A DNA stretch of 64,000 nucleotides from Candidatus Binatia bacterium (lineage in GTDB: Bacteria; Desulfobacterota; Binatia; Bin18), in the NCBI GenBank assembly GCA_963666315.2, contig CAXXHG010000043.1, forward strand, positions 448,001 to 512,000, read 5' to 3'. Shown here piece by piece: positions 1 to 64,000 of the stretch. Position 1 is the stretch's first letter. Every line of letters begins with the position of its first letter. A program made the translations under genes and the position numbers. The notes below the pieces were generated by a model. The model saw only the letters and a list, made by a program, of their open reading frames with translations, had not been told where the DNA came from and made no database searches.

Positions 1-647
1 TCTGCTGTGTACGCAGCGGGCTGTTCGAGGGTCCAGCCAGTGTCAGCGTATGCGAGGACAATATTTTCTTCTGGACCGCTGATTGCGATTTTTTTGACAT
101 CGGTGCTCACGAACGGGAGAATAGTTTTGTCTCGTAGCTCTTTGACTTGCTTGATCATTCCCAGGCGGAACGCCTGGCGGGTCAAGTGGAGTTGAGGGTC
201 CCCTTCTTTTTGGACATAGGCCGAGTAGCCAACCGGGGTGTCTTTGCCGATCGAGAGCTGCGGGAGTTTCGTCCCGTCGTTCAGAGCGAGCTGTATTCTG
301 ACCAGGGGTTCATCCAGCCCGTACAGGGCGGGATCTGCTGCTGCATCAGGATCAAGATGGCGCGTCACCTCTTCATCCGCCAGCGTATTGAGCATATTAT
401 CGACGGTGATTTTGTCTGCTTTGGCTTGTATCGGCTCAATAATATCCCACCCGGCTGGCGCGACCTGTTTCAAGCGAATCGTCCGATCCGGATATATCAG
501 TGTGAAGGTATCGACGGCGTCTTTCTCAAAGGTGAGAATGGTTTCCTTTTTTGCATCCCGTTCGGCTTGGGGTAAGTCAATAAAATAGACATACGCGCCC
601 AAAGCCGCCAGCATGACAACCATCACTATGGCTTTTGGTAGACTCAT
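1..647 (-). CDS. DUF4340 domain-containing protein (runs off window start)
   Basis: Not in ORF track; manual translation from ATG at 647 gives MSLPKAIVMVVMLAALGAYVYFIDLPQAE...W.IIEP..AKAD...YGLDEP...IGKDTPVG; lies downstream of GldG-like gene as is usual. Confidence 0.8.
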   Translation of the reverse strand, partial: MSLPKAIVMVVMLAALGAYVYFIDLPQAERDAKKETILTFEKDAVDTFTLIYPDRTIRLKQVAPAGWDIIEPIQAKADKITVDNMLNTLADEEVTRHLDPDAAADPALYGLDEPLVRIQLALNDGTKLPQLSIGKDTPVGYSAYVQKEGDPQLHLTRQAFRLGMIKQVKELRDKTILPFVSTDVKKIAISGPEENIVLAYADTGWTLEQPAAYTA

Positions 648-669
648 GGTTTCAAAGAGAACAAACGTA

Positions 670-2220
670 CTAACGGCGTCGCCACCAACTGGCGAGTCCA
701 GCAATGAGCAAAATCTCCGGCAGGATCAGTACCGACAGGTAAAAGACCTTCGTCTCTTGCTCGGGTGTAAGCTGGATCTTTGAAGCACGCAGGGTCCGGG
801 GGCGAATCGAGATGAGTTCTTCTTCGCCAACCAACCAGCTGATCGTGTTGAGCAGTAAGTCACGATTGAAATACTGGCTAATGCGCTGATTATTGGCAAA
901 GCTGGCATTGCCGAACACGACCATACGAGCAGTCTCTTCGAGTTCTTCTCCCATTTCTTTGAGGTCGGCCGTTACTGCAGCTGCCAGGGAAATCGGGCCT
1001 TTGCGGTCCTGGTCGTCAAGGCTCACGGTTTGTTTTTGAAATACTTCTTCCAGGTTTGTTTCCGCCCAAGAACTTGGTTTGGTCTGGACTAAGCTGGTCA
1101 GTGTCACGCCAGCAATGCCATCCGCGTCCGCTTCAACCGAGCGTGAAAGTCCGTAGGCGGTGAGAGCCGCGGAACCACGACGACTGAGGTCTGCGGTAAT
1201 TGGATGTGCCCCATATGTATGCGCAAATGGGGTGAGTGTGAATGTCCGGCCGCGTAAGAGTTGCAGTCGCTGGTCAACAATGACGTCATTGCCAATCTTG
1301 ACGCCCCACTGAGCAAGATACGGGACCAATTCCGGGGTCGTTCGCGGGCTCAACAAAAAGAGAGCAGCTCCCGCTTGTTTGAGATAGGCATCGATGAGCT
1401 GCATTTCATGTTCGAGCAAGGACCGCTGGGCACCCGCAACGATAAGCAGGTTGGTTTCGCTTGGAACGGTTTGGTCGGGTGAAAGGACTAGGGTGTTGAC
1501 CACATAGCCCTCGTTTTCCAGAGCTGTTTTGAGCTGCCCGTAGCCCCCGGCGTCTTGGAGGTCGCTGATATCCGGTTCCCCGTGGCCCTCGATAAAGTAC
1601 ACGGTTTTCTTGTCCGGCCGGGTCACTTTGATGATGCCATTAGTGAGCTCTTCTTCTGAGACCTGATTGACAACGTTGGTACTCTCCCCATAGCGTAAAA
1701 CAATAGCCGGCATGGTGCTGATCTGGAATCGTTCGGCTAAATCCGGGCGTTGGTCAGGGTCGATGATGCGAAAAGAGATTTTCTCAGAAACATACTCATA
1801 GTTGCTCAGCAGTTCCCGCAGTTGCGGGTCGGATCCAGCTTGGACAAAGGCATCAATTTCCAAGGTCTTGTCCAATCGACGCAGTACGTTTTCAGACTGT
1901 TGAGACAGGCTATAGACGCCGGCTTCAGTGAGATCAAAACGGTGGTGATGGCGGGTAGAGAGATAATTGACGAGTACCAGAATGGCCAGAAAGAGCAGCG
2001 AATAAAACGCGGCGCCGGCTCCGTATTTGGTCGAGCGCTCACCCAAAAACGTCTTGATTGATCTTTTGGACGAGACCAGCGTGGCCCCTACCGTAATCAG
2101 GCCGGTCAGGGTATGAACAATGACATAGACAGACAGCTGGCGAGTCAGGTAATAGGCTATTCCCGCAAATAAGAGGAGAATGACTCCAACCACCCCGTAA
2201 AACGAACTCAGACGTGCCAT
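670..2220 (-). CDS. GldG-family ABC-type uncharacterised transport system auxiliary component
   Basis: N-terminal TM helices, RFDLT..GVYSLS, YFIEGHGE, N.DLLLN.I.WL, C-terminal TM ending WWRRR; start taken at MARLSS. Confidence 0.88.
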   Translation of the reverse strand: MARLSSFYGVVGVILLLFAGIAYYLTRQLSVYVIVHTLTGLITVGATLVSSKRSIKTFLGERSTKYGAGAAFYSLLFLAILVLVNYLSTRHHHRFDLTEAGVYSLSQQSENVLRRLDKTLEIDAFVQAGSDPQLRELLSNYEYVSEKISFRIIDPDQRPDLAERFQISTMPAIVLRYGESTNVVNQVSEEELTNGIIKVTRPDKKTVYFIEGHGEPDISDLQDAGGYGQLKTALENEGYVVNTLVLSPDQTVPSETNLLIVAGAQRSLLEHEMQLIDAYLKQAGAALFLLSPRTTPELVPYLAQWGVKIGNDVIVDQRLQLLRGRTFTLTPFAHTYGAHPITADLSRRGSAALTAYGLSRSVEADADGIAGVTLTSLVQTKPSSWAETNLEEVFQKQTVSLDDQDRKGPISLAAAVTADLKEMGEELEETARMVVFGNASFANNQRISQYFNRDLLLNTISWLVGEEELISIRPRTLRASKIQLTPEQETKVFYLSVLILPEILLIAGLASWWRRR

Positions 2221-2224
2221 GCGA

Positions 2225-2995
2225 TTACCTCCAGCGCAGCGATTCAACCGAACGCTGGGTTAAGAACAAGGACAGCAGGATGAGACTCATAAAGTAGACC
2301 AAATCTCGCGTGTCAACGACTCCTTTGACCATCTCGGCAAAGTGTTCTGTGGCCGACAGATAGCGCAACACCGGCCCGAGAATATCTCCGGCCGTGTCAG
2401 CTGGCCAGCCGATGATGTATAGCAGCAGGGTGGCCACCAACGCGCTGACGGCGGCAATGATCTGGTTTTCCGTGAATGATGAGGTCAACAGCCCGACGGC
2501 TGCAAAGGCTGTGGCCAGGAGGAGCAGCCCGAGATAGCTTGCCAGCATGACGCCGATTTCCGGATTTCCGAATACCATCAGGACGAGCGGATAGACCCCG
2601 GTCATACCGATCATGATGCAGATGAACAGGAAACAAGCGAAAAATTTCCCTAAAACAATTTCTCCGGCGCGTAAGGGAGAGGTCAGCAATAATTCATACG
2701 TCCCGTCTTTTTTCTCCTCGGCGTACGCCCGCATGGTGATCATGGGCACGAGGATGACGAGAATGATGGACAGGTTATGCATTAACGGAGAGATGACAAA
2801 GTCGTTGAGATTTAACTGGTCCGCCGCTCCTTGCTGCAATTGAGTGTAGATGCGGAGGAGCAGATTAAACCGCGACAGGAGGTTAAAGAAAAACCAGCCA
2901 CCCAAGAGTAAAAATCCGGTCAGTACGACATAGGCAACGGGTGAGACAAAATAGGAGTGCAGCTCTTTGCGAACAATCGTGAGCACATTTCTCAT
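2225..2995 (-). CDS. ABC-2 type permease (GldF-like)
   Basis: RKELHSYFVSP, MR.YAEEKKDGTYELLLTSP, multiple TM helices. Confidence 0.9.
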   Translation of the reverse strand: MRNVLTIVRKELHSYFVSPVAYVVLTGFLLLGGWFFFNLLSRFNLLLRIYTQLQQGAADQLNLNDFVISPLMHNLSIILVILVPMITMRAYAEEKKDGTYELLLTSPLRAGEIVLGKFFACFLFICIMIGMTGVYPLVLMVFGNPEIGVMLASYLGLLLLATAFAAVGLLTSSFTENQIIAAVSALVATLLLYIIGWPADTAGDILGPVLRYLSATEHFAEMVKGVVDTRDLVYFMSLILLSLFLTQRSVESLRWR

Positions 2996-3750
2996 TCCGA
3001 CGCCTCCTCAATCGCCGTAGCGCTCTCCACAATCTCACCAGAGTCTTCTTGCGCAATGGCGTGGAGAAAAACGTCTTCGAGGGTCTGACCCTGGGTCAGA
3101 TTTTCGATCATGTCTTCAACCACAACTCTGCCGGCGCTGATGATAACGACTTTTTCACACACTTGGACGACTTCCGGCAGGATGTGGGTGGAGAGTATAA
3201 CTGTATGTTCGCCGGCAAGCTCCTTAATCAGATTGCGTATGCCGATGATCTGCTGTGGGTCAAGGCCGACTGTGGGCTCGTCGAGAACCAGCACGTCCGG
3301 GTTATGGATAATGGCCTGGGCCAGACCGACCCGCTGACGATAGCCTTTGGAAAGATAGCCGGTGACTCGGTCAGCAACGTCAGTCAAGCCGCAGCGGTTG
3401 AGGACCCGATCCAGCGCATCTGGGATAGCTGCGCGCGCCATGCCTTTGATCCGCGCCACAAATCGCAGATAGGCGGTGACCACCATATCATTATACAGCG
3501 GCGGGGCTTCCGGTAGGTAGCCGATGCGTTTGCGTGCCTCAAACGAGTCATCAAAGATGTCAAACCCAGCGACTTTGACCGTTCCTGTCGTTGCCGGCAT
3601 GAAACCGGTAATGACCCGCATGGTGGTGGTTTTTCCGGAGCCGTTCGGTCCCAAAAATCCGAGAATCTGACCTGACTCGACCCGGAAAGAGACCTCTGAT
3701 ACGGCAGTCAAGTCGCCATAACGTTTAGTGAGATTTTGGACTTCTATCAT
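2992..3750 (-). CDS. ABC transporter ATP-binding protein (GldA-like)
   Basis: Walker A GPNGSGKTT, signature LSKGYRQR, Walker B VLVLDEP, STH. Confidence 0.95.
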   Translation of the reverse strand: MIEVQNLTKRYGDLTAVSEVSFRVESGQILGFLGPNGSGKTTTMRVITGFMPATTGTVKVAGFDIFDDSFEARKRIGYLPEAPPLYNDMVVTAYLRFVARIKGMARAAIPDALDRVLNRCGLTDVADRVTGYLSKGYRQRVGLAQAIIHNPDVLVLDEPTVGLDPQQIIGIRNLIKELAGEHTVILSTHILPEVVQVCEKVVIISAGRVVVEDMIENLTQGQTLEDVFLHAIAQEDSGEIVESATAIEEASE

Positions 3751-4022
3751 GATCTTTAGTGTGTGTTGGAATGAGCGAGGGTTGGTGGCAATAATAAATT
3801 TTTTGCTGTTGGCAGCAATATTTAAGGCCCGTTTCCTCTCTTGTCAAGCGGGCGAAGAAAAAAGCGCTTTGCCTGACGGTATTGGACGTAGAAAATCCAC
3901 AGACATTCAGATTACTTATCTTACCCCCTGTCCTTGACTAGCGGCCTATGCCTGGGGAGTTCCACGGGGCGAAAGCTCTCGATATCATCGGGGGATGCTT
4001 CTCAGCTCCGTATCGTTTGTGC

Positions 4023-4047
4023 TGAATAGAATATCCTGATTAACGTC
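4023..4047 (+). promoter_or_regulatory. Possible ECF-type autoregulatory promoter (TGAAT-N16-CGTC)
   Basis: Resembles ECF -35/-10 consensus, 25 nt upstream of the ECF sigma start; inference only. Confidence 0.35.
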
Positions 4048-4071
4048 TCACTCTAAGGATGCTGGAAAACG

Positions 4072-4644
4072 GTGGAAATAAGCGACTGGGAACTGGTTCG
4101 GCGCTGCAAGCACGATGATCGGCAGGCATTCCGTGAACTGGTGGAACGCTATCAGCGGAAAGTCGGGGCCATTGCGCTCGGAATGCTGCATGATCGTGAA
4201 GACGCCCTTGATGTTGCCCAAGAAGCGTTTACCAAGGTTTTTACTAACATCCACAAGTTTAAGGAAGAATCAAGTTTTTACACCTGGCTCTACCGGATTG
4301 TGGTGAATTTGGCGATTGATCGGCAGCGCCAACGAAGCCGTAGAGCCGTGTTCGAGCGACGTCAGTCAGGGGGAGAAGACGATGGAGATTGGATTGAGAG
4401 TATCCCCGACCGGGACGGACTTGACCCATCGGACCAAGTTGCCGATAGAGAACGTGGACAACGAATTCGGGCGGCGATCGACGAGTTGACGCCTGTGCAT
4501 AGAGCGGTCATATTACTAAGAGCCGTCGAAGGACTATCCTACGAAGAGATCGGCCAAGTGTTACAGTGTTCCAGGGGGACCGTAATGAGCCGCCTGCACT
4601 ATGCCAGGAAGAGCCTGGAAGCACGCTTGCCGCGTGATATCTAA
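4072..4644 (+). CDS. ECF RNA polymerase sigma-70 factor (RpoE-like)
   Basis: DALDVAQEAF, SSFYTWLYRI..NLAID, LSYEEI...GTVMSRLHYAR; GTG start. Confidence 0.95.
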   Translation: MEISDWELVRRCKHDDRQAFRELVERYQRKVGAIALGMLHDREDALDVAQEAFTKVFTNIHKFKEESSFYTWLYRIVVNLAIDRQRQRSRRAVFERRQSGGEDDGDWIESIPDRDGLDPSDQVADRERGQRIRAAIDELTPVHRAVILLRAVEGLSYEEIGQVLQCSRGTVMSRLHYARKSLEARLPRDI

Positions 4645-4750
4645 CCAACCACAATTTCCCCACGTATGATCTACATCCACTTAGACCTGTTGTTTTCCTC
4701 TCGTCCCCCTTGTGGAAGGCCGACAACACCATAAGACCGGAAGATGGCGT

Positions 4751-5305
4751 ATGGCGCGTTGCTCTCATTCCGAACGTCTTATCCCTCTGCTATACGATGG
4801 CGCGCTTGATAACGCTCTGCGTTATGAGGTTGCTTTCCAGGTCGCCGATTGCCCTGTTTGTACCCGCCGGATGAATGTCATCGAACGAATACAGGAAGTC
4901 CTGTGTCAAACACTTGAGGAGGAAGTGGCGCGCTTGGACTTCTCGGATTTTTGGACCAGCGTCGAGCGGCGACTCGCCGCTCCGCCGCATTCTGTCTGGA
5001 GCCGTGTGTCGAGCCGGTTACGACTGTGGCGGCTGCAGTGGCAACCCATTTTCTCGTGGAACGGTCCTGTATGGGCAACGGCAACGGCGCTCCTCATTTT
5101 TGTGGCTGTGATATTGACCCGTCCTCCTGTTCCGAGGCGAGCTGGCTCAGTACCTCCCGAAAATCCGCCGGTTATGCTCGCTTTAAACAATCAGGCTCAG
5201 ATCGCATCACTGTCTGCGACATCGGCTGTGTTCGTTTGGAATGAGCCGACGAGCAATGCCACTGTCATTTGGGTTGATGGCGGACCGGGAGGAGAGCTGC
5301 CGTGA
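4751..5305 (+). CDS. Transmembrane anti-sigma factor (ZAS-like)
   Basis: Follows ECF sigma; N-terminal CxxC (QVADCPVC, His of HxxxCxxC absent), single TM helix, short extracytoplasmic tail. Confidence 0.75.
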   Translation: MARCSHSERLIPLLYDGALDNALRYEVAFQVADCPVCTRRMNVIERIQEVLCQTLEEEVARLDFSDFWTSVERRLAAPPHSVWSRVSSRLRLWRLQWQPIFSWNGPVWATATALLIFVAVILTRPPVPRRAGSVPPENPPVMLALNNQAQIASLSATSAVFVWNEPTSNATVIWVDGGPGGELP

Positions 5306-5790
5306 AGCGGTGTTACTGGATCTTTCCCCCTCCCGTCATCATAGGGCTGCTCCTGTTGGCCTCGTCAGCCGGTGCGGACGACATGATCAATCTGCGCGTC
5401 GAGACCGTCTTGGCAACAGATACATCACACGAATTTGATAGTCGTCTTACCGGGATGCGCTCCCAGCTTCTCGCGTTTCGCTATTCTGCGTATCGCCTGG
5501 TTCAAGAAGAGCGCCGGAAAGTCGGCTTTGGCAAGCAGGCAAATTTCTCCTTGCCTGGGGGACGGTTTCTCCAAGTCGTGCCAAAAGAATACGCTAATGG
5601 GAAGATTGCACTGCATGTGATGCTCATGGAAGGAACATCGCCGTCTCCCCTCATGAGTACACTACTTTCCATTCCTAATCGTGGGATGCTTTTCGTAGGT
5701 GGGCAGAAACACCAGGGCGGAACGCTCATCATTCGCATCGGTGCTTCTACCGATGCCTTCCCTGCTGCAATCATACCGACCGAGGAATAG
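5302..5790 (+). CDS. Hypothetical exported protein coupled to the anti-sigma gene
   Basis: GTGA overlap with upstream stop, RBS GGAGG, signal-peptide-like N-terminus (ASSAGA). Confidence 0.7.
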   Translation: MKRCYWIFPPPVIIGLLLLASSAGADDMINLRVETVLATDTSHEFDSRLTGMRSQLLAFRYSAYRLVQEERRKVGFGKQANFSLPGGRFLQVVPKEYANGKIALHVMLMEGTSPSPLMSTLLSIPNRGMLFVGGQKHQGGTLIIRIGASTDAFPAAIIPTEE

Positions 5791-5991
5791 CCGTTTGCCC
5801 TCCGCTTAAAGAGCAGAGGTCTACGAAAACACGTAGGACCCTACGCTCAGCAGGCTGCCGAGCGGCCACAGATACCACGTGAAGAGATAAAACCGATCTT
5901 GTTGGACAAGACGCAGGATGAGGGCGATGGCTGCGTATCTCCCAGGCTGGCATCATCCTCGCGACATAGGGTCTCGTGGCGGGTTAGGCGG

Positions 5992-6561
5992 CTACAGGGG
6001 AGCGAATTCTGTCCGGAAGAGAGGCAAGGAGGCCTCGATATCACGCAGGAGCGGTGCGATAGCGTCCTTTTCTGAGAGCAGGGGCGTATCAATTGGCCAC
6101 TCAATCCCGATGTCCGGATCATTCCAGGCCAGGCTGATCTCATCTGCCGCATTATAAAAATCAGTGCATTTATATATGATCTGGGCGTGTTCACTGAGGA
6201 CAGCGAATCCATGCGCAAATCCAGGTGGGATATACAGCTGGCGGAAATTCTGTGCAGACAGGACAAGGCCAACCCATTGCTTAAACGTTGGTGACCCTCG
6301 TCGAATATCGACCGCAACATCAAAAATTTCACCTTCGAAGACTCGCATCAGCTTCCCCTGGGGATACTGACGCTGGGCATGGAGGCCACGAATAGCACCT
6401 CGCGCCGATTGTGAGTGGTTGTCCTGGACAAAGGTTGCAGGAATACCGCCTGCCTCGAATTTTCGGGCATGGTAGGTTTCGAGGAAGAAACCGCGTTGGT
6501 CGTGGTGGACCTCTGGTTCAACCACAATGACATCCGGTAATTCGGTTGGGAGAAAGCGCAT
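5992..6561 (-). CDS. rfbC: dTDP-4-dehydrorhamnose 3,5-epimerase (RmlC)
   Basis: [40 protein letters not shown]. Confidence 0.96.
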
Positions 6562-6569
6562 CTGGGTAT

Positions 6570-7448
6570 CTATTTGTTATGGCCGTTATGCAGCATGCGT
6601 ACCAGATACTGGCCGTAGGCATTCCCTTTCATACTAGCGGCCTGTTGGATGATCTCGGTTGCTGAAATATAGCCCATTTTATACGCAATTTCTTCGACAC
6701 AGGCGACCATTAATCCCTGTCGTTCTTGGAGGGCCTGAATAAAATTGGAGGCTTGGAGTAGCGATTCATGCGTGCCGGTATCCAACCAGGCAATTCCTCT
6801 GCCGAGTTTCTCTACATGCAGGTCTCCCCTGTCGAGATAGGCTCGATTCACATCAGTGATTTCTAATTCTCCGCGGGCAGAAGGCTTGAGGTTCGAGGCA
6901 ATCTGGACTACCTGATTATCATAGAAATACAAGCCGGTGACGGCATAAGTTGAGCGAGGCTCAACTGGCTTCTCTGCCAGGCTGATGGCTTGTCCTTGCG
7001 CATCGAATTCCACCACTCCGTAGCGCTCAGGGTCACGGACTTGGTACGCAAAAACTGTTGCCCCAGCAGTGCGTTGTGTTGCGGTACGGAGAGAGTCAGG
7101 GAAACCGTGTCCGTAGAAAATATTATCGCCAAGCACGAGAACCACCGCATCGCTTCCGATGAAATCGCGACCAATCAAAAAGGCTTGGGCGATACCTTCC
7201 GGATGCGGTTGCGTTGCATATTCTATGTCCATGCCGAGCCACCGTCCGTCTTCCAGGAGGCGCCGAAATCCATCTTGCTCGTGTGGGGTGGTAATCACCA
7301 ACACCTGACGGATACCTGCCAACATGAGGGTCGAGAGCGGATAATAGATCATGGGTTTATCATAGATCGGTGTGAGCTGTTTGCTGACGGCACGAGTAAT
7401 CGGATACAGCCGTGTTCCTGAACCACCGGCGAGAATAATGCCTTTCAT
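6570..7448 (-). CDS. rfbA: Glucose-1-phosphate thymidylyltransferase (RmlA)
   Basis: [49 protein letters not shown]. Confidence 0.97.
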
Positions 7449-7485
7449 GATCGATCCTCTCTCGATTCCTCGTATCGCGGACGCC

Positions 7486-8610
7486 TTACGAGGGCGTTTG
7501 TGAGTTGGGTTTTTCTGTGGACGAGGAGCCGAGCCCGAGCCGTTCTCGGTCATACGTATCCGTCTGAATGGTTGCACACCATGCTCGATTGTCCAGATAC
7601 CAGCGGATCGTCTGGGCTATGCCACGGTCAAAATCGTATTGTGGTCTCCAGCCCAGCTCGGTCCGGATCTTGGTGGCATCGATCGCATAGCGTCGATCAT
7701 GGCCAGGACGATCTTTCACATAGGTGATGAGGGCTGCGTAATCCTGAATCCCCTGCTGTTTCAGCGCAGGATTGTCTGCCGCCGGGAGGAGGTCTTCCAA
7801 GGTTGTGCAGATACGGTTTACAATCTCTCTATTCGTTTGCTCATTACCACCGCCGATATTATATTTTTCACCAACCGCGCCTTGACGTAAGGCGAGCAAT
7901 ATCCCTGTGCAATGATCCTCGACATGCAGCCAGTCGCGAATATTTTTCCCATCGCCATAGATGGGGAGCGGTTTCCCCTCAACCGCATTGAGAATCATTA
8001 ACGGAATGAGTTTTTCCGGAAACTGATACGAGCCATAATTGTTCGAGCAATTTGTGATGAGAGTCTGTAGGCCGTAGGTTTCGTGGTAGGCTCGCACGAA
8101 ATGGTCGGCACTCGCCTTTGAAGCCGAGTAGGGTGAATTCGGGGCATAGGGAGTAGTTTCGGAAAAGGCGCCTATTGCCCCGAGCGTTCCATACACTTCA
8201 TCAGTCGAGACGTGCAAAAATCGGAATTGCTGCCGGTCGTTTGCGCTGAGCGTAGCCACGTATATTCGAGCGGCGTCAAGTAAATAAAAAGTCCCAACAA
8301 GATTTGTCTCAACAAACGGCCATGGGCTGTCTATGGATCGATCAACATGGGTCTCAGCGGCAAAGTTCACAAGAGCGGTCGGCTGATAAGTCTGGAACAT
8401 CGCCGCCGCCGCCTCTTTATCGGCAATATCGGCTTGGAGGAAGGTGAAGCGAGAGTCGTGCTGTACGTCTTCCAGGTTGGCCAGGCGCCCTGCGTAGGTC
8501 AATTTATCGACGACAACAACGCGTGCATCTGTTTCCTTCATCACGAGTTGGACAAAATTGCATCCAATAAACCCGGCTCCACCTGTAATGAGTATTGTCT
8601 CCATGCGCAT
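7486..8610 (-). CDS. rfbB: dTDP-glucose 4,6-dehydratase (RmlB)
   Basis: [46 protein letters not shown]. Confidence 0.97.
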
Positions 8611-8825
8611 ATCCCGTGTGTCCCTTTGGTCCCTCTGGCCCTGGCAACATAAGTGAGAACAAGGGCTGCTGACAGTCCATGCTTTCTCGCTGCCGCAAAG
8701 CCACTCTGTAAGAGAGACACGCCTGTCTAGCTGAACTCTATGAGATCAGTCAATTCCCACGGAGTCCAGCTGTATGATCTGAAAGGGACAAAAAAACAAG
8801 AGCGCGTCCCATCCGCCCGGCCAGA

Positions 8826-10255
8826 TTAGGCCGTGGTATTTGTGAGGGGTACGACCGTTGCGGTTGCTGTCGGATGAGAGCCAACACCATTGGTCGTAAC
8901 CGGCGGACTGGATGGAGTGGGAAGAAAGCCCGACAATACCTCCCGGTAGGATGTACCATTCAAGCGAAATGCAGGTCTGGTCTGATCCACGCCGGTATAA
9001 TAACGCAGCAGGGTGAGATAGCGCCGGACTAATTCTGGCAGTAAGAAGTTTTGTCGTACATGTGCTTGGGCCTGTTTCCCCAGCTGGGCAGTTTGCTCCG
9101 GATCATCTAGAATCTGAGCCATTTTTGTGGCAATAGCTTCGACATCAAGCGGCTCGACGAGATAACCGGTTTTTCCGTCTACAACCTGTTGCACGATTCC
9201 ACCAACGCGGGAACCAATGACCGGTCCCTTGCCACAAGGCCTCGGATACCACCAGGCCAAAACCTTCGCGTGTTGAGACATGGACGAAGCCGCGCGCAAG
9301 ACGCATGGGGGAGCCGACCACCTGATCGTTGTTTTCGACATTGACCCAAAAGTGGATATCCGGATCGTCGTCGGCTTGTGCTTTGAGTTGCGCAAGCGTG
9401 GCTTCCCCTTCTGGATCGTCTGTTGCCGTGTTGCCCAAGAAGATGAGAGAGGGTGCAGGGTCGTAGACCTTCTCTTCACGTAGCCGCTTGAATGCTCCAA
9501 TTATGGAGGCCTGATTTTTATGCATATCGTAGCGCGAAATTGCGGCCAGAATCAGTCGATCCGGATCGATAGTATGCTGCTGGAAAAGCGGCGCGAGAAT
9601 ATCCTTTGCCTGATTCTCCGTATATTGCCGGTTCTTCTCTGCGCGCGGGTCAATGCACGGGGTAATTTGATACTGCGGGATGTGCAGACTAGGTCCAACA
9701 AACTCCGGCATGGTGAAAATTGCCCCAGCGTACTGGTTGATATACGGGGCCAGAAAGCGCCACACCGTAGGGTTCGGGGTTGAGGTTTCAATATGGCATC
9801 GCCACAGGACATTGCCTATGAACACCCCATGCATAATGAGCGCTGCGGGTTGGGGGTCGTGGACGATAATTGGATCAGATTCGATCTGGACGTTTTGCGC
9901 ATTCGCTGCGAGAGTAACCAGATAGGTTTCGAAGAGTTCTTGGAGGGAAATCGGCTGGTCTACACCTTGGAGCGTATTGTGAAATTTCTTGGTGATCTGG
10001 AAGAAGGCGTCGTGGCCTTGAAATGGTGGACCAGCTGGCCTGGACCCCGAGTGAACAACCTAGGGGAATGACGCTACGCAGCATTTCCGCCACCCCTCCG
10101 CCAACAAAGGTGGAATTGATATTGGCCCAGCCTCGACCTTCGACTGCACCGGCCAAGTGTTTGAGCGCATCGACCCGTTCCTGTCCGATATACGGCTCGT
10201 ATTCGTCTACGGTGAGAGTCGCTTCGGGTTGATATTCTTCCAACAATGCGCTCAT
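8826..10255 (-). pseudogene. treT: TreT-like trehalose synthase / GT4 glycosyltransferase, frameshifted
   Basis: Successive fragments in different frames: INSTFVGGGVAEML, HDPQP, WRCHIE, ISRYD.HK, STREGFGLVVSEALW, GPVIGS.VGGI; several frame breaks. Confidence 0.8.
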
Positions 10256-10539
10256 ATTACTCACACTGCCCCTCCCTTGCACCACCCGTATCTCCATCCC
10301 TATATGAGAACATTCGGCTGTCAGAGAAGAACTCTTAAGCGAGATTGGTTCTCATGGCGTATGTCAAACACGAGATAACGAAAGAATATGGCGCCATAAA
10401 AAGTCCGAATCGAGGCGGCTTGTCAATAGGGGGGGCAGGGACAGAAGACTGCTAAGGGCAAGCGGGCGCTCGCTCTTCCTTGATCTGGGCTTTGGGTAAG
10501 GCCGACGGGTGTCTGAGAAATTTGGCAAATTCACGCGGC

Positions 10540-12105
10540 TCAGGCGTTCCGGTGCTCAGGGCGAAGCAGGTCCATTACCGTCTTAACCGGATGAAATGTA
10601 CTGCTTGGTACTTCTACAAAGGCGGTATTCCAATATGCCATCGCACCGTTCCAGAGGCCCGGTAATTCGAGCGCGTGTAGCGGACGCCCGTCTTTTGATT
10701 TCTCAGAAATAAAGCCGGTATCGGGGTCAGTAAAACGTATCAAATCAAACGGCTGACCCTGATAGTCTCGGACGCCGCACACAAGATCGACAGGATTGAA
10801 ATGGGTCGCGGATTCCCAAATCGCTCGCTGGTTACGCCTCGTCATAGCAACCTGTGAGGACTCGACAATTTGGAGCGAAGTAGTTCCGCCGGCCTGTGTG
10901 ACCCAGAATGGTCCTCCGCCTGGCTCGCCCGTATTTCTGACCACGCCACACACGCGGAGTGGGCGATTGAGTCGATCAACCAGAAAGGCCCGTTTCTCTT
11001 GCGTTGAGAGGCGGGTGAAGTCTGAGGGAAATGTCAGCGCCAGCTTTTCTTGAGCAAATGAGTCGGCTGTCTCAGTAACCCGCTCTAGGGCTGGATCGGA
11101 CTCCAACCTTTCGAGATAGGAGAAAATTCCTTGCTGTAATTGGAGCAGGTAGCCGCACAGGAGCTTTTTATACCGATACGTATCGGCTTTGAGTTGGTCG
11201 GGCAGCACATTATCGATATTCTTAATAAAAATAATATCGCCCTGAAGATCATTGAGATTTTCTAATAATGCGCCATGCCCACCTGGACGAAAGACGAGCC
11301 TGGCATCATTTCCTCGAAACGGAATGTTGTGAGGATCCACGGCAATCGTGTCGGTAGAGGGCTTTTGAACGGAATACGAAAGGTCGAATTGACAGCCCTT
11401 TTGTCCATAGCGTTCCTGAACCAGAGCGAGGTAGGCTTGAATGGCTTGTTGATGCTGTGCAGGAACAGTGAAATGGACGCGTGCCACGGATGATGCATCC
11501 TGCGCATACTCAGCCGCTTCAACAAGATGTTCCTCAAAAGGGGTCCTGGTGTGATCGGTGTACGCATGGAATTTGATGAGCCCCTTGGGTTGATTGGCAT
11601 AATCTAACCCTGCTGGCGTGAGCAGATAGGTTAGGAGAACGTCATATCTACCCTGGCTCAGGACGCTGTCCAGATTGTATCCGTCCTTTTGCAGGGCGAT
11701 CTGGAGATCTGTCGAAAAGGCGAAGTGTTGGCATTCTGTGATAAATTTCTGGAATGCTAGGCAGGCGAGATCCCCACCCTCAGCTTCGTTCGTCAGCGTT
11801 TGTTTTGTCAGCAAACCCGGGGACTCGGAAAAAGAGAGGAGCAATGTGAACATCCGACTTGCTGCACCCGAGGCCGGGACAAATTTTGTGATCCGCCCTG
11901 CGTCGGCGGCAGCAGCATGTAGAGAGGCCAAACGGTCTTGTCCATCGAGCAACGTTGTTATCCCGTCGCCTAGCGTACACGGTCGATCTAATTGAATGGT
12001 AGGAAATCCCTGCTGAAACTGTTCGATATCTGAGGCTATTTTCTCAGGAGTGCTACCGCGCGCCCGGATTTCTTTGAGATCCTGATCATTCCATTCATAC
12101 GGCAT
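10540..12105 (-). CDS. DUF4301 family protein (putative nucleotide-sugar pyrophosphorylase)
   Basis: KFVPASGAASRMF, FRPGGHGAL, FIKNIDNV, GEPGGGPFW, THFNPVDLVC, ELPGLWNGAM, FHPVKT. Confidence 0.88.
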   Translation of the reverse strand: MPYEWNDQDLKEIRARGSTPEKIASDIEQFQQGFPTIQLDRPCTLGDGITTLLDGQDRLASLHAAAADAGRITKFVPASGAASRMFTLLLSFSESPGLLTKQTLTNEAEGGDLACLAFQKFITECQHFAFSTDLQIALQKDGYNLDSVLSQGRYDVLLTYLLTPAGLDYANQPKGLIKFHAYTDHTRTPFEEHLVEAAEYAQDASSVARVHFTVPAQHQQAIQAYLALVQERYGQKGCQFDLSYSVQKPSTDTIAVDPHNIPFRGNDARLVFRPGGHGALLENLNDLQGDIIFIKNIDNVLPDQLKADTYRYKKLLCGYLLQLQQGIFSYLERLESDPALERVTETADSFAQEKLALTFPSDFTRLSTQEKRAFLVDRLNRPLRVCGVVRNTGEPGGGPFWVTQAGGTTSLQIVESSQVAMTRRNQRAIWESATHFNPVDLVCGVRDYQGQPFDLIRFTDPDTGFISEKSKDGRPLHALELPGLWNGAMAYWNTAFVEVPSSTFHPVKTVMDLLRPEHRNA

Positions 12106-12257
12106 GCTAACCGATCTCCACCGTTCCCTGACTGAGAAGTCTCTTCCTGGGCAGGAAGTTCTCAGCCCACCCTCTTATTCTCCCTCAGAGTTGCGCGAAA
12201 GGCAAAAGTGTAGCGGAGAGGAGGGCGGGAGATCTCGCTCGTAGGCTGCTGGAGCGA

Positions 12258-13253
12258 CTATGAATTGTGTCGTGGACATCGCAGCTCAATCAGCCCGATC
12301 TCGGGAGGACACAAGAATCGTACGGGCAGCCCTGAGGAGCCAACCCCAGTACTCGTATAGCCCTGCATGGCGCGGTACTGCCAGCGGCCTTGCGTGTAGT
12401 GCCGTTTGCAGCTGGCATTAAGCAGCGGTGGGCCAATAAAAGGGAGAGCAATCTGTCCGCCGTGGGTATGACCACATAGGTAGAGGTCTATCCCATGAGC
12501 TGCGGCTTCTTGGATGATTTCGGGAGTGTGGACGAGGAGGAGGGTAAAGCCGTCCTGGGGCAAGCTGTGCAGCGCGCCGACCAAGTCGTCACAGCCGTAG
12601 TAATGTGGATCGTCGAGGCCGATCAACCACAGGCTCTCGGCTCCCTCTTGTATCTCGACTGCATCATTGACCAACATTTTGATGCCGAGTTGCTCCAGTT
12701 CAGCAACCTCCTCCGACACATCATGATTTCCAAGAATCCCGAAAGTCCCCAGACGGGGATGGATGCCTTTCAACATTTTTTCCATGGCTGGGTAAATGCC
12801 GTCACGCGGACCGGAGACATCAAAGCGGTAATCCCCAGTGAGGACGCATAGGTCGATATCCAGGGGGCGGATACACTCGACAATCTGCTCGGCGAGACCG
12901 GGCATCCCGTCTATATGCAAGTCTGAGAGATGCAAAATTTTGAGGCCGCAGAACGACTCCGGCAAGGGATCCATAACGAAGCGTTGGCGAGAGATCTGTG
13001 GTGCCAAGGCATTACTCTTGCCTTGATCCAGGAGGCCGAGGGCATTCAGGCCGCAGCGCAAGACGGGGATTAAAAAATATTGCGCGGCAAGATGGAAGGC
13101 TCTGCGTCCACGACCAGACCAGGAAGGAGCCCGTCCGTGTTCAATTGCGAGCCGTTTTTGCCATAGGTCCTCTTTGTTTTGTCTCTCATGTGGAAATGTC
13201 TCCGGCCGGGCGGTCGGGAGCGGTGGAAAATCTAAGATACGCGGAAGAGTCAT
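12258..13253 (-). CDS. Metallophosphoesterase (YkuE/YaeI-like)
   Basis: DLH, GD, GNHD, H, CGHTHGGQ calcineurin-like motifs; start uncertain. Confidence 0.9.
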   Translation of the reverse strand: MTLPRILDFPPLPTARPETFPHERQNKEDLWQKRLAIEHGRAPSWSGRGRRAFHLAAQYFLIPVLRCGLNALGLLDQGKSNALAPQISRQRFVMDPLPESFCGLKILHLSDLHIDGMPGLAEQIVECIRPLDIDLCVLTGDYRFDVSGPRDGIYPAMEKMLKGIHPRLGTFGILGNHDVSEEVAELEQLGIKMLVNDAVEIQEGAESLWLIGLDDPHYYGCDDLVGALHSLPQDGFTLLLVHTPEIIQEAAAHGIDLYLCGHTHGGQIALPFIGPPLLNASCKRHYTQGRWQYRAMQGYTSTGVGSSGLPVRFLCPPEIGLIELRCPRHNS

Positions 13254-13442
13254 ACAGGTCGTCTCGCGGATTGTCTTGGTTCGGAACACACGGAGAAGAA
13301 TGCCGTCGCGATCGTGCTACTAGGCGAACCATCTGGAATATGGTTGCATGCGTACGCGTACACGTACGGCTGCTTCTCCGCCTTCTCAGTCGGCAGCCGC
13401 AAGAGGAGATTTAGGGCTAGGGTAGGGTAGCGTTGCACGTTA

Positions 13443-13468
13443 ATGTTTTGAATGGATGTTTTGAATGG
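13443..13468. repeat. Perfect 13-bp tandem duplication ATGTTTTGAATGG x2
   Basis: Directly visible in the divergent intergenic region. Confidence 0.85.
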
Positions 13469-13519
13469 CGAAGGGAATTTCGAGAGGCGATAGTAGTGGG
13501 TTCTGAGGAGGATAGCTAG

Positions 13520-14551
13520 ATGGCCGTTGAGATACCCGTACTCACTCAACAATTACAAGAATTCTGTCTGACCCATTACGGGCAAGAGGCGGTTGTGAGC
13601 CAGGTTGAAGCCATGCCCGGTCATGCCGGACTCAGCTTTGGTTTCACTGTTGCGTACCAGCAGGACGGACAGCCGGACCAAGAATCGCTCGTCATGCGTA
13701 TTCCGCCTAAAGGCGTTCGCCAGAGCGGAAATACGGATGTCCTGCGCCAAGCGCCTCTCCTGCGCACCCTTAAAAAGAACGGCATAGCCGTGCCGACCGT
13801 ACGCTGGGCCGGGGACGATTTGCGCTGGTTTGAAGTACCGTATGTGATGGTCGAACGCCTTCCTGGTCGAACGTTTCATGTCTGGGAACCGGATCAGTCG
13901 TTTGAGTGTAGCGCGCAAGCGATTGCCCCGCTCTATGAGCAAGGGGTGCAGGCATTGGTGCAAGTCCACCAGCTTGACTGGAAAACCGAACTCGCCGGCT
14001 GGGAAGATCTTCGCTCGCTCGAACAAGAAATTCATTTTTGGGGTCCCATTTTGGCCAAGGCGGCTGAACCGGAGTGGATTACCTGGGGTGAGGAGGTCCG
14101 TGAGCTTTTACTGGCTCACCAACCGACAGATCCACCCATGGGGCTTTTTCACGGAGACTATCAGGGCACGAATTTGCTTTTCGATAAGCGCTCGGACGGC
14201 GAGAAACTGGTGGCGCTCTTAGATTGGGAGATTTCCGGCATTAGTGGACACCTCTTGGATTTAGGCTGGTTGCTGGTGTTCATTGACCCGGAAAGCTGGG
14301 ATTCCGAGCGGCGACCCATTACCGTTACTCCGCCGATTGAGGACCTCGTGGCTCTGTATGAAGATGGGATGCAGCGTACCGTGCCGGATATCAAGTGGTA
14401 CCGTGCGCTGGCCGGCTACCGCTTTGGAGCGATCAGTTGCTTTAACGTCATGCTCCACCGTCGAGGCAAGCGCCATGACCCGGAGTGGGAGCTGATCGCG
14501 CCATCGGTCAAAACGCTCTTTGGCCGGGCCAAGGAGTTGCTACTCAGTTAG
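13520..14551 (+). CDS. Aminoglycoside phosphotransferase-family (ACAD10/11-like) kinase
   Basis: HGDY...NLLF, LLDWE, DLGW; RBS GAGGAGG. Confidence 0.9.
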   Translation: MAVEIPVLTQQLQEFCLTHYGQEAVVSQVEAMPGHAGLSFGFTVAYQQDGQPDQESLVMRIPPKGVRQSGNTDVLRQAPLLRTLKKNGIAVPTVRWAGDDLRWFEVPYVMVERLPGRTFHVWEPDQSFECSAQAIAPLYEQGVQALVQVHQLDWKTELAGWEDLRSLEQEIHFWGPILAKAAEPEWITWGEEVRELLLAHQPTDPPMGLFHGDYQGTNLLFDKRSDGEKLVALLDWEISGISGHLLDLGWLLVFIDPESWDSERRPITVTPPIEDLVALYEDGMQRTVPDIKWYRALAGYRFGAISCFNVMLHRRGKRHDPEWELIAPSVKTLFGRAKELLLS

Positions 14552-14629
14552 TCCTGTTATTCAGAAATTAGGCCGGTTATCATCAGTCCAGTCTCAGAAC
14601 CCAATCTCAGAACGCGGAGGAGGCGCCCT

Positions 14630-15046
14630 ATATCCACCGAAGCAAATAAACAGATTGTCAAAGATTCTTTTGCGGCACTCTCAAGAGGCGATAACGAAGC
14701 AGGCTTTCAGCTGCTAGCCGGTGATATGACCTGGACCGTGATTGGTGACACGCCGGTCTCAGGGACGTATCGGGGTCTGAAAGCGATCCAAGAGGACTTC
14801 CTCGGCAAGGTATTTCAGCAGATCGATCAGGAGGCCGGGATTGCGCTGGAAATGGTCGAGTTGATCGCTGAAGGTGATGAAGTCGTTGCTCGAATCAAAG
14901 GGACGGTCACCGGAAAATACGGGCCGTATAATAATCGCTATTATCACGTGTTTACTGTTCGTGACGGAAAAATCGTTGAGAATATCGAACATCTGGATAC
15001 GGCCTTAATTGAGACCGCACTCTACGGTAAGAAACTGGTCGCATGA
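14630..15046 (+). CDS. NTF2/SnoaL-like (ketosteroid isomerase-like) protein, probable ATA start
   Basis: Frame open upstream of ATG 14726 giving (I)STEANKQIVKDSFAALSRGD; GGAGGAGG 6 nt before ATA; C-terminus YNN.Y..VF.VRDGKI...E.LDT. Confidence 0.8.
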   Translation: MSTEANKQIVKDSFAALSRGDNEAGFQLLAGDMTWTVIGDTPVSGTYRGLKAIQEDFLGKVFQQIDQEAGIALEMVELIAEGDEVVARIKGTVTGKYGPYNNRYYHVFTVRDGKIVENIEHLDTALIETALYGKKLVA

Positions 15047-16098
15047 CCGAGCGTCCCTCACGCATCGTTACCTCCGATGCTTTGCGAGATTTCATCGTGC
15101 AGCTGCTGCGAGCAGCCGGCTGTCTGGATGAGGCAGCCAAAACCACAGCCGACGTTTTACTCGAGGCCGATCTGCGCGGGTATGGCACGCACGGCCTCTT
15201 GCGTTTGCCGACGATGATCCGTCGTATTCAGCGCGGGATGATCAATCCGCAGGCGCAACCGCACGTCATCAAAGAGTCTGAGGCAAGCGCGCTGATTGAT
15301 GCAGATCGAGCCTTAGGACCAGTCGGCGTTACTTCTGCCGCTCGCTTGGCTATCCGCAAGGCCAAACAAGCGGGTAGTGCGGTAGTTGGCGTAATCAACT
15401 GCGACCATATCTGCATGGCCGGCTACTACGTTGAACAGATCGCTAAAGCGGGCTGTGTCGGCATCCTTGCCGGAGTCACCCAACCCCTGGTGCATCCTTT
15501 AGGCGGGGTAGAACGGCTCCTTGGAACCAACCCTTTCGCCGTCGCAATTCCAACCGCTAGAGATGTCCCTGTGCTACTAGACTTTGCCACCAGCGCGATT
15601 GCTTTTGGTACGGTCCTTCAGTCCAAAGCCCATCGTGAGCCTTTACCCCGAGGAGTAGCGGTCGGTCCGGACGGGCGACCCACGACGGATGCCGAGCAAG
15701 CCGCGGAAGGCGCGTTGGCCCCGTTCGGCGGACACAAAGGGTATGGTTTGGGGCTCATCTTGGGCCTGTTGGCAGGCCCGTTGCTAGGCGCGAAAGTCGG
15801 CAAAACCCTAGGGCAGGCCGTTAAAGAAGGCCACTACGACAAAGGGGAACTGCTTATCGCGATAGATCCCGCTATGTTTGGTGATCCGGCTCTCTTCCGT
15901 ACCACCGTTGAGGCGCATATCGCGGAGATTAAAGCGGTCAAGAAAGCGCCTGGGGTCGAAGAAATCCGCGTCCCTGGCGAACGTAGTTTCGCCGAACGTG
16001 AGCGTCGAATTCGTGCGGGAGTCCCAGTAGAAGACGGGCTATGGGAGCAGGTCGGCGAATTGGCGCAGGAGTTCGAGATCAGCCTGCCTGCGCCATAA
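15043..16098 (+). CDS. Ldh_2 family oxidoreductase (malate/L-lactate/ureidoglycolate dehydrogenase-like)
   Basis: ADLRG..THG, GTNP, LDFATS, FGGHKGYGL, RVPGE. Confidence 0.92.
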   Translation: MTERPSRIVTSDALRDFIVQLLRAAGCLDEAAKTTADVLLEADLRGYGTHGLLRLPTMIRRIQRGMINPQAQPHVIKESEASALIDADRALGPVGVTSAARLAIRKAKQAGSAVVGVINCDHICMAGYYVEQIAKAGCVGILAGVTQPLVHPLGGVERLLGTNPFAVAIPTARDVPVLLDFATSAIAFGTVLQSKAHREPLPRGVAVGPDGRPTTDAEQAAEGALAPFGGHKGYGLGLILGLLAGPLLGAKVGKTLGQAVKEGHYDKGELLIAIDPAMFGDPALFRTTVEAHIAEIKAVKKAPGVEEIRVPGERSFAERERRIRAGVPVEDGLWEQVGELAQEFEISLPAP

Positions 16099-17137
16099 TG
16101 CGCTGGGCGCGTTCGATGAGTTGCGGCACCTTCCACTCAAATTCGGCGGTCTTTGGGTTGGCAGCGGATCCTTCGAGATACAAACGATACAGCCCTTCTA
16201 GGATGACCGCGTACTTCCAGACCGCAAGGCAGTGGTAGAACGGAAAATGTTCCATGCTGCGTCCCGTTTGCCGCTCGTACCGAGCCGCCATCTCTTCGCG
16301 AGACAAAAAACCTGGTTGCTGGGTAATATAATTGCTGCCTATCGGATCGGCTTCGTTTTGCTCGTCTCCGGTTGGCCCCCAAAAGCTGAGCAGCCAACCC
16401 AAGTCGGTCAGCGGATCGCCCAGGGTGGCCATCTCCCAGTCGAATATCGCGACGAGCCGAGCGGGTGTCTGAGCCGAGAACATCACGTTATCGACTTTAT
16501 AATCGCCGTGGACGACGGTGGCTGCAGAGGCTGAGGGTAGGCGTTGCTGGAGCCAGTCGCCAACCTCTTTGAGTCCGGGCAATGAACGGGTATGGGGTAG
16601 GGTGAGTTCGCACTGCTTGGTCCAGCGTTTGAGCTGGCGTTCAAGATACCCCTGTGGTCTGCCAATACCCTCAAGATCCGTGCCTTGCCACTGGACCGCA
16701 TGCAATTCGGCCAGCGCATCAATCAGTTCCTCACCCAGTCGTTTTCGTTCTGCCGGCGGGTCGAAAATCTCGGGTAGGCTTTCACGGACCACTAAGCCCT
16801 CCGCGCGTTGCATGAGATAAAAGGGCACGCCGAGTACGTCTTGATCCTCACACGCAATAACCGGCTGTGGAGTGCGCACGTCCATAGACGCCAAGGCTGA
16901 CAGCACGCGGTATTCGCGTAACATATCGTGAGCCGTGGGCAGCAAATCGCCGCTGGGCGGACGCCGCAGGACCCAGCGTTGCTCTCCCCAGGAGACAAAA
17001 AATGTTTCATTTGAATAGCCGGCTTCGTGTCGTTCAATACTGATGTCGCCGATATCGCCTTTTTCGGGGGACAGCGTGTCGCGCAGAAAGCGAATGAGCT
17101 GTGGGAGGTGAATAAGCGAGCTTTTTTCTCGGGTCAT
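16079..17137 (-). CDS. APH-family phosphotransferase (ACAD10/11 N-terminal-like)
   Basis: G.SNET, VLRRPP..LLPTAHDM.RE, HGDY..DN, DWEMATLGDP. Confidence 0.92.
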   Translation of the reverse strand: MTREKSSLIHLPQLIRFLRDTLSPEKGDIGDISIERHEAGYSNETFFVSWGEQRWVLRRPPSGDLLPTAHDMLREYRVLSALASMDVRTPQPVIACEDQDVLGVPFYLMQRAEGLVVRESLPEIFDPPAERKRLGEELIDALAELHAVQWQGTDLEGIGRPQGYLERQLKRWTKQCELTLPHTRSLPGLKEVGDWLQQRLPSASAATVVHGDYKVDNVMFSAQTPARLVAIFDWEMATLGDPLTDLGWLLSFWGPTGDEQNEADPIGSNYITQQPGFLSREEMAARYERQTGRSMEHFPFYHCLAVWKYAVILEGLYRLYLEGSAANPKTAEFEWKVPQLIERAQRIMAQAG

Positions 17138-17148
17138 AGGCTGTCTTT

Positions 17149-18500
17149 CTACTCCTCTTGGACTTGATACGCATCGTGCTGGCGTCTGCGGTCACTGATG
17201 CCCTCTTCAACAGTTCCAGCCGTAATGACTTCGTACAAAACGGCCTGTTTGCCTGCGCGTTTACGCAGAATGCGGCCCATGCGCTGGACGTGCTCGCGGA
17301 TTGATCCGGAGCCGGAAAGAACGATAGCCACGCTCGCATCCGGGACATTTATCCCTCATAGAGCACTTTAGAGGTGGCGAGTGCCAAATAATCACCTTGG
17401 TTAAAGGCTTCGAGGATGGCTTTTCTTTCCTTGGTGGCTGTTTGATGTGTGATCGCTGGGATCAAAAACGCTGCCGAAATTTCATACACGGTATCATTGT
17501 CGCTGGTGAAAATAATGGTCCGTTCCCTGGCATGTTTCTTTAACAAGAAATCCGGCGTTCGCAGCTTGGCCTGTGTTCCCAAGGCGAGTTTCTTGGCCCG
17601 TTGATGTGCGAGGAGCGCGCCGCGGCCCTTCCGACTCTTGACACTCTCACGAATAAACCAGTGCCAACCGGATAAGCCGTCCGATACAATGCCGTGGTCA
17701 ACAATGAAGTTATAAAAAGTTCCGCGTGCCGGCGGTATTCCTCTTCTTCTTCTGGAGTCAGCGTTACCTTGATCCGCTCGATCACGTAGTCGGCCAGATA
17801 TTCACCCGCAAGATCGGTGATGCCCTTGGTATAGACCTGCGGGCCGATGAGTTCGTCGAACAGCGCGTTCCGGGGTCGCAGTCAAACCCAGCCGATACGG
17901 CGCTAAACACCTCTCTGCCGCATGGCTATACACTTCGCCTGGCACGTGGTGGCATTCGTCAAAAATAATCAATCCCCAACGATTGCCCAGCCGATCCATA
18001 TGTCTATAGGCGCTATCATAGGTTGTGACGGTCAGGTCTTCGATTTTGTAATAGCCACCACCGATGAGTCCGATGGTCTTGTCAAACGCCGCACACATTA
18101 GGTTGTACCACTGATTCATCAAATCAATCGTTGGGGCAACCACGAGTGTACTGCGTTGGACTGTCTCTATCGCCTTTTGGCCGACGCAACTCTTACCGGC
18201 TCCGGTCGGCAGGATCACGACCCCGCGCCGGCCGGCTGTGTCCCAGGCCTCAAGAGCTTCGCTCTGAAACGGGCGTGGCGTCTGGGTTAAGCGGCTGGAC
18301 AATGTGAGCCTGCGATAGGCAGGCGCGGCGTTGGTATGGGGCTGTGCGGACTGTTTGAAGGCTGCAACGACCTGACGATAGTGGTGAGCTTGGGTACGCC
18401 AGCGATCAACGCGCGCATCCCACTGAAAGCAGGCCGGAGGAGTAAACCCTGCAGACGAATTGTACAGAACTAAAGTGCCAAGGTCGAACGACAGGCGCAT
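17149..18500 (-). pseudogene. XPB/Rad25 (SSL2)-like DEAD/DEAH helicase, fragmented
   Basis: LPTGAGKS, DECHH, LGLTAT in 17802-18500; downstream fragments [25 protein letters not shown] in other frames. Confidence 0.85.
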
Positions 18501-18582
18501 TGGAAGAGGGGTTGCGGGATAGGGGATAGGGGGGAACAGGGCTCCTACGCAACCCTCAGCTCCTAACCCGCAGCCCCCATTT

Positions 18583-19794
18583 TTACACTATGTGCTTCTC
18601 ACGCAGCGCGGCAATTCTCTCCGTGCTGAAGCCGACGCTGCCCAGCACTTCCTCAGTGTGTTGCCCGAGCGACGGGGCAAAGGTGCGTATCGAGCCCGGC
18701 GTGTTCGATAGTTTGATGGCGATGCCGGCGTGGGTCACTTTTCCCGCTTGCGGGTGGTCTAGCTCAACCGCCATTTCTCGATGCTTCACCTGTGGGTCTT
18801 CAAAGACTTCGGGTACATCGTATACTTTGCCTACGCACACATCCGCTTTGGTGAAAAAGTCAAACCATTCGTCTCGCGTTTTGGTCAGTAAAATCTCCTG
18901 AAATTCCTGTTTCACCTGTTGATGTCGTTGGGTCGAGTGCCCGGAGAAATCGCCCATCTTCATGCCGCAGTCTTTCCAATCCGGCCGGTCGAGCACGTCG
19001 CACACATTATTCCACAGCCAAGGTTCGGTGCAGCCTATGGACAGCTGTTTGCCGTCCTTGGTGTTATAGACACTGTAATACGCATACCCACCGCCAAAGA
19101 CGCCTTTTGCCCGGCCCGGCATGGTGCCGTCTGCAAAATAATCACGCACGTTCGGCGTCGCGGCCAGCAGTGAGATGGTCGTGTCCAAATACGAGATATC
19201 GACCCATTGGCCTTTGCCCGTTTGCTGACGGGAAAACAGCGCATACATAATCCCGAGCGCGCCGTGCATCGAGGCCCCCGCGTAGTCGGCAATAATATTG
19301 AGCGGAATAGAGGGCGGGCCTTCGGACGGCCCAATCAAGTCCAGAACCCCACTCAAGGCGAGAAAGTTCAGGTCGTGGGCCGGAAAATCCCGGTACGGCC
19401 CGTCTTGGCCATAGCCGCTCAGCGAGCAATACACGAGACCGGGATTAATCTTGCTCAGTCTCTCGTAGTCACCGCCCAGCCGTTGCATCACTCCGGGCCG
19501 GAAGCCCTCGACCAAGACATCATATTCCTTGGCTAACGCATGCAGGACTTCTTGTCCGGCCGGATCTTTGAGATTCAGAGTCAGGCTTTTTTTATTGCGA
19601 TTGGTAAAGCTGGTGGCAATTTTATGCGCCTCCTCCGGCTGTGGAGAGGCACCGGAGCCCGCTAGTTTGCCCGTAGGCGGAGGCTCGATTTTCAGCACCT
19701 CAGCGCCCATATCCGCCAGCATCATGGTACAGAACGCGCCTGGTCCAACCCGTGTCAGCTCAAGAACTTTAATTCCGTCGAGTGCGAGTGCCAT
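18583..19794 (-). CDS. Family III CoA-transferase (CaiB/BaiF)
   Basis: LDGIKVLEL, LADMGAEVLKIE, NRNKKS, EGFRPGV, catalytic Asp in IADYAG, APSLGQHT. Confidence 0.94.
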   Translation of the reverse strand: MALALDGIKVLELTRVGPGAFCTMMLADMGAEVLKIEPPPTGKLAGSGASPQPEEAHKIATSFTNRNKKSLTLNLKDPAGQEVLHALAKEYDVLVEGFRPGVMQRLGGDYERLSKINPGLVYCSLSGYGQDGPYRDFPAHDLNFLALSGVLDLIGPSEGPPSIPLNIIADYAGASMHGALGIMYALFSRQQTGKGQWVDISYLDTTISLLAATPNVRDYFADGTMPGRAKGVFGGGYAYYSVYNTKDGKQLSIGCTEPWLWNNVCDVLDRPDWKDCGMKMGDFSGHSTQRHQQVKQEFQEILLTKTRDEWFDFFTKADVCVGKVYDVPEVFEDPQVKHREMAVELDHPQAGKVTHAGIAIKLSNTPGSIRTFAPSLGQHTEEVLGSVGFSTERIAALREKHIV

Positions 19795-19984
19795 GCTTCC
19801 CTCCTTACGAGAACGAAGAGTGTCGTCGGGAATTGTTATAAACGATCCGCCCGTGACAGCGCTAGAGGTGTTTATGCATTCATGGCTTTTCCCCTGTATC
19901 GTTCAGTAGCCGAATTGTCGCACTCCTACCTATCTGCTAGCGTGTGGCTTCCTGATTACACCAACGACGTGAGGGATAAGGCTT

Positions 19985-21103
19985 GTGTCTCCGCAAGAGA
20001 AACTCCAAAAGATTCGGGAAGAACTGCAACGCAGTTTTCTCGAACGAACGGCACCCATTGACGGTGCGCTCGCCGCTCTGCTGGCGTCTCAGCACGTCCT
20101 CATTATCGGTCCACCTGGGACGGCCAAGTCGATGTTGGCCGACGAGCTGTGTCGACGCATCACCGGAGCGAGCTATTTCCAGTGGCTGCTGACCAAATTC
20201 ACCACGCCGGAAGAACTGTTTGGGGCGGTAAGCCTCAAAGCGCTCGAAGCCGACGACTATCGACGCGTGACGGACAACAAGCTGCCGGAGGCGCATGTTG
20301 CCTTCCTGGATGAGGTCTTTAAGTCGAGTTCGGCTATCTTGAATTCCATCCTCACGATTATTAATGAACGGCTGTTTCACAACGGACGTGAGGTTGTGCA
20401 CGTGCCTCTCCTGACGTTATTCGGTGCCAGTAATGAATTGCCCGAAGACGACGAACTTGTTGCGCTGTACGATCGTTTTTTACTGCGCTTTACCGTGGAT
20501 TACATTCAAGAGGATTTCCGCTTCCTGCATATGCTTCAGGCGCAAGAGCCGGCTGAACGTACGACCCTCAGCCTCGACGAGTTGCGCCAGCTTCAGACGG
20601 ATGTCCGAGCTGTCACCGTCTCTGGGACTATTCTTGGCGTGGTGGCCGATATTCGTCGCGAACTCAGGTCAAAGGATATCCTGGCGTCCGACCGTCGCTA
20701 TCGTCAGAGTATCGGCCTGATGCAAGCTCTGGCGTGTCTTGACGGACGTAGCGCTGTGGTTGAAGCCGATCTGTTTTTTCTTGAACATATCTTATGGAAG
20801 GATCCTTCCGAGCAGGCGGCGGTGCATACGGTCATCCATTGTATTATCCGCGGCTATGAGGATGAGGTACAGGAACTCTTATTCCAGACTCGAGAGTTGC
20901 GTGAGTATGCCGAGCGGTCTTGGGACGACGCCGAGCAGCACGCCCGAGCCGTGATCGAAGCACATACCAAGATCCGTAATATTCTGACGAAGGTGGAAGA
21001 GATTCACCACCACGCTCAGGAGGTCGGGCGGGTAACCGATAAGGTCGAGACCGTAAAACGAGAGATCCAAGAGATCCAAGGCCAGTTGCTGCAAAAGCTC
21101 TAA
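19985..21103 (+). CDS. MoxR-family AAA+ ATPase (RavA-like)
   Basis: GPPGTAKS, FTTPEELFG, FLDEVFK, NSILTIINER, ASNELP, LYDRF, SDRR. Confidence 0.92.
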   Translation: MSPQEKLQKIREELQRSFLERTAPIDGALAALLASQHVLIIGPPGTAKSMLADELCRRITGASYFQWLLTKFTTPEELFGAVSLKALEADDYRRVTDNKLPEAHVAFLDEVFKSSSAILNSILTIINERLFHNGREVVHVPLLTLFGASNELPEDDELVALYDRFLLRFTVDYIQEDFRFLHMLQAQEPAERTTLSLDELRQLQTDVRAVTVSGTILGVVADIRRELRSKDILASDRRYRQSIGLMQALACLDGRSAVVEADLFFLEHILWKDPSEQAAVHTVIHCIIRGYEDEVQELLFQTRELREYAERSWDDAEQHARAVIEAHTKIRNILTKVEEIHHHAQEVGRVTDKVETVKREIQEIQGQLLQKL

Positions 21104-21125
21104 CCAAGCTCTCATATGGACGGCT

Positions 21126-22721
21126 ATGCCACGGCGCAGCTCCAAGAAGAAATCCCAGTTTGCTTTCCCCCCGCCAGAGCCTATTCCGGATAATGCGTGC
21201 TGGATTGAGAGCGATTCGTATGACCGCGCCGCCTATAAAAAGCTGCGCAGCGAATCTCCCTCGTTGCGCACGCTGGAGGAGAGTGGCGGAACCCTCCTGC
21301 CCCATTTTGATGCGCTGCTGCGTAATCTCTTTTGTGCGCTGTTTAAGTACAACGTCATTTTCTTTCAAGACACGGAAGTCTTGCCTAGTGCGGCCTTTAG
21401 CCGGGTGTTATTAACCACACTCCATACGGGCGAGCTGGCGCAACTGCTGCGCGAAGCAACCGTCCTGGATGAGGCAAAAGCCGGACTGGCAACCGTGCTG
21501 CTTGGAGAGGGGGCGCTGCGCTTACTCAAGTCTGAAAAAGCGCTCACACGTCGGGATTTGCTTGATGTCTGGAACGTGCAGCAGCAAGAGGAGCTGGTGC
21601 AAGAGAAAATCGACGAAGCCCAAAACGCAAAGGAATTAGCCGAACAATCTAACGGATCAGTGGACGTCTCAAAACAAGTCAAAGCACTGCTCGAACAAAC
21701 CGCTGCCAAAATGGCCAGCCAGGCGCGGACCGAAGAGACACGCCTACGACGTCAAGCCAAACAACTCAACGCAGATCTGTCTCGCGCCCAAAAAGAGACC
21801 CACAATCGCTTTCTCAAGGAAGTAATCGCCGTTACCCAAAATCTTGACGATGCAACCCAGGAAGCCGAATCCTGGAGTCTGGCCGTCGGCAGTGGACAGA
21901 ATTCTTCGCCTGGCCGCCAGATTGAACTCGGCAAACATTTGGCTGGCAACGCCAAACTCAAAAAGCTGGCCAAGCTGGTCGGGCGAATGAAACACCACGC
22001 GCTCGCCCTGCGGCGTAAGATTTTTGAGCGCAGGAATGATGAGGTCTTCGAAGTCGGTGTAGGGGCTGAACTGAGTCGCTTACTGCCGCACGAGTTACTG
22101 AGCCTGCAGCATCCCCTCTTACGGAAAGACTTCATCCGGCGTTTTGTGGATAATAAGCTTTTACAGTACGACTTGCGCGGGGTGGAGGAGAAGGGCAAAG
22201 GCCCGGTTATCGTGTGCTTAGACGGCAGCTCTTCGATGATGGGCGATAAAGAAATCTGGGCCAAGGCATTGACGTTAACGCTGTTAGAAATTGCCCGCCG
22301 GGAACGCCGCCTGTTTCGGTCGATTTGCTTTTCAGCCGCAAACGTCCCACTCCAGGTTGTCGATCTCAACCCGCGCGTTCGCTACGAGGCGGAAATAGAC
22401 AAAGTCATGCAACTGGCGGAGTATTTCCCCGGCGGTGGAACGGACTTTGAAAAACCGCTCGATGCCGCCCTGGCGTGTATCCAAGAGTCTCGTTTTAAAC
22501 GCGGCGATATCGTGTTTATTACGGATGGCGAATGCCGGGTGCACGATGACTGGGCCGAACGCTTTTGGGCGGAAAAGGAAGCACTGGGCTTTTCGCTCTT
22601 CTCTATTTTGATTGACGTTGGCACGAGCTCGCTCAATTCGCTCAAAGCCTTTAGCGATAAAATTACCAGCGTATCCCAGCTCACAAGCGAAGGGGTCAAA
22701 GATTTGTTTGTAAAGTTGTAG
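21126..22721 (+). CDS. VWA domain protein (ViaA-like partner of the AAA ATPase)
   Basis: LSRLLPHEL, KGP.IVCLDGSSSM (MIDAS DxSxS), GGTDF, ITDG. Confidence 0.9.
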   Translation: MPRRSSKKKSQFAFPPPEPIPDNACWIESDSYDRAAYKKLRSESPSLRTLEESGGTLLPHFDALLRNLFCALFKYNVIFFQDTEVLPSAAFSRVLLTTLHTGELAQLLREATVLDEAKAGLATVLLGEGALRLLKSEKALTRRDLLDVWNVQQQEELVQEKIDEAQNAKELAEQSNGSVDVSKQVKALLEQTAAKMASQARTEETRLRRQAKQLNADLSRAQKETHNRFLKEVIAVTQNLDDATQEAESWSLAVGSGQNSSPGRQIELGKHLAGNAKLKKLAKLVGRMKHHALALRRKIFERRNDEVFEVGVGAELSRLLPHELLSLQHPLLRKDFIRRFVDNKLLQYDLRGVEEKGKGPVIVCLDGSSSMMGDKEIWAKALTLTLLEIARRERRLFRSICFSAANVPLQVVDLNPRVRYEAEIDKVMQLAEYFPGGGTDFEKPLDAALACIQESRFKRGDIVFITDGECRVHDDWAERFWAEKEALGFSLFSILIDVGTSSLNSLKAFSDKITSVSQLTSEGVKDLFVKL

Positions 22722-22771
22722 CTCATAGACCTGAAAGGTCTACCCGAAAAAGCGTAAAGACTGCGATACAG

Positions 22772-23977
22772 ATGACTGTGCCATCAGCCCTGTCCGACCT
22801 CCGTGTCCTTGATTTGACCGACATTAAAGGAGCCCTGTGTGCCAAGCTTTTTGGGGATATGGGAGCGGACGTTCTCAAGATCGAGCCACCGGGTGGGGAC
22901 GTTATGCGTCGCATCGGTCCGTTTCTCAATGGCAAACCGCATCGGGAGCGCAGCCTCCTGTTTTGGTTTTACAATACGAGTAAACGCGCTATTACGCTCG
23001 ATCTAAATCAGACGGCTGGCCAGGAACTCTTCAAAAATATGGTTGTAAAAGCGGACATTGTAGTGGAATCCGCAGCTCCTGGGACACTCGCTCAGCTCGG
23101 CTTGGGCTATGACGATCTGAAGCGGATCAACCCGAACATCGTGCTTACCTCAATTACGCCGTTTGGCCAAACCGGACCGTATAAGGACTATCGTGCTTCA
23201 GACATAGTGGCCGAAGCCGTGGGTGGGATGATGTGGACCAATGGTTTCCCGGATGAGGCGCCGCTGCACGGAATGGGACTGCAGGCCTACCACAGTGCGT
23301 CTTTTTTTGCGGCTATTGGAACCATGTCCGCTCTGTGGGCGCGCGATGCCCTAGGCGAGGGCCAATGGGTTGATGTGAGTATGCAAGAAGCAGCCGCCGG
23401 AGCGGTGGAACACATAGCGCCGTTCTATCATCAGGGACTTGGCATTGAGAAACGTCAGGGCAGTCTGCATTGGAGCCGGTATTTCCGCGTGGCCAAATGC
23501 CGTGACGGCTATGTCATGCACTGTTCACTCGGCGATTGGACCTCGCTTGTCGAATGGGTGAAGGGCGACGGCAAAGCCCGCGACCTCGATGACGCGCACT
23601 GGGAAGACCTCACCTATCGAAAAGAAAACGCCGAACACTTGTTCGATATTCTTGATGACTGGGCGGCAGACTATAGTGTGGCGGAACTGATGGAGGGCGC
23701 GCAGTTACGGCGTATTCCGTATGCCATGGTCAGACCGCCCGAAGCCTTGGTGGATGATCCGCAATTGAACGACCGAGGCTTTTTCTCGGACGTTGAACAT
23801 CCAGAACTGAGTCAGTCGTTCCGTTACCCTGGCGGCCCAAGCCGTTTTAGCGCTACGCCGTGGCGCATCGCGCGCCGCCCACCGCTGCTCGGGGAGCATA
23901 ATAACGAGGTGTACAGCGGAGAACTGGGTCTGGCTTCAGGCCGGTTGGCGGAACTGGCGGAGTCGGGCGTGATCTAG
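22772..23977 (+). CDS. Family III CoA-transferase, BbsE-like subunit apparently lacking the catalytic Asp
   Basis: LSDLRVLDL, DMGADVLKIEPPGGD, NTSKR, PPLLGEHN; QAY at the position of the usual active-site Asp. Confidence 0.9.
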   Translation: MTVPSALSDLRVLDLTDIKGALCAKLFGDMGADVLKIEPPGGDVMRRIGPFLNGKPHRERSLLFWFYNTSKRAITLDLNQTAGQELFKNMVVKADIVVESAAPGTLAQLGLGYDDLKRINPNIVLTSITPFGQTGPYKDYRASDIVAEAVGGMMWTNGFPDEAPLHGMGLQAYHSASFFAAIGTMSALWARDALGEGQWVDVSMQEAAAGAVEHIAPFYHQGLGIEKRQGSLHWSRYFRVAKCRDGYVMHCSLGDWTSLVEWVKGDGKARDLDDAHWEDLTYRKENAEHLFDILDDWAADYSVAELMEGAQLRRIPYAMVRPPEALVDDPQLNDRGFFSDVEHPELSQSFRYPGGPSRFSATPWRIARRPPLLGEHNNEVYSGELGLASGRLAELAESGVI

Positions 23978-24141
23978 CAAAACAGAAAAGAAATAAGGGA
24001 CGGGTAGGTAGGAGAACGAAGAGTCCTCATCTCAGCGGTACCCACGTGGGGTCTGTAGAGAAGGTGGCCCAGTCTGCTAGAATCGCTGCTCTGTTCCAAC
24101 TGGTGTTATAGTATCGTAAAGAGCGAAGGGAAAAGGCGGCC

Positions 24142-25047
24142 ATGAGTGAGCCCATTGTATTGACGACTAACATTGAAGGACTACCTCCAACGCGACGTGG
24201 GAAAGTTCGAGACATTTACGAGACTGACGGACATCTGCTGATCGTTGCAACAGACCGTGTTTCCGCCTTTGACGTCGTGTTGCATGAAGGTATTCCCGGA
24301 AAAGGGCGCGTCTTGACCCAAGTGTCACGTTTTTGGTTTGACCGCTTGGCCGACATCGTGCCGCATCATCTTCTTTCTGTTGATGTGGATGATTTCCCGG
24401 CTGTGTTTCAGCCGGCCCGGGACAGTCTGGCCGGCCGTTCGATGCTGGTGAAAAAGGCACAGCCATTGCCGGTCGAATGCATCGTGCGTGGTTATCTGGC
24501 CGGGTCCGGCTGGCAAGAGTATCGGGCGACCGGAGCGGTATGCGGCATCACACTGCCTGAAGGACTGCGCGAGAGCGAACGTCTGCCTGAGCCCATTTTC
24601 ACCCCATCAACCAAAGCCCCGGAAGGCGAGCACGACGAGAATATCTCTTTTGCCGAAGTCGAACGTTTGATCGGTGCGGATCTGGCGGTTCAAGTCCGAG
24701 ACGTGAGCCTGGCTTTGTATAACAGCGCGCATGCTTTTGCAGAGACCAAAGGCTTTTTCTTGGCTGATACAAAATTTGAGTTTGGTCTATGGAATGGCCA
24801 GCTCATCCTGATTGATGAAGCCTTTACCCCGGACTCGTCACGTTTCTGGCGTGCTGCCGTGTATCAGCCGGGTAAGCCGCAAGACAGCTACGACAAACAA
24901 ATTATTCGTAATTACCTGATTTCGCTAGGTTGGGACCGGAGACCGCCTGCGCCGCATTTACCCCAGGACATTATTGATCAGGCTGCTGCACGCTATCAAG
25001 AAATCTATAAGCAACTTACCGGCGAAGACGGCTCAGTAACCGGGTAA
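24142..25047 (+). CDS. purC: Phosphoribosylaminoimidazole-succinocarboxamide synthase
   Basis: RGKVRDIY, ATDRVSAFD, ECIVRGYL.GSGW, FTPSTKA, ADTKFEFG, DE.FTPDSSRFW. Confidence 0.97.
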   Translation: MSEPIVLTTNIEGLPPTRRGKVRDIYETDGHLLIVATDRVSAFDVVLHEGIPGKGRVLTQVSRFWFDRLADIVPHHLLSVDVDDFPAVFQPARDSLAGRSMLVKKAQPLPVECIVRGYLAGSGWQEYRATGAVCGITLPEGLRESERLPEPIFTPSTKAPEGEHDENISFAEVERLIGADLAVQVRDVSLALYNSAHAFAETKGFFLADTKFEFGLWNGQLILIDEAFTPDSSRFWRAAVYQPGKPQDSYDKQIIRNYLISLGWDRRPPAPHLPQDIIDQAAARYQEIYKQLTGEDGSVTG

Positions 25048-25063
25048 GCGAAAGGGATACCGC

Positions 25064-26029
25064 ATGTCTGCGAGTCTTAGCCTTTGGGTCGGCTTTACTG
25101 TTATCGTTCTCGTTATTCTGATTCTTGACCTTGGAGTCTTTCATCGTCACGCTCACGAGGTCTCACGAAAAGAAGCCGGGCTGTGGTGTCTCTTATGGGT
25201 GAGCCTGGCGCTGTCATTTGATGGCTGGATCTATTATACCCAGGGGCCGGAACCCGCGCTTGAGTTTCTCGCCGGCTATCTTATTGAAAAATCGCTCAGC
25301 TTCGACAATATTTTTATCTTTCTATTGATCTTCTCTTATTTTTCCGTTCCTCGGATATACCAACACCGCGTCCTTTTTTGGGGGATCATAGGCGTACTCC
25401 TCATGCGCGGTATCTTTATCGCCGTGGGAGCGACGCTGCTGCATCACTTCCATTGGGTGATGTATATTTTTGGTGCGTTCTTGATTTTTACCGGTATCAA
25501 AATGCTCCTGTCAAAAGACACCGAAACCGACCCCGGCAATAACCCCGCAGTCAAGCTTCTGCGCCGCTTTATGCCGGTGACCGATGCGTATGAGGGCCAG
25601 CATTTCTTTGTCCGCAAAAACGGCAAACTGTTTGCCACCCCACTCTTTGTGGTCCTCATCACGGTTGAAAGCATGGACCTCATTTTTGCGGTGGACTCCA
25701 TTCCCGCCGTCTTTGCGGTGACCAAGGACCCGTTCATTGTCTATACCTCGAACGTCTTTGCCGCGCTCGGCTTGCGCGCCTTGTACTTCCTGATTGCCGG
25801 CGTGCTCGATCTGTTTGTTTACCTGCGCTACGGGCTTGGTGTTGTGCTCAGTTTCGTCGGCGTCAAAATGGCCTTGGTCGATGTGTATCAAATCTCGATT
25901 GGCCTTTCGTTAGGGGTTATTGCCGTCGTACTGACCATTACGATTGTCGCTTCTCTGCTTTTTCCACCTAAAGAGCCGGAATCGAATGGCTCTGCTCAGC
26001 CTGAAGAGGACGTTTCTGAAGTGGGATAG
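25064..26029 (+). CDS. TerC/Alx family membrane protein
   Basis: EKSLS.DNIF.F, QHRVLFWG, DLIFAVDSIPA, F.VYTSNVFA..GLRALYF. Confidence 0.94.
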   Translation: MSASLSLWVGFTVIVLVILILDLGVFHRHAHEVSRKEAGLWCLLWVSLALSFDGWIYYTQGPEPALEFLAGYLIEKSLSFDNIFIFLLIFSYFSVPRIYQHRVLFWGIIGVLLMRGIFIAVGATLLHHFHWVMYIFGAFLIFTGIKMLLSKDTETDPGNNPAVKLLRRFMPVTDAYEGQHFFVRKNGKLFATPLFVVLITVESMDLIFAVDSIPAVFAVTKDPFIVYTSNVFAALGLRALYFLIAGVLDLFVYLRYGLGVVLSFVGVKMALVDVYQISIGLSLGVIAVVLTITIVASLLFPPKEPESNGSAQPEEDVSEVG

Positions 26030-26125
26030 GCTATCTCAAGCAAGCGAATAGCCGTCCGTATCGGCCTAGTCAGGATGAGCCAGGGCTGGGCGGCGACTGA
26101 TCTTCAGCAATCTTTGAGGAAGAGC

Positions 26126-27445
26126 ATGACAATACAGCGGAAAAGGCGCCGGGCGCTGGAAGGCGTGCGCATTCTCGACTTTACCTGGGTCGTAGCGGGT
26201 CCGGTCGCGACACGCATCCTGGCCGACCAAGGCGCGGAGGTCATTAAGGTCGAGCGGCGCGATACGCTCGATCTTGGGACGCGTCGGGGTGGTTTCAGCG
26301 GCAATTTGCATCGCGGTAAAGAGAGCATGGTCGTCAATATGGCCGATCCACGTGGCATCGAGATCGCCCAGCAACTCGCCGCAGTGTCGGACGTGGTGAT
26401 AGACAACTTCAGCGCCCGCGTCATGCGCAACTGGGGCCTTGATTATGAGAGCCTCAAAAAGATTAAGCCGAATATTATTGCCGTTTCTATGTCGGGCTTT
26501 GGACACACCGGGCCGCAAAAGGATTATGTCAGCTATGGTCCGACGCTGCAGGCATTGTCCGGCTATACGCTCCAGATGCGTCATCCGGGTGGAGAGCCTG
26601 CTGGCTGGGGCTATTCGTATGCAGACATGACCGGCGGCTATAGCGGCGCGCTGGCCGTGCTCATGGCCCTGTGGCATCGCAAGCGTACCGGCCAGGGACA
26701 GTTTGTCGACCTGTCGCAGTTTGAAGCCATCTCCAGTTTGATTGGTCCGGGCATGCTGGACATTTTACATAACGACACGCCAAGTGAACCTATCGGCAAC
26801 CGTTCGCAAGAAGCCCCGGCTGCCCCGCATGGGGTATACCGATGTGCGGGGGAAGACCGCTGGTGTGCGATTGCCGTGTTTACCGAAGAGGAGTGGCAGA
26901 ATCTGTGTCGCGTCATGGAGCAGCCTGCTTGGACCCAGGAGACACACTTCGCCACCCTAGCCGGTCGCCTGGAGCATAACGACGTACTCGACCGTCATCT
27001 TGAAGGCTGGACCCGGCAGCAGACTGCTAAAGATGTGATGTCGCGTTTGCAACAGGCTGGAATTGCGGCCGGGGTGGTGGCAAACGGAGAAGATCTGGAC
27101 CAAGATCCACAACTCCAAGCTCGTGGCTACTGGGCGCGCATGCAGGCATCCGAGGGACAAGATCGGATGGGTGTGATGGCTGGGATGGATATGATGGCTG
27201 GGATGGATATGATGGCTGGGATGGATATGATGGCTGGGATGGACGTTGTCCTTGACGGCCCACCCCTCAAACTCTCACAAACGCCAGGCTATGTCGCAGC
27301 ACCAGGACCGTTGCTGGGTGAGCACACCGACAGTGTCCTCAGCCGACTGCTCGGCTATTCTTCGGAACAGCTTGCCCAACTCAAGGAAGATCGCGTGATC
27401 GCGTCACATGCAGAGATTCACGCCGAGCGGGCGGAGCGGGAGTAA
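26126..27445 (+). CDS. Family III CoA-transferase, BbsF-like subunit, with in-frame Met-rich repeat
   Basis: LEGVRILDFTWVVAGP, LADQGAEVIKVE, DNFS, YADMTGG (catalytic Asp), GPLLGEHT. Confidence 0.92.
   Translation: MTIQRKRRRALEGVRILDFTWVVAGPVATRILADQGAEVIKVERRDTLDLGTRRGGFSGNLHRGKESMVVNMADPRGIEIAQQLAAVSDVVIDNFSARVMRNWGLDYESLKKIKPNIIAVSMSGFGHTGPQKDYVSYGPTLQALSGYTLQMRHPGGEPAGWGYSYADMTGGYSGALAVLMALWHRKRTGQGQFVDLSQFEAISSLIGPGMLDILHNDTPSEPIGNRSQEAPAAPHGVYRCAGEDRWCAIAVFTEEEWQNLCRVMEQPAWTQETHFATLAGRLEHNDVLDRHLEGWTRQQTAKDVMSRLQQAGIAAGVVANGEDLDQDPQLQARGYWARMQASEGQDRMGVMAGMDMMAGMDMMAGMDMMAGMDVVLDGPPLKLSQTPGYVAAPGPLLGEHTDSVLSRLLGYSSEQLAQLKEDRVIASHAEIHAERAERE
27165..27243 (+). repeat. 18-bp coding tandem repeat ATGGCTGGGATGGATATG (3 perfect copies plus partial flanks)
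   Basis: Units at 27176, 27194, 27212, partial at 27230; encodes (MAGMDM)n. Confidence 0.95.
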
Positions 27446-27454
27446 GGAGAAAAT

Positions 27455-28255
27455 ATGCCGTTTGCAAACGTCAATGGAATCGAGCTGTACTACGAAACGC
27501 ATGGCGAAGGCCCAGCGCTTGTTTTGGCCCATGGCGGCGGAGGCAGTCACCTGAGTTGGTGGCAACAAGTCCCTGTGCTCTCACAAACCTATCAAGTCAT
27601 TACCTTTGACCACCGGAGCTTCGGGTTGTCACGCGACCTGCCCGACGGGCCAGGACCGACTGCCTTTGTCGAAGACCTGACCGGATTGCTGGACCATCTG
27701 GGCGTTCACCAGGCTGCAGTCGCCGGACAATCGATGGGCGGGTGGACCGTATGCGGCTTTGCTGCCGCGCACCCGGAACGGACCAGCGCGCTCATTCTGT
27801 GTGATACAACGGCGGCCGTGGAAACCCCGGAAATCGACCGGACGCGTGCCCGCTTGCGCGAACGGTCCGAGGGGAATTTGGCTCAGATTCTCACCAGCGC
27901 ATATGCCTTGTCGTTTCCCGAGCGGCAGCCGGCCTTGTGTTTTCTGTACCAGCAAATCTCGGCACTCAACCACCAGGTGTCACCTCAGCTGATCCCTATT
28001 CTTATGGAGATGCAAAACAATACTGGACCGATTGTGGCATATGCAATCCCAACGTTGCTCCTGGTTGGGGAAGAGGATGTCTTAACCCCGCCCCCGGCGA
28101 TGCAAAGCATCACAACCAAAATTCCGCACGCTCGTTTTGTGACCGTAGCGCAGGCGGGGCATTCAGTGTATTTCGAACAGCCCGAAGATTTTAATCGTAT
28201 TGTGGCTGAATTTTTACGGGAGAACGGGCCATCTCGACCCCTAGGGGCGACGTAA
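27455..28255 (+). CDS. Alpha/beta hydrolase
   Basis: HGGGG, D.R.FG.S, nucleophile GQSMGG, GEED, AGH. Confidence 0.93.
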   Translation: MPFANVNGIELYYETHGEGPALVLAHGGGGSHLSWWQQVPVLSQTYQVITFDHRSFGLSRDLPDGPGPTAFVEDLTGLLDHLGVHQAAVAGQSMGGWTVCGFAAAHPERTSALILCDTTAAVETPEIDRTRARLRERSEGNLAQILTSAYALSFPERQPALCFLYQQISALNHQVSPQLIPILMEMQNNTGPIVAYAIPTLLLVGEEDVLTPPPAMQSITTKIPHARFVTVAQAGHSVYFEQPEDFNRIVAEFLRENGPSRPLGAT

Positions 28256-28265
28256 CCTCGCCTAC
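28242..28265. repeat. Degenerate copy of REP-like palindrome
   Basis: TAGGGGCGACGTAACCTCGCCTAC resembles the palindrome at 55916-55942. Confidence 0.55.
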
Positions 28266-28401
28266 CTTACCCTACGATATTTTGCCACACAGACAGTGAC
28301 AATGGACCCAGTCGCATTGAGTCGGCAGCCTACATCCAACCGCGTACAATAACACAGGGTGGGAAGCGTCATGTGAGGGCGCGGTATGTGGTGTGTTGTG
28401 T

Positions 28402-30310
28402 ATGGCGAGTCGAAGTCATTATTCTGTCACCTCTCAAGACCGGCAGAGTGGTGGACATCCGGTCCGCTTGTTTGTGATCAATCTGGGCTGTCTGGTGCTG
28501 CTCGCCAGCTTCGGGTTTGCATGGATCTTTTATCACGACCTGACGCGGGCGCTTCCTGAGGTTGGGCATCTTGCCGCGATATGGCGGCAAGATGCCGCGC
28601 GTTACTTGCGAATTGGCGTGCTGGCCGGACGGTCCAAGGCGGCAGCACGATTACCCAACAGGTTGTGAAATCTTTCCTGCTCAGCTCGGAGCGGAGTTAC
28701 CGGCGCAAGATTCAAGAAATTATTTTGGCAATCCGACTCGAACGCCATGCGAGCAAGGCCGAAATTCTGGCCCTATATCTGAACCAGATTTATCTGGGCG
28801 GTGGCGCGTACGGAGTGGAGACTGCCGCGCGGGAATATTTTGGAAAATCAGTCACGGATCCTTCCTTGGCCGAGGCTACGCTCCTCGCTGGGCGTCCGCC
28901 CGCACCGAGTCGGTACTCGCCCCGGCGGCACCTTGAACGGGCCAAATTCCGTCAACGCTACGTGCTGGAACGCATGCTTGATGAGCATGTCGTATCCTAT
29001 ACCCAAGCCATGGCTGCCTGGAAGGAGAGTTTCTCTTTCCGCAATCCTCGCCCCGCCGTGTCCTTTGCCCGGGCGCCACACTTTATGATGCAAGTCCGTC
29101 AGTTTCTCGGCGGCCGGTACGGGCGGGAGGTGAGCCCGCAGCTTGGGCTGAACGTCTATACCACCCTGGACTCAGCGTGGCAGCGTATTGGAGAACGGGC
29201 TATCCGAAATGGTATTCACGCGCTGTGTGAACAGACTGGATGCGGCCAAGGGGATATCCCGTGGCCCTAAGGAGCCCTGATCTCAATTGATCTTACGTCC
29301 GTTCACATCAAGGCCATGGTGGGCAGCTACGACTTCCGCCGCAGCCAGTTTAACCATACCACCCAAGCCAGGCGCCAACCCGGCTCGGCCTTTAAGCCCC
29401 TGGTTTACGCCGCCGCCTTGGATCGGAACTATACGCCAGCAAGTATCATTGTCGACTCTCGGGTCTCCTACAAAGATGGGAGACGGACGTGGACGCCTCA
29501 GAATTACGAACGCCGCTATTTTGGGCCGACTCGACTGCGTAAGGCGCTCACACACTCTCGTAATATGGTAACGGTCAAAATGGCAGCGGCATTAGGGATG
29601 GATTATCTCACTATGTATATCTCTCAACTCGGGATTTAGAGTCCCCTGGCCAGAAATCTTTCGCTTGCCCGCGGGACCTCGGAGGTCACGCTCCTGGAGC
29701 TCGCCCGCGCCTACGGAGTGTTTGCGACCGGGGCTTTCTACTTGAACCGAGTGTAGTTTCTAGGATTACTGATAGTCAGAGAAATTTTTTAGAGGAGCTG
29801 ACCCCGCAGCGTAAGCGGGTCATCTCAGCCGAGATAGCCTATCTGATGACCAGCATGCTGCAGAGTGTTGTTGAGGCTGGGACCGGAGGGCGGGTGCAGT
29901 CGCTGGGCCGGTCGGTGGCCGGGAAAACGGGTACGAGTGACGACTTCCACGATGCGTGGTTTATAGGTTATACGCCTGACATTCTTACCGGAGTCTGGAT
30001 CGGTTTCGACAGACGTCGTTCGCTCGGTGAAAGACAGACCGGGGGGCGTGTGGCCGCCCCCATCTGGCTCGAATTCATGCATGCGGCCACTCAGGATCCG
30101 CCCCTGCGCAATTTTAAGATTCCGGAAGGCATTGCCATCATGCATATTGACCCTAGGACGGGTTTACGTGCCCGCCCTGGCGGGCCATCCCTATTGGAAT
30201 GCTTCCGCCGTCGTACCGAGCCGACTGTCTATGCGAAAGCGCCGGTTTATGCTGATCCGGTACTGTTTCCGGGCCTCCTTGCCGCCCGCTCGTCAGAAGA
30301 CGGATTTTAA
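28402..30310 (+). pseudogene. Class A penicillin-binding protein (PBP1A), decayed
   Basis: QGGSTITQQ, RK.QE, YLNQIY.G, QPGSAFKP, SRN, KTGT motifs; in-frame TAA 29268-29270 and TAG 29637-29639, frameshifts and apparent internal deletions. Confidence 0.9.
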
Positions 30311-30316
30311 TGCTCA

Positions 30317-31351
30317 CTATGGGGTAGGCGGCAGCTCCCAATGACGTTGTTGCACGGCGCGTACATTGGGGAGCAGGCCCTGCCGTTCGTATTCCGGCAG
30401 TGACTGGTCAATGGATTCTCCGCCCATTTCGTCCAACACATGGATGACTGAGGTCTCAAGAGCCTCAAGGTCGTAGCCCCCTTCAAGAATGGCGGCAAAC
30501 CGGCCTTGGGCATGATCGCGGGCCACGCGCAGGAGAATGCGCGCGAGTGCGCTAAATCCCTCCTCGGTGACGGTCAGGCCGCCAAGCGGATCACGTACGT
30601 GGGCATCAAAGCCGGCAGATATCAAGACAAACTCAGGCTCAAACTGGCGGCAAATAGGGTCGAGCACATCTTCAAAAAGTGGCTGCAAGGCGGCATTTCC
30701 CCAGCCGGCAGTAAGAGGTAGATTGACCGTATAACCCTCTCCGCTGCCCTGTCCGGCTTCTTCAGCTGCGCCCGTGCCTGGATAGTATGGGTATTGGTGA
30801 GTCGAGACGTACAGCACGCCGGGATCGTCATAAAAGCTCTGCTGCGTGCCATTCCCATGATGCAGATCCCAGTCCATGATGAGAATGCGGCTCAGGCCAA
30901 ATCGTTCTCTGAGGTATTGGGCCCCAATTGCGATGCTATTGAATAAACAGAAGCCCATCGCCCGGCTGCGCTCGGCATGATGCCCGGGCGGCCGGACCAA
31001 GGCAAAGCCATTATCCACATCACGTTCCATGATAGCGTCCAGAAGGGTCAGCAGTCCTCCGGTTGCTAAGAGTGCGGTCTCATACGATTGGGCGGAAACA
31101 CGGGTATCCGCATCAAAGGCGGCAGACTCTCTTCCGGCAGATGCAGCGACCTGGTTAATCAGGCTGGTATCATGGACCAAGGCGACTTCTTCGTGGGTGG
31201 CCAGGCGTGGCTCAAAGAGTGTGAGTCCGTCGCGTTGATAGGACGTAAAGCGACTCAGCAGGGTGCCGATCCGCTCTGCCCGCTCCGGGTGACCTTGGCC
31301 TGGGTTATGGTGTTGATAGCGTGAGTCCAGCACAGTGCCTGTCCGCAACAT
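30317..31351 (-). CDS. Histone deacetylase family (class II-like) amidohydrolase
   Basis: HPE...R, RPPGHHA, GFCLFN, DWDLHHGNGTQ, SAGFDAH..DPL, LEGGY. Confidence 0.95.
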   Translation of the reverse strand: MLRTGTVLDSRYQHHNPGQGHPERAERIGTLLSRFTSYQRDGLTLFEPRLATHEEVALVHDTSLINQVAASAGRESAAFDADTRVSAQSYETALLATGGLLTLLDAIMERDVDNGFALVRPPGHHAERSRAMGFCLFNSIAIGAQYLRERFGLSRILIMDWDLHHGNGTQQSFYDDPGVLYVSTHQYPYYPGTGAAEEAGQGSGEGYTVNLPLTAGWGNAALQPLFEDVLDPICRQFEPEFVLISAGFDAHVRDPLGGLTVTEEGFSALARILLRVARDHAQGRFAAILEGGYDLEALETSVIHVLDEMGGESIDQSLPEYERQGLLPNVRAVQQRHWELPPTP

Positions 31352-31454
31352 ATCTCGCTCCTTTTTTCTCCCGTCCCCGAGCCCCTAACCCCTGATCCCT
31401 GTTTGTAACTTGCGTCAGTTTTCCGATTATACTACCGTAACCCAAGAGGCAAAT

Positions 31455-31742
31455 ATGTTTGGAATCGGGATGCCGGAATTGGTTGTGATTATGGTCGTGG
31501 CGTTGATCGTACTTGGCCCAAAACGCTTGCCCGAAGCGGCCAAGGGTTTGGGCAGAGCCCTGAGAGAATTTCGTCATGCGACCAGCAACCTGACCGAAGA
31601 ACTCAATGACGCGCAAATCATGCTTGATGAGGAGACGCGTAAAGCGCAGCGCGCCCTGCACGCGAAGCCGAAGCCGAAGCCAGCCGCCACTTCGGAGACG
31701 GCAGTAAAGAAAAAGAAAGAGGATGCTAGAGGGGACGCCTAG
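31455..31742 (+). CDS. Twin-arginine translocase TatA/TatB subunit
   Basis: MFGIGMPELVVI..VALIVLGPKRLPE..K.LG; directly upstream of tatC. Confidence 0.93.
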   Translation: MFGIGMPELVVIMVVALIVLGPKRLPEAAKGLGRALREFRHATSNLTEELNDAQIMLDEETRKAQRALHAKPKPKPAATSETAVKKKKEDARGDA

Positions 31743-31745
31743 GGC

Positions 31746-32513
31746 ATGGCCCATGACGATCGGTCGATGCCGCTCACGGACCATCTGGATGAGTTGCGGA
31801 CCCGACTCGTTCGGTCCCTGCTGGCGATTTTTCTCGTTTTTCTTCCCGCCTATTTCTTTGCGAGTGTGCTGTTTGATTTCCTGGCTCAGCCGCTGCACCA
31901 GATAACGACCGATCCGCATTCACTGATTGGGACCAGTCCGACTGAGGCGTTTTTTACTAAACTCAAGGTCGCCTTTATTGCAGCCCTCTTTGGGGCCAGC
32001 CCGGCCATCTTCTATCAAATCTGGCAGTTTATCGCGCCGGGGCTATATCCACGGGAACGCCGCTATCTGTGGCCGTTCGTGGTGTTCTGTTCGTTTTTCT
32101 TTGTGCTGGGCGCCGGCTTTTGTTATGAGGTCGTGTTGCCGATTGCCTTTGCGTTTTTTTTAGAAGAGTTCCAGAGTATCGGCGTGAAGGCGACATTAAA
32201 GATCAGTGAGTATCTGACGTTTACCGCCCGAACGCTGTTGGCCTTTGGGGTGACGTTCGAGATGCCGGTACTGGCCTTTTTCTTTGCCCGTGTCGGACTC
32301 ATCACGCACCATACGCTCATAGGCACATTCCGCTACGCAGCAGTCGGCGTGTTTGTCCTGGCAGCCATCCTCACTCCCCCAGACGCCATCTCGCAAATGC
32401 TCCTGGCCGGCCCGCTCTTGCTGCTGTACGTGCTGAGTATCGGGGTGGCGTATGTATTTGGGAAGAAGGAAGAGCCGAGTGAGGAGACGGACATAGAGCC
32501 TACAGACGAGTAG
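31746..32513 (+). CDS. tatC: Twin-arginine translocase subunit TatC
   Basis: MPL.DHLDELR.RL, YQIW.FIAPGLY..E, FG..FEMP, AAILTPPD. Confidence 0.97.
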   Translation: MAHDDRSMPLTDHLDELRTRLVRSLLAIFLVFLPAYFFASVLFDFLAQPLHQITTDPHSLIGTSPTEAFFTKLKVAFIAALFGASPAIFYQIWQFIAPGLYPRERRYLWPFVVFCSFFFVLGAGFCYEVVLPIAFAFFLEEFQSIGVKATLKISEYLTFTARTLLAFGVTFEMPVLAFFFARVGLITHHTLIGTFRYAAVGVFVLAAILTPPDAISQMLLAGPLLLLYVLSIGVAYVFGKKEEPSEETDIEPTDE

Positions 32514-32560
32514 AAGTTCCTCCGATTCCTTTGTCGGCTCTAGTGAAGTCTATACGCGAT

Positions 32561-33172
32561 TTAGAGCGACGTAGCCCAGAGGCAACTCACCGCACCTAGG
32601 ACAAAAAACGATAGTCGAGACTGATTCGCCCAGATCCAAAACAGAGTGCTCGCAGCCGCCGCGAAGATGCAAAGTCCGGTCGCGATAGATGGCAGAGACC
32701 AGGAGATGATGATCGCTAAACCGGTACAACAGGCGACCATTACAAGCCCTGCGCCGCTGAGCGACTCACGCTCTTCATTCCACCATGCGAGTCCAGTGCG
32801 CACGGCAGCACCGAGCGCAGTTGTCCCCAAGAGCAGCTGAAGGATTTCGGCTCCGTAGGGAAACCACTCGCGTCCGATATACGAAGCCAGGAGGAAACTC
32901 GTGAGTGTGGCAAAGAGAATGTGAAGCTTATAATGGGTTGATAGACTTGCCAAACCCAGCCCAAACAGAACATTCAGAATTGTGAGAATCCCGCCAATCG
33001 AGAATCCGGTGAAGATGCAGAGCGCCGTAAGAGCCGTAAGATAAGAGACAAACCCAACAGCAGTGAGACCAAATGCCGGCTTCTCCCTGTCAGGGAAATG
33101 TCTAATAAGACCAAGAAGAGTAAACCCCCACGCCCACAGAATGATCAGAAAAGCAATAAAGACGCTAGGCAC
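32561..33172 (-). CDS. Hypothetical integral membrane protein
   Basis: 203-aa hydrophobic ORF with about 7 TM segments; no family recognised. Confidence 0.6.
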   Translation of the reverse strand: MPSVFIAFLIILWAWGFTLLGLIRHFPDREKPAFGLTAVGFVSYLTALTALCIFTGFSIGGILTILNVLFGLGLASLSTHYKLHILFATLTSFLLASYIGREWFPYGAEILQLLLGTTALGAAVRTGLAWWNEERESLSGAGLVMVACCTGLAIIISWSLPSIATGLCIFAAAASTLFWIWANQSRLSFFVLGAVSCLWATSL

Positions 33173-33360
33173 GGATTAATCCATTTTATAGGAGAAGAAA
33201 AATAGCAAATAGTCTCAGTACGCACGGTAGATTCTAGAAGAGCCTCTTCGCCCCCTATCGAACTCGCCAGCTGTTGCGTGTGCGTGAGCTAATAGCTGAT
33301 TCGCTAATGGCCCATGTATTGTAACCCGCTGTTAGAGTTTTCCCAGCCGGGTATACTATA

Positions 33361-33684
33361 TTAGGTGTTCCGTAATCTCCGCTCACGCGTCCTCAGCGTA
33401 CTGCGACGTAACCGCCGCTCCCCGCGCATCACATGGAGGATATATACCCGCTTCCCGTCGGAGCGATAAAAGATGCGGCAGGGTGGCTCGACAATCTGCC
33501 GATAACGGGAACGAGGGAGTTCCCGAGGTCGAGACCCACTATCGGGAAAGTCCGCCAGATGTTCGACGTGTTGGATCACCCGTTGCACGAGTCGTCGGGC
33601 AGCCTTTGGATCGTCCAGCGCGATATAATCCGCAATCGTCTCTAAATCACTTAGCGCAGGTTCAGTCCAGATCAGTTCAGCCAT
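33361..33684 (-). CDS. RelE/ParE family toxin
   Basis: LIWT..A..DL..I.DYIA.D.P.AA, L..FP.SG, RIFYR, ILHV; overlaps antitoxin stop. Confidence 0.92.
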   Translation of the reverse strand: MAELIWTEPALSDLETIADYIALDDPKAARRLVQRVIQHVEHLADFPDSGSRPRELPRSRYRQIVEPPCRIFYRSDGKRVYILHVMRGERRLRRSTLRTRERRLRNT

Positions 33685-33929
33685 CGGGCCAGCCGTTTCT
33701 TGGCCTTGGCGTGGGAGAGGGTTCGTCCGTCCTCAACTGCCCGCTCCCCGCGTGCAATGCCTTCTAGTATGGAGAGCCGCTGCTGGAGGTGCTCAAACGT
33801 CTCCACATCGACCAGATAGGCGGCCGGCTTTCCATGCTGAGTAATCAACACGGCCTCGTGGTCCCGGTCCAGGGAGGAAATGATTTCGGTAGCTTTTCGT
33901 TTCAGTGTCGTGACGAGTTCTGTGCGCAT
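33672..33929 (-). CDS. Phd/YefM family antitoxin
   Basis: MRTELVTTLKRKATE, VLITQHGKPAAYLV. Confidence 0.92.
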   Translation of the reverse strand: MRTELVTTLKRKATEIISSLDRDHEAVLITQHGKPAAYLVDVETFEHLQQRLSILEGIARGERAVEDGRTLSHAKAKKRLARWLN

Positions 33930-33964
33930 CTAGTGATACTAAAGTATCACTTATTAGGATGCAA
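33930..33964 (-). promoter_or_regulatory. Sigma-70 promoter (TTGCAT-17-TAGTAT) with overlapping 9-bp palindromic operator; leaderless TA mRNA
   Basis: AGTGATACT-AA-AGTATCACT at 33932-33951; -10 box ends 6 nt before ATG, no SD. Confidence 0.8.
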
Positions 33965-33985
33965 GGAGAAGATGCCTGAGGGAGA

Positions 33986-34008
33986 CCCGTCCTGAGCCTA
34001 GTCGAAGG
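33986..34008. repeat. REP-like element (CTGAG...GTCGAAG family)
   Basis: CCCGTCCTGAGCCTAGTCGAAGG; related copies at 34886-34911 and (reverse) 45429-45442. Confidence 0.55.
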
Positions 34009-34121
34009 AGAGAAACAGGAGAGGACAGACTGTGGGTGAGGGGAAAGGACCTTGGTACAGCCACGGCAGTCGCTTTACGAACATCCATCACGCAGAAGAA
34101 GAGGGCTGGACGCCCTTGGCG

Positions 34122-34847
34122 TTACGTCTGTGCTGAGACAGCAACCAGGGCCAGAAGTTCGTCGAGACGGCTCACCGTAAAAGGGGCCGTTTTGCCTGGT
34201 TCTCCGGAAATTCGATCAATACGTACCGGCGTGAGTCCGGCGGCTTTAGCGCCAACAATATCCATGTCATAGCTGTCGCCGATATGCAGGGCTTGGTGCG
34301 GTGTAAGGTCGTGTACTGCAAGCGCCTGTTGGAAAATTTCGACCTCAGGTTTGGCTGTTCCTGCTTGGGTGGAAATCACGATGGGATCAAAGAAGTGCGC
34401 GATGCCGAGTCCGTCAAGCAGACCGAACAGACGCGAGTCAAAATTGGAAATTACCCCAAGACGAAATCTACGTCCTTGGAGTATTGTCAGCGTTTCAGTT
34501 GTCTCCGGATAGAGCTGCCAGGCGTCTGCCTGAGCAAAGAAGTCGTATAAAGTATCAAAATAGGCTGCGAAGCGTGGAAATGGACCGAGCGGGGCAAAGA
34601 CTTGGTGGACCAGGTCATACCACCATTGTTTTTCGAGCTGGGGAATGTGTTCCGCTGCTGCGTTGGGAAAGGCCATGGGGGGCGCGTGAGTAAAGCAGCG
34701 CCGAAAGCCGGCTTCGAGATCTTGAACCGTCACGTCCTTGCCGTGCTCACGTGCGAGGCGTGCATAGATTTCCCCAACTGAACCTTTGACATGGAAGAGC
34801 GTTCCCGCTGCGTCAAAGAAGATAGTGGTAATCTGGCTGAGAGACAT
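34122..34847 (-). CDS. HAD-IA family hydrolase (REG-2/HDHD3-like)
   Basis: FFDAAGTL, ISNFD, KP..EIF, HIGDS...D..GA. Confidence 0.93.
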   Translation of the reverse strand: MSLSQITTIFFDAAGTLFHVKGSVGEIYARLAREHGKDVTVQDLEAGFRRCFTHAPPMAFPNAAAEHIPQLEKQWWYDLVHQVFAPLGPFPRFAAYFDTLYDFFAQADAWQLYPETTETLTILQGRRFRLGVISNFDSRLFGLLDGLGIAHFFDPIVISTQAGTAKPEVEIFQQALAVHDLTPHQALHIGDSYDMDIVGAKAAGLTPVRIDRISGEPGKTAPFTVSRLDELLALVAVSAQT

Positions 34848-34885
34848 AGGGGTCTGTGTCTACTAATCGCTGGCTTTACTCCATA

Positions 34886-34911
34886 CCCGTTGGTGCTGAG
34901 TGTGTCGAAGT
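34886..34911. repeat. REP-like element (CTGAG...GTCGAAG family)
   Basis: CCCGTTGGTGCTGAGTGTGTCGAAGT in a short intergenic gap. Confidence 0.55.
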
Positions 34912-34932
34912 ACGACCGCGTATACGCTGTGA

Positions 34933-36150
34933 CTATAGCTTGGGAATAACCGCATCCATTATTGCTAGCAGCGCTTCGAGATCCTCCCGGCTGGTGTAGT
35001 AATGAATCGAAACACGCAGTCCACCCACGCCTGAACAATAGCGCACGGTGGGATAAATTTTGTACTCCTGTAATGCGTGATCGAGCTGGTGAACGCGTTC
35101 GGCTTCGGGAAAAGGCTCGCACATGATAATGCCCGACCGCAGTTCGTGGGCGTCTTGAGTCCAAACCTTGATGTCTCGGCGCTTGAGTTCTTCGATCAGG
35201 AAATCGCCTAGCGACAAAATGTGTTCTGTGGCTGCTTTTGCATCCAGCCCGTTCACATAAGACACCGATTCCGCCAGCCCTGCCGTCCCCAGAAATTTGG
35301 GCATGCCGTGGATTTCAAAGCGTTGGGCATCCGACGCCAGCGGCAGCGACAGGAAAGGCGTCAGGCCCGGATCACCGAGATAGCGGACCCAGCCTTCCCT
35401 GGGCTCAGCTAAGGCGAATAAGCCGTGCGCCAAACCTGGCTCTACATGGTCTTGAATAGCTGCACGAATATACAACAGGCCGATGTTGAACGGCGCATTC
35501 AGCCATTTCTGTGCGCCTGCAGCCAGAAAGTCGACGCGCAGATTGGATACATCAAGGGGAATCGCCCCGAGCTGTTGAATGGCATCTACGACCAGGAAAC
35601 AGCCGCGCTCTTGGGCAAGCTGGGAAAACGTGGCCAAATCCATGCGCAGACCGTTGATCCACTGGACCGAACTGACCAGGATCGCGCGCGTATGCTGATC
35701 AATCAGCTCCACGTAGTCATCTATGTTGATGTTGCCTTGGCGGTGGTGGGCGACCCGGACCTCGACCTGCTGGTGTTTTTGCGGATGTGCCGCGCTAATG
35801 GCAACCTGGGGATATTCTAAATCGCACAGGACAATATTGTCGCCCGGCGCAAACGGAATTGCTGCCAGGGCAATATTCAGCCCCATTGTCGTATCATCCG
35901 TAAACGCGATTTCCGTGGGCTGGGCGTTGAGCAACCGGGCCGCTTCTTGTTTTGCCTGGACGCTGGATTTTCCCAAGGCTTGATAATACGTTTGATAGCC
36001 CATTCCCGACGGTCCTTGGCTGAGCAAAGTCGCGGCGTGCTGGACCGCCTCAGTCGCAGATCGGGGCGGCAAGCCGATTCCAGCCGAGTTGAGATAGACC
36101 TGATTCGTTGTGCCTGGGAAATCCGCCTGCACGGCGTTGATGTCAAACAT
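34933..36150 (-). CDS. Class V PLP-dependent aminotransferase (cysteine desulfurase/selenocysteine lyase-like fold)
   Basis: YLNSA, D.EYP, VDAIQ.LG, PLP lysine in GAQKWL, RVS.H.Y. Confidence 0.9.
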   Translation of the reverse strand: MFDINAVQADFPGTTNQVYLNSAGIGLPPRSATEAVQHAATLLSQGPSGMGYQTYYQALGKSSVQAKQEAARLLNAQPTEIAFTDDTTMGLNIALAAIPFAPGDNIVLCDLEYPQVAISAAHPQKHQQVEVRVAHHRQGNINIDDYVELIDQHTRAILVSSVQWINGLRMDLATFSQLAQERGCFLVVDAIQQLGAIPLDVSNLRVDFLAAGAQKWLNAPFNIGLLYIRAAIQDHVEPGLAHGLFALAEPREGWVRYLGDPGLTPFLSLPLASDAQRFEIHGMPKFLGTAGLAESVSYVNGLDAKAATEHILSLGDFLIEELKRRDIKVWTQDAHELRSGIIMCEPFPEAERVHQLDHALQEYKIYPTVRYCSGVGGLRVSIHYYTSREDLEALLAIMDAVIPKL

Positions 36151-36307
36151 CTCCCCTCCCGATTTGTCCGATTCGTCGGATTTGGACGATTAGGATGAGG
36201 TCCCACCATGGGTTGGTGGAGAGGATTTGTCAAGGAATGGGGTAGGCAGCAGAAGGGGGAAAATAGAACGGGCAAACGGCTCCGCGAACAGCTTCGCGGA
36301 GGGCTTC

Positions 36308-36862
36308 TTAGTGATACACTGCTCGCTCTTCACTTGCTGATCCGATCTCATTGAGAAGGTGATCAACTGACGTACGGATTTGCCGCTCATTTTCCTGCAG
36401 ACGCTCGTCTAGGCGACCAGCCGAAGTACTCTCGCCATTCAGGGCACGAAAGTGTTCAAGCTGAATTTCGAGCCGCTCAGCAAGCAGCCGGTCCGTATCA
36501 GCCAGGGATGGGAGACGGGCCTGGCCCTTGTTCATCTCATCGGCAACGGTTAAGAGCCTATTGAGTAAGCCGGTGTGGTACTTCCCAATATCTGTCAGCA
36601 ATGCTGAATCTTGTCGAATCGGCTTCAGAAAGAATGCTTCGCCAAAAGTCTGAACGGCTCCTGCTAAATCGCCCTGTTCTAATAACTCGTCTCCGCGACG
36701 GCAGCGGAGACCGTGACGGCGAAAAGCAGAGCGTTCAAAAAGGCCCCCAAAGGAACCCTTGAACGCTGACAGGAATATTCTGACCAAGAAATAAATGAAG
36801 CCTATCCCAACGATCAGAAAGAACAGGCTGGACAGCAGCGTGATAAACGATACATCTGGCAT
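36308..36862 (-). CDS. Hypothetical membrane-anchored helical protein
   Basis: N-terminal TM helix followed by helical/TPR-like region; RBS GAGGGG. Confidence 0.65.
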   Translation of the reverse strand: MPDVSFITLLSSLFFLIVGIGFIYFLVRIFLSAFKGSFGGLFERSAFRRHGLRCRRGDELLEQGDLAGAVQTFGEAFFLKPIRQDSALLTDIGKYHTGLLNRLLTVADEMNKGQARLPSLADTDRLLAERLEIQLEHFRALNGESTSAGRLDERLQENERQIRTSVDHLLNEIGSASEERAVYH

Positions 36863-36913
36863 AATACCCCTCAACGAGAGCAGACCGTCGACACAGACGA
36901 AAGCATAGCCCCT

Positions 36914-37974
36914 TTACTGAGACAAGGGCCTCTGCTCTTGGCTGCTCAGAGCGAGGTCTCGATTAAACGGAACTGTCGCCGCTTGTGTCGTTGCTTGGAC
37001 AATGGATGGTGGTGCGAGTGGACGGAAGAATCGAATTTCAACGCGCCGGTTTGCAGCGCGATGTTCATCGCTATCGTTTTCGTACAGCGGCCGGTAGTGG
37101 GCGTATCCTTTGTGCAGAAATGCGGGCTGGGTCAATGTCACTACGATCGAGCAGTGCACGAGCAACACGACTGGCCCCTGCCGTGGAGAGCTCCCAGTGT
37201 GGGGGAAAGGCTAGAGTGGCAATTGGACGATCATCTGTGTGTCCGGTGATTTCGACTAAGAGCTGCGGCTTCGTCTCTGCAAGCTGGACAATATATTCGA
37301 GAATGGGCATAACCCCGGAACCCAGGGTGGCTTCTCCTGAGGGAAACGTAATCATATCACTGAGCGAAATGACAAATTCGTGTTCGCTCGACACAACGCC
37401 CACCATGTGTTCGAATTCATGCTCATCCACATGCTGCTGGATCTGATCGGCCAGAACCTGCCAACTTTGATCTAGAGTAGGTGTGGCGACTTGCGGTGCT
37501 AGGGGGACAAGAATCGGGAGGGGTTGGAGTGGCTTTTGTGCTACGCTGGGTGTGTCTGCCGGATAGTCCGAAGACGGGGGTTGTTGGATAGATACGAACT
37601 CCGGCTGTGGAGCAAGGGAAGGCAGCTGAAGCCGTCCGCTCAGCTCGTTCAGCAAATTCAGCTTCTTTGGCAGGTATGTTGGATATGTTTTGTCCCGAAG
37701 AGTCTTGGGCCATACGCTTGGCTTGCGTGGCAGGCGTAGTCTGCTCAGCGAGCTCTAACTGTGCCAGAAGTTGCTGTTTCTCCGCCATATGCCGCAGGAC
37801 GAAGAAGCATAACAGCACTAAGACCAGATCCCCGAATGTCAGTGCCCACCCGTTTGTCTCGTCTTCGACAGGAACTGCTGTGCGTTGGGGGCGCAGGGCG
37901 GACAGGATATCCGAAAGAGACGGTGCCGACTCAGCAGGTCGTGCCTTAAAAGGCGGCGGCAAACGACGGGGCAT
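36914..37974 (-). pseudogene. motB: MotB/OmpA-family stator protein, frameshifted
   Basis: WALTFGDLVLVLLCFFV (conserved Asp); F.SG.A.L, I.GHTDD.PI, WELS; GYA.YRP..N...RAANRRVEI spread over three frames. Confidence 0.85.
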
Positions 37975-38765
37975 TATTTATTCTCGTGGGCGAGTGGGCC
38001 GGGGACCGGTTGCAGAGCAATCCCATCGTCTTCACGGGCTTCCGCAACCAGCAGGGTCGTGAGGTAGCGCTGAGTGATTTTCGGTGTTTCGTTACGGGCC
38101 AAGAGGGCCATACCTTCGAGAATGAGATGCATGGAGACTTCGCGATTTTTGATAAAGGATTGCACCTTGGTGGCGAGCGGCAGGACAAACGCCGTGGGCA
38201 GCACAACGCCGTACGGCGTTGTGCTGCCCACGGCAAAGGCTGGTGCGGCCGTTTGCGGATCGAAGGCATTTGCCTGATGGAGCAATAACACCAGGCCGAT
38301 GAGGGTCCCGGCCATGCCAAAAGCGGGTAAGAGCTTTCCCATTGTCAGGAGTACCTGGCGGGCGGTTTTATACTGGTTGCTAAACAGAAAGAATTCGTGT
38401 TCAACGTGAGCACGGACTTCCTCTTCGCGGCGCATGTCAACCAATAGGCTGACTCCGCGCCGGAGCAGGGGGTCACTGAGCTGGGCTTCATAGTTCTCCA
38501 AGGCGCGTAAGCCACCGTGTCGATTCAGGTCGGCCAGATGCGTGATCGCTGCAAGCTGTTGTTGGGGGGAGTGGAGTTCGGCTCCGAGGACTATGCGTAC
38601 TGCCGTCCACGAATCTTTTACTGTTTGCCAGGAGTACACAAAGCAGGTGCCGCCTATGGTGATAAGCAGAGACGGCAGGTTGAGAAAAGCGAGGATCGCT
38701 CGATAGCCCAGGAGCGTAGCTATGGCACCTGTGATTCCAAGGACAATCCAATATGGCTTTTTCAT
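37974..38765 (-). CDS. motA: MotA/PomA-family stator protein (possibly decaying)
   Basis: F.NLPSLLI.IGGT, GLRALE, PAFGMAGTLIGLV, TT.YG, LP.A.K; short apparent deletions in TM regions. Confidence 0.85.
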   Translation of the reverse strand: MKKPYWIVLGITGAIATLLGYRAILAFLNLPSLLITIGGTCFVYSWQTVKDSWTAVRIVLGAELHSPQQQLAAITHLADLNRHGGLRALENYEAQLSDPLLRRGVSLLVDMRREEEVRAHVEHEFFLFSNQYKTARQVLLTMGKLLPAFGMAGTLIGLVLLLHQANAFDPQTAAPAFAVGSTTPYGVVLPTAFVLPLATKVQSFIKNREVSMHLILEGMALLARNETPKITQRYLTTLLVAEAREDDGIALQPVPGPLAHENK

Positions 38766-38809
38766 ACGGTCTCAAACCTAGACGTAAGAGTAGAGTCGAG
38801 AATATAGAC

Positions 38810-38825
38810 TGCACAAACGGTGCCA
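38810..38825 (-). promoter_or_regulatory. Sigma-54 (-24/-12) promoter upstream of motAB
   Basis: Minus strand TGGCACCGTTTGTGCA, GG-N10-GC spacing, 45 nt before motA ATG. Confidence 0.6.
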
Positions 38826-38998
38826 GGAAAAGCTTGGAAAGAAAGCAAAAAATTGGGAAAAGGAAGTGGAGGAATATGCCTGAGGGAATATTTTGCCTAG
38901 CCCGAGGACTTTCTTTTGCCCTCACACCATTCCGTCGGCCTCGGTCCAGATATGCCAGATAGGATAGATCGAATAGACCTGAGGTGTTGGGATCGGAT

Positions 38999-39790
38999 TC
39001 AGTGCTGACGCTTTCCAGCTTGGACGACCTTCCAGATAGCCTCGCCCATATGCTGTTTGGCCTGTGGCGAGAGTTGCTGCGTTGTCATCTCGTACTCTGC
39101 CCAGCTCTGGAACTGCTGCTCGTTAAAAGTCTTAAGAGAAAGTCGGTGCAGACCATGGGATACTTGGTCTAGCTCAGACACAATGCGTCTGCTCAGCTCG
39201 GCTAATGCAGGTCGAGTCCTCGGGCCCAGTCCGGGATGTGCGCCGGCGGTGTCAGCGATTCCTGTTGGACCTGTTTTGCCAGATCGATCTGTATCCGAAA
39301 AAAGCTTTTGATTGCGGTGGCAGACAAACCCCTGAGCTGGGCTTGATCGGTCAGACGTTTGAGGAGGGCTTGTTCTCTCGTACGATCTTCAATAGGCAGG
39401 TCGTGCACCCGCTTATACGCTGCCACCGCAGGCATGAGCGACAAGCGCAGATCAAGGAGTGCAACAGGCTGGCGACGTGGCAATGTCAAATTTCCCGGCG
39501 CGCAAGTCTTGCAGCAGGTCCGGCCAGCGGAAGCGTACAAAGTGCAGTTCAACATCCAGATCCTGTGCCATGCGCCGGGCGAGATCGATATCAAATCCTT
39601 GGCACGACTCCGGGCCTTTAAGGCACGGGCTGAACGGCTAGTAGTCACCACTCGTGCCAACGCGCAGGACGCCGTTTGTCCGAATCTCCGCCATCTGCCG
39701 GGCCTCAGTATGCGCAGAAATTGTGAGCGTCAATACGATGCTGAAGACGAGGACAAAAAACACGGAGACGAGCGGGGAGTGCCACGCAGG
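38999..39790 (-). pseudogene. Cyclohexadienyl dehydratase (PheC-like SBP family 3)-chorismate mutase (AroQ) fusion, decayed
   Basis: Manual translation: signal-like segment, LRVGTSGDY*PFS (TAG at 39638-39640), GFDIDLA, W..L..DL.AGKFDIA, then jump to RL.LM..VAAYK...PIED..RE (chorismate mutase); start approximate. Confidence 0.8.
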
Positions 39791-39798
39791 GCAGCCGA

Positions 39799-40314
39799 TC
39801 AGATGCCCTGCTCACTATACTCGCGTGCAAAACGGACACAATTGTTGGCCGAGCGGTGGAGCGATTCGATTTCTTGCGGTTTCAGTGAACGGATGACCTT
39901 GCCCGCATTGCCCAGCACGAGCGAACGTGCCGGAATCTTCGTTCGAGGGGTGACAACCGTGCCTGCGCCAATCAGGCATTCTGCACGGATTTCGACGCCG
40001 TCAAGCACAATGGCACCCATGCCTACCAGGGTGAAATCGCCAATCGTACACGCATGGACCACGACGTTGTGCGCGACAGACACGCCCTCGCCTAAGATGG
40101 TCGGGATCTCTCCGCTGAAAACGTGAATGGTAGAATTATCTTGGATATTCACTCGCGTGCAGATTCGGATATAACACCCGTCACCGCGCACTACAGCATT
40201 GAACCAAACGCTGGAGTCCGGGCCGATATGGACATCGCCAATGACATGGGCGCTGTTTTGAATATAGGCACTCGGGTCAATCTGAGGGGTCATACCGTGA
40301 TGGGGCAGAATCAT
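39799..40314 (-). CDS. Gamma-class carbonic anhydrase family protein (YrdA/CaiE-like)
   Basis: Hexapeptide repeats, VIGDV.IG, VRGD, NIQD...H, H.V..H.C, GMGA. Confidence 0.9.
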   Translation of the reverse strand: MILPHHGMTPQIDPSAYIQNSAHVIGDVHIGPDSSVWFNAVVRGDGCYIRICTRVNIQDNSTIHVFSGEIPTILGEGVSVAHNVVVHACTIGDFTLVGMGAIVLDGVEIRAECLIGAGTVVTPRTKIPARSLVLGNAGKVIRSLKPQEIESLHRSANNCVRFAREYSEQGI

Positions 40315-40428
40315 AATACAATACAGTCCGTTCTGTTGCATCGTCATAAGGGCTGAGTGCAACTTTGGCAATTCCCTCTTGTTCCTCCAAATGGAAGGGT
40401 TTAAAGTCGAATGCAGAGGCCAAGAGCT

Positions 40429-41586
40429 ATGCGTACAATCATCCGGGCTGCCATCTTCGCTCGCATTTTTAGTATTGTTGGACTCGTTTTCCTTGGGCTC
40501 TCTCTTGCTTTTGCTCAAGAACGGGCACTTCAAACAGAGGGCTGGCAAGGGCCGAAGCCGACTATTCCAGAACAGGAGATGCGCATCCCAGCTCCGCAGC
40601 GGCCAGTCGTTCCGTCCGGTAAACAGGTGCTTGAGATCCCAGTTCAGCCCCAGCGGTCAGCCGTCCCGTCCCCTCGTCAGCAGGCGGGCATTCCCGCTCG
40701 CCCGCAGTCCTTATGGCCCCGCCCGAACCAGCTTGTGACGGTCACTGTGACCGATCAGAATGGTGGCTATATTCCAGGGCTGCAGTCTAGTGATTTTGTG
40801 TTGTATGAAGGTGATGTGCGCCAGGAGATTACCTATTTCAACACGGGGGAGAATGAGCCGGTCAGTCTGGGGTTGATTGTCGATTCAAGTGGCAGCATGC
40901 GCAACAAGATTGAGCATGCTCGGCATGCGCTGCGCCGCTTTGTTAGCTCTGTGAAGCACCAAGATGAGGTCTTTCTCGAAGAATTCAACGTCCAACCCCA
41001 TTTATTGCAGGACTTTACCGACAGTCGGGTGCTACTTTCTCAAGGCATCGGGATGCTTCGCCCGTGGGGTGGTACGTCGTTGTATGATGCGATTCTTGAC
41101 GGGCTGCGTCGGATCAAACGTGGTAAGCATCGAAAGAAAGCCTTAATTGTTATTACGGACGGCATGGATACGGCGAGTTTGTCTTCGTTGAAGCAAACCA
41201 TTAACGTGTCGCGCCGTTCCGGCGTGCTGATATATACCATTGGCATCGGCAACCCGCAGAGACGTCACGCCCGAGGTGGGGGCGGAATCCGTATCGGACC
41301 CTTAGGTATTGTCGTTGGTGGGAATGATGAGCGGGTTGATTCGAAAACACTCCATCGGATCAGCCAGGAAACGGGCGGGCGTCATTTTCTGCTGAATACC
41401 ATGGATGTGGTGGGCACTAGCGCCGTGCTTGATGCGGCGACACAGACGATTTTACGCGAGTTGCGCTTCCAGTACAGCATCGGCTATGCCTCTTCGAACG
41501 GTGGGAATCGGTACCGGAGTGTTCGGGTTGAAACCAATCGGGCCGATGTCGTCGTCCGAACGCAAAAGGGCTATGCCGTTGATTAG
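40429..41586 (+). CDS. Exported VWA domain protein
   Basis: Signal peptide, Pro-rich linker, V.VTD..G, DSSGSM, GGT.LYDA, ITDG.D, ETGG, QY.IGY. Confidence 0.88.
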   Translation: MRTIIRAAIFARIFSIVGLVFLGLSLAFAQERALQTEGWQGPKPTIPEQEMRIPAPQRPVVPSGKQVLEIPVQPQRSAVPSPRQQAGIPARPQSLWPRPNQLVTVTVTDQNGGYIPGLQSSDFVLYEGDVRQEITYFNTGENEPVSLGLIVDSSGSMRNKIEHARHALRRFVSSVKHQDEVFLEEFNVQPHLLQDFTDSRVLLSQGIGMLRPWGGTSLYDAILDGLRRIKRGKHRKKALIVITDGMDTASLSSLKQTINVSRRSGVLIYTIGIGNPQRRHARGGGGIRIGPLGIVVGGNDERVDSKTLHRISQETGGRHFLLNTMDVVGTSAVLDAATQTILRELRFQYSIGYASSNGGNRYRSVRVETNRADVVVRTQKGYAVD

Positions 41587-41616
41587 GCTGGCTCCGCGTT
41601 AGATTCTCAGCGAGCC

Positions 41617-42000
41617 CTATTTCTTTTTTAAGAGGTCCTCGCGGACTTTTTCACGATCGAGCGGAGTCGTGGAAAGGGTATCAAACACACTGGCCAGGGC
41701 TTGGATGCAGCGCACAAAATCCGGCCAGACCGCTTGGGGGCTGCTGAACGTCAATTGCGTGGAATGGGCGCCTTCATGAGTGTGCGTAGACCCGCCTCGT
41801 TTCGTACTCTTTACATCAAACGGTCGTGCCGTGGTGGTGATGTTCAGATGGAAGATATCTGAGTCTTCCTCTCCAACCGGACGACGGAGTTCCATGGACA
41901 AGCCTCCATCGCCTCCGTCTACTTCGACAATATACCACTCGCCTGGGTACGCGCTGGAGACCTTAATCTGCGGAATTTTTTCAGTGGGATCAACTGCCAT
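41617..42000 (-). CDS. Hypothetical protein
   Basis: 127-aa ORF with AGGTAGGA RBS-like sequence; no family recognised. Confidence 0.6.
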   Translation of the reverse strand: MAVDPTEKIPQIKVSSAYPGEWYIVEVDGGDGGLSMELRRPVGEEDSDIFHLNITTTARPFDVKSTKRGGSTHTHEGAHSTQLTFSSPQAVWPDFVRCIQALASVFDTLSTTPLDREKVREDLLKKK

Positions 42001-42011
42001 ACGTCCTACCT

Positions 42012-42250
42012 AAAAATTGGAAAGGCCCTTTTCAGGGCCCTCCGGGGATGAATTTGCTCGCCTTAGGATCAACTACTGTGCCAGAACATACCAGTCCTGT
42101 ACCCTTGCAGTAGTGTTCGCGTCCGAATTTCAGGTCGTTGGACTTGTAACCGAACCGGGACATATGCCCTGCCGCTCTACGCATCCAATAACCTATTTCT
42201 ATAGGATGGGAACCCCTTTCCCGACTATGAACCCCAGGCAAAGCTCTTTC
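42012..42250 (-). ncRNA. Candidate structured RNA / long leader
   Basis: Series of hairpins (42207-42222, 42181-42208, 42121-42143, 42072-42114) ending in GGAGGGCCCU-GAAA-AGGGCCUUUCC plus U tract. Confidence 0.35.
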
Positions 42251-42464
42251 TCATACAGCTTTTTACCAAAACGGCAAAAAATCATCAATAGCCAAATGGT
42301 ATTTGGGAAAAGGTTTTTAGAAAAAAAATCCTTTTGGATCAGGGAGTTCTCGGGTTTAAAATAGTGTTGCCAAAAGTGTGGGCCCGGAAATAACAGATTG
42401 TTCTAAATTTTTGCAAACACTGTCTCAAGTTACAAAAATATCGCTTTTTGTGAGGCCTCAGGTA

Positions 42465-42493
42465 TTGACCCTGGAAAGGGAGTTCGCTACCCT
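42465..42493 (+). promoter_or_regulatory. Putative sigma-70 promoter TTGACC-17-TACCCT
   Basis: Consensus-like boxes with 17-nt spacer, 50 nt upstream of a strong terminator. Confidence 0.5.
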
Positions 42494-42496
42494 GCT

Positions 42497-42577
42497 GGGT
42501 GCGTAGAGACTTCCGGAGTGTGGGAACCCCGTCGTCTTGAGCCCTAGGCCCGGATGGTTACATTCGGGCCTTTTTTT
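42497..42577 (+). ncRNA. Candidate small RNA or attenuator leader (~80 nt)
   Basis: Lies between a promoter-like sequence and an intrinsic terminator; no ORF. Confidence 0.45.
42546..42577 (+). terminator. Intrinsic terminator upstream of the beta-helix gene
   Basis: AGGCCCGGATG-GTTA-CATTCGGGCCT followed by a T run. Confidence 0.8.
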
Positions 42578-42644
42578 ACCTTTTCCCCATTTTTTTCTCT
42601 ATTTTGTCTCTTTTTTATTGTTTCTATACTATTGGAGGATTAAT

Positions 42645-43919
42645 ATGCAAACGTTTTTTGTGGCACCCGGCGACTCGCGTGCAGACGCCCCCTCGCTGAC
42701 AACTGCCCTGCGGCGGGCACAGCCTGACGATGTCGTCCTGGTCGGACCAGGACGCTATGCCCCGTCTCTCACCGGGGAAAGCGTGCCGATCCGAATTCCT
42801 CCAAACGTCCACCTTGAGGGAGCGGGAAAAGAGGGGTGCGTCATCGACGGGGAGGGACAGTGTATGCCATCCTTTCATCCTATTCGTCCCGATCAGTCTG
42901 TTGTCGTGATCGAGGACGGTGCGAGCCTCAGCGGCGTGACAGTGACCAACGGCGGCGGGCATGGTATCGGCGTTCCTCCTGCTGCCTGCGTGACTATTAC
43001 AGGCTGTGATATCTGCCGGCATGCTGACCATGGTATTTTCTTATGCGGAGTCACCGAAGCGCTGGTGACAGGGTGTGTCTTTTCAGACAACGGACGTGCC
43101 CGGTTTGAACCCGCATTGCCCAGAGGAATAGGTGCGCGCCAGGGGCACCACATTTTTGCTGAGGCCCAGTCTGGACAACAGAACAGCCTGCGCATTACTG
43201 ACAACGTCATGCAGCGGTGTTTTGCTGATGGCCTGGCCTTCATCTGTTTCTTTCCGCAGGACGACGGCGTGTCTTTTGAGGCGGTTGTCCTGCGCAATAC
43301 GATTGAAGACTGTGAACGCGGGGGACTGCTGTTCTCGTGTTCTTTTGGCCCAGCGTCGAATCGTTTGTCCCTCACCATTGCGGACAATCAGTTGCGGGGG
43401 AACAAACAGTTTGGAATCAATATTCTCACCGCCATTCCTCTGGCTGAGAAAATTCCTCAACATAGCCGGCTCACAGGTGTCATATCGAGAAATACGATTT
43501 CTCACAGCCCAATAGGCGTGGCCGTCCAAGGGGCACTCGGAGAAACGCATCATAATGAATGTCGTGTGGTGATTGATCGCAACCAGATGAGCGACTGGCA
43601 AACAAATGCAATTCGTTTGGTCGGTGCGTCTGGTCTGGACGATGTCGAGACCAGAAAGAACACGTTATCGGCAGTGGTGTCCCGGAATAGTTTGAGAGGA
43701 AAATCTCCCGCCGTTGTTGTCCAGGGAGCGGGGGGGACGGCGAAGAGCAAACCGAGCCAGAATAGCGTAAACGTGCGATTCCTGGCCAATGATATCGAAG
43801 GTGCGGGCGACCAGCCGATCCAACCCATCTTGGTAAGCAATGGTCCTGCGGATAACCGTGCTGAAGTCGAGGACAAAAGTGATCCGTATACGCGAACGGA
43901 TGACGACCTACTGAGCTGA
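42645..43919 (+). CDS. Right-handed parallel beta-helix protein (DUF1565/pectin-lyase-like)
   Basis: SLT.AL..AQP.D.V.V.PG.Y....GE..PI, repeated N.I/N.L turns; RBS GGAGG. Confidence 0.8.
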   Translation: MQTFFVAPGDSRADAPSLTTALRRAQPDDVVLVGPGRYAPSLTGESVPIRIPPNVHLEGAGKEGCVIDGEGQCMPSFHPIRPDQSVVVIEDGASLSGVTVTNGGGHGIGVPPAACVTITGCDICRHADHGIFLCGVTEALVTGCVFSDNGRARFEPALPRGIGARQGHHIFAEAQSGQQNSLRITDNVMQRCFADGLAFICFFPQDDGVSFEAVVLRNTIEDCERGGLLFSCSFGPASNRLSLTIADNQLRGNKQFGINILTAIPLAEKIPQHSRLTGVISRNTISHSPIGVAVQGALGETHHNECRVVIDRNQMSDWQTNAIRLVGASGLDDVETRKNTLSAVVSRNSLRGKSPAVVVQGAGGTAKSKPSQNSVNVRFLANDIEGAGDQPIQPILVSNGPADNRAEVEDKSDPYTRTDDDLLS

Positions 43920-44031
43920 CTTCCAAACTTCACCGCACGTTATTTTGCTCAGAGAATCTTTCTTTGAGATCAAGTGGGTATAGCTGTAATAGATTTATCC
44001 GATTTGCATATCAGGATATCTTTTGTTTGTG

Positions 44032-44056
44032 GGAACTTTCTTCTGCGTAAAACGTT
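44032..44056 (+). promoter_or_regulatory. Possible ECF sigma promoter GGAAC-N16-CGTT
   Basis: Matches common ECF consensus, about 40 nt before the small ORF. Confidence 0.45.
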
Positions 44057-44094
44057 CCTCCAAGCAGAACAGGGAAGACAACAGGAAAGGAGTT

Positions 44095-44331
44095 ATGCTG
44101 ATCCTGAACAAAGCCGCGAAACCTCACAAGATCAAGACAGTCTGCGGGAACCTGATCGCGGTCGGTGCCCTGTGTGTATCCCCGGCCTTTGCCCGGGATC
44201 GAGATAACAAGCCGCCGGGGCCGATTGGCGGACCGGGGATGAGTTTGGACGCACGCCCAGGCAAGAAAGCCTGGTATTACAACCCGCCGGGCCCTATCGG
44301 TGGCCCAGGTGCCGGACCATACTCGCGCTAG
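44095..44331 (+). CDS. Small exported Pro/Gly-rich protein with two PPGPIGGPG repeats
   Basis: RBS AAGGAG, hydrophobic stretch ending PAFA, own terminator. Confidence 0.7.
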   Translation: MLILNKAAKPHKIKTVCGNLIAVGALCVSPAFARDRDNKPPGPIGGPGMSLDARPGKKAWYYNPPGPIGGPGAGPYSR

Positions 44332-44374
44332 ACTCGCCTTCCTTTCTCACTCCTCCCGTGCTAGGGCACACAGA

Positions 44375-44410
44375 AGCGGGCTGTTCAGACGATCAGCCCG
44401 CTCTTCTTTT
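44375..44410 (+). terminator. Intrinsic terminator
   Basis: AGCGGGCTG...CAGCCCGCT followed by CTTCTTTT. Confidence 0.7.
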
Positions 44411-44452
44411 CTCTTCCTGCGCAACCAGAGATACCGCTTACGGCTGGACAGT

Positions 44453-45313
44453 CTACGACTGGCCTAACGATTCAGGCAAGCGTCCCGTATCTGCGAGGAC
44501 GCGGAGAATCACAGACTCGTGATATTGAAAGGGAATGGCGGGTGGATCAAGCACACTGACTGGCGCTACGGGAAAGGGCAGGCGCTGGATAGCGGTATTA
44601 TACACCTCTGCCAGTAGGGCGGGCAGATGCACGACGTCTTCAAGGTTATAGCGCAGCAACGTTTCCAGTGCGCCGTCTTCGCCACGTTGATGGTATTGCC
44701 ACAGCACGACAGCACACCATCCATCTAGGTGGGTAACCAATCCCTCCCGCTCAAGACCCAAGAGTCTCTCAATCTTTTTCAGCCCGCCCTTATAACCTAG
44801 TGCAGCCAGGGGGTAGCGCAGATCAATGTGCGCGTGGTCGAGCGGAATACCCAGCTTGTTGCGAAGAAACGGCAGGTCAAACTGTTTACCATTATACGTC
44901 ACAAGCAGAGTAAACTCTTCGATGTCAGTGACAAACCGCTCGAGATCCTGGTCTTGAACATAGACCTGAGGCCGCTCGCCATCGTAAATGCCAATAACCG
45001 TAATGCTGGACTCTTCAAAACCCAGCCCGGTGGTTTCGATATCAAGATAGGCGACCCGCTCGGAAAACTCCGAATAGAGTCGCCAGTGGAGCTGGGGTGG
45101 CAGTTTAGTCGTGAAATACTGAGCGTCGCGTTGTTCCAGGGCTGCCAACGAACGCTCCAGCTCAAAGCGCGCTTCGTCTTGCAACCACCGAGGAAGAGCG
45201 CTGGGGCGGGGGTCATTCAAGAATTGCTCCCAACCCGTGACCCCGGCTTTCCACAAGCGTTTCTCGGTTTTTTCGCCAATGCCTTGAATGTGACGGAAGG
45301 TATGCTTCAGCAT
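44453..45313 (-). CDS. YprB-like RNase H-fold exonuclease
   Basis: TF.HI.GIG..TE..LW, YLDIETTG, TYNG..FD.PFL, GGLK..E, YN.ED. Confidence 0.9.
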   Translation of the reverse strand: MLKHTFRHIQGIGEKTEKRLWKAGVTGWEQFLNDPRPSALPRWLQDEARFELERSLAALEQRDAQYFTTKLPPQLHWRLYSEFSERVAYLDIETTGLGFEESSITVIGIYDGERPQVYVQDQDLERFVTDIEEFTLLVTYNGKQFDLPFLRNKLGIPLDHAHIDLRYPLAALGYKGGLKKIERLLGLEREGLVTHLDGWCAVVLWQYHQRGEDGALETLLRYNLEDVVHLPALLAEVYNTAIQRLPFPVAPVSVLDPPAIPFQYHESVILRVLADTGRLPESLGQS

Positions 45314-45465
45314 AACCCGGACTATGAGAGGACGCTCTGATCCCGAAGATTGCAGTAGTTGCAGGTGGGCTAGGTGCGCCAGGTGCGCTAGATACGCTTG
45401 TGCAGGTCTCCAGCCAAGAACCGGCACTCCTTCGACCAGCTCGCCTTAAGCTCGATTTGCCCTTT

Positions 45466-47151
45466 TTACTGCTCGTAACTCCGCAATACCCGCCCAGGAC
45501 GCGCTCCGGTCGGTTCTCCGTCGCGCAGTAGAATTTGACCGTTCACGACTGTATAGCGATAGCCCTCAGACCGAGCGATCAGGCGTGAGGCACCGCCGGG
45601 AAAGTCCTTAACAAATTCCTTGGGTTTGGCCTGGACCTTGTCAGGATCAAAGATAGTCAGATCCGCTGCCATTCCCTGTTTGAGTAGACCCCGATTCGGA
45701 ATGCCGAGCAATTGAGCGGGCGTAAAAGTCAGCCGGCTCACAGCTTGTTCCAAGCTGAGTACCTTTTTCTCCCGTACCCAGTGGCTGAGGAGAAAGCTCG
45801 GGTAGGTGACTTGACACAGAAACGAAATATGAGCGCCACCGTCGGAACCACCCGTCAACACATAGGGATTGGTCGCAAGGTTACGCACGGCTTCCTCGTC
45901 TCCATTCAGAAAGCCTTTGATGAGAAACTGGGTATCCAGGTTTTCTGAAACAGCCAGATCGAGCATGGCTTCAAGCGGCGTTTTGCCTTGTTCTCGCCCG
46001 ATGCTGACGAGATCTTTGCCCACAAGACCGGTATGTTCGTCTTGGCGAACGCTGTCCACAAACACATCCTGCATACGCTTGGAAAAGATCTTTGGAGCGG
46101 GATCGTCTAAGTCGCGCTGCATGGCAGCTCTGATGTCTGGATGAGAAAGATTGGCTATCTTCTGTGCGCGCGGGCCTTGAATCGCTTCTTTCCAGGCAGG
46201 AAAGTCTTCAAATACTGCCCCCCGCAGAGAGAAGGTGAGATCAAAACGTTCACACAGGGACAGCGGATGAACACGTGCGCCTTCGCGAAAGGCGTCTTCA
46301 GTCCAGTTTAATACATCACGCCAATTGTCCGGTGCAGCCCAGGTTTGTGACAGCAGATTCCACAACACCGGCCGTCCGCTCTCGCGTGACAGCCGCGCCA
46401 AATAATCCATGTCTTTTGGGCCTATGGTCGGAATCCCAGGCGGAATGACGCAGACCGTGCCGCGGTGGAAGTCCTTGAGGGTGCTGGCCAAGGCAACGGT
46501 CTCGTCTTCTTCGGCAAAGCGGCTGGGAACCGGCACTCCATCACCATCAAAATGGACAGGGCCATACGACGAGGAGAAGCCGAAGGCGCCCGCTTTCACA
46601 CAATCTCTCACAACGGCTTGCATGGCCGTAATCTCGTCTTGCGTGGCCGGTCGCTTGCGCGCATCGCCTCCCATCACGTTGTAGCGTATGGTCGAATGCG
46701 GGGCCAACGCCATGACATTCACCCCAAGCTGACGGTCGAGAGCGTCGAGATATTCGCTATACGACTCCCACGTCCACTCCATCCCGGCCTTGAGGCTTGC
46801 GAGCGGCATGCCTTCGACTTTGACCAGCATGCGAGTGATGTATTCTCGGTCTTCCGGTTTGCACGGGGCTAAACCAAAGCCGCAGTTGGTCATGAAGACA
46901 CTGGTGAATCCATGCCAGCAGCTCGGTGTTGCCAGAGGGTCCCAGAAGAGCTGGGCATCGTAGTGGGTATGAACGTCAATAAAGCCGGGAGAGACGACGA
47001 GTCCGTGTGCGTCGATAACTTCCGTAGCAGGGCCGTCAACCTTGCCCATGGCGGCAATGTTCCCATCCGCAACAGCCAGGTCTCCAAAATAGCCAGGCTG
47101 GCCTGAGCCATCGACCAGAAATCCGTTTTTAATCAATAGGTCGTAGTGCAT
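45466..47151 (-). CDS. N-acyl-D-amino-acid deacylase family amidohydrolase
   Basis: PGFIDVHTHYD.Q..WD, NCGF, SDGGAH, RG....G..AD. Confidence 0.93.
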   Translation of the reverse strand: MHYDLLIKNGFLVDGSGQPGYFGDLAVADGNIAAMGKVDGPATEVIDAHGLVVSPGFIDVHTHYDAQLFWDPLATPSCWHGFTSVFMTNCGFGLAPCKPEDREYITRMLVKVEGMPLASLKAGMEWTWESYSEYLDALDRQLGVNVMALAPHSTIRYNVMGGDARKRPATQDEITAMQAVVRDCVKAGAFGFSSSYGPVHFDGDGVPVPSRFAEEDETVALASTLKDFHRGTVCVIPPGIPTIGPKDMDYLARLSRESGRPVLWNLLSQTWAAPDNWRDVLNWTEDAFREGARVHPLSLCERFDLTFSLRGAVFEDFPAWKEAIQGPRAQKIANLSHPDIRAAMQRDLDDPAPKIFSKRMQDVFVDSVRQDEHTGLVGKDLVSIGREQGKTPLEAMLDLAVSENLDTQFLIKGFLNGDEEAVRNLATNPYVLTGGSDGGAHISFLCQVTYPSFLLSHWVREKKVLSLEQAVSRLTFTPAQLLGIPNRGLLKQGMAADLTIFDPDKVQAKPKEFVKDFPGGASRLIARSEGYRYTVVNGQILLRDGEPTGARPGRVLRSYEQ

Positions 47152-47368
47152 AGCATCTCCCTCCGTTCCGTCTGTAGCCGATACGCGAGTGTAATCCGAA
47201 CTGTATCGACTTTCTTGAATTTCGACAAGGATTCGCCGGCATTGCCCAGAAGGGCCAGGGAGCCAGAGAGAAGGCCAGCAGCAGTATGTATTTTTCCTTT
47301 ACCCGGAAAACTGCTATACAGGATGTGTTGCTGAAGAGGCTAAGATTGAGTCTTGGCCTTGGAAGGAG

Positions 47369-48391
47369 ATGCTGATGTGGGGAGTGGTGGGGTGGATAGG
47401 TGGTGTGGTGGTGTGTCTCCTGTTACCTGCCTGCTCATCGAGTAAACCGCTAATACCAACCAAAAATTTTGTGGCGTGGAGCCGAAAAGCCCCGCAGCAG
47501 AAGAAGCAGATCTGTGTCCTGCCCTTTGAAAATACAAGCCATATTGATGGTTTGGCAGAAAAGGTGCGGCGAGGGGTAGCCGGACATATAAGCGTCAAGC
47601 GCTTTGCCGATGCCGAGCTATATGAAATCGACGCGGCGCTCGCAGGACTCGAAGGATTAGAAGACTGGCGTCCGCTTTCTCCTCAGGCTCTTGGCCACGA
47701 GCTCCACTGTGATGCCCTGGTGTATGGTCGTGTCTCTCGACTCGAACGCCTCTACGTTGGTGTGTACTCCCAGCTCGCGTTGGAAGGTACGATCCAAATC
47801 GTGGATGCTGCTTCTGGCCGAACCCTGGTGCATGATACATATACGACGCGTTTTCACGATGCAGGCATCCCGTTATCTCCGCTCGGGTTTGCTACGAGCG
47901 CAGTCCAAAATTTACGTGCTTTTACCGACTCCCAGTTTATACGGGCCATAGATGATTTGAGTCGCCATCTTGCCTCTCGGGTACCGGACCTGCCCGAAAA
48001 TGTCTCGACCATTGCTGCAGCCCCCAAAAAACAGTATCCCGATCTGACTAAGCCAGTACGGATCGCTGCGAAACCGTGGGCACCATCGCAGTCAAGGTCG
48101 AAATCAAAACAGCCTGTTACACCATCGCCGACATCTCCCTCCCAAGATTCCTACCGCGTTCAAGTCGCCGCCTTTAGCTCGCATAACGAAGCCCAACGTG
48201 CCGTAAAACTCCTGCGCGACGAAGGATATACGTCTGCTATTGCCGAGGTAACGGGTACCCAGCAGGCGTGGCACCGAGTCATCATCGGCCCGTTCCTCTC
48301 GGTCCAACGAGCACGTGAGATAGGCGCACAGATCAAAGAGCAACTTCCCTTTGAGCCTATTGTGACTCAGGGGCCTCTCCCCGCACCATAG
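47369..48391 (+). CDS. Lipoprotein with GNA1162/DUF799-like domain and C-terminal SPOR domain
   Basis: Lipobox-like LPAC, I.VLPFEN, DA.V.G.V; YRVQVAAF...A...L...GY...WHRV.IGPF. Confidence 0.8.
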   Translation: MLMWGVVGWIGGVVVCLLLPACSSSKPLIPTKNFVAWSRKAPQQKKQICVLPFENTSHIDGLAEKVRRGVAGHISVKRFADAELYEIDAALAGLEGLEDWRPLSPQALGHELHCDALVYGRVSRLERLYVGVYSQLALEGTIQIVDAASGRTLVHDTYTTRFHDAGIPLSPLGFATSAVQNLRAFTDSQFIRAIDDLSRHLASRVPDLPENVSTIAAAPKKQYPDLTKPVRIAAKPWAPSQSRSKSKQPVTPSPTSPSQDSYRVQVAAFSSHNEAQRAVKLLRDEGYTSAIAEVTGTQQAWHRVIIGPFLSVQRAREIGAQIKEQLPFEPIVTQGPLPAP

Positions 48392-48476
48392 TAAGCTGCG
48401 GCTCCTGCTTGTAATCTCGTCACAGGTGTTTTACCCCTGGGAGCACTCTATTGTGTGCTATCAAAGGAGAAGATCT

Positions 48477-49265
48477 ATGGCCGGAAAACTCAACGGACAG
48501 GTGGCAATCGTGACAGCTGGTGGCTCCGGAATCGGTGCGGCGACAGCAGTACGTTTCGCTCAAGAAGGCGTGGCCGTGATCGTCGCAGATCTGAGCGGAA
48601 AACGGGCCGAGGCGGTCACCGCCCAGATCAATGCCGCAGGTGGAAAAGCAACCTGCATTAAAATGGATGTATCTGATCCCGAGGGGATTCAGGCTACGAT
48701 ACAGCTCGCGCTCGATACGTATGGCCGGCTCGACATTATGTTCAATAATGCCGGGCTAGGCGAACTGGCTTTGCTTGAGGAGACCGCATTGGAAAGCTGG
48801 AATAGGACCATCGCAGTGACCCTGACTGGTACGTTTCTCGGTATGAAGTATTGTCTGCCGATCATGCGCGCGCAAGGCAAGGGTGCGATTGTGAACACGG
48901 CTTCCATCTCGGGTATGGGAGGAGATTACGGCATGTCAGCCTATAACGCGGCCAAGGCTGGAGTCATCAACCTGACCCGCTCAGCCGCGCTTGAGAACGC
49001 AAAATATAATATTCGTATCAACTGCGTCTGTCCTGGAGCGATAAACACTCGCGTGGCCCAGCTCTTGGGTGGTGATAACGCTGCTGCATTTCGGCAAGTC
49101 CAAGCCAACGCACATCCACTCGGGCGTATGGGCGAACCCGAAGAGATTGCCAATACTGTCCTCTTCCTGGCTTCTGACGAGGCGTCTTTTATTACGGGTG
49201 AAGAGATTGCCGTTGACGGCGGCGTCACCGCCCATACCGGCCTGCCAAATATGCTCCGGATCTGA
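48477..49265 (+). CDS. Short-chain dehydrogenase/reductase
   Basis: TAGGSGIG, NNAG, YNAAK, N.VCPG, D.ASFITG. Confidence 0.95.
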   Translation: MAGKLNGQVAIVTAGGSGIGAATAVRFAQEGVAVIVADLSGKRAEAVTAQINAAGGKATCIKMDVSDPEGIQATIQLALDTYGRLDIMFNNAGLGELALLEETALESWNRTIAVTLTGTFLGMKYCLPIMRAQGKGAIVNTASISGMGGDYGMSAYNAAKAGVINLTRSAALENAKYNIRINCVCPGAINTRVAQLLGGDNAAAFRQVQANAHPLGRMGEPEEIANTVLFLASDEASFITGEEIAVDGGVTAHTGLPNMLRI

Positions 49266-49282
49266 GGGCGTGAGGATTTGAT

Positions 49283-50029
49283 GTGGACTGGGTATCGCTG
49301 AGAGCCGCAAAAGAGGCAGAAATTCAACAGCTAGAATCGACCCGGCTGAGCGAGGTCACGCCGAGCATTCGTGATTTTACCCACTTTGTCACAACCCATA
49401 AACAAGAACTCGCGCTCATTGCTGCGCTCAAACGAACCGATCCGGATACGGGTAAATGCTGGCTGGATCGTGACTTGATTGCCCTCGCTCAAGAATGTGA
49501 CGATGCAGAGGTAGGCGCGGTTGGCGTCTATACCGAGCCGAGTGTGTTCGGAACATCTCTTGACGATTTACGAGCCATCTCCGATGTCGTCAGTGCGCCT
49601 ATTCTCCAGCTCGATTTTGTTTTTCATGAGAGCCAGATTCACCACGCTCGGCTGTGTGGCGCGGATGCCGTGCTGTTGTGGGCTGGTGGTGTGGATGAAA
49701 AGACCCTGGAGAGCTTGGTGATCACCGCACGTTCCATTCATGTTGTGCCCGTTGTCATAGCACAGACGGCTGAAGAGCTGAGTCGGGCTCTCGCGGCTGA
49801 GGTCTTCATTGTTGGCATTGCTTCTCCAACCGGGAAATTTGACTCGGAGCACGTCTTATCTCTTGCTGCCCAAGTCCCTCCAAGGAAGACCCTCATCTCT
49901 TTAGACGAAATCGCTACAGCGGAGGAAGCGGCTACTCTCTTTGGCAAGGTCGATGCAGCACTCGTCAGCAATTGTGTGCTTGATACGACTGACGTGGAGG
50001 GCACGCTAGCCGCAATGAACGGAGAATAG
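49283..50029 (+). CDS. Indole-3-glycerol phosphate synthase (TrpC)-like protein lacking most catalytic residues
   Basis: V.TE...FG.SL.DL, PIL..DF....QI..AR..GADAVLL retained; EVK, RKD, VE, NNR, ESG motifs degenerate. Confidence 0.8.
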   Translation: MDWVSLRAAKEAEIQQLESTRLSEVTPSIRDFTHFVTTHKQELALIAALKRTDPDTGKCWLDRDLIALAQECDDAEVGAVGVYTEPSVFGTSLDDLRAISDVVSAPILQLDFVFHESQIHHARLCGADAVLLWAGGVDEKTLESLVITARSIHVVPVVIAQTAEELSRALAAEVFIVGIASPTGKFDSEHVLSLAAQVPPRKTLISLDEIATAEEAATLFGKVDAALVSNCVLDTTDVEGTLAAMNGE

Positions 50030-50031
50030 CC

Positions 50032-50418
50032 TTATTCTTTTGCCCGTTTTTCCAGCGCTTCAAGCCAGATGGTCAAAAGTGGTTCATATTGATTCAGATT
50101 GCCGTAGATCTCGTCTGCAAGCATTTCGTTGTAGGTATGAACGGTCAGATTTCGATCATCGACCATCTCAATGCAAAGCCAGGCCTGCTCATCGGTGAGC
50201 AGCGCCACTTCTCGACAAGCACGAATGCAGCTCTTCGGAGACCCCAGGCGAAGTCCTTCGATTACGGAGAGGTAACGCTGTGCTGCTTTCCAGACAGCTT
50301 CACATGTATATTCGAAGCGTTGGATCGCAGCGTCTCGCTCAATCTGCGACAGGTGCTCTAAGTCTTAAAGCTCTCTCAGACTTTCCAAGGCACGCTGAGC
50401 GATACTCGGCCGTTCCAT
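50032..50418 (-). pseudogene. HI0074-family HEPN ribonuclease toxin with nonsense codon
   Basis: Not in ORF track; MERPSIAQRALESLREL*DLEH...RDAAIQRFEYT.E..WK...SPK...DRNLTVHTY; TAA at 50365-50367. Confidence 0.88.
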
Positions 50419-50738
50419 CGTACACCCTCTCGAATGACACGTTGGCGAAAAGCTGGATCAGTCCGGCGCAGATCAACAACCTCGACCCGATAGGGAATAG
50501 TGCTTTCCTCAAAGCGTTCCCTGAGTTGAGAGAGGAAGCCTCGCGGAAGAGGGTGGGACGAATCTACGGCAATATCAATGTCCGAGTACGATGCGGCCTC
50601 TCCTCGAGCCCATGAGCCAAACAGGTACACCGTAACATCGAGCGTTCCTGTCACTTCTTGCACGATAGACCGCGCTTGCGCAATCGACTTGACTGCGACT
50701 GGCGTAGATTGGATATTTCGAGAACGCGTTTCTTGCAC
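50376..50738 (-). CDS. Minimal nucleotidyltransferase (MNT/MntA-like antitoxin)
   Basis: YLFGSWARG....SDIDIAV, VEVVDL; overlaps HEPN gene start. Confidence 0.9.
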   Translation of the reverse strand: MQETRSRNIQSTPVAVKSIAQARSIVQEVTGTLDVTVYLFGSWARGEAASYSDIDIAVDSSHPLPRGFLSQLRERFEESTIPYRVEVVDLRRTDPAFRQRVIREGVRWNGRVSLSVPWKV

Positions 50739-50870
50739 GGCCCCCTCACAAAAAGCGCGCTCTATTTGTGTAGTACAATCAGCTCTCCCACTGTATCCTT
50801 ATTTCCGTTGCGATAACGAATAGCAATATTCTGACAGAAATTGAGGTCTGACTTTTCTGAAGGAATCTAT

Positions 50871-52499
50871 TTATCGCATCTCAAACCCCTCATAGCCGCT
50901 GGCGGCTACCTCCGCGCACTTCTTCCGATATTCTCGGGCGCTGTTGGCATAGAGGAGGACGGCGCGTTTCTTGCCGGGAATATTCGACCCCATAAACCAG
51001 GAATCCGCAGCGCTCAATATCGTACCTGCGGCCAACTCGTTGGAGTGCTGCACCCAGGCCTCTTCCGCTTCCAGGGTGGGCGCGATGCAGGCCAAGTTCT
51101 TCTCGCGCAGGTGGCCGATGCAATCCGCAATCCATTCCACGACCATCTCGGCGCAGACGGTGTAGTTACATAACGCCGAGTTCATGCCAATAAAGAAATT
51201 CGGGAAGCCGGCAGTTTGAAGGCCCAGGTAGCTACGCGGCCCATCAGCCCATTTGTCCTTAAACGTCTGCCCACCTTCGCCCCGAATATCGATCCGAGTT
51301 AACGGCCCAGACACCGCGTCAAAACCCGTTGCATAGACGATGATGTCGAATCCGTACTCGGCATCCTGAGTCTTTATGCCCTTGGGAGTGATACGTTCGA
51401 TCGGCGTTTTACGGACGTCGACCAACTGGACATTGTCCCGGTTGTAGGCTTCGTAATACTCGGTCTCCAGGGGGATGCGCTTGGAACCGAAGGGATGATC
51501 CTTGGGGGCCAGCATTTCAGCCACCACCGGATCGTTGACACGCGCGCGGATCTTGTTGCGGACGAACTCGGCAAAGGTCTCGTTGGCCTCCATATTGGTC
51601 ATAATGTCGTGGAAATTGCCCAGCCATTTCTTAAAACCGGGGAGCGCCCACAACTCCTCGTACCGTGCCAGCCGTTCTTCCTCGGAGACCTCCAGAGCAG
51701 AGCGTGCGTCGAAGTCATAGTTAAAGCCGACCGGGCTTTCGCGGCATCTCTTGTGGATTTCCGGGATAGCTGGCCTTCCACTGGCGCTGGGCCTCCGGGG
51801 TGACTTCCGAATTCCTCAACGGCGCGCAGTAGTTCGGCGTGCGCTGGAAGACGGTCATATGGCCGACTTCCTTGGCCACGATCGGGATGAGTTGGACCGC
51901 CGTGGCGCCCGTGCCGATGACGCCCACTCGCTTACCGTTGAAGTCCACCTTTTCCTTCGGCCAGCGGGAGGTGTGAAACGATTCGCCTGCGAAGCTGTCG
52001 ATCCCTTCAAATGGAGGCGTGTATACTTCGCGGACAGGATGCCGACCGCGCCTATGAGAAATTGTGCCCGCACTCGCTGGCCATTTTCGATCTGGATCTC
52101 CCACTGATGCTCGTCCTCGTCGTAGACCGCCGAGCTGACGCGAGAATTGAGCTGGATATCCTTGCGCAGATCGAACTTATCGGCGACATAGTTGAGGTAG
52201 CGCTCGTTCTCCGGCTGGCCGGAGAAGTGCTCTTTCCAGTCCCATTCTTGCAGCAGTTCCTCCGAGAAGGAGTAGCCGTAGGTTTCACTCTCGGAATCGA
52301 AGCGGCACCCTGGGTAGCGGTTCCAATACCAGGTACCGCCTACGCCCCAAGCGTCCTCAAAGACCCGCACCGAAAGCTCCATCTTCCGCAGACGGTACAG
52401 TTGATATAAGCCCACCACCCCGGCGCCGATAATGAACGCGTCAAACTGCTCGACCAGTCCCGTACCGACCGTTTGCGTATTCTGTGTAGAATTGGCCAC
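50871..52499 (-). pseudogene. Baeyer-Villiger monooxygenase (cyclohexanone monooxygenase-like), frameshifted
   Basis: GAG..G, GGTWYWNRYPG, FAGESFHTSRW fingerprint, GTGATAVQ, ATGFD; frame breaks near 52020 and 51765. Confidence 0.9.
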
Positions 52500-52589
52500 A
52501 TCTTCCCCCTTTTCTGACTCTCAATTTTTATCAAATCTGTGTGATTTTGACGACCCAATAGTATGTGTTGTTCTGGAAGCTGATAGACC

Positions 52590-53579
52590 TCAGCCTTTTT
52601 GCAAAACCTCTGGATTGACCGGCGTTGGCGGACGCTGGCCGCTGAGAAAGGTGGCGATATTGTCCGCCGCCAGGGCGGCCATGCGCGTCCGGGTGGCAAT
52701 ACTGGCGCTGCCAACGTGGGGAACAACAAGGCAGTTGTATAGGCTGAGCAAAGGATCGTCCGCGGGAAGCGGGTCTGGGTCAGTCACATTGAGCGCGGCA
52801 CCCGCAATCTCATTGTCTCGCAAGGCTTCATACAGGGCTAGAGAATCGACAATTGTTCCACGTGCGACGTTAATGAGAAAGGCCGTTGGCTTCATCTTTT
52901 TGAGCTGAGGTGTGGAGATGAGCTGGCGTGTTTCTGGACTGAGCGGAACAAGAACGACCACAAAGTCAGACGCGCTGAGTAGCGTGTGCATATCTACGCG
53001 TTCACACCCGAACTGCTCTTCGGCACCTTTGTTCTGACTGCGATTATGATACAGCACGCGCATGTCAAAACCTTGAGCACGCTTGGCGACTTCTACGCCG
53101 ATCCGTCCAAGACCAATAATCCCCAACGTCGCGTGGTGAACATCCGCCCCAAGAAAGGCAAACGGACTCCAGGCTGGCCACTGGCCGGATCGAACCCGGC
53201 GCTCGCCTTCGCCTAATCGGCGTGCGATACCGAGCATAAGCGCAAAGGTGAGGTCAGCCGTGGTTTCGGTCAGAACGCCTGGTGTATTGGTCAGCACAAC
53301 GCCTCTTCTGGTGAGCGCGGGAACGTCTATATTGTCATAGCCTACGGCCATGTTTGCCACGATCCTGAGCTGCGGAGCGTGGTCGAGCAGCTCGTCATCA
53401 ATGCGCTCACTGACCATGCCCAGCAGTGCGTTTGTGTTTGTGATCTCTTGCAACAGCGTCTCGCGTGGGACGGGAGTATCAGATTCCCAGACGTGCAGAT
53501 CTCCGCAGGTCCGTAAGGGGGCCAGCGCTTCTTCAGGAAGCCGGCGGGTGACATAGATTTTTGGAGGTTTCTGGGCCAT
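52590..53579 (-). CDS. D-glycerate dehydrogenase / glyoxylate reductase family
   Basis: AVGYDNID, TNTPGVL, G.GRIG, IN.ARG, PHVGS; LDV..PEP motif appears as LNVTDPDP. Confidence 0.9.
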   Translation of the reverse strand: MAQKPPKIYVTRRLPEEALAPLRTCGDLHVWESDTPVPRETLLQEITNTNALLGMVSERIDDELLDHAPQLRIVANMAVGYDNIDVPALTRRGVVLTNTPGVLTETTADLTFALMLGIARRLGEGERRVRSGQWPAWSPFAFLGADVHHATLGIIGLGRIGVEVAKRAQGFDMRVLYHNRSQNKGAEEQFGCERVDMHTLLSASDFVVVLVPLSPETRQLISTPQLKKMKPTAFLINVARGTIVDSLALYEALRDNEIAGAALNVTDPDPLPADDPLLSLYNCLVVPHVGSASIATRTRMAALAADNIATFLSGQRPPTPVNPEVLQKG

Positions 53580-53716
53580 GAGTAATACTCTCTGTACGTT
53601 GACTTACTAGTTGACCTTACCGATGAATAATTGTCTGAATGTGCAAGAGAGGGTGGCATAAGCGCGATTGAAATACTAGATTAGAGGCGAAACACAAAGT
53701 AACGAGGAGTCAAATA

Positions 53717-54106
53717 ATGGACCAACCCTCAGAAAAAAGTATTAAACGCATGCGCATCTATGTAGAGAAATACATGCAGAAAACCGGCACCTCAGGCCAC
53801 CCGGATAACGAAGTGACCGAAGCCGTCATTCTGGGCCTGGCCAATAATATCGACGAAGTGGGCCGCCCGCTGTGTCCGTGTAATTTTTATCCTGACAAAA
53901 AAGCCGAAGTCGAGCGTAGTCGCGAATGGATGTGCGCCTGCGATGAGATGAAAAAGTGGAAGTATTGCCACTGTCTGCTCTTTGTGACTCCAGAGGGCAT
54001 GCCTATCACCGAATACCTGCCCGAAGACCACGAAGGCCGACAAAGTTACGGCCTCGTCAAAGACCCCACACCGGACAAAGGGCGAGAGTTGAAAGATAAG
54101 GCATAA
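53717..54106 (+). CDS. Ferredoxin-thioredoxin reductase catalytic (beta) subunit
   Basis: LCPC, CAC, CHC triad; VI.GLA...G.PLCPC. Confidence 0.92.
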   Translation: MDQPSEKSIKRMRIYVEKYMQKTGTSGHPDNEVTEAVILGLANNIDEVGRPLCPCNFYPDKKAEVERSREWMCACDEMKKWKYCHCLLFVTPEGMPITEYLPEDHEGRQSYGLVKDPTPDKGRELKDKA

Positions 54107-54150
54107 GAGGAGCCTCAAGCGTTTAGTCCTAAGCTTTTCAAATACTGGTA

Positions 54151-54179
54151 AGGTCAGCCCGTGTGGCTGCCCTTTTTTT
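54151..54179 (+). terminator. Intrinsic terminator
   Basis: CAGCC-CGTGT-GGCTG stem followed by T7. Confidence 0.65.
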
Positions 54180-54257
54180 GTTTCTTCTTCAACCTTGCAC
54201 CTCAGAGACTGCCTGGTGTAGCATGCCTCCGAATCTCAAAAGAGGGAGGAAACGAAA

Positions 54258-55142
54258 ATGCAAACTGGATACTTTGCCATTGGCATTGGCCCGGCTGCGG
54301 ACCCCGAGGTCGTGAGTGTCACCGCTCAGACAGCTGAGCAATCGGGCTTTCATTCGTTATGGGCGCCGGAACACGTGGTGTTACTCGACCAGTACAGCTC
54401 GAAATACCCGTATTCAGCTGACGGTCGGATGCCTATGCCAACGACCCAGGTCGATATCCTGGATCCATTTACGGCTCTCACGTTTGCCGCAGCGCAGACG
54501 AAAACTATACGCTTGGGAACCGGCATTTGCCTCGTACCCGAGCGCAACCCTGTTATCACGGCGAAAGAGGTCGCCAGTCTGGACAAACTCTCAGGCGGCC
54601 GGTTTGATTTCGGCATAGGCGTAGGCTGGCTGGCGGAAGAGTTCTCCGCGGTCGGCGTACCTTGGGAACGACGTGCGGCGCGTACGCGTGAATATATCAA
54701 GGTTATGAAAATGCTGTGGACGGAAGAAGAGTCCGAGTTCGAGGGTGAGTTCTGTAGCTTTCCCAAAGTACGCTCCTACCCGAAACCAGTTCAGAACCCG
54801 CACCCGCCGATTATCTTTGGTGGAGAGAGCAAACCGGCCCTCAAACGTGTAGGAGAAGTAGGCGATGGCTGGTTTGGGGTGAATGTCACGCCTGAATCAG
54901 TAACAGAACATATTGCCCGGATAAAAAATTATGCCCAAGCCGCAGGCCGTGATCCGGACAAGTTCCATTTTTCTGTATCTCCAGGTATTGGCACACCAGT
55001 CGAGCTTGATATGGTCAAGCGCTTCCGTGATGTCGGCGTCCACCAGATCATTATTGGTGGGGTTGCGTCCGATCCAAAGGCGATTAAAGGCGATATCGAG
55101 AAACTGGCCGAAAAGATTACCGTACCCGCCGCAAGTCTCTAA
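54258..55142 (+). CDS. Luciferase-like (LLM) oxidoreductase, probable F420-dependent type
   Basis: AE..GF.SLW..EH, LDP...L..AA..T..IRLGT, LD.LSGGR..FG.G.GW..EE, PKP.Q.P.PPI..GG. Confidence 0.9.
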   Translation: MQTGYFAIGIGPAADPEVVSVTAQTAEQSGFHSLWAPEHVVLLDQYSSKYPYSADGRMPMPTTQVDILDPFTALTFAAAQTKTIRLGTGICLVPERNPVITAKEVASLDKLSGGRFDFGIGVGWLAEEFSAVGVPWERRAARTREYIKVMKMLWTEEESEFEGEFCSFPKVRSYPKPVQNPHPPIIFGGESKPALKRVGEVGDGWFGVNVTPESVTEHIARIKNYAQAAGRDPDKFHFSVSPGIGTPVELDMVKRFRDVGVHQIIIGGVASDPKAIKGDIEKLAEKITVPAASL

Positions 55143-55214
55143 TTCTGCACAAGGTTGAGCGCAGAGACGTGCGCCCATGACCTTACTGGGATAGATTTTG
55201 AGAGGAGAAGTGCT

Positions 55215-55871
55215 GTGACTCGACTCTACGGTGAGCAACACCGAGCTCTGCAGGATCAGTTTGAAACACGTAAACTGGCGGACCGTGTGGAAGAGGCTGT
55301 GCTGCAGTCGGAAGTCTCTGGTGAGAACCAGACCTTCATTGAGTCACGGGACATGTTTTTTCTCTCAACCGTTGATCATCAAGGCCGGCCGACTGTGTCG
55401 TATAAGGGCGGAGATCCAGGGTTTGTAAAGGTTGTGGACGAAAAGACGGTCGTATTTCCGAGCTATGACGGCAATGGAATGTTTTTTTCAATGGGCAATA
55501 TTGCTGGAAATCCGCATATCGGCATGTTGTTCGTCGATTTCGAGACTCCCAACCGCCTCCGCCTCCAAGGCACAGCGTCTGTTTCAGCGGATGATCCCTT
55601 GATCGCAGCATATAAGGAAGCCGAGCTTATCGTCCGCGTGCATGTTTCTGAAATCTGGACCAACTGTCCGCGCTACGTCCACCACTACCAAAAGGTCGAT
55701 CCCTCACGTTATGTTCCTAGAGCGGCAGGTGAAACGCCACTCGCAGAATGGAAGCGCATTGATATGCTGCAAGACGCGTTGCCGCCAAAAGATCACGGCC
55801 GGATAGAAAAGGCCGGCGGCACCATCTCGATGCAGGAATGGGCAGACAAAGCCAAAGCGGGTAACGGCTAA
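55215..55871 (+). CDS. Pyridoxamine 5'-phosphate oxidase-like flavin-binding protein
   Basis: FFLST....G.P.VSYKGG.PGFV, FP.YDGNG...S.GNI..NP.IG.LF.DF, NCPRY; GTG start after GAGGAG. Confidence 0.88.
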   Translation: MTRLYGEQHRALQDQFETRKLADRVEEAVLQSEVSGENQTFIESRDMFFLSTVDHQGRPTVSYKGGDPGFVKVVDEKTVVFPSYDGNGMFFSMGNIAGNPHIGMLFVDFETPNRLRLQGTASVSADDPLIAAYKEAELIVRVHVSEIWTNCPRYVHHYQKVDPSRYVPRAAGETPLAEWKRIDMLQDALPPKDHGRIEKAGGTISMQEWADKAKAGNG

Positions 55872-55915
55872 CCCTCGTACGTGGGTGACCGCCGAAGAGC
55901 CGTCACGCTATATGC

Positions 55916-55942
55916 GTAGGGGCGAGGTTACCTCGCCCCTAC
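55916..55942. repeat. REP-like palindrome GTAGGGGCGAGG-TTA-CCTCGCCCCTAC
   Basis: 12-bp perfect inverted repeat starting GTAG between convergent genes. Confidence 0.8.
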
Positions 55943-55974
55943 GGGTGTCCCGCTTCGAGATCGAGGGGACGCTC

Positions 55975-57108
55975 CTAAGCCTGCGCCTGCGCGCTCGCCG
56001 CAGCAAACTCGGCTTGCTCTTTAGGAAGCTGGAAGGCCGGATCATTTTGGATTACCGGCAGGACTTTCTCGGCAAAGAGCTGGAAACTACGGTTCAGTTG
56101 CGGAGCCGGCAGGCCACCAAAGGCAAAGGTACCGACCATGTGATCGAGTGCGACCGTTTTGTGAATATAACGGATTTTTTCAAGCACCTGCTCTGCAGTG
56201 CCGGCAGCGTGCAGGCCACGAAAGAACTCGACCGCCTTGGCCTTGACCTGTTCATCCGCATTGAGTTTGGCGAAGGTTTTCGCCATCTTGCCGTAAAACT
56301 CGTAGCCCTTGACGTTCTTCAGCTTACCAGAGGAAAAGCCATAGTGGTTTTCAATGGAATCGAACAGCGTGCCCATATACTGCTGAGCCAGATCCTCTGC
56401 TTCTTGCGCATCGTCAGCCACCAATACGTTGAAGAGTCCAATTGGCGGACGGGGCGTAATGCCGTTAGCCTGCGCTGTATCGACATAGCGTTGGTAATCC
56501 ACGGCCGTGTCTTCCCAGCTACGCTGGGAGATGATCAGCACCCCAAAGCCCATCTTGGCCATAATGTCAGCCGACTCCGGGCTCACCGAGGATGCATAAA
56601 AACGCTGCTCGGGATGAGAAATCGGGCGCGGGCGGATCTGCATTTCCGGGATCTGGTAATATTTGCCCTCATACGAAAAGCTTTCCTGGGTTAAGCCCCT
56701 ACGGATGATGTCCGCGCATTCAACAAAGCGTGCGCGCGACTCGTCCATGGGAATCCGGAAACCCTCGTATTCAACTATGGCTGCGCCCCGCCCAAAACCG
56801 AAAATGGTGCGGCCGCCCGACACCAGGTCTAGCAGCGCAATTTTCTCTGCCACTTCGACTGGATCGTGCCACGGCAGCACGATCACAGCGGTACCGAGTT
56901 GAATCTTTTTCGTGCGGCCAGCCATATAGGTCAGCAACTGACATGGGTCGGGTGACATCACATAGCCGGTGAAATGGTGGTCGAGACTCCACAGCGAGTC
57001 AAAGCCATAGCCTTCTGCTTTGTCGGCAATCGACAGTTCTTCTTGATAAGTCTGAAGATCAGGCTTGCCTCCAAAACTGGTCAATTGCATTATCGTGCCT
57101 ACTTTCAT
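55975..57108 (-). CDS. LLM class flavin-dependent oxidoreductase
   Basis: AE..GFD..W..DHHF, LGTAV.VLPW.DP, LD..SGGR..FG.GRG. Confidence 0.92.
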   Translation of the reverse strand: MKVGTIMQLTSFGGKPDLQTYQEELSIADKAEGYGFDSLWSLDHHFTGYVMSPDPCQLLTYMAGRTKKIQLGTAVIVLPWHDPVEVAEKIALLDLVSGGRTIFGFGRGAAIVEYEGFRIPMDESRARFVECADIIRRGLTQESFSYEGKYYQIPEMQIRPRPISHPEQRFYASSVSPESADIMAKMGFGVLIISQRSWEDTAVDYQRYVDTAQANGITPRPPIGLFNVLVADDAQEAEDLAQQYMGTLFDSIENHYGFSSGKLKNVKGYEFYGKMAKTFAKLNADEQVKAKAVEFFRGLHAAGTAEQVLEKIRYIHKTVALDHMVGTFAFGGLPAPQLNRSFQLFAEKVLPVIQNDPAFQLPKEQAEFAAASAQAQA

Positions 57109-57195
57109 AACAACCCTCCTTGGTTCTCCCTTGGTCAAATTCGGGACCTATTGTAGAAGAGTAAGGCCAATTACACAAACGGTAGGATAAAAAGA

Positions 57196-57255
57196 TTCAA
57201 GGTTCAAAGTTTAAGGTTCAAGTCTCCTGCCCCCAGCCCCTAATCCCTAACCCCT
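57196..57255. repeat. Intergenic heptamer tandem repeats (TTCAAGG and CCCCTAA types)
   Basis: TTCAAGG TTCAAAG TTTAAGG TTCAAG and CCCCAG CCCCTAA TCCCTAA CCCCTG. Confidence 0.6.
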
Positions 57256-57337
57256 GCGGCCTTCCCCTTGGCTTTGAACATTTCCCCTCTTTCTGTTACA
57301 GGATCGAATCAATTCCCTGAAAGCAGAAGGAAAACCT

Positions 57338-58540
57338 ATGGTAATAGATTCATTACTCATCGATTGTGACGGACATATTCTCGAACCGCCTGATCTGTGG
57401 GAGCAGTATATTGATCCGCAATATCGTGATCGTGCCCTGCGCATCCGCGTCGATAAGAATGACGGGTATGAGTATATTGAGATTGATGGCAAGCGATCCA
57501 AACTCACGCGTCCGGGTACCCTCGGCACCTTGGGCGGCATGGGCAAGCAGGTGAATGAGGCCACCCAGCTGCGCGAGCGAGCTATGCGGGGTGAAATAAA
57601 ACCCGAAGAGGTGCGGGCGCTGCTACCAGGACCGGAGCAGACATATCTGAAGGGGGCCGCTTTCGGCACTATGGATATGAAAGAGCGGATAGAGCTGCTT
57701 GATCGTGAGGAGATGGCAAAATCAATCCTGTATCCCACGATAGGCCTGCTATGGGAGGCCGAGTTGTTTGATCCCGAACTGTCTGCAGCCTATTGCCGGG
57801 CGTATAACCGTTGGATTGCCGACTTCTGTCGTGACTCAGGCGGACGGCTGATCCCTATCGCACATCTTTCGCTTGGTGATCCGGCTGAGGCAGCGCGTGA
57901 ACTCGAACGTGCGGTTAAGGACGGCTGCAAGGGGGCCTTTGTGAGTCCGTTTACGATCTCACGTATCCCGCACGGCGACCCGCGCCATGACGCAGTGTTT
58001 GCAGTAGCCCAAGACCTGGACGTGCCTCTCGGCATTCATCCCACGTTTGAGCCGCCCGAATGGGGCATACACCAGCGCTACGATAAATTTGGTTGGGCTA
58101 TGTGGTACGTCGACCTCTTCGCCGGCCAGGGTGTACAACACGCCTTCGGTACATTTTTTCAGCTCGGGGTCTTTGACCGTTTCCCGCGCTTGCGAGTCGT
58201 AGTGCTGGAATCACAAGCCGGCTGGATCGGCTACTTCCTGGATCGTGCTGATGCGATTTTCAGCGGTACGACGCTCGGTGCGACCGTTCGCCTGAAAGAA
58301 AAACCGTCGTACTATTTTCAACGCCAGTGTTATATTTCTGCCGACCCTGGAGAACGGACCATCGCTTCCCTGACGAGCCTGGTCGGTGAGGACAAATTCT
58401 TCTGGGCCAGCGATTATCCGCATCCCGACCATCCGGACAATTATCTCGAAGAGTTGCAGAAGATGATTGCTCCTATGAATGATACCGCCCGGCGCGGTAT
58501 TCTGGGCGAGAATGTTGCCAAAGCCTATAAGCTGAACTGA
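57338..58540 (+). CDS. Amidohydrolase_2 family metal-dependent hydrolase/decarboxylase
   Basis: D.DGH..EP, LYPT, AYNRW..DFC, IH, GVFDRFP.L.....E...GW, WASDYPH.D. Confidence 0.93.
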   Translation: MVIDSLLIDCDGHILEPPDLWEQYIDPQYRDRALRIRVDKNDGYEYIEIDGKRSKLTRPGTLGTLGGMGKQVNEATQLRERAMRGEIKPEEVRALLPGPEQTYLKGAAFGTMDMKERIELLDREEMAKSILYPTIGLLWEAELFDPELSAAYCRAYNRWIADFCRDSGGRLIPIAHLSLGDPAEAARELERAVKDGCKGAFVSPFTISRIPHGDPRHDAVFAVAQDLDVPLGIHPTFEPPEWGIHQRYDKFGWAMWYVDLFAGQGVQHAFGTFFQLGVFDRFPRLRVVVLESQAGWIGYFLDRADAIFSGTTLGATVRLKEKPSYYFQRQCYISADPGERTIASLTSLVGEDKFFWASDYPHPDHPDNYLEELQKMIAPMNDTARRGILGENVAKAYKLN

Positions 58541-58565
58541 ATCAAAGGAGGTATAAGGAGACAGT

Positions 58566-59720
58566 ATGGCCGACCAAGACATTAAGAGGGCCGTGCAGGA
58601 TATTGAGTGTCCGGTGGTTGAGCAGCCTGCCTTCACTACCCCACCTCCTCTGGAAGAAGCGACGGTGGCCATCGTTACCTCGGCGTCGCTGCACCATCCC
58701 GACCAGGATGACTTCGCCCCGAAAGATACCAGCTACCGGGTGCTCGACGCGTCGCGGCGCGACTATCTTGTTGGCCACTGGAGCCCCAACTTTGACACGG
58801 CAGGTGTTGCCGCCGATCTGAACGTTGTGTTTCCCCTCGACCGGCTAGATGAGCTCGCTGCCCAAGGACGTATCGGCAAAGTTGCCGACCAACACTTAGC
58901 CTTTGCCGGTAACCAATTTGACCTGGCTCAGATTCGGATGGACGGTGGCCCTGCAGGTGCGGCGTTTCTCAAAGAACAGGGCGTTGACGTAGTGCTGCTC
59001 ACCCCAGTCTGACCGCTGTGCACGCGTACCGTGTGTACGCTGGCGCATATCTTTGAGGCAGCTGGAATGGCGACGGTAGCCCTTGGTTCGATCCGCCAAC
59101 AAATGATCGGTACTGCGCCACCGCGCGGGTTGGCGTGTGACTTTCCGTTGGGGCGTCCCATCGGTAAACCCAATGACGCGGAGTTCCAGCACAAGGTGCT
59201 CGCCCACGCGTTCTCCATGCTGAAGCGAACCGAGCCAGGTGTCGAAGATTTTCCCGAATCCATTCCAGACGAAGGAACTGAAATGCTCGTATGTCCACTT
59301 CCACCCAGGCACGATCCTGATGCCCATCCCGCTGTTGATGAGGCACGTGGCCTACGGGTGGCCTACGACCGGGCCATCGAGAAGTACGGTAATCGTGTCG
59401 GGGCCGGTCGAGCTATCAGTGCGGACGATGTCCCATCTGCCATTGAATCGTTTATTCGGATCAGCGAAGGAACGCCGTGGAAAGAAGCCCAGATTCCCGG
59501 CGTTCCAGCCCGCGTCGCCCAGGACATTCGCGGCTACTACGAGACGGCAGCATTGGCCATTGTCGATCATACGCCGGCGGCCTGGGCGGGTCTGCGCTGG
59601 TTTCGTGATGCAACCCAAACAGGCAAAGTTATCCGGGCGGCTCAGCAGGCCATGAAAGATGCCGACGTCCGGCGGGACTTGTGGCTCTTCTTGCTGCCTA
59701 TGGATAGTATGCAGGACTAA
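58566..59720 (+). CDS. PrdB/GrdB-like selenoprotein (Sec at codon 149, UxxC) with C-terminal extension, 384 aa
   Basis: ORFs 58566-59012 and 59031-59720 share a frame, joined by a single TGA in VLLTPV-U-PLC; family motifs VAIVTS, D.SYR, DLN.VFPLDRL.ELA..G.IG, E.AG..TV, PPR...FP.G.P.G. Confidence 0.88.
59017..59047 (+). promoter_or_regulatory. Putative bacterial SECIS element
   Basis: TGTGC-AC-GCGTAC-CGTGT-GTACGC-TG-GCGCA hairpin; apical loop begins 17 nt after UGA with G at loop position 2. Confidence 0.7.
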
Positions 59721-59735
59721 AAGGAAGACACAGAT

Positions 59736-60218
59736 ATGGCTTCTTTCTTATCAATAAATGACCCTGAGTTCTGGAAACACTACCCCGAGGAGCTGAAAGA
59801 CTTGGCCGGGACTCCTCCAGAAGGCATAACCGGACTGGCCTATTTTTTGTTGGGTGACAGGAAAGACAACCCACCGACCGTGGTGACCCTGCGCATGGGG
59901 CCGAACTGGGTCTTGCCTCGACACGCACATGACTGCCATCGCTTTGAAGTCGTAGTACAAGGCAGCCTGGACGTGGGAGATCGGACGCTCAAGCCCGGAG
60001 ACGTGATGATTAGCGAACCAGGCCTCGCCTACGGCCCACATATCGCTGGCCCAGAAGGCTGCACGACTTTTGAGATCTTCAGCAACCACCGCGCCTCGTA
60101 TGTGACCTTCGTTGATACGCCAGAAGGGCGCGTCGAGTGCGACATGTCGACTCCGGAAGGGCTGAAGAAAATGGAGCAGGTCATGCAGCGGGATATGGAG
60201 GCGCAGGCGCAGGCGTAG
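59736..60218 (+). CDS. Cupin domain protein (ChrR-like)
   Basis: PRHAH....EVVVQGS, PGD......G..YGP..AG.EGC. Confidence 0.85.
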   Translation: MASFLSINDPEFWKHYPEELKDLAGTPPEGITGLAYFLLGDRKDNPPTVVTLRMGPNWVLPRHAHDCHRFEVVVQGSLDVGDRTLKPGDVMISEPGLAYGPHIAGPEGCTTFEIFSNHRASYVTFVDTPEGRVECDMSTPEGLKKMEQVMQRDMEAQAQA

Positions 60219-60234
60219 CGGAGACCAGCATAAT

Positions 60235-60270
60235 CCCTTCTCCCTTGAGGGAGAAGGTTAGGATGAGGGG
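60235..60270. repeat. Intergenic hairpin, REP-like or terminator
   Basis: CCTTCTCCC-TTGA-GGGAGAAGG inverted repeat followed by TTAGGATGAGG. Confidence 0.55.
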
Positions 60271-60379
60271 GAATCAGGAAAAACTCCCCCTTCAGCTAAG
60301 AATGGAATAACATAAATTTGGCCCCGACCCCACCCGCCGGCGCGCTGCTCCAATCCTCATCTTGCCTGCTTGAGCCGAG

Positions 60380-60671
60380 TTAGAGCCCCTCGACCAAGAC
60401 GAGATCGCCGCTGGAGCCAGTTTGGCGTAACTTAATAAGCGGGGCGTACTCCGGGTCGTTGTACCACGCTTGTGCCTTCTCCATGGACGGGAACTCAATA
60501 ACGACCCTCACCCTTGATGACGGCGCTGTTCCTTCCTTGACCTCCGTCTTCCCTCCGCGCACCAAATACCGTCCCCCATGCTTCTCCACCAGAGCCTCGA
60601 CCTTCGGGCCATACTCTTCCAACCATGAGGGATCGGCTCACATCTACTGCACCGATAAGATAAGCTGGCAT
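60380..60671 (-). pseudogene. DUF1330 family protein, frameshifted near 60635
   Basis: MPAYLIGAVDV / DPSWLEEY...V..HGGRYLVRGG...EG...VIEFPS...A..WY..PEY; RBS AAGGAGG. Confidence 0.85.
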
Positions 60672-60798
60672 AACTGTGACCTCCTTCGTATTTCCTAAAG
60701 TCTCATCTCGCCTATCGTAGTAGTCGAAGGCGGTAAGTCAATCACAACGAAAGCTTCTCAATGTAAAAAATTGTAAAAGGAGACTGCTTCTCCCGCAC

Positions 60799-60948
60799 CC
60801 AAACTTCGGCATGACCTGCGTGGCGAACAGCTCCATTGAGCGTTCGGACTGAGCTTGGGTCAGACTGCCCCAAGCAAATGACACCAAAATATAATTGTAG
60901 CCGCTCGTCTCAAAGAAGCTGGCAATGGCGCCCTGCATTCGACTGGGC
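60799..60948 (-). repeat. 150-bp direct repeat copy A: remnant of LLM gene 3' end
   Basis: 137/150 identical to 63281-63430 by manual alignment. Confidence 0.92.
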
Positions 60949-61133
60949 AATCTTTCGCTCGGCCCGCTATCAGCTCGTATCGGGCGGAGGAGTAGGATGG
61001 CCATGAGCTTGAGTGTGCAGATCGTGGCCTATCTTCTCTATTTCTCCGCACATGGCGACACCACGCCGGTTGCCTGCCCTTATTGCCCAGGGTAAGACAG
61101 AACCATCAGAATAACCGAGGGAGCGTAACGACC

Positions 61134-61801
61134 ATGGCATCAGATATACAGTTCCACTACTTCCACGGAAGAGGCATCGGAGAGCCGATCCGCCTGCTGT
61201 TCACCGTGGGTGAGATCGAATTTACAGACCATCGTTATACCGTGGACCGAATTCGCCGATATGGCGGCGTTCAAAGCACAGCTGCCTTTCGGACAAATGC
61301 CTGCCCTTGAGGTAGACGGCGTATTCATAGGGCAGACGGACAGCATTGCGCGTCTAGCTGCGCGCTTAGCTGGTTTGTATCCGTCGGATCCTATTGAGGC
61401 AGCGCGCAGTGACATGATCGTCGTGCACCAAGCGGAAATTCAGTCTGCCATCGCAAAGATGAGCTTCGATGGCGTTCCCGGTACTCCAGAGATGAAAATG
61501 GTTCCGCAAGAAGAGAGGCAGAAACGCATCGCCGCATTTTGCGAGACGAAGCTTCCCGGCCTTCTGCTACGCCTAGAGCATCTGCCACAGGAATCCTGCA
61601 TGGGTGGGGTCGCAGCTGTCGTGGGCTGATATTTCTGTCTTCAATCGGTTGAACCAACTACTCGACATGAATGAAAACGTATTGCAGCCTGACTTCCCAA
61701 AACTGCAGGCGGTATACGAAAGAGTCGAGGCGTTACCGCAAATCCAGTCATGGATGCAGATGCACAAAGACGACTATCCCAGATGCGAAGCAGGGGGCTA
61801 A
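61134..61801 (+). pseudogene. Glutathione S-transferase (sigma-class-like), frameshifted
   Basis: YF.GRG.GEPIRLLF / LPFGQ.P.LEVDG..I.QT..IAR / G.QLSWAD...FPKL across three frames. Confidence 0.85.
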
Positions 61802-61820
61802 GGGGTATTTACGAAGCCGA

Positions 61821-63218
61821 TCAACTCGATGTGACAGGTCTCAAACCTTCCGACGTGAAGGGATACGGAAGAAGATGCTCTTCCGCATTCAAGTCGTGAA
61901 TCGAAGCACAGCCTAGGAGCCGCATGGTATCCTCAATTTCTTTTTTCAGGATGGCAAACGCCTTGCGAACCCCCGCCTCGCCACCCGCCCCAAGACCGTA
62001 TACATATGCCCGTCCAGCCAGCACGGCATCGGCGCCATGGGCTAAGGCAATGACCACATCTCCGCCGGAACGAATGCCTCCGTCTAACAAGATCTTCATC
62101 TTGGAGCCTTTGAGTTTGGACGCAATGTCTTTTAGTACGTACAAGGTCGGGTAGACGCGATCCATCTGGCGTCCGCCATGGTTAGATATGATAATGCCGT
62201 CCACTCCATGTTCGACCGCGAGCTGGGCATCTTCGACACACTGCACACCCTTCATGAGGATGGGCTTATCCTTGCCCCAGACTTCTCGAATCCAGGGTAG
62301 ATGCTCCCACGTGACGACCGAAGCGCGCAGCTGAGCTCCAACGTCCGCGTATGGCATTGGCTGTCCATTATTCAGAATAACATTCCGGAATTGCATCATC
62401 CCGCCGTCCGCGTAAAAGCTCTTCAGCCAGGAGAGATGGGGTAGCATTTGGGGGCCAAATTTCAGTTTCTGGAATGGCGTGCCATTAATTGCTTGTGAGG
62501 CGCCTAACCATTCGTGCTGGGCACGATTCCCCGCGACAGCCGTATCTATAGTGAGCACGAGCGCAGAATAGCCCGCGTTTTTTGCGCGCTCGATGCCTCG
62601 TGCTGCGACGTCTTTCCCACCAACGAGATACAGCTGATACCAACACGGTCCTTGTGAGGCAGCTCTGACTTCTTCTAGATCAGTCCCCGTCATCGTTGAG
62701 AGGGTGCATATTGTCCCTGCTTCGCCGACCGCCTTGGCAGCGACGGCCTCTCCACGGGGCCAGAGCATGCGGGTGCTGCCTATCGGAGCGGCTATAACGG
62801 GCAGACCAATGGTGTGGCCTAGAATTTCAGTCTGCATCTCGACTGAGTCTAGCTGTATCGCAGATCTCGGCTTAAAACGTTCTCTTTGAAAGGCTTCGAC
62901 ATTGTCTCTGAGCGTGATTTCATTGTCGGCTCCACCACGATAATACTCTCTCACAATCGGTGGCACGCGCTTCTCCATCACCTGCCGGAGATGATCTATG
63001 CTGATGCATTTTTCGACCTTTCTCGCCCAGCGCTCAGCACTCCTGGCATGCGCGCGTTGGAGGTAGGGTTGAAGCACCCGCAGTCCAGCGTTTTGTCCAC
63101 TGAGTCGAAGTCCGCCAGCCTCTTCAGCAGGGGCAGCTGTTGTATGAGAATGCTTCACCGAAGCTGAGGGATCAGGAGCTTGCTCTAGAGTTCGTTCGAG
63201 AGGTCGCGGGTGAGTCAT
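61821..63218 (-). CDS. FMN-dependent alpha-hydroxy acid oxidase/dehydrogenase (LldD/mandelate dehydrogenase family)
   Basis: Y..GGA..E.TL..N, AP.G, WYQLY, LT.D, LMKG, SNHGGRQ, DGGIRSG.D, GR; start uncertain. Confidence 0.92.
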   Translation of the reverse strand: MTHPRPLERTLEQAPDPSASVKHSHTTAAPAEEAGGLRLSGQNAGLRVLQPYLQRAHARSAERWARKVEKCISIDHLRQVMEKRVPPIVREYYRGGADNEITLRDNVEAFQRERFKPRSAIQLDSVEMQTEILGHTIGLPVIAAPIGSTRMLWPRGEAVAAKAVGEAGTICTLSTMTGTDLEEVRAASQGPCWYQLYLVGGKDVAARGIERAKNAGYSALVLTIDTAVAGNRAQHEWLGASQAINGTPFQKLKFGPQMLPHLSWLKSFYADGGMMQFRNVILNNGQPMPYADVGAQLRASVVTWEHLPWIREVWGKDKPILMKGVQCVEDAQLAVEHGVDGIIISNHGGRQMDRVYPTLYVLKDIASKLKGSKMKILLDGGIRSGGDVVIALAHGADAVLAGRAYVYGLGAGGEAGVRKAFAILKKEIEDTMRLLGCASIHDLNAEEHLLPYPFTSEGLRPVTSS

Positions 63219-63276
63219 AGCTGCAATGCTCCATGCAATGCTCGGATAATGCTTGGATGAGGCTCGTATTGAGGCC

Positions 63277-64000
63277 TCATCCAAACTTCGGCATGACCTG
63301 CGTGGCGAACAGCTCCATTGAGCGTTCGGACTGGGTTTGGGTCAGACCACCCCAGGCGAATGATCCCAAAATATAATTGCAGCCACTGGTCTCAAAGAAG
63401 CTGGCAATGGCGTCCTGCACTCGACTGGGCGAGCCGACGATGGCGACGTCGAGGCTGCGGGCGACATCCAGGTCCGGGGTGAACAAGGTGTGAGCAACAC
63501 CAAAGTCCAGCCACAGTTTTTCGATGTTGTCGTAATGCTTTTTGTAGGCCGGCGTAGCAATGGTCTCGGCTTCCTGATCGGTCTCGGCCACAAAAATATG
63601 CCGCAAGGCGCCCATCTTGGGCGCTTCAATATGCGGGTTGAGATTCAGCGGATTATCGCGGTTTTGGGACCACATGTCTTGATACTGAGCCGTCAGTTTC
63701 TTGAGTCCATTATTCGGTCCGCCGCTGGCCATGTGCATGCCGCGCTCGGCGGCAAATTGGAGGCTGTTCGGATTGACGACACCATACCAAAAGGGTGGAT
63801 TCGGCGTTTGCTTGGGGTGAAGTTCAATGGGCACGTCTACGCATTCATAATGCCGACCCTGATACGACAGGCGCTCTTGGCGTAGGCCCGCCACGACCAT
63901 CTCAAGCGCTTCTTGAAACATCGCGCGCGAATGCAGAAAAGGCACCCCAAAGTACGCCTGTTCAAAGGGCGAGACGCCTCGGCCCACACCGATCTCTAAG
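63277..64000 (-). CDS. LLM class flavin-dependent oxidoreductase (N-terminus outside window)
   Basis: G.GRGVSPFE, P.Q.P.PP.W, VG.P..V, SMELFA..VMP. Confidence 0.9.
   Translation of the reverse strand, partial: LEIGVGRGVSPFEQAYFGVPFLHSRAMFQEALEMVVAGLRQERLSYQGRHYECVDVPIELHPKQTPNPPFWYGVVNPNSLQFAAERGMHMASGGPNNGLKKLTAQYQDMWSQNRDNPLNLNPHIEAPKMGALRHIFVAETDQEAETIATPAYKKHYDNIEKLWLDFGVAHTLFTPDLDVARSLDVAIVGSPSRVQDAIASFFETSGCNYILGSFAWGGLTQTQSERSMELFATQVMPKFG
63281..63430 (-). repeat. 150-bp direct repeat copy B (3' end of LLM gene)
   Basis: Matches 60799-60948. Confidence 0.92.

Follow-up and report, generated by a model that had tools for sequence, protein, structure and literature searches.

A predicted PrdB/GrdB-like selenoprotein with a conserved C-terminal domain in a Binatia bacterium

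Positions 58566 to 59720 of the window (the whole 64,000-nucleotide stretch of Binatia DNA that was analysed) most probably form a single gene whose internal UGA codon is decoded as selenocysteine (Sec) and whose product is a relative of PrdB and GrdB. We put the probability of this joint claim (gene, Sec decoding and family placement) at about 85%. The gene adds a new Binatia representative, set in a gene context of its own, to an already known family of predicted selenoproteins. For the window, the result is mainly a corrected annotation, in which a single Sec gene takes the place of two open reading frames (ORFs) or a pseudogene. The features discussed below are as follows.

57338..58540, + strand: upstream gene, Amidohydro_2 (Pfam PF04909, E 5.6e-26), ending 25 nt before the selenoprotein start
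58544-58551, + strand: second AAAGGAGG, further upstream of ATG 58566, read directly
58555..58560, + strand: Shine-Dalgarno-like AAGGAG, 5 nt ahead of ATG 58566, read directly
58566..59720, + strand: single coding sequence, 384 codons plus TAA stop, for a PrdB/GrdB-like selenoprotein with a C-terminal extension
58599..59228, + strand: PrdB/GrdB-like core, residues 12-221 (NCBIfam and Pfam profiles)
59010..59012, + strand: UGA codon 149, read as Sec (motif U149-P-L-C152)
59020..59044, + strand: conserved SECIS-like hairpin (folding, synonymous constraint, RNAalifold)
59235..59717, + strand: family-specific C-terminal domain, residues 224-384 (alignments, AlphaFold2, tail profile)
59736..60218, + strand: downstream gene, weak ChrR cupin-like match (Pfam PF12973), starting 15 nt after the stop

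One frame, probably read through UGA codon 149

The ORFs at 58566..59012 (148 aa) and 59031..59720 (229 aa, GTG start) share one frame, and the only TGA in that frame is at 59010-59012, in the context VLLTPV-TGA-PLCTRTVC. The earlier note had described the two ORFs as one frame with a single TGA; the sequence confirmed this, as did tblastn matches in related loci, which covered residues 1-380 of 384. A total of 80 related loci were fetched (47 from Actinomycetota plus 3 unlabelled Microthrix, 17 from Pseudomonadota, 10 from Binatota, 2 from Tectimicrobiota and 1 from Gemmatimonadota), and their tree largely follows the phyla. The loci come from MAG records throughout, closed Binatia chromosomes included, and none belongs to a cultured organism. 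The TGA at codon 149 was kept in 80/80 of these loci, across five phyla. It lies 148 codons after the match start in all of them, shifted by a base in one, and the family alignment contains invariant residues on both sides of it.

Homologues without the TGA carry Cys in its place. Cys occupied the Sec site in 6/6 full-length database matches, in 11 of the 12 full-length library representatives (Gly in the remaining one) and in 2 N-truncated library representatives, and continuous Cys homologues span both halves of the 58566-59720 frame. The check proposed in the earlier note, a homologue search with the TGA read through, was thus run, and either Cys or TGA aligned at residue 149 with homology on both sides. 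These results agree with the claim of one selenoprotein gene read through UGA.

Could the locus instead be two genes, with 148 residues encoded up to the TGA and 229 from GTG 59031, or a single gene broken by a nonsense mutation or a sequencing error? Translation table 11 lists two ORFs separately, public calls give the downstream part as its own protein of 214-245 aa, and the window has frameshifted-looking genes. However, this reading is contradicted by the retention of the TGA in all 80 genomes, with conserved residues flanking it, and by the uninterrupted Cys homologues. No Shine-Dalgarno motif precedes GTG 59031, which sits within the loop of the hairpin described below, and the called starts of downstream pieces scatter over residues 156-184. 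We consider two genes or a broken gene very improbable. Reassignment of TGA to an ordinary amino acid (code 4 or code 25 type), with no Sec involved, would likewise leave the frame open once the TGA is read as sense. It is contradicted by the TGA stops in the window, where 9/41 Pfam-supported ORFs, including the gene just upstream, use TGA as an ordinary stop, and by the homologues, in which the residue is Cys and not Trp or Gly in 11/12. With the same TGA present across five phyla, the probability of a reassigned code is practically nil.

Other features of Sec decoding were sought across the window. None of the 60 window ORFs scanned was selA, selB or selD, and the window contained no tRNA of any kind. 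A scan for other TGA-interrupted frames in the window returned 47 candidates, of which only 58566-59720 had a redox motif; no second selenoprotein was seen. A promoter and terminator scan of 57000-61300 yielded nothing informative.

Relatives are encoded by at least 557 stretches in a species-representative genome collection. Among the 120 matches listed, 114 were pieces of 214-245 aa (56-61% of the query), which appear in databases because gene callers call the part after the TGA separately. NCBI records label this downstream piece 'hypothetical protein', and JGI names Cys homologues 'D-proline reductase (dithiol) PrdB'. Gene callers split genes of the 58566-59720 type in two, and from the split calls, these names and the number of genome stretches concerned, the family is still mis-called and probably mis-named.

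A conserved SECIS-like hairpin downstream of the UGA

In bacterial Sec decoding, SelB carrying Sec-tRNA is brought to the UGA by a SECIS hairpin. The earlier note had reported a two-tier hairpin with upper stem GCGTAC/GTACGC and a CGTGT loop starting 17 nt past the UGA. The upper part was found as claimed: a 6-bp stem is formed by 59024-59029 and 59035-59040, and the apical loop, at 59030-59034, begins 17 nt after the A of the TGA. The two-tier description held in part. The upper 6 bp are conserved, but the lower tier is conserved across phyla in 2 pairs only (G59020-C59044 and C59021-G59043), with a 2x2 internal loop between the tiers; the 5 predicted lower pairs (59017-59021 with 59043-59047) are a feature of the window sequence only. 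The conserved hairpin is placed 11-35 nt downstream of the UGA. Its loop follows the pattern N-G-U-N-N, and the G-U at loop positions 2-3 was invariant in 40/40 sequences.

Taken alone, this hairpin counts for little. Folding of 59005-59070 gives an unremarkable energy (z = -0.27; 73/200 shuffles fold at least as well), and a perfect 6-bp stem with an early loop G follows 32 of the 2036 TGA trinucleotides in the window. An Rfam scan of 58000-60500 at E <= 10 found no SECIS among its 6 weak matches. What lifts the hairpin above chance is conservation: every locus retains the TGA, synonymous variation collapses in the stem, and RNAalifold independently recovers the same 8 pairs (the 6-bp stem plus 2 lower pairs). 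Normalised synonymous entropy, computed over 80 sequences and 252 columns, was 0.321 at codons 151-160, which form the hairpin stem, and elsewhere ranged from 0.596 to 0.902 in the other 37 bins (mean, 0.709). Individual stem codons were nearly constant (T153 ACG in 79/80, R154 CGT in 78/80, S157 AGT in 62/62 and T158 ACG in 78/78). The conserved peptide CTRTV(S/C)T forces part of this constancy.

Pairing was also examined column by column. In the stem, 92.1% of cells pair, a figure that fell to 7.2-62.0% once the partners were slid. Pair 18-28 shows a compensatory change from U-A to C-G in 2 sequences, from two genomes, and pair 17-29 changes from G-C to G-U in 1 sequence. With most stem pairs invariant, covariation gives little direct support (1 pair, 2 sequences). 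The synonymous constraint confined to the stem, together with the RNAalifold result, nevertheless bears out a SECIS-like element, and these sequence comparisons support a SECIS-type hairpin under purifying selection. As worded in the cited part of the Sargasso Sea survey (PMC1088965), a bacterial SECIS is a stem-loop that lies close downstream of the UGA and has a G in its small apical loop, and the 6-bp stem and 5-nt G-containing loop found here correspond to that wording.

A PrdB/GrdB-like core joined to a C-terminal domain

The best curated model for the protein was the NCBIfam PrdB model TIGR04483 (E 4.8e-36), which aligned residues 12-221 with profile positions 9-220 of 238. The score of 124.4 bits lies well below the cut-off of 300, and the protein is therefore outside the PrdB equivalog on score. 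Pfam GRDB (PF07355) matched residues 28-146 with profile positions 222-345 of 347 at 30.2 bits, above its gathering score of 22, and also matched 10/12 full-length representatives at E <= 0.001. TIGR01918, the selenoprotein B model for the glycine/betaine/sarcosine/D-proline reductase family, missed its cut-off (39 versus 65.45 bits), and the GrdB-type NCBIfam models as a set (TIGR01917/01918 and NF040794/5) scored 31-48 bits against cut-offs of 65-800. When residues 1-148 were used as the query, 13 proteins were found, none of which was a named true PrdB.

The Sec position is PrdB-like, with UxxC at residue 149 (U149-P-L-C152), but the length is not: a PrdB consisting of the core only has about 240 residues, whereas the window protein has 384 and the profile ends near 221. 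The earlier note had placed the end of the family-like region at FPLGRPIG (193-200). The TIGR04483 alignment instead carries the PrdB-like region to about residue 221, and because the core runs that far, the extension comprises about 160 residues in place of the earlier estimate of about 150. The architecture proposed there, a core resembling PrdB/GrdB followed by an additional C-terminal domain, was upheld by the Pfam and NCBIfam profiles and by the tail profile search, and this domain is conserved. Judged by these profiles, the protein belongs to the selenoprotein-B group, though distantly, and to a separate subfamily within it, in which a core of about 220 residues is fused to a predicted helical domain.

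The protein resembles PrdB of C. difficile and C. sticklandii in its homology over about 210 residues and in the UxxC motif, with Sec at 149 here and at 151 in C. difficile (PMC11229817). In contrast with the window protein, PrdB is about 26 kDa and lacks the 160-residue tail; the reductase to which it belongs converts D-proline into 5-aminovalerate. Like GrdB, GrdF and GrdH, the window protein passes the Pfam GRDB gathering score, and its core aligns to the C-terminal half of these proteins of about 430 residues (profile positions about 221-418); the Pfam model stops 3 residues short of the Sec. GrdB, GrdF and GrdH, which belong to glycine, sarcosine and betaine reductases and partner GrdA and GrdE/GrdG/GrdI, are extended by about 220 residues at the N-terminus, while the extension of the window protein is C-terminal.

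An AlphaFold2 model of the whole protein (pLDDT, 91.7; pTM, 0.91) predicts that core and tail are fused into one compact body, in which the C-terminal domain is helical from residue 255 and U149 lies in a loop between strand 142-146 and helix 152-165. Residues C243, R264, Y267, R269, R282, D320, R322, Y324, Y325, E326, H335, W345 and W373 of the tail are invariant. Pfam searches with 24 tail-domain sequences at E <= 5 returned scattered chance matches (best, 0.022). Sequence searches of the PDB gave a best E of 0.13 with the tail profile and of 0.079 with the whole protein, the latter to an unrelated tautomerase-like stretch. The confident model, compared with the PDB by fold, had 0 matches at E <= 0.001 (best, 1.3e-2, TM 0.24), which points to a predicted fold without a solved relative. 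A search of the ESM Atlas with the table-11 tail gave no usable match.

Among 1.84 billion library representatives, 221 matched the tail profile at E <= 0.001. In the best 150 of these 221 matches, 14 extend back over the Sec site with the core in front, 19 are near-complete post-UGA pieces with starts at residues 156-184, and the remainder are shorter or partial pieces. At least two of the best 150 have no GRDB match: P0147 (1019 aa, no Pfam family) and P0138 (304 aa, with IalB and enoyl-CoA hydratase domains). These searches suggest that the tail domain occurs almost only in the PrdB-like selenoprotein family to which the window gene belongs.

That family has been catalogued before. A 2005 survey of the Sargasso Sea (Zhang, Fomenko & Gladyshev, PMC1088965) lists 'PrdB, UxxC' as the third most abundant known selenoprotein family, with 42 Sec genes for the UxxC motif, and a 2008 survey of GOS data (Zhang & Gladyshev, PMC2398784) lists 235 Sec genes with this motif in 38 samples. 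Under '#Proline reductase' in its supplement file 1, the GOS survey contains PVUPLCTRT 18 times and UPLCTRT 22 times, and one read spans the Sec motif, FPLGRP and DIRGYYE to the C-terminus, so including the whole tail domain. The group is mixed, as UPVCHQT occurs 55 times and UGLCNQT and UPFCTRA are also present. The selenoprotein is hidden, as the earlier note had put it, from gene callers, but not from the literature: in the cited parts of these surveys the family, tail included, is already catalogued as a selenoprotein under 'proline reductase' and ranks among the most abundant in the ocean, even though it is mis-called in genomes. Those same parts do not discuss the tail domain, and the main text of the GOS survey (PMC2398784) never mentions 'PrdA'. 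The term 'PrdB-like' was not found in a literature search.

Gene neighbourhood and proposed function

The genes flanking the window gene recur mainly within its own group. The upstream Amidohydro_2 gene is found in 7-8 loci including the window, with one locus outside Binatia, and the downstream ChrR cupin-like gene (E 1.3e-4; 22.1 bits, under the 27-bit cut-off) in 4-8 Binatia loci including the window. Each is probably in the same operon as the selenoprotein gene in Binatia. In 12 Acidimicrobiia loci, an MFS transporter of the lactate/oxalate-formate type begins 4 nt past the stop. Genes in the flanks of the loci also include PhyH (9 loci), P450 (5 loci) and luciferase-like monooxygenases. 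Neighbours were identified from mechanical ORFs in G+C-rich DNA, and names were given only to clusters that recurred in several loci. Many of the mechanical ORFs adjoining the gene match no Pfam family and probably do not represent genes. Frameshifted-looking genes occur in the window as well.

The earlier note had reported no prdA/grdA/grdE-like gene in the window. A Pfam scan of 60 window ORFs likewise found none, and neither a PrdA/GrdE-like gene nor any other constant neighbour was present among the recurrent neighbours in 81 neighbourhoods (the 80 loci plus the window). This bears on whether the protein could be a true PrdB, acting as a subunit of a D-proline (or glycine-type) reductase together with a pyruvoyl PrdA/GrdE partner encoded elsewhere in the genome. 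In favour of such a subunit are the rank of TIGR04483 as best curated model, the JGI name given to Cys homologues, the filing of the family as proline reductase in both ocean surveys (PMC1088965, PMC2398784) and the match of Sec149 and UxxC to Sec151 of C. difficile PrdB (PMC11229817). Against it, the protein scores far under the PrdB cut-off and fails TIGR01918 too, and the 238 positions of the PrdB model include no counterpart of its tail of about 160 residues. As described in the cited part of PMC11229817, PrdB depends on PrdH and on the pyruvoyl-bearing PrdA, and C. difficile encodes prdA, prdB and prdH in one cluster; no PrdA or PrdH is conserved beside the window gene, and co-encoding with them was seen in neither the window nor the 81 neighbourhoods. 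In addition, PhyH, P450 and luciferase-like monooxygenases are oxygen-dependent enzymes, and as flanking genes they would therefore fit poorly with a Stickland fermenter. A true PrdB subunit thus appears unlikely, and the 'proline reductase' label of the family is probably wrong. Architecture and context make a function differing from that of the Stickland reductases plausible, as the earlier note had suggested.

How such an enzyme might work can be sketched from PrdB. The selenol of U149 would attack the substrate, C152 in the first turn of the helix would resolve the adduct to a selenenyl-sulfide, and a dithiol donor such as thioredoxin would re-reduce it. The tail domain probably provides the substrate site, the role of PrdA in D-proline reductase, because no PrdA/GrdE neighbour is conserved and the tail contains invariant Arg, Tyr, His, Trp and Cys. 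A small carboxylate is the probable substrate, since the MFS transporter lies directly downstream in the 12 Acidimicrobiia loci. We regard this PrdA-independent chemistry as a possibility of somewhat less than even odds; the Gly in the Sec column of one full-length representative counts against it.

The same gene with the same Sec decoding could also encode a thiol/selenol-disulfide oxidoreductase, which would serve as a redox carrier or reduce a target (disulfide, peroxide or protein) and would cleave no C-N or C-X bond. CxxC redox proteins have their motif where a strand leads into a helix, and the AlphaFold2 model places the UxxC in the same way. No metabolic neighbour is constant, and the Sargasso Sea survey puts PrdB among thiol-dependent redox selenoproteins (PMC1088965). 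However, all relatives with a known function (PrdB, GrdB, GrdF and GrdH) use Sec as a carbon-attacking nucleophile, the 384-residue protein with its large, conserved Arg/Tyr-rich domain resembles a small-molecule enzyme more, and a monocarboxylate-type transporter is co-transcribed in 12 loci. A pure redox role is thus doubtful.

Our tentative proposal, which we hold to be less likely than not, is that the 'marine PrdB' of the type described here are not proline reductase subunits but a self-contained Sec-dependent reductase, in which the helical domain replaces the pyruvoyl partner. Carried by Acidimicrobiia, Binatia, Entotheonella and marine Pseudomonadales, this enzyme may use reducing power of the thioredoxin type to cleave a small carboxylate; a quaternary amine of the osmolyte type, for which no Schiff base is required, would be one example. 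If the protein does work without PrdA, it would represent a second mode of selenoprotein-B chemistry, in organisms with oxygen-dependent neighbour genes, and part of the selenium demand of marine and sponge-associated bacteria would go to an enzyme with no known reaction attached. The related term 'GrdB-like' appears in 2 listed papers, which both deal with fluoroacetate metabolism in Synergistota.

Reading frame and hairpin at the in-frame TGA

An earlier note had proposed that two ORFs form one frame interrupted by a single TGA and followed by a SECIS-like hairpin. The single frame was borne out, the TGA at 59010-59012 being the sole separator of two table-11 ORFs that share a frame, and the stem, loop and 17-nt spacing of the hairpin matched the description.

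Features at the TGA and flanking the target gene (window coordinates)
58566..59012, + strand: upstream table-11 ORF, 148 aa
59031..59720, + strand: downstream table-11 ORF, 229 aa, GTG start
59024-59029 / 59035-59040, + strand: hairpin stem, GCGTAC/GTACGC, 6 bp
59030-59034, + strand: hairpin loop, CGTGT, starting 17 nt after the UGA
25 nt upstream of the target: Amidohydro_2 gene (window ORF scan)
15 nt downstream of the target: weak cupin match (window ORF scan)

Reading through the TGA yielded 384 residues (...VLLTPV-U-PLCTRTVC...), with U as residue 149. AAGGAG lies 5 nt upstream of the ATG at 58566; no AAGGAG-like motif was found upstream of the GTG at 59031, which falls within the hairpin loop. 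A lower hairpin tier of five pairs was predicted by folding. Taken alone, the hairpin is not beyond chance: the fold energy of 59005-59070 was ordinary (z = -0.27; 73 of 200 shuffles folded equally well or better), 32 of the 2036 TGA trinucleotides in the window precede a perfect 6-bp stem with an early G in a 3- to 8-nt loop, and Rfam gave no match for the hairpin.

Conservation of the UGA and the hairpin

Scanning one genome for each species gave 557 stretches that encode relatives; the best 80 of these were kept. TGA occupied the Sec codon in 80/80 kept loci, 148 codons past the match start in every locus, with one locus off by a base. Classified by record title and NCBI rank, the loci came from Actinomycetota (47, plus 3 unlabelled Microthrix bins), Pseudomonadota (17), Binatota (10), Tectimicrobiota (2, Entotheonella) and Gemmatimonadota (1), and the protein tree largely tracked these phylum-level groups. 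A Candidatus Binatia MAG contig was 99% identical to the window. The copy in the contig binned as Gemmatimonadota (Candidatus Palauibacter; L014, 829-1974) nested inside the Pseudomonadota clade beside L015, from a gammaproteobacterial MAG, to be explained by gene transfer or by misbinning of the 3.9-kb contig.

Among the best 120 database matches listed, 6 spanned 98-100% of the query, all with Cys in the Sec column. The other 114 were pieces of 214-245 aa (56-61% query coverage), which are fragments begun by gene callers downstream of the TGA. A profile of the tail (the C-terminal domain, residues 224-384) was searched against 1.84 billion representatives and returned only 221 proteins at E ≤ 0.001. 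The best 150 of these 221 included 12 full-length representatives with Cys (11) or Gly (1) at the Sec column, 2 N-truncated representatives that also had Cys, and 19 near-complete post-UGA pieces whose called starts were spread over residues 156-184. Apart from the one Gly representative, Cys or TGA aligned at residue 149, an outcome that the earlier note had named as support, and the full-length Cys homologues were continuous, not split into separately initiated genes. TGA terminates 9 of the 41 Pfam-supported ORFs in the window and is therefore not reassigned. The continuous Cys homologues, the conserved TGA and the use of TGA as a stop rule out that the gene is split, that it is a pseudogene, or that the code has changed. 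No SelA, SelB or SelD was found among the 60 window ORFs scanned, and no tRNA genes in the 64-kb window.

A codon alignment of 80 sequences, leaving out a near-copy of the window (L001), was used to score codon choice wherever the residue is conserved. Normalised synonymous entropy averaged 0.709 over 252 columns and fell to 0.321 at codons 151-160; the remaining 37 ten-codon bins all lay at 0.596-0.902. The frozen codons coincided exactly with the hairpin stem (T153 ACG, 79/80; R154 CGT, 78/80; S157 AGT, 62/62; T158 ACG, 78/78), and wobble positions beside them varied freely. An RNA alignment of 40 of the 81 sequences, picked for diversity, gave 39 distinct rows. The two-tier structure paired in 92.1% of cells, versus 7.2-62.0% for slid partners, and RNAalifold, given no preset structure, recovered the same 6 + 2 pairs. 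At pair 18-28, 37 rows had U-A and 2 had C-G; pair 17-29 was once G-U. In the lower tier only pairs 11-35 and 12-34 held everywhere; pairs 9-37 and 10-36 were present in 25/39 and 20/39 rows. Because the stem hardly varies, direct covariation is thin, and the synonymous-site constraint is the stronger argument for the hairpin. Loop positions 2-3 (G, U) were invariant; the same bases open an invariant Val codon.

Loop bases 1 and 4 (columns 21 and 24 of alignment A2; window 59030 and 59033) co-varied, most of the 40 sequences having C..G (CGUG) or G..C (GGUC) and three loci departing from this: L012 (G..G), L046 (C..C) and L053 (A..C). Pairing of these bases would flip out the G and U; the co-variation may equally reflect lineage.

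A selenoprotein-B core with a C-terminal tail

Pfam GRDB (cut-off 22) scored 30.2 bits over residues 28-146, and its model stops three residues before Sec. The top NCBIfam model was PrdB TIGR04483 (residues 12-221 against profile positions 9-220 of 238), at 124.4 bits, below its equivalog cut-off of 300 bits. The family-level selenoprotein-B model TIGR01918 failed (39 bits against a cut-off of 65.45), and the GrdF, GrdH and GrdB models scored 31-48 bits. Together with the GRDB match, these sub-cut-off scores make the core a distant selenoprotein-B relative. By these profiles the core ends near residue 221, with residues 224-384 outside every model. A PrdB/GrdB-like protein with an extra C-terminal domain, as first described, thus held in both parts, the core reaching about residue 221 and FPLGRPIG not being its end.

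The tail had no Pfam match and no PDB sequence match. Its family-wide invariant residues are C243, R264, Y267, R269, R282, D320, R322, Y324, Y325, E326, H335, W345 and W373. In all 14 representatives that extend back past the Sec site (best 150 of 221), the core preceded the tail. At least two other tail-bearing representatives lacked a GRDB match: P0147 (1019 aa, no Pfam match) carries the tail at residues 684-827, and P0138 (304 aa) carries it after IalB and enoyl-CoA hydratase matches. These settings could be fusions or mis-assemblies.

An AlphaFold2 model built from a 37-sequence alignment was a single confident body (pLDDT 91.7, pTM 0.91), with an alpha/beta core and a tail helical from residue 255. 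U149 was placed in the loop linking strand 142-146 to helix 152-165; since this helix starts at 152, C152 lies on its first turn in the model. Foldseek against the PDB gave no match at E ≤ 0.001. The target is one gene: its UGA is conserved, its hairpin is under constraint, and its product joins a selenoprotein-B core to a private tail. By what is established for bacterial Sec decoding, such a hairpin serves as the SECIS element and brings SelB, carrying Sec-tRNA, to the UGA.

Gene neighbourhood, proposed function and published record

F420/FMN-type luciferase-like oxidoreductases, a PPOX-type flavoprotein and an FMN-dependent dehydrogenase lie near the target. Three LLM (F420/FMN-type) oxidoreductase genes and the PPOX-type flavoprotein gene cluster round the selenoprotein operon at 54258-57138 and 63277-63987; the + strand ORF 55885..56694 overlaps the LLM gene 55975..57138 on the - strand and lacks a Pfam match, so it is unlikely to be a real gene. 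The neighbour ORFs are mechanical calls from G+C-rich DNA, and Pfam matches were lacking for many of the singletons. No constant partner gene was found across 81 neighbourhoods. The Amidohydro_2 and cupin pair was nearly confined to Binatia (7-8 and 4-8 loci, respectively, window included). An MFS transporter begins 4 nt past the target stop in 12 Acidimicrobiia loci, and the same cluster lies within the flanks of 17 loci; its best models were lactate and oxalate/formate types, all below cut-off. Other recurrent flanks were an indolepyruvate-ferredoxin-oxidoreductase-family protein (13 loci), a short-chain dehydrogenase (13), a PhyH dioxygenase (9), an EamA transporter (6-7) and a P450 (5).

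In D-proline reductase, the PrdB Sec attacks the alpha carbon of proline on the PrdA pyruvoyl group, the U151C variant of PrdB showed no activity, and the three proteins PrdA, PrdB and PrdH are encoded together, according to the sections available (PMC11229817). No PrdA/GrdE-like or GrdA-like gene was found among recurrent neighbours in the 81 neighbourhoods or, in line with the earlier note, among the 60 window ORFs scanned. A true PrdB served by a distant PrdA is a very improbable reading, below a plain redox carrier in likelihood. By analogy with PrdB, U149 would be the nucleophile, C152 would resolve the adduct to a selenenyl-sulfide, and a dithiol donor would restore U149/C152. The tail may well furnish the substrate site, because no PrdA is nearby and the conserved Arg/Tyr/His-rich tail packs on the core. 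A plain redox carrier, the main functional rival, is unlikely given that conserved tail. The substrate is a putative small carboxylate, to judge by the monocarboxylate-type transporter adjacent to the gene in 12 Acidimicrobiia loci.

The accessible part of the Sargasso Sea paper (2005) lists 'Proline reductase (PrdB)', motif UxxC, as the third most abundant known family, with 42 Sec genes (PMC1088965). The corresponding parts of the GOS paper (2008) give 235 proline reductase entries in 38 samples and 110 Cys homologues, with 0 occurrences of 'PrdA' in the main text (PMC2398784). Under '#Proline reductase' in its supplement file 1, PVUPLCTRT appears 18 times and UPLCTRT 22 times; the group is mixed, with UPVCHQT 55 times. 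One read covers the Sec motif, FPLGRP, DIRGYYE and the sequence on to the C-terminus; it belongs to the target family, tail included. The selenoprotein is thus already catalogued, not new, and the description "hidden" holds only with respect to gene callers. In the passages available, a 2006 survey reports 'proline reductase' selenoproteins in Anaeromyxobacter and Geobacter uraniumreducens, and 2022 and 2026 reviews carry a single D-proline reductase entry, TIGR04483; a separation of the core and tail architecture from true PrdB was not found in these passages. The term 'PrdB-like' was absent from the literature searched. The target is a correctly recognised Sec gene of a catalogued family whose label is probably wrong; the original observation is confirmed and its interpretation partly supported. 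This PrdA-less selenoprotein-B fusion is common in marine and sponge-associated bacteria, and its function is the interesting part.

Elsewhere in the window, adjacent - strand ORFs 9875..10297 and 9145..9834 both match TreT_GT1 (trehalose-synthase N-terminal domain; profile positions 1-36 and 105-143); 9145..9834 has a further match to GT1. A gap of 40 nt puts them in different frames, and the pair resembles a glycosyltransferase gene with a frameshift, or an assembly error, at 9145-10297. At 28581-30310 (+) a class A penicillin-binding protein is broken up: transglycosylase positions 48-177 fall in 28581..29270 (+), the end of the transpeptidase domain falls in 29846..30310 (+), and the intervening sequence is unassigned; frameshifts or a pseudogene may account for this. 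A 129-aa ferredoxin-thioredoxin-reductase beta-like protein at 53717-54106 (+; Pfam FeThRed_B, E 6.5e-22) had as its only NCBIfam match 'FtrB family double-selenoprotein', at 40.9 bits, far under the 160-bit cut-off; its ORF contains no in-frame TGA. A 9-kb stretch, 18583-27445, contains three family III CoA-transferase genes (18583..19794, -; 22772..23977, +; 26075..27445, +), and between them are genes for a MoxR-type AAA ATPase and a VWA-domain protein.
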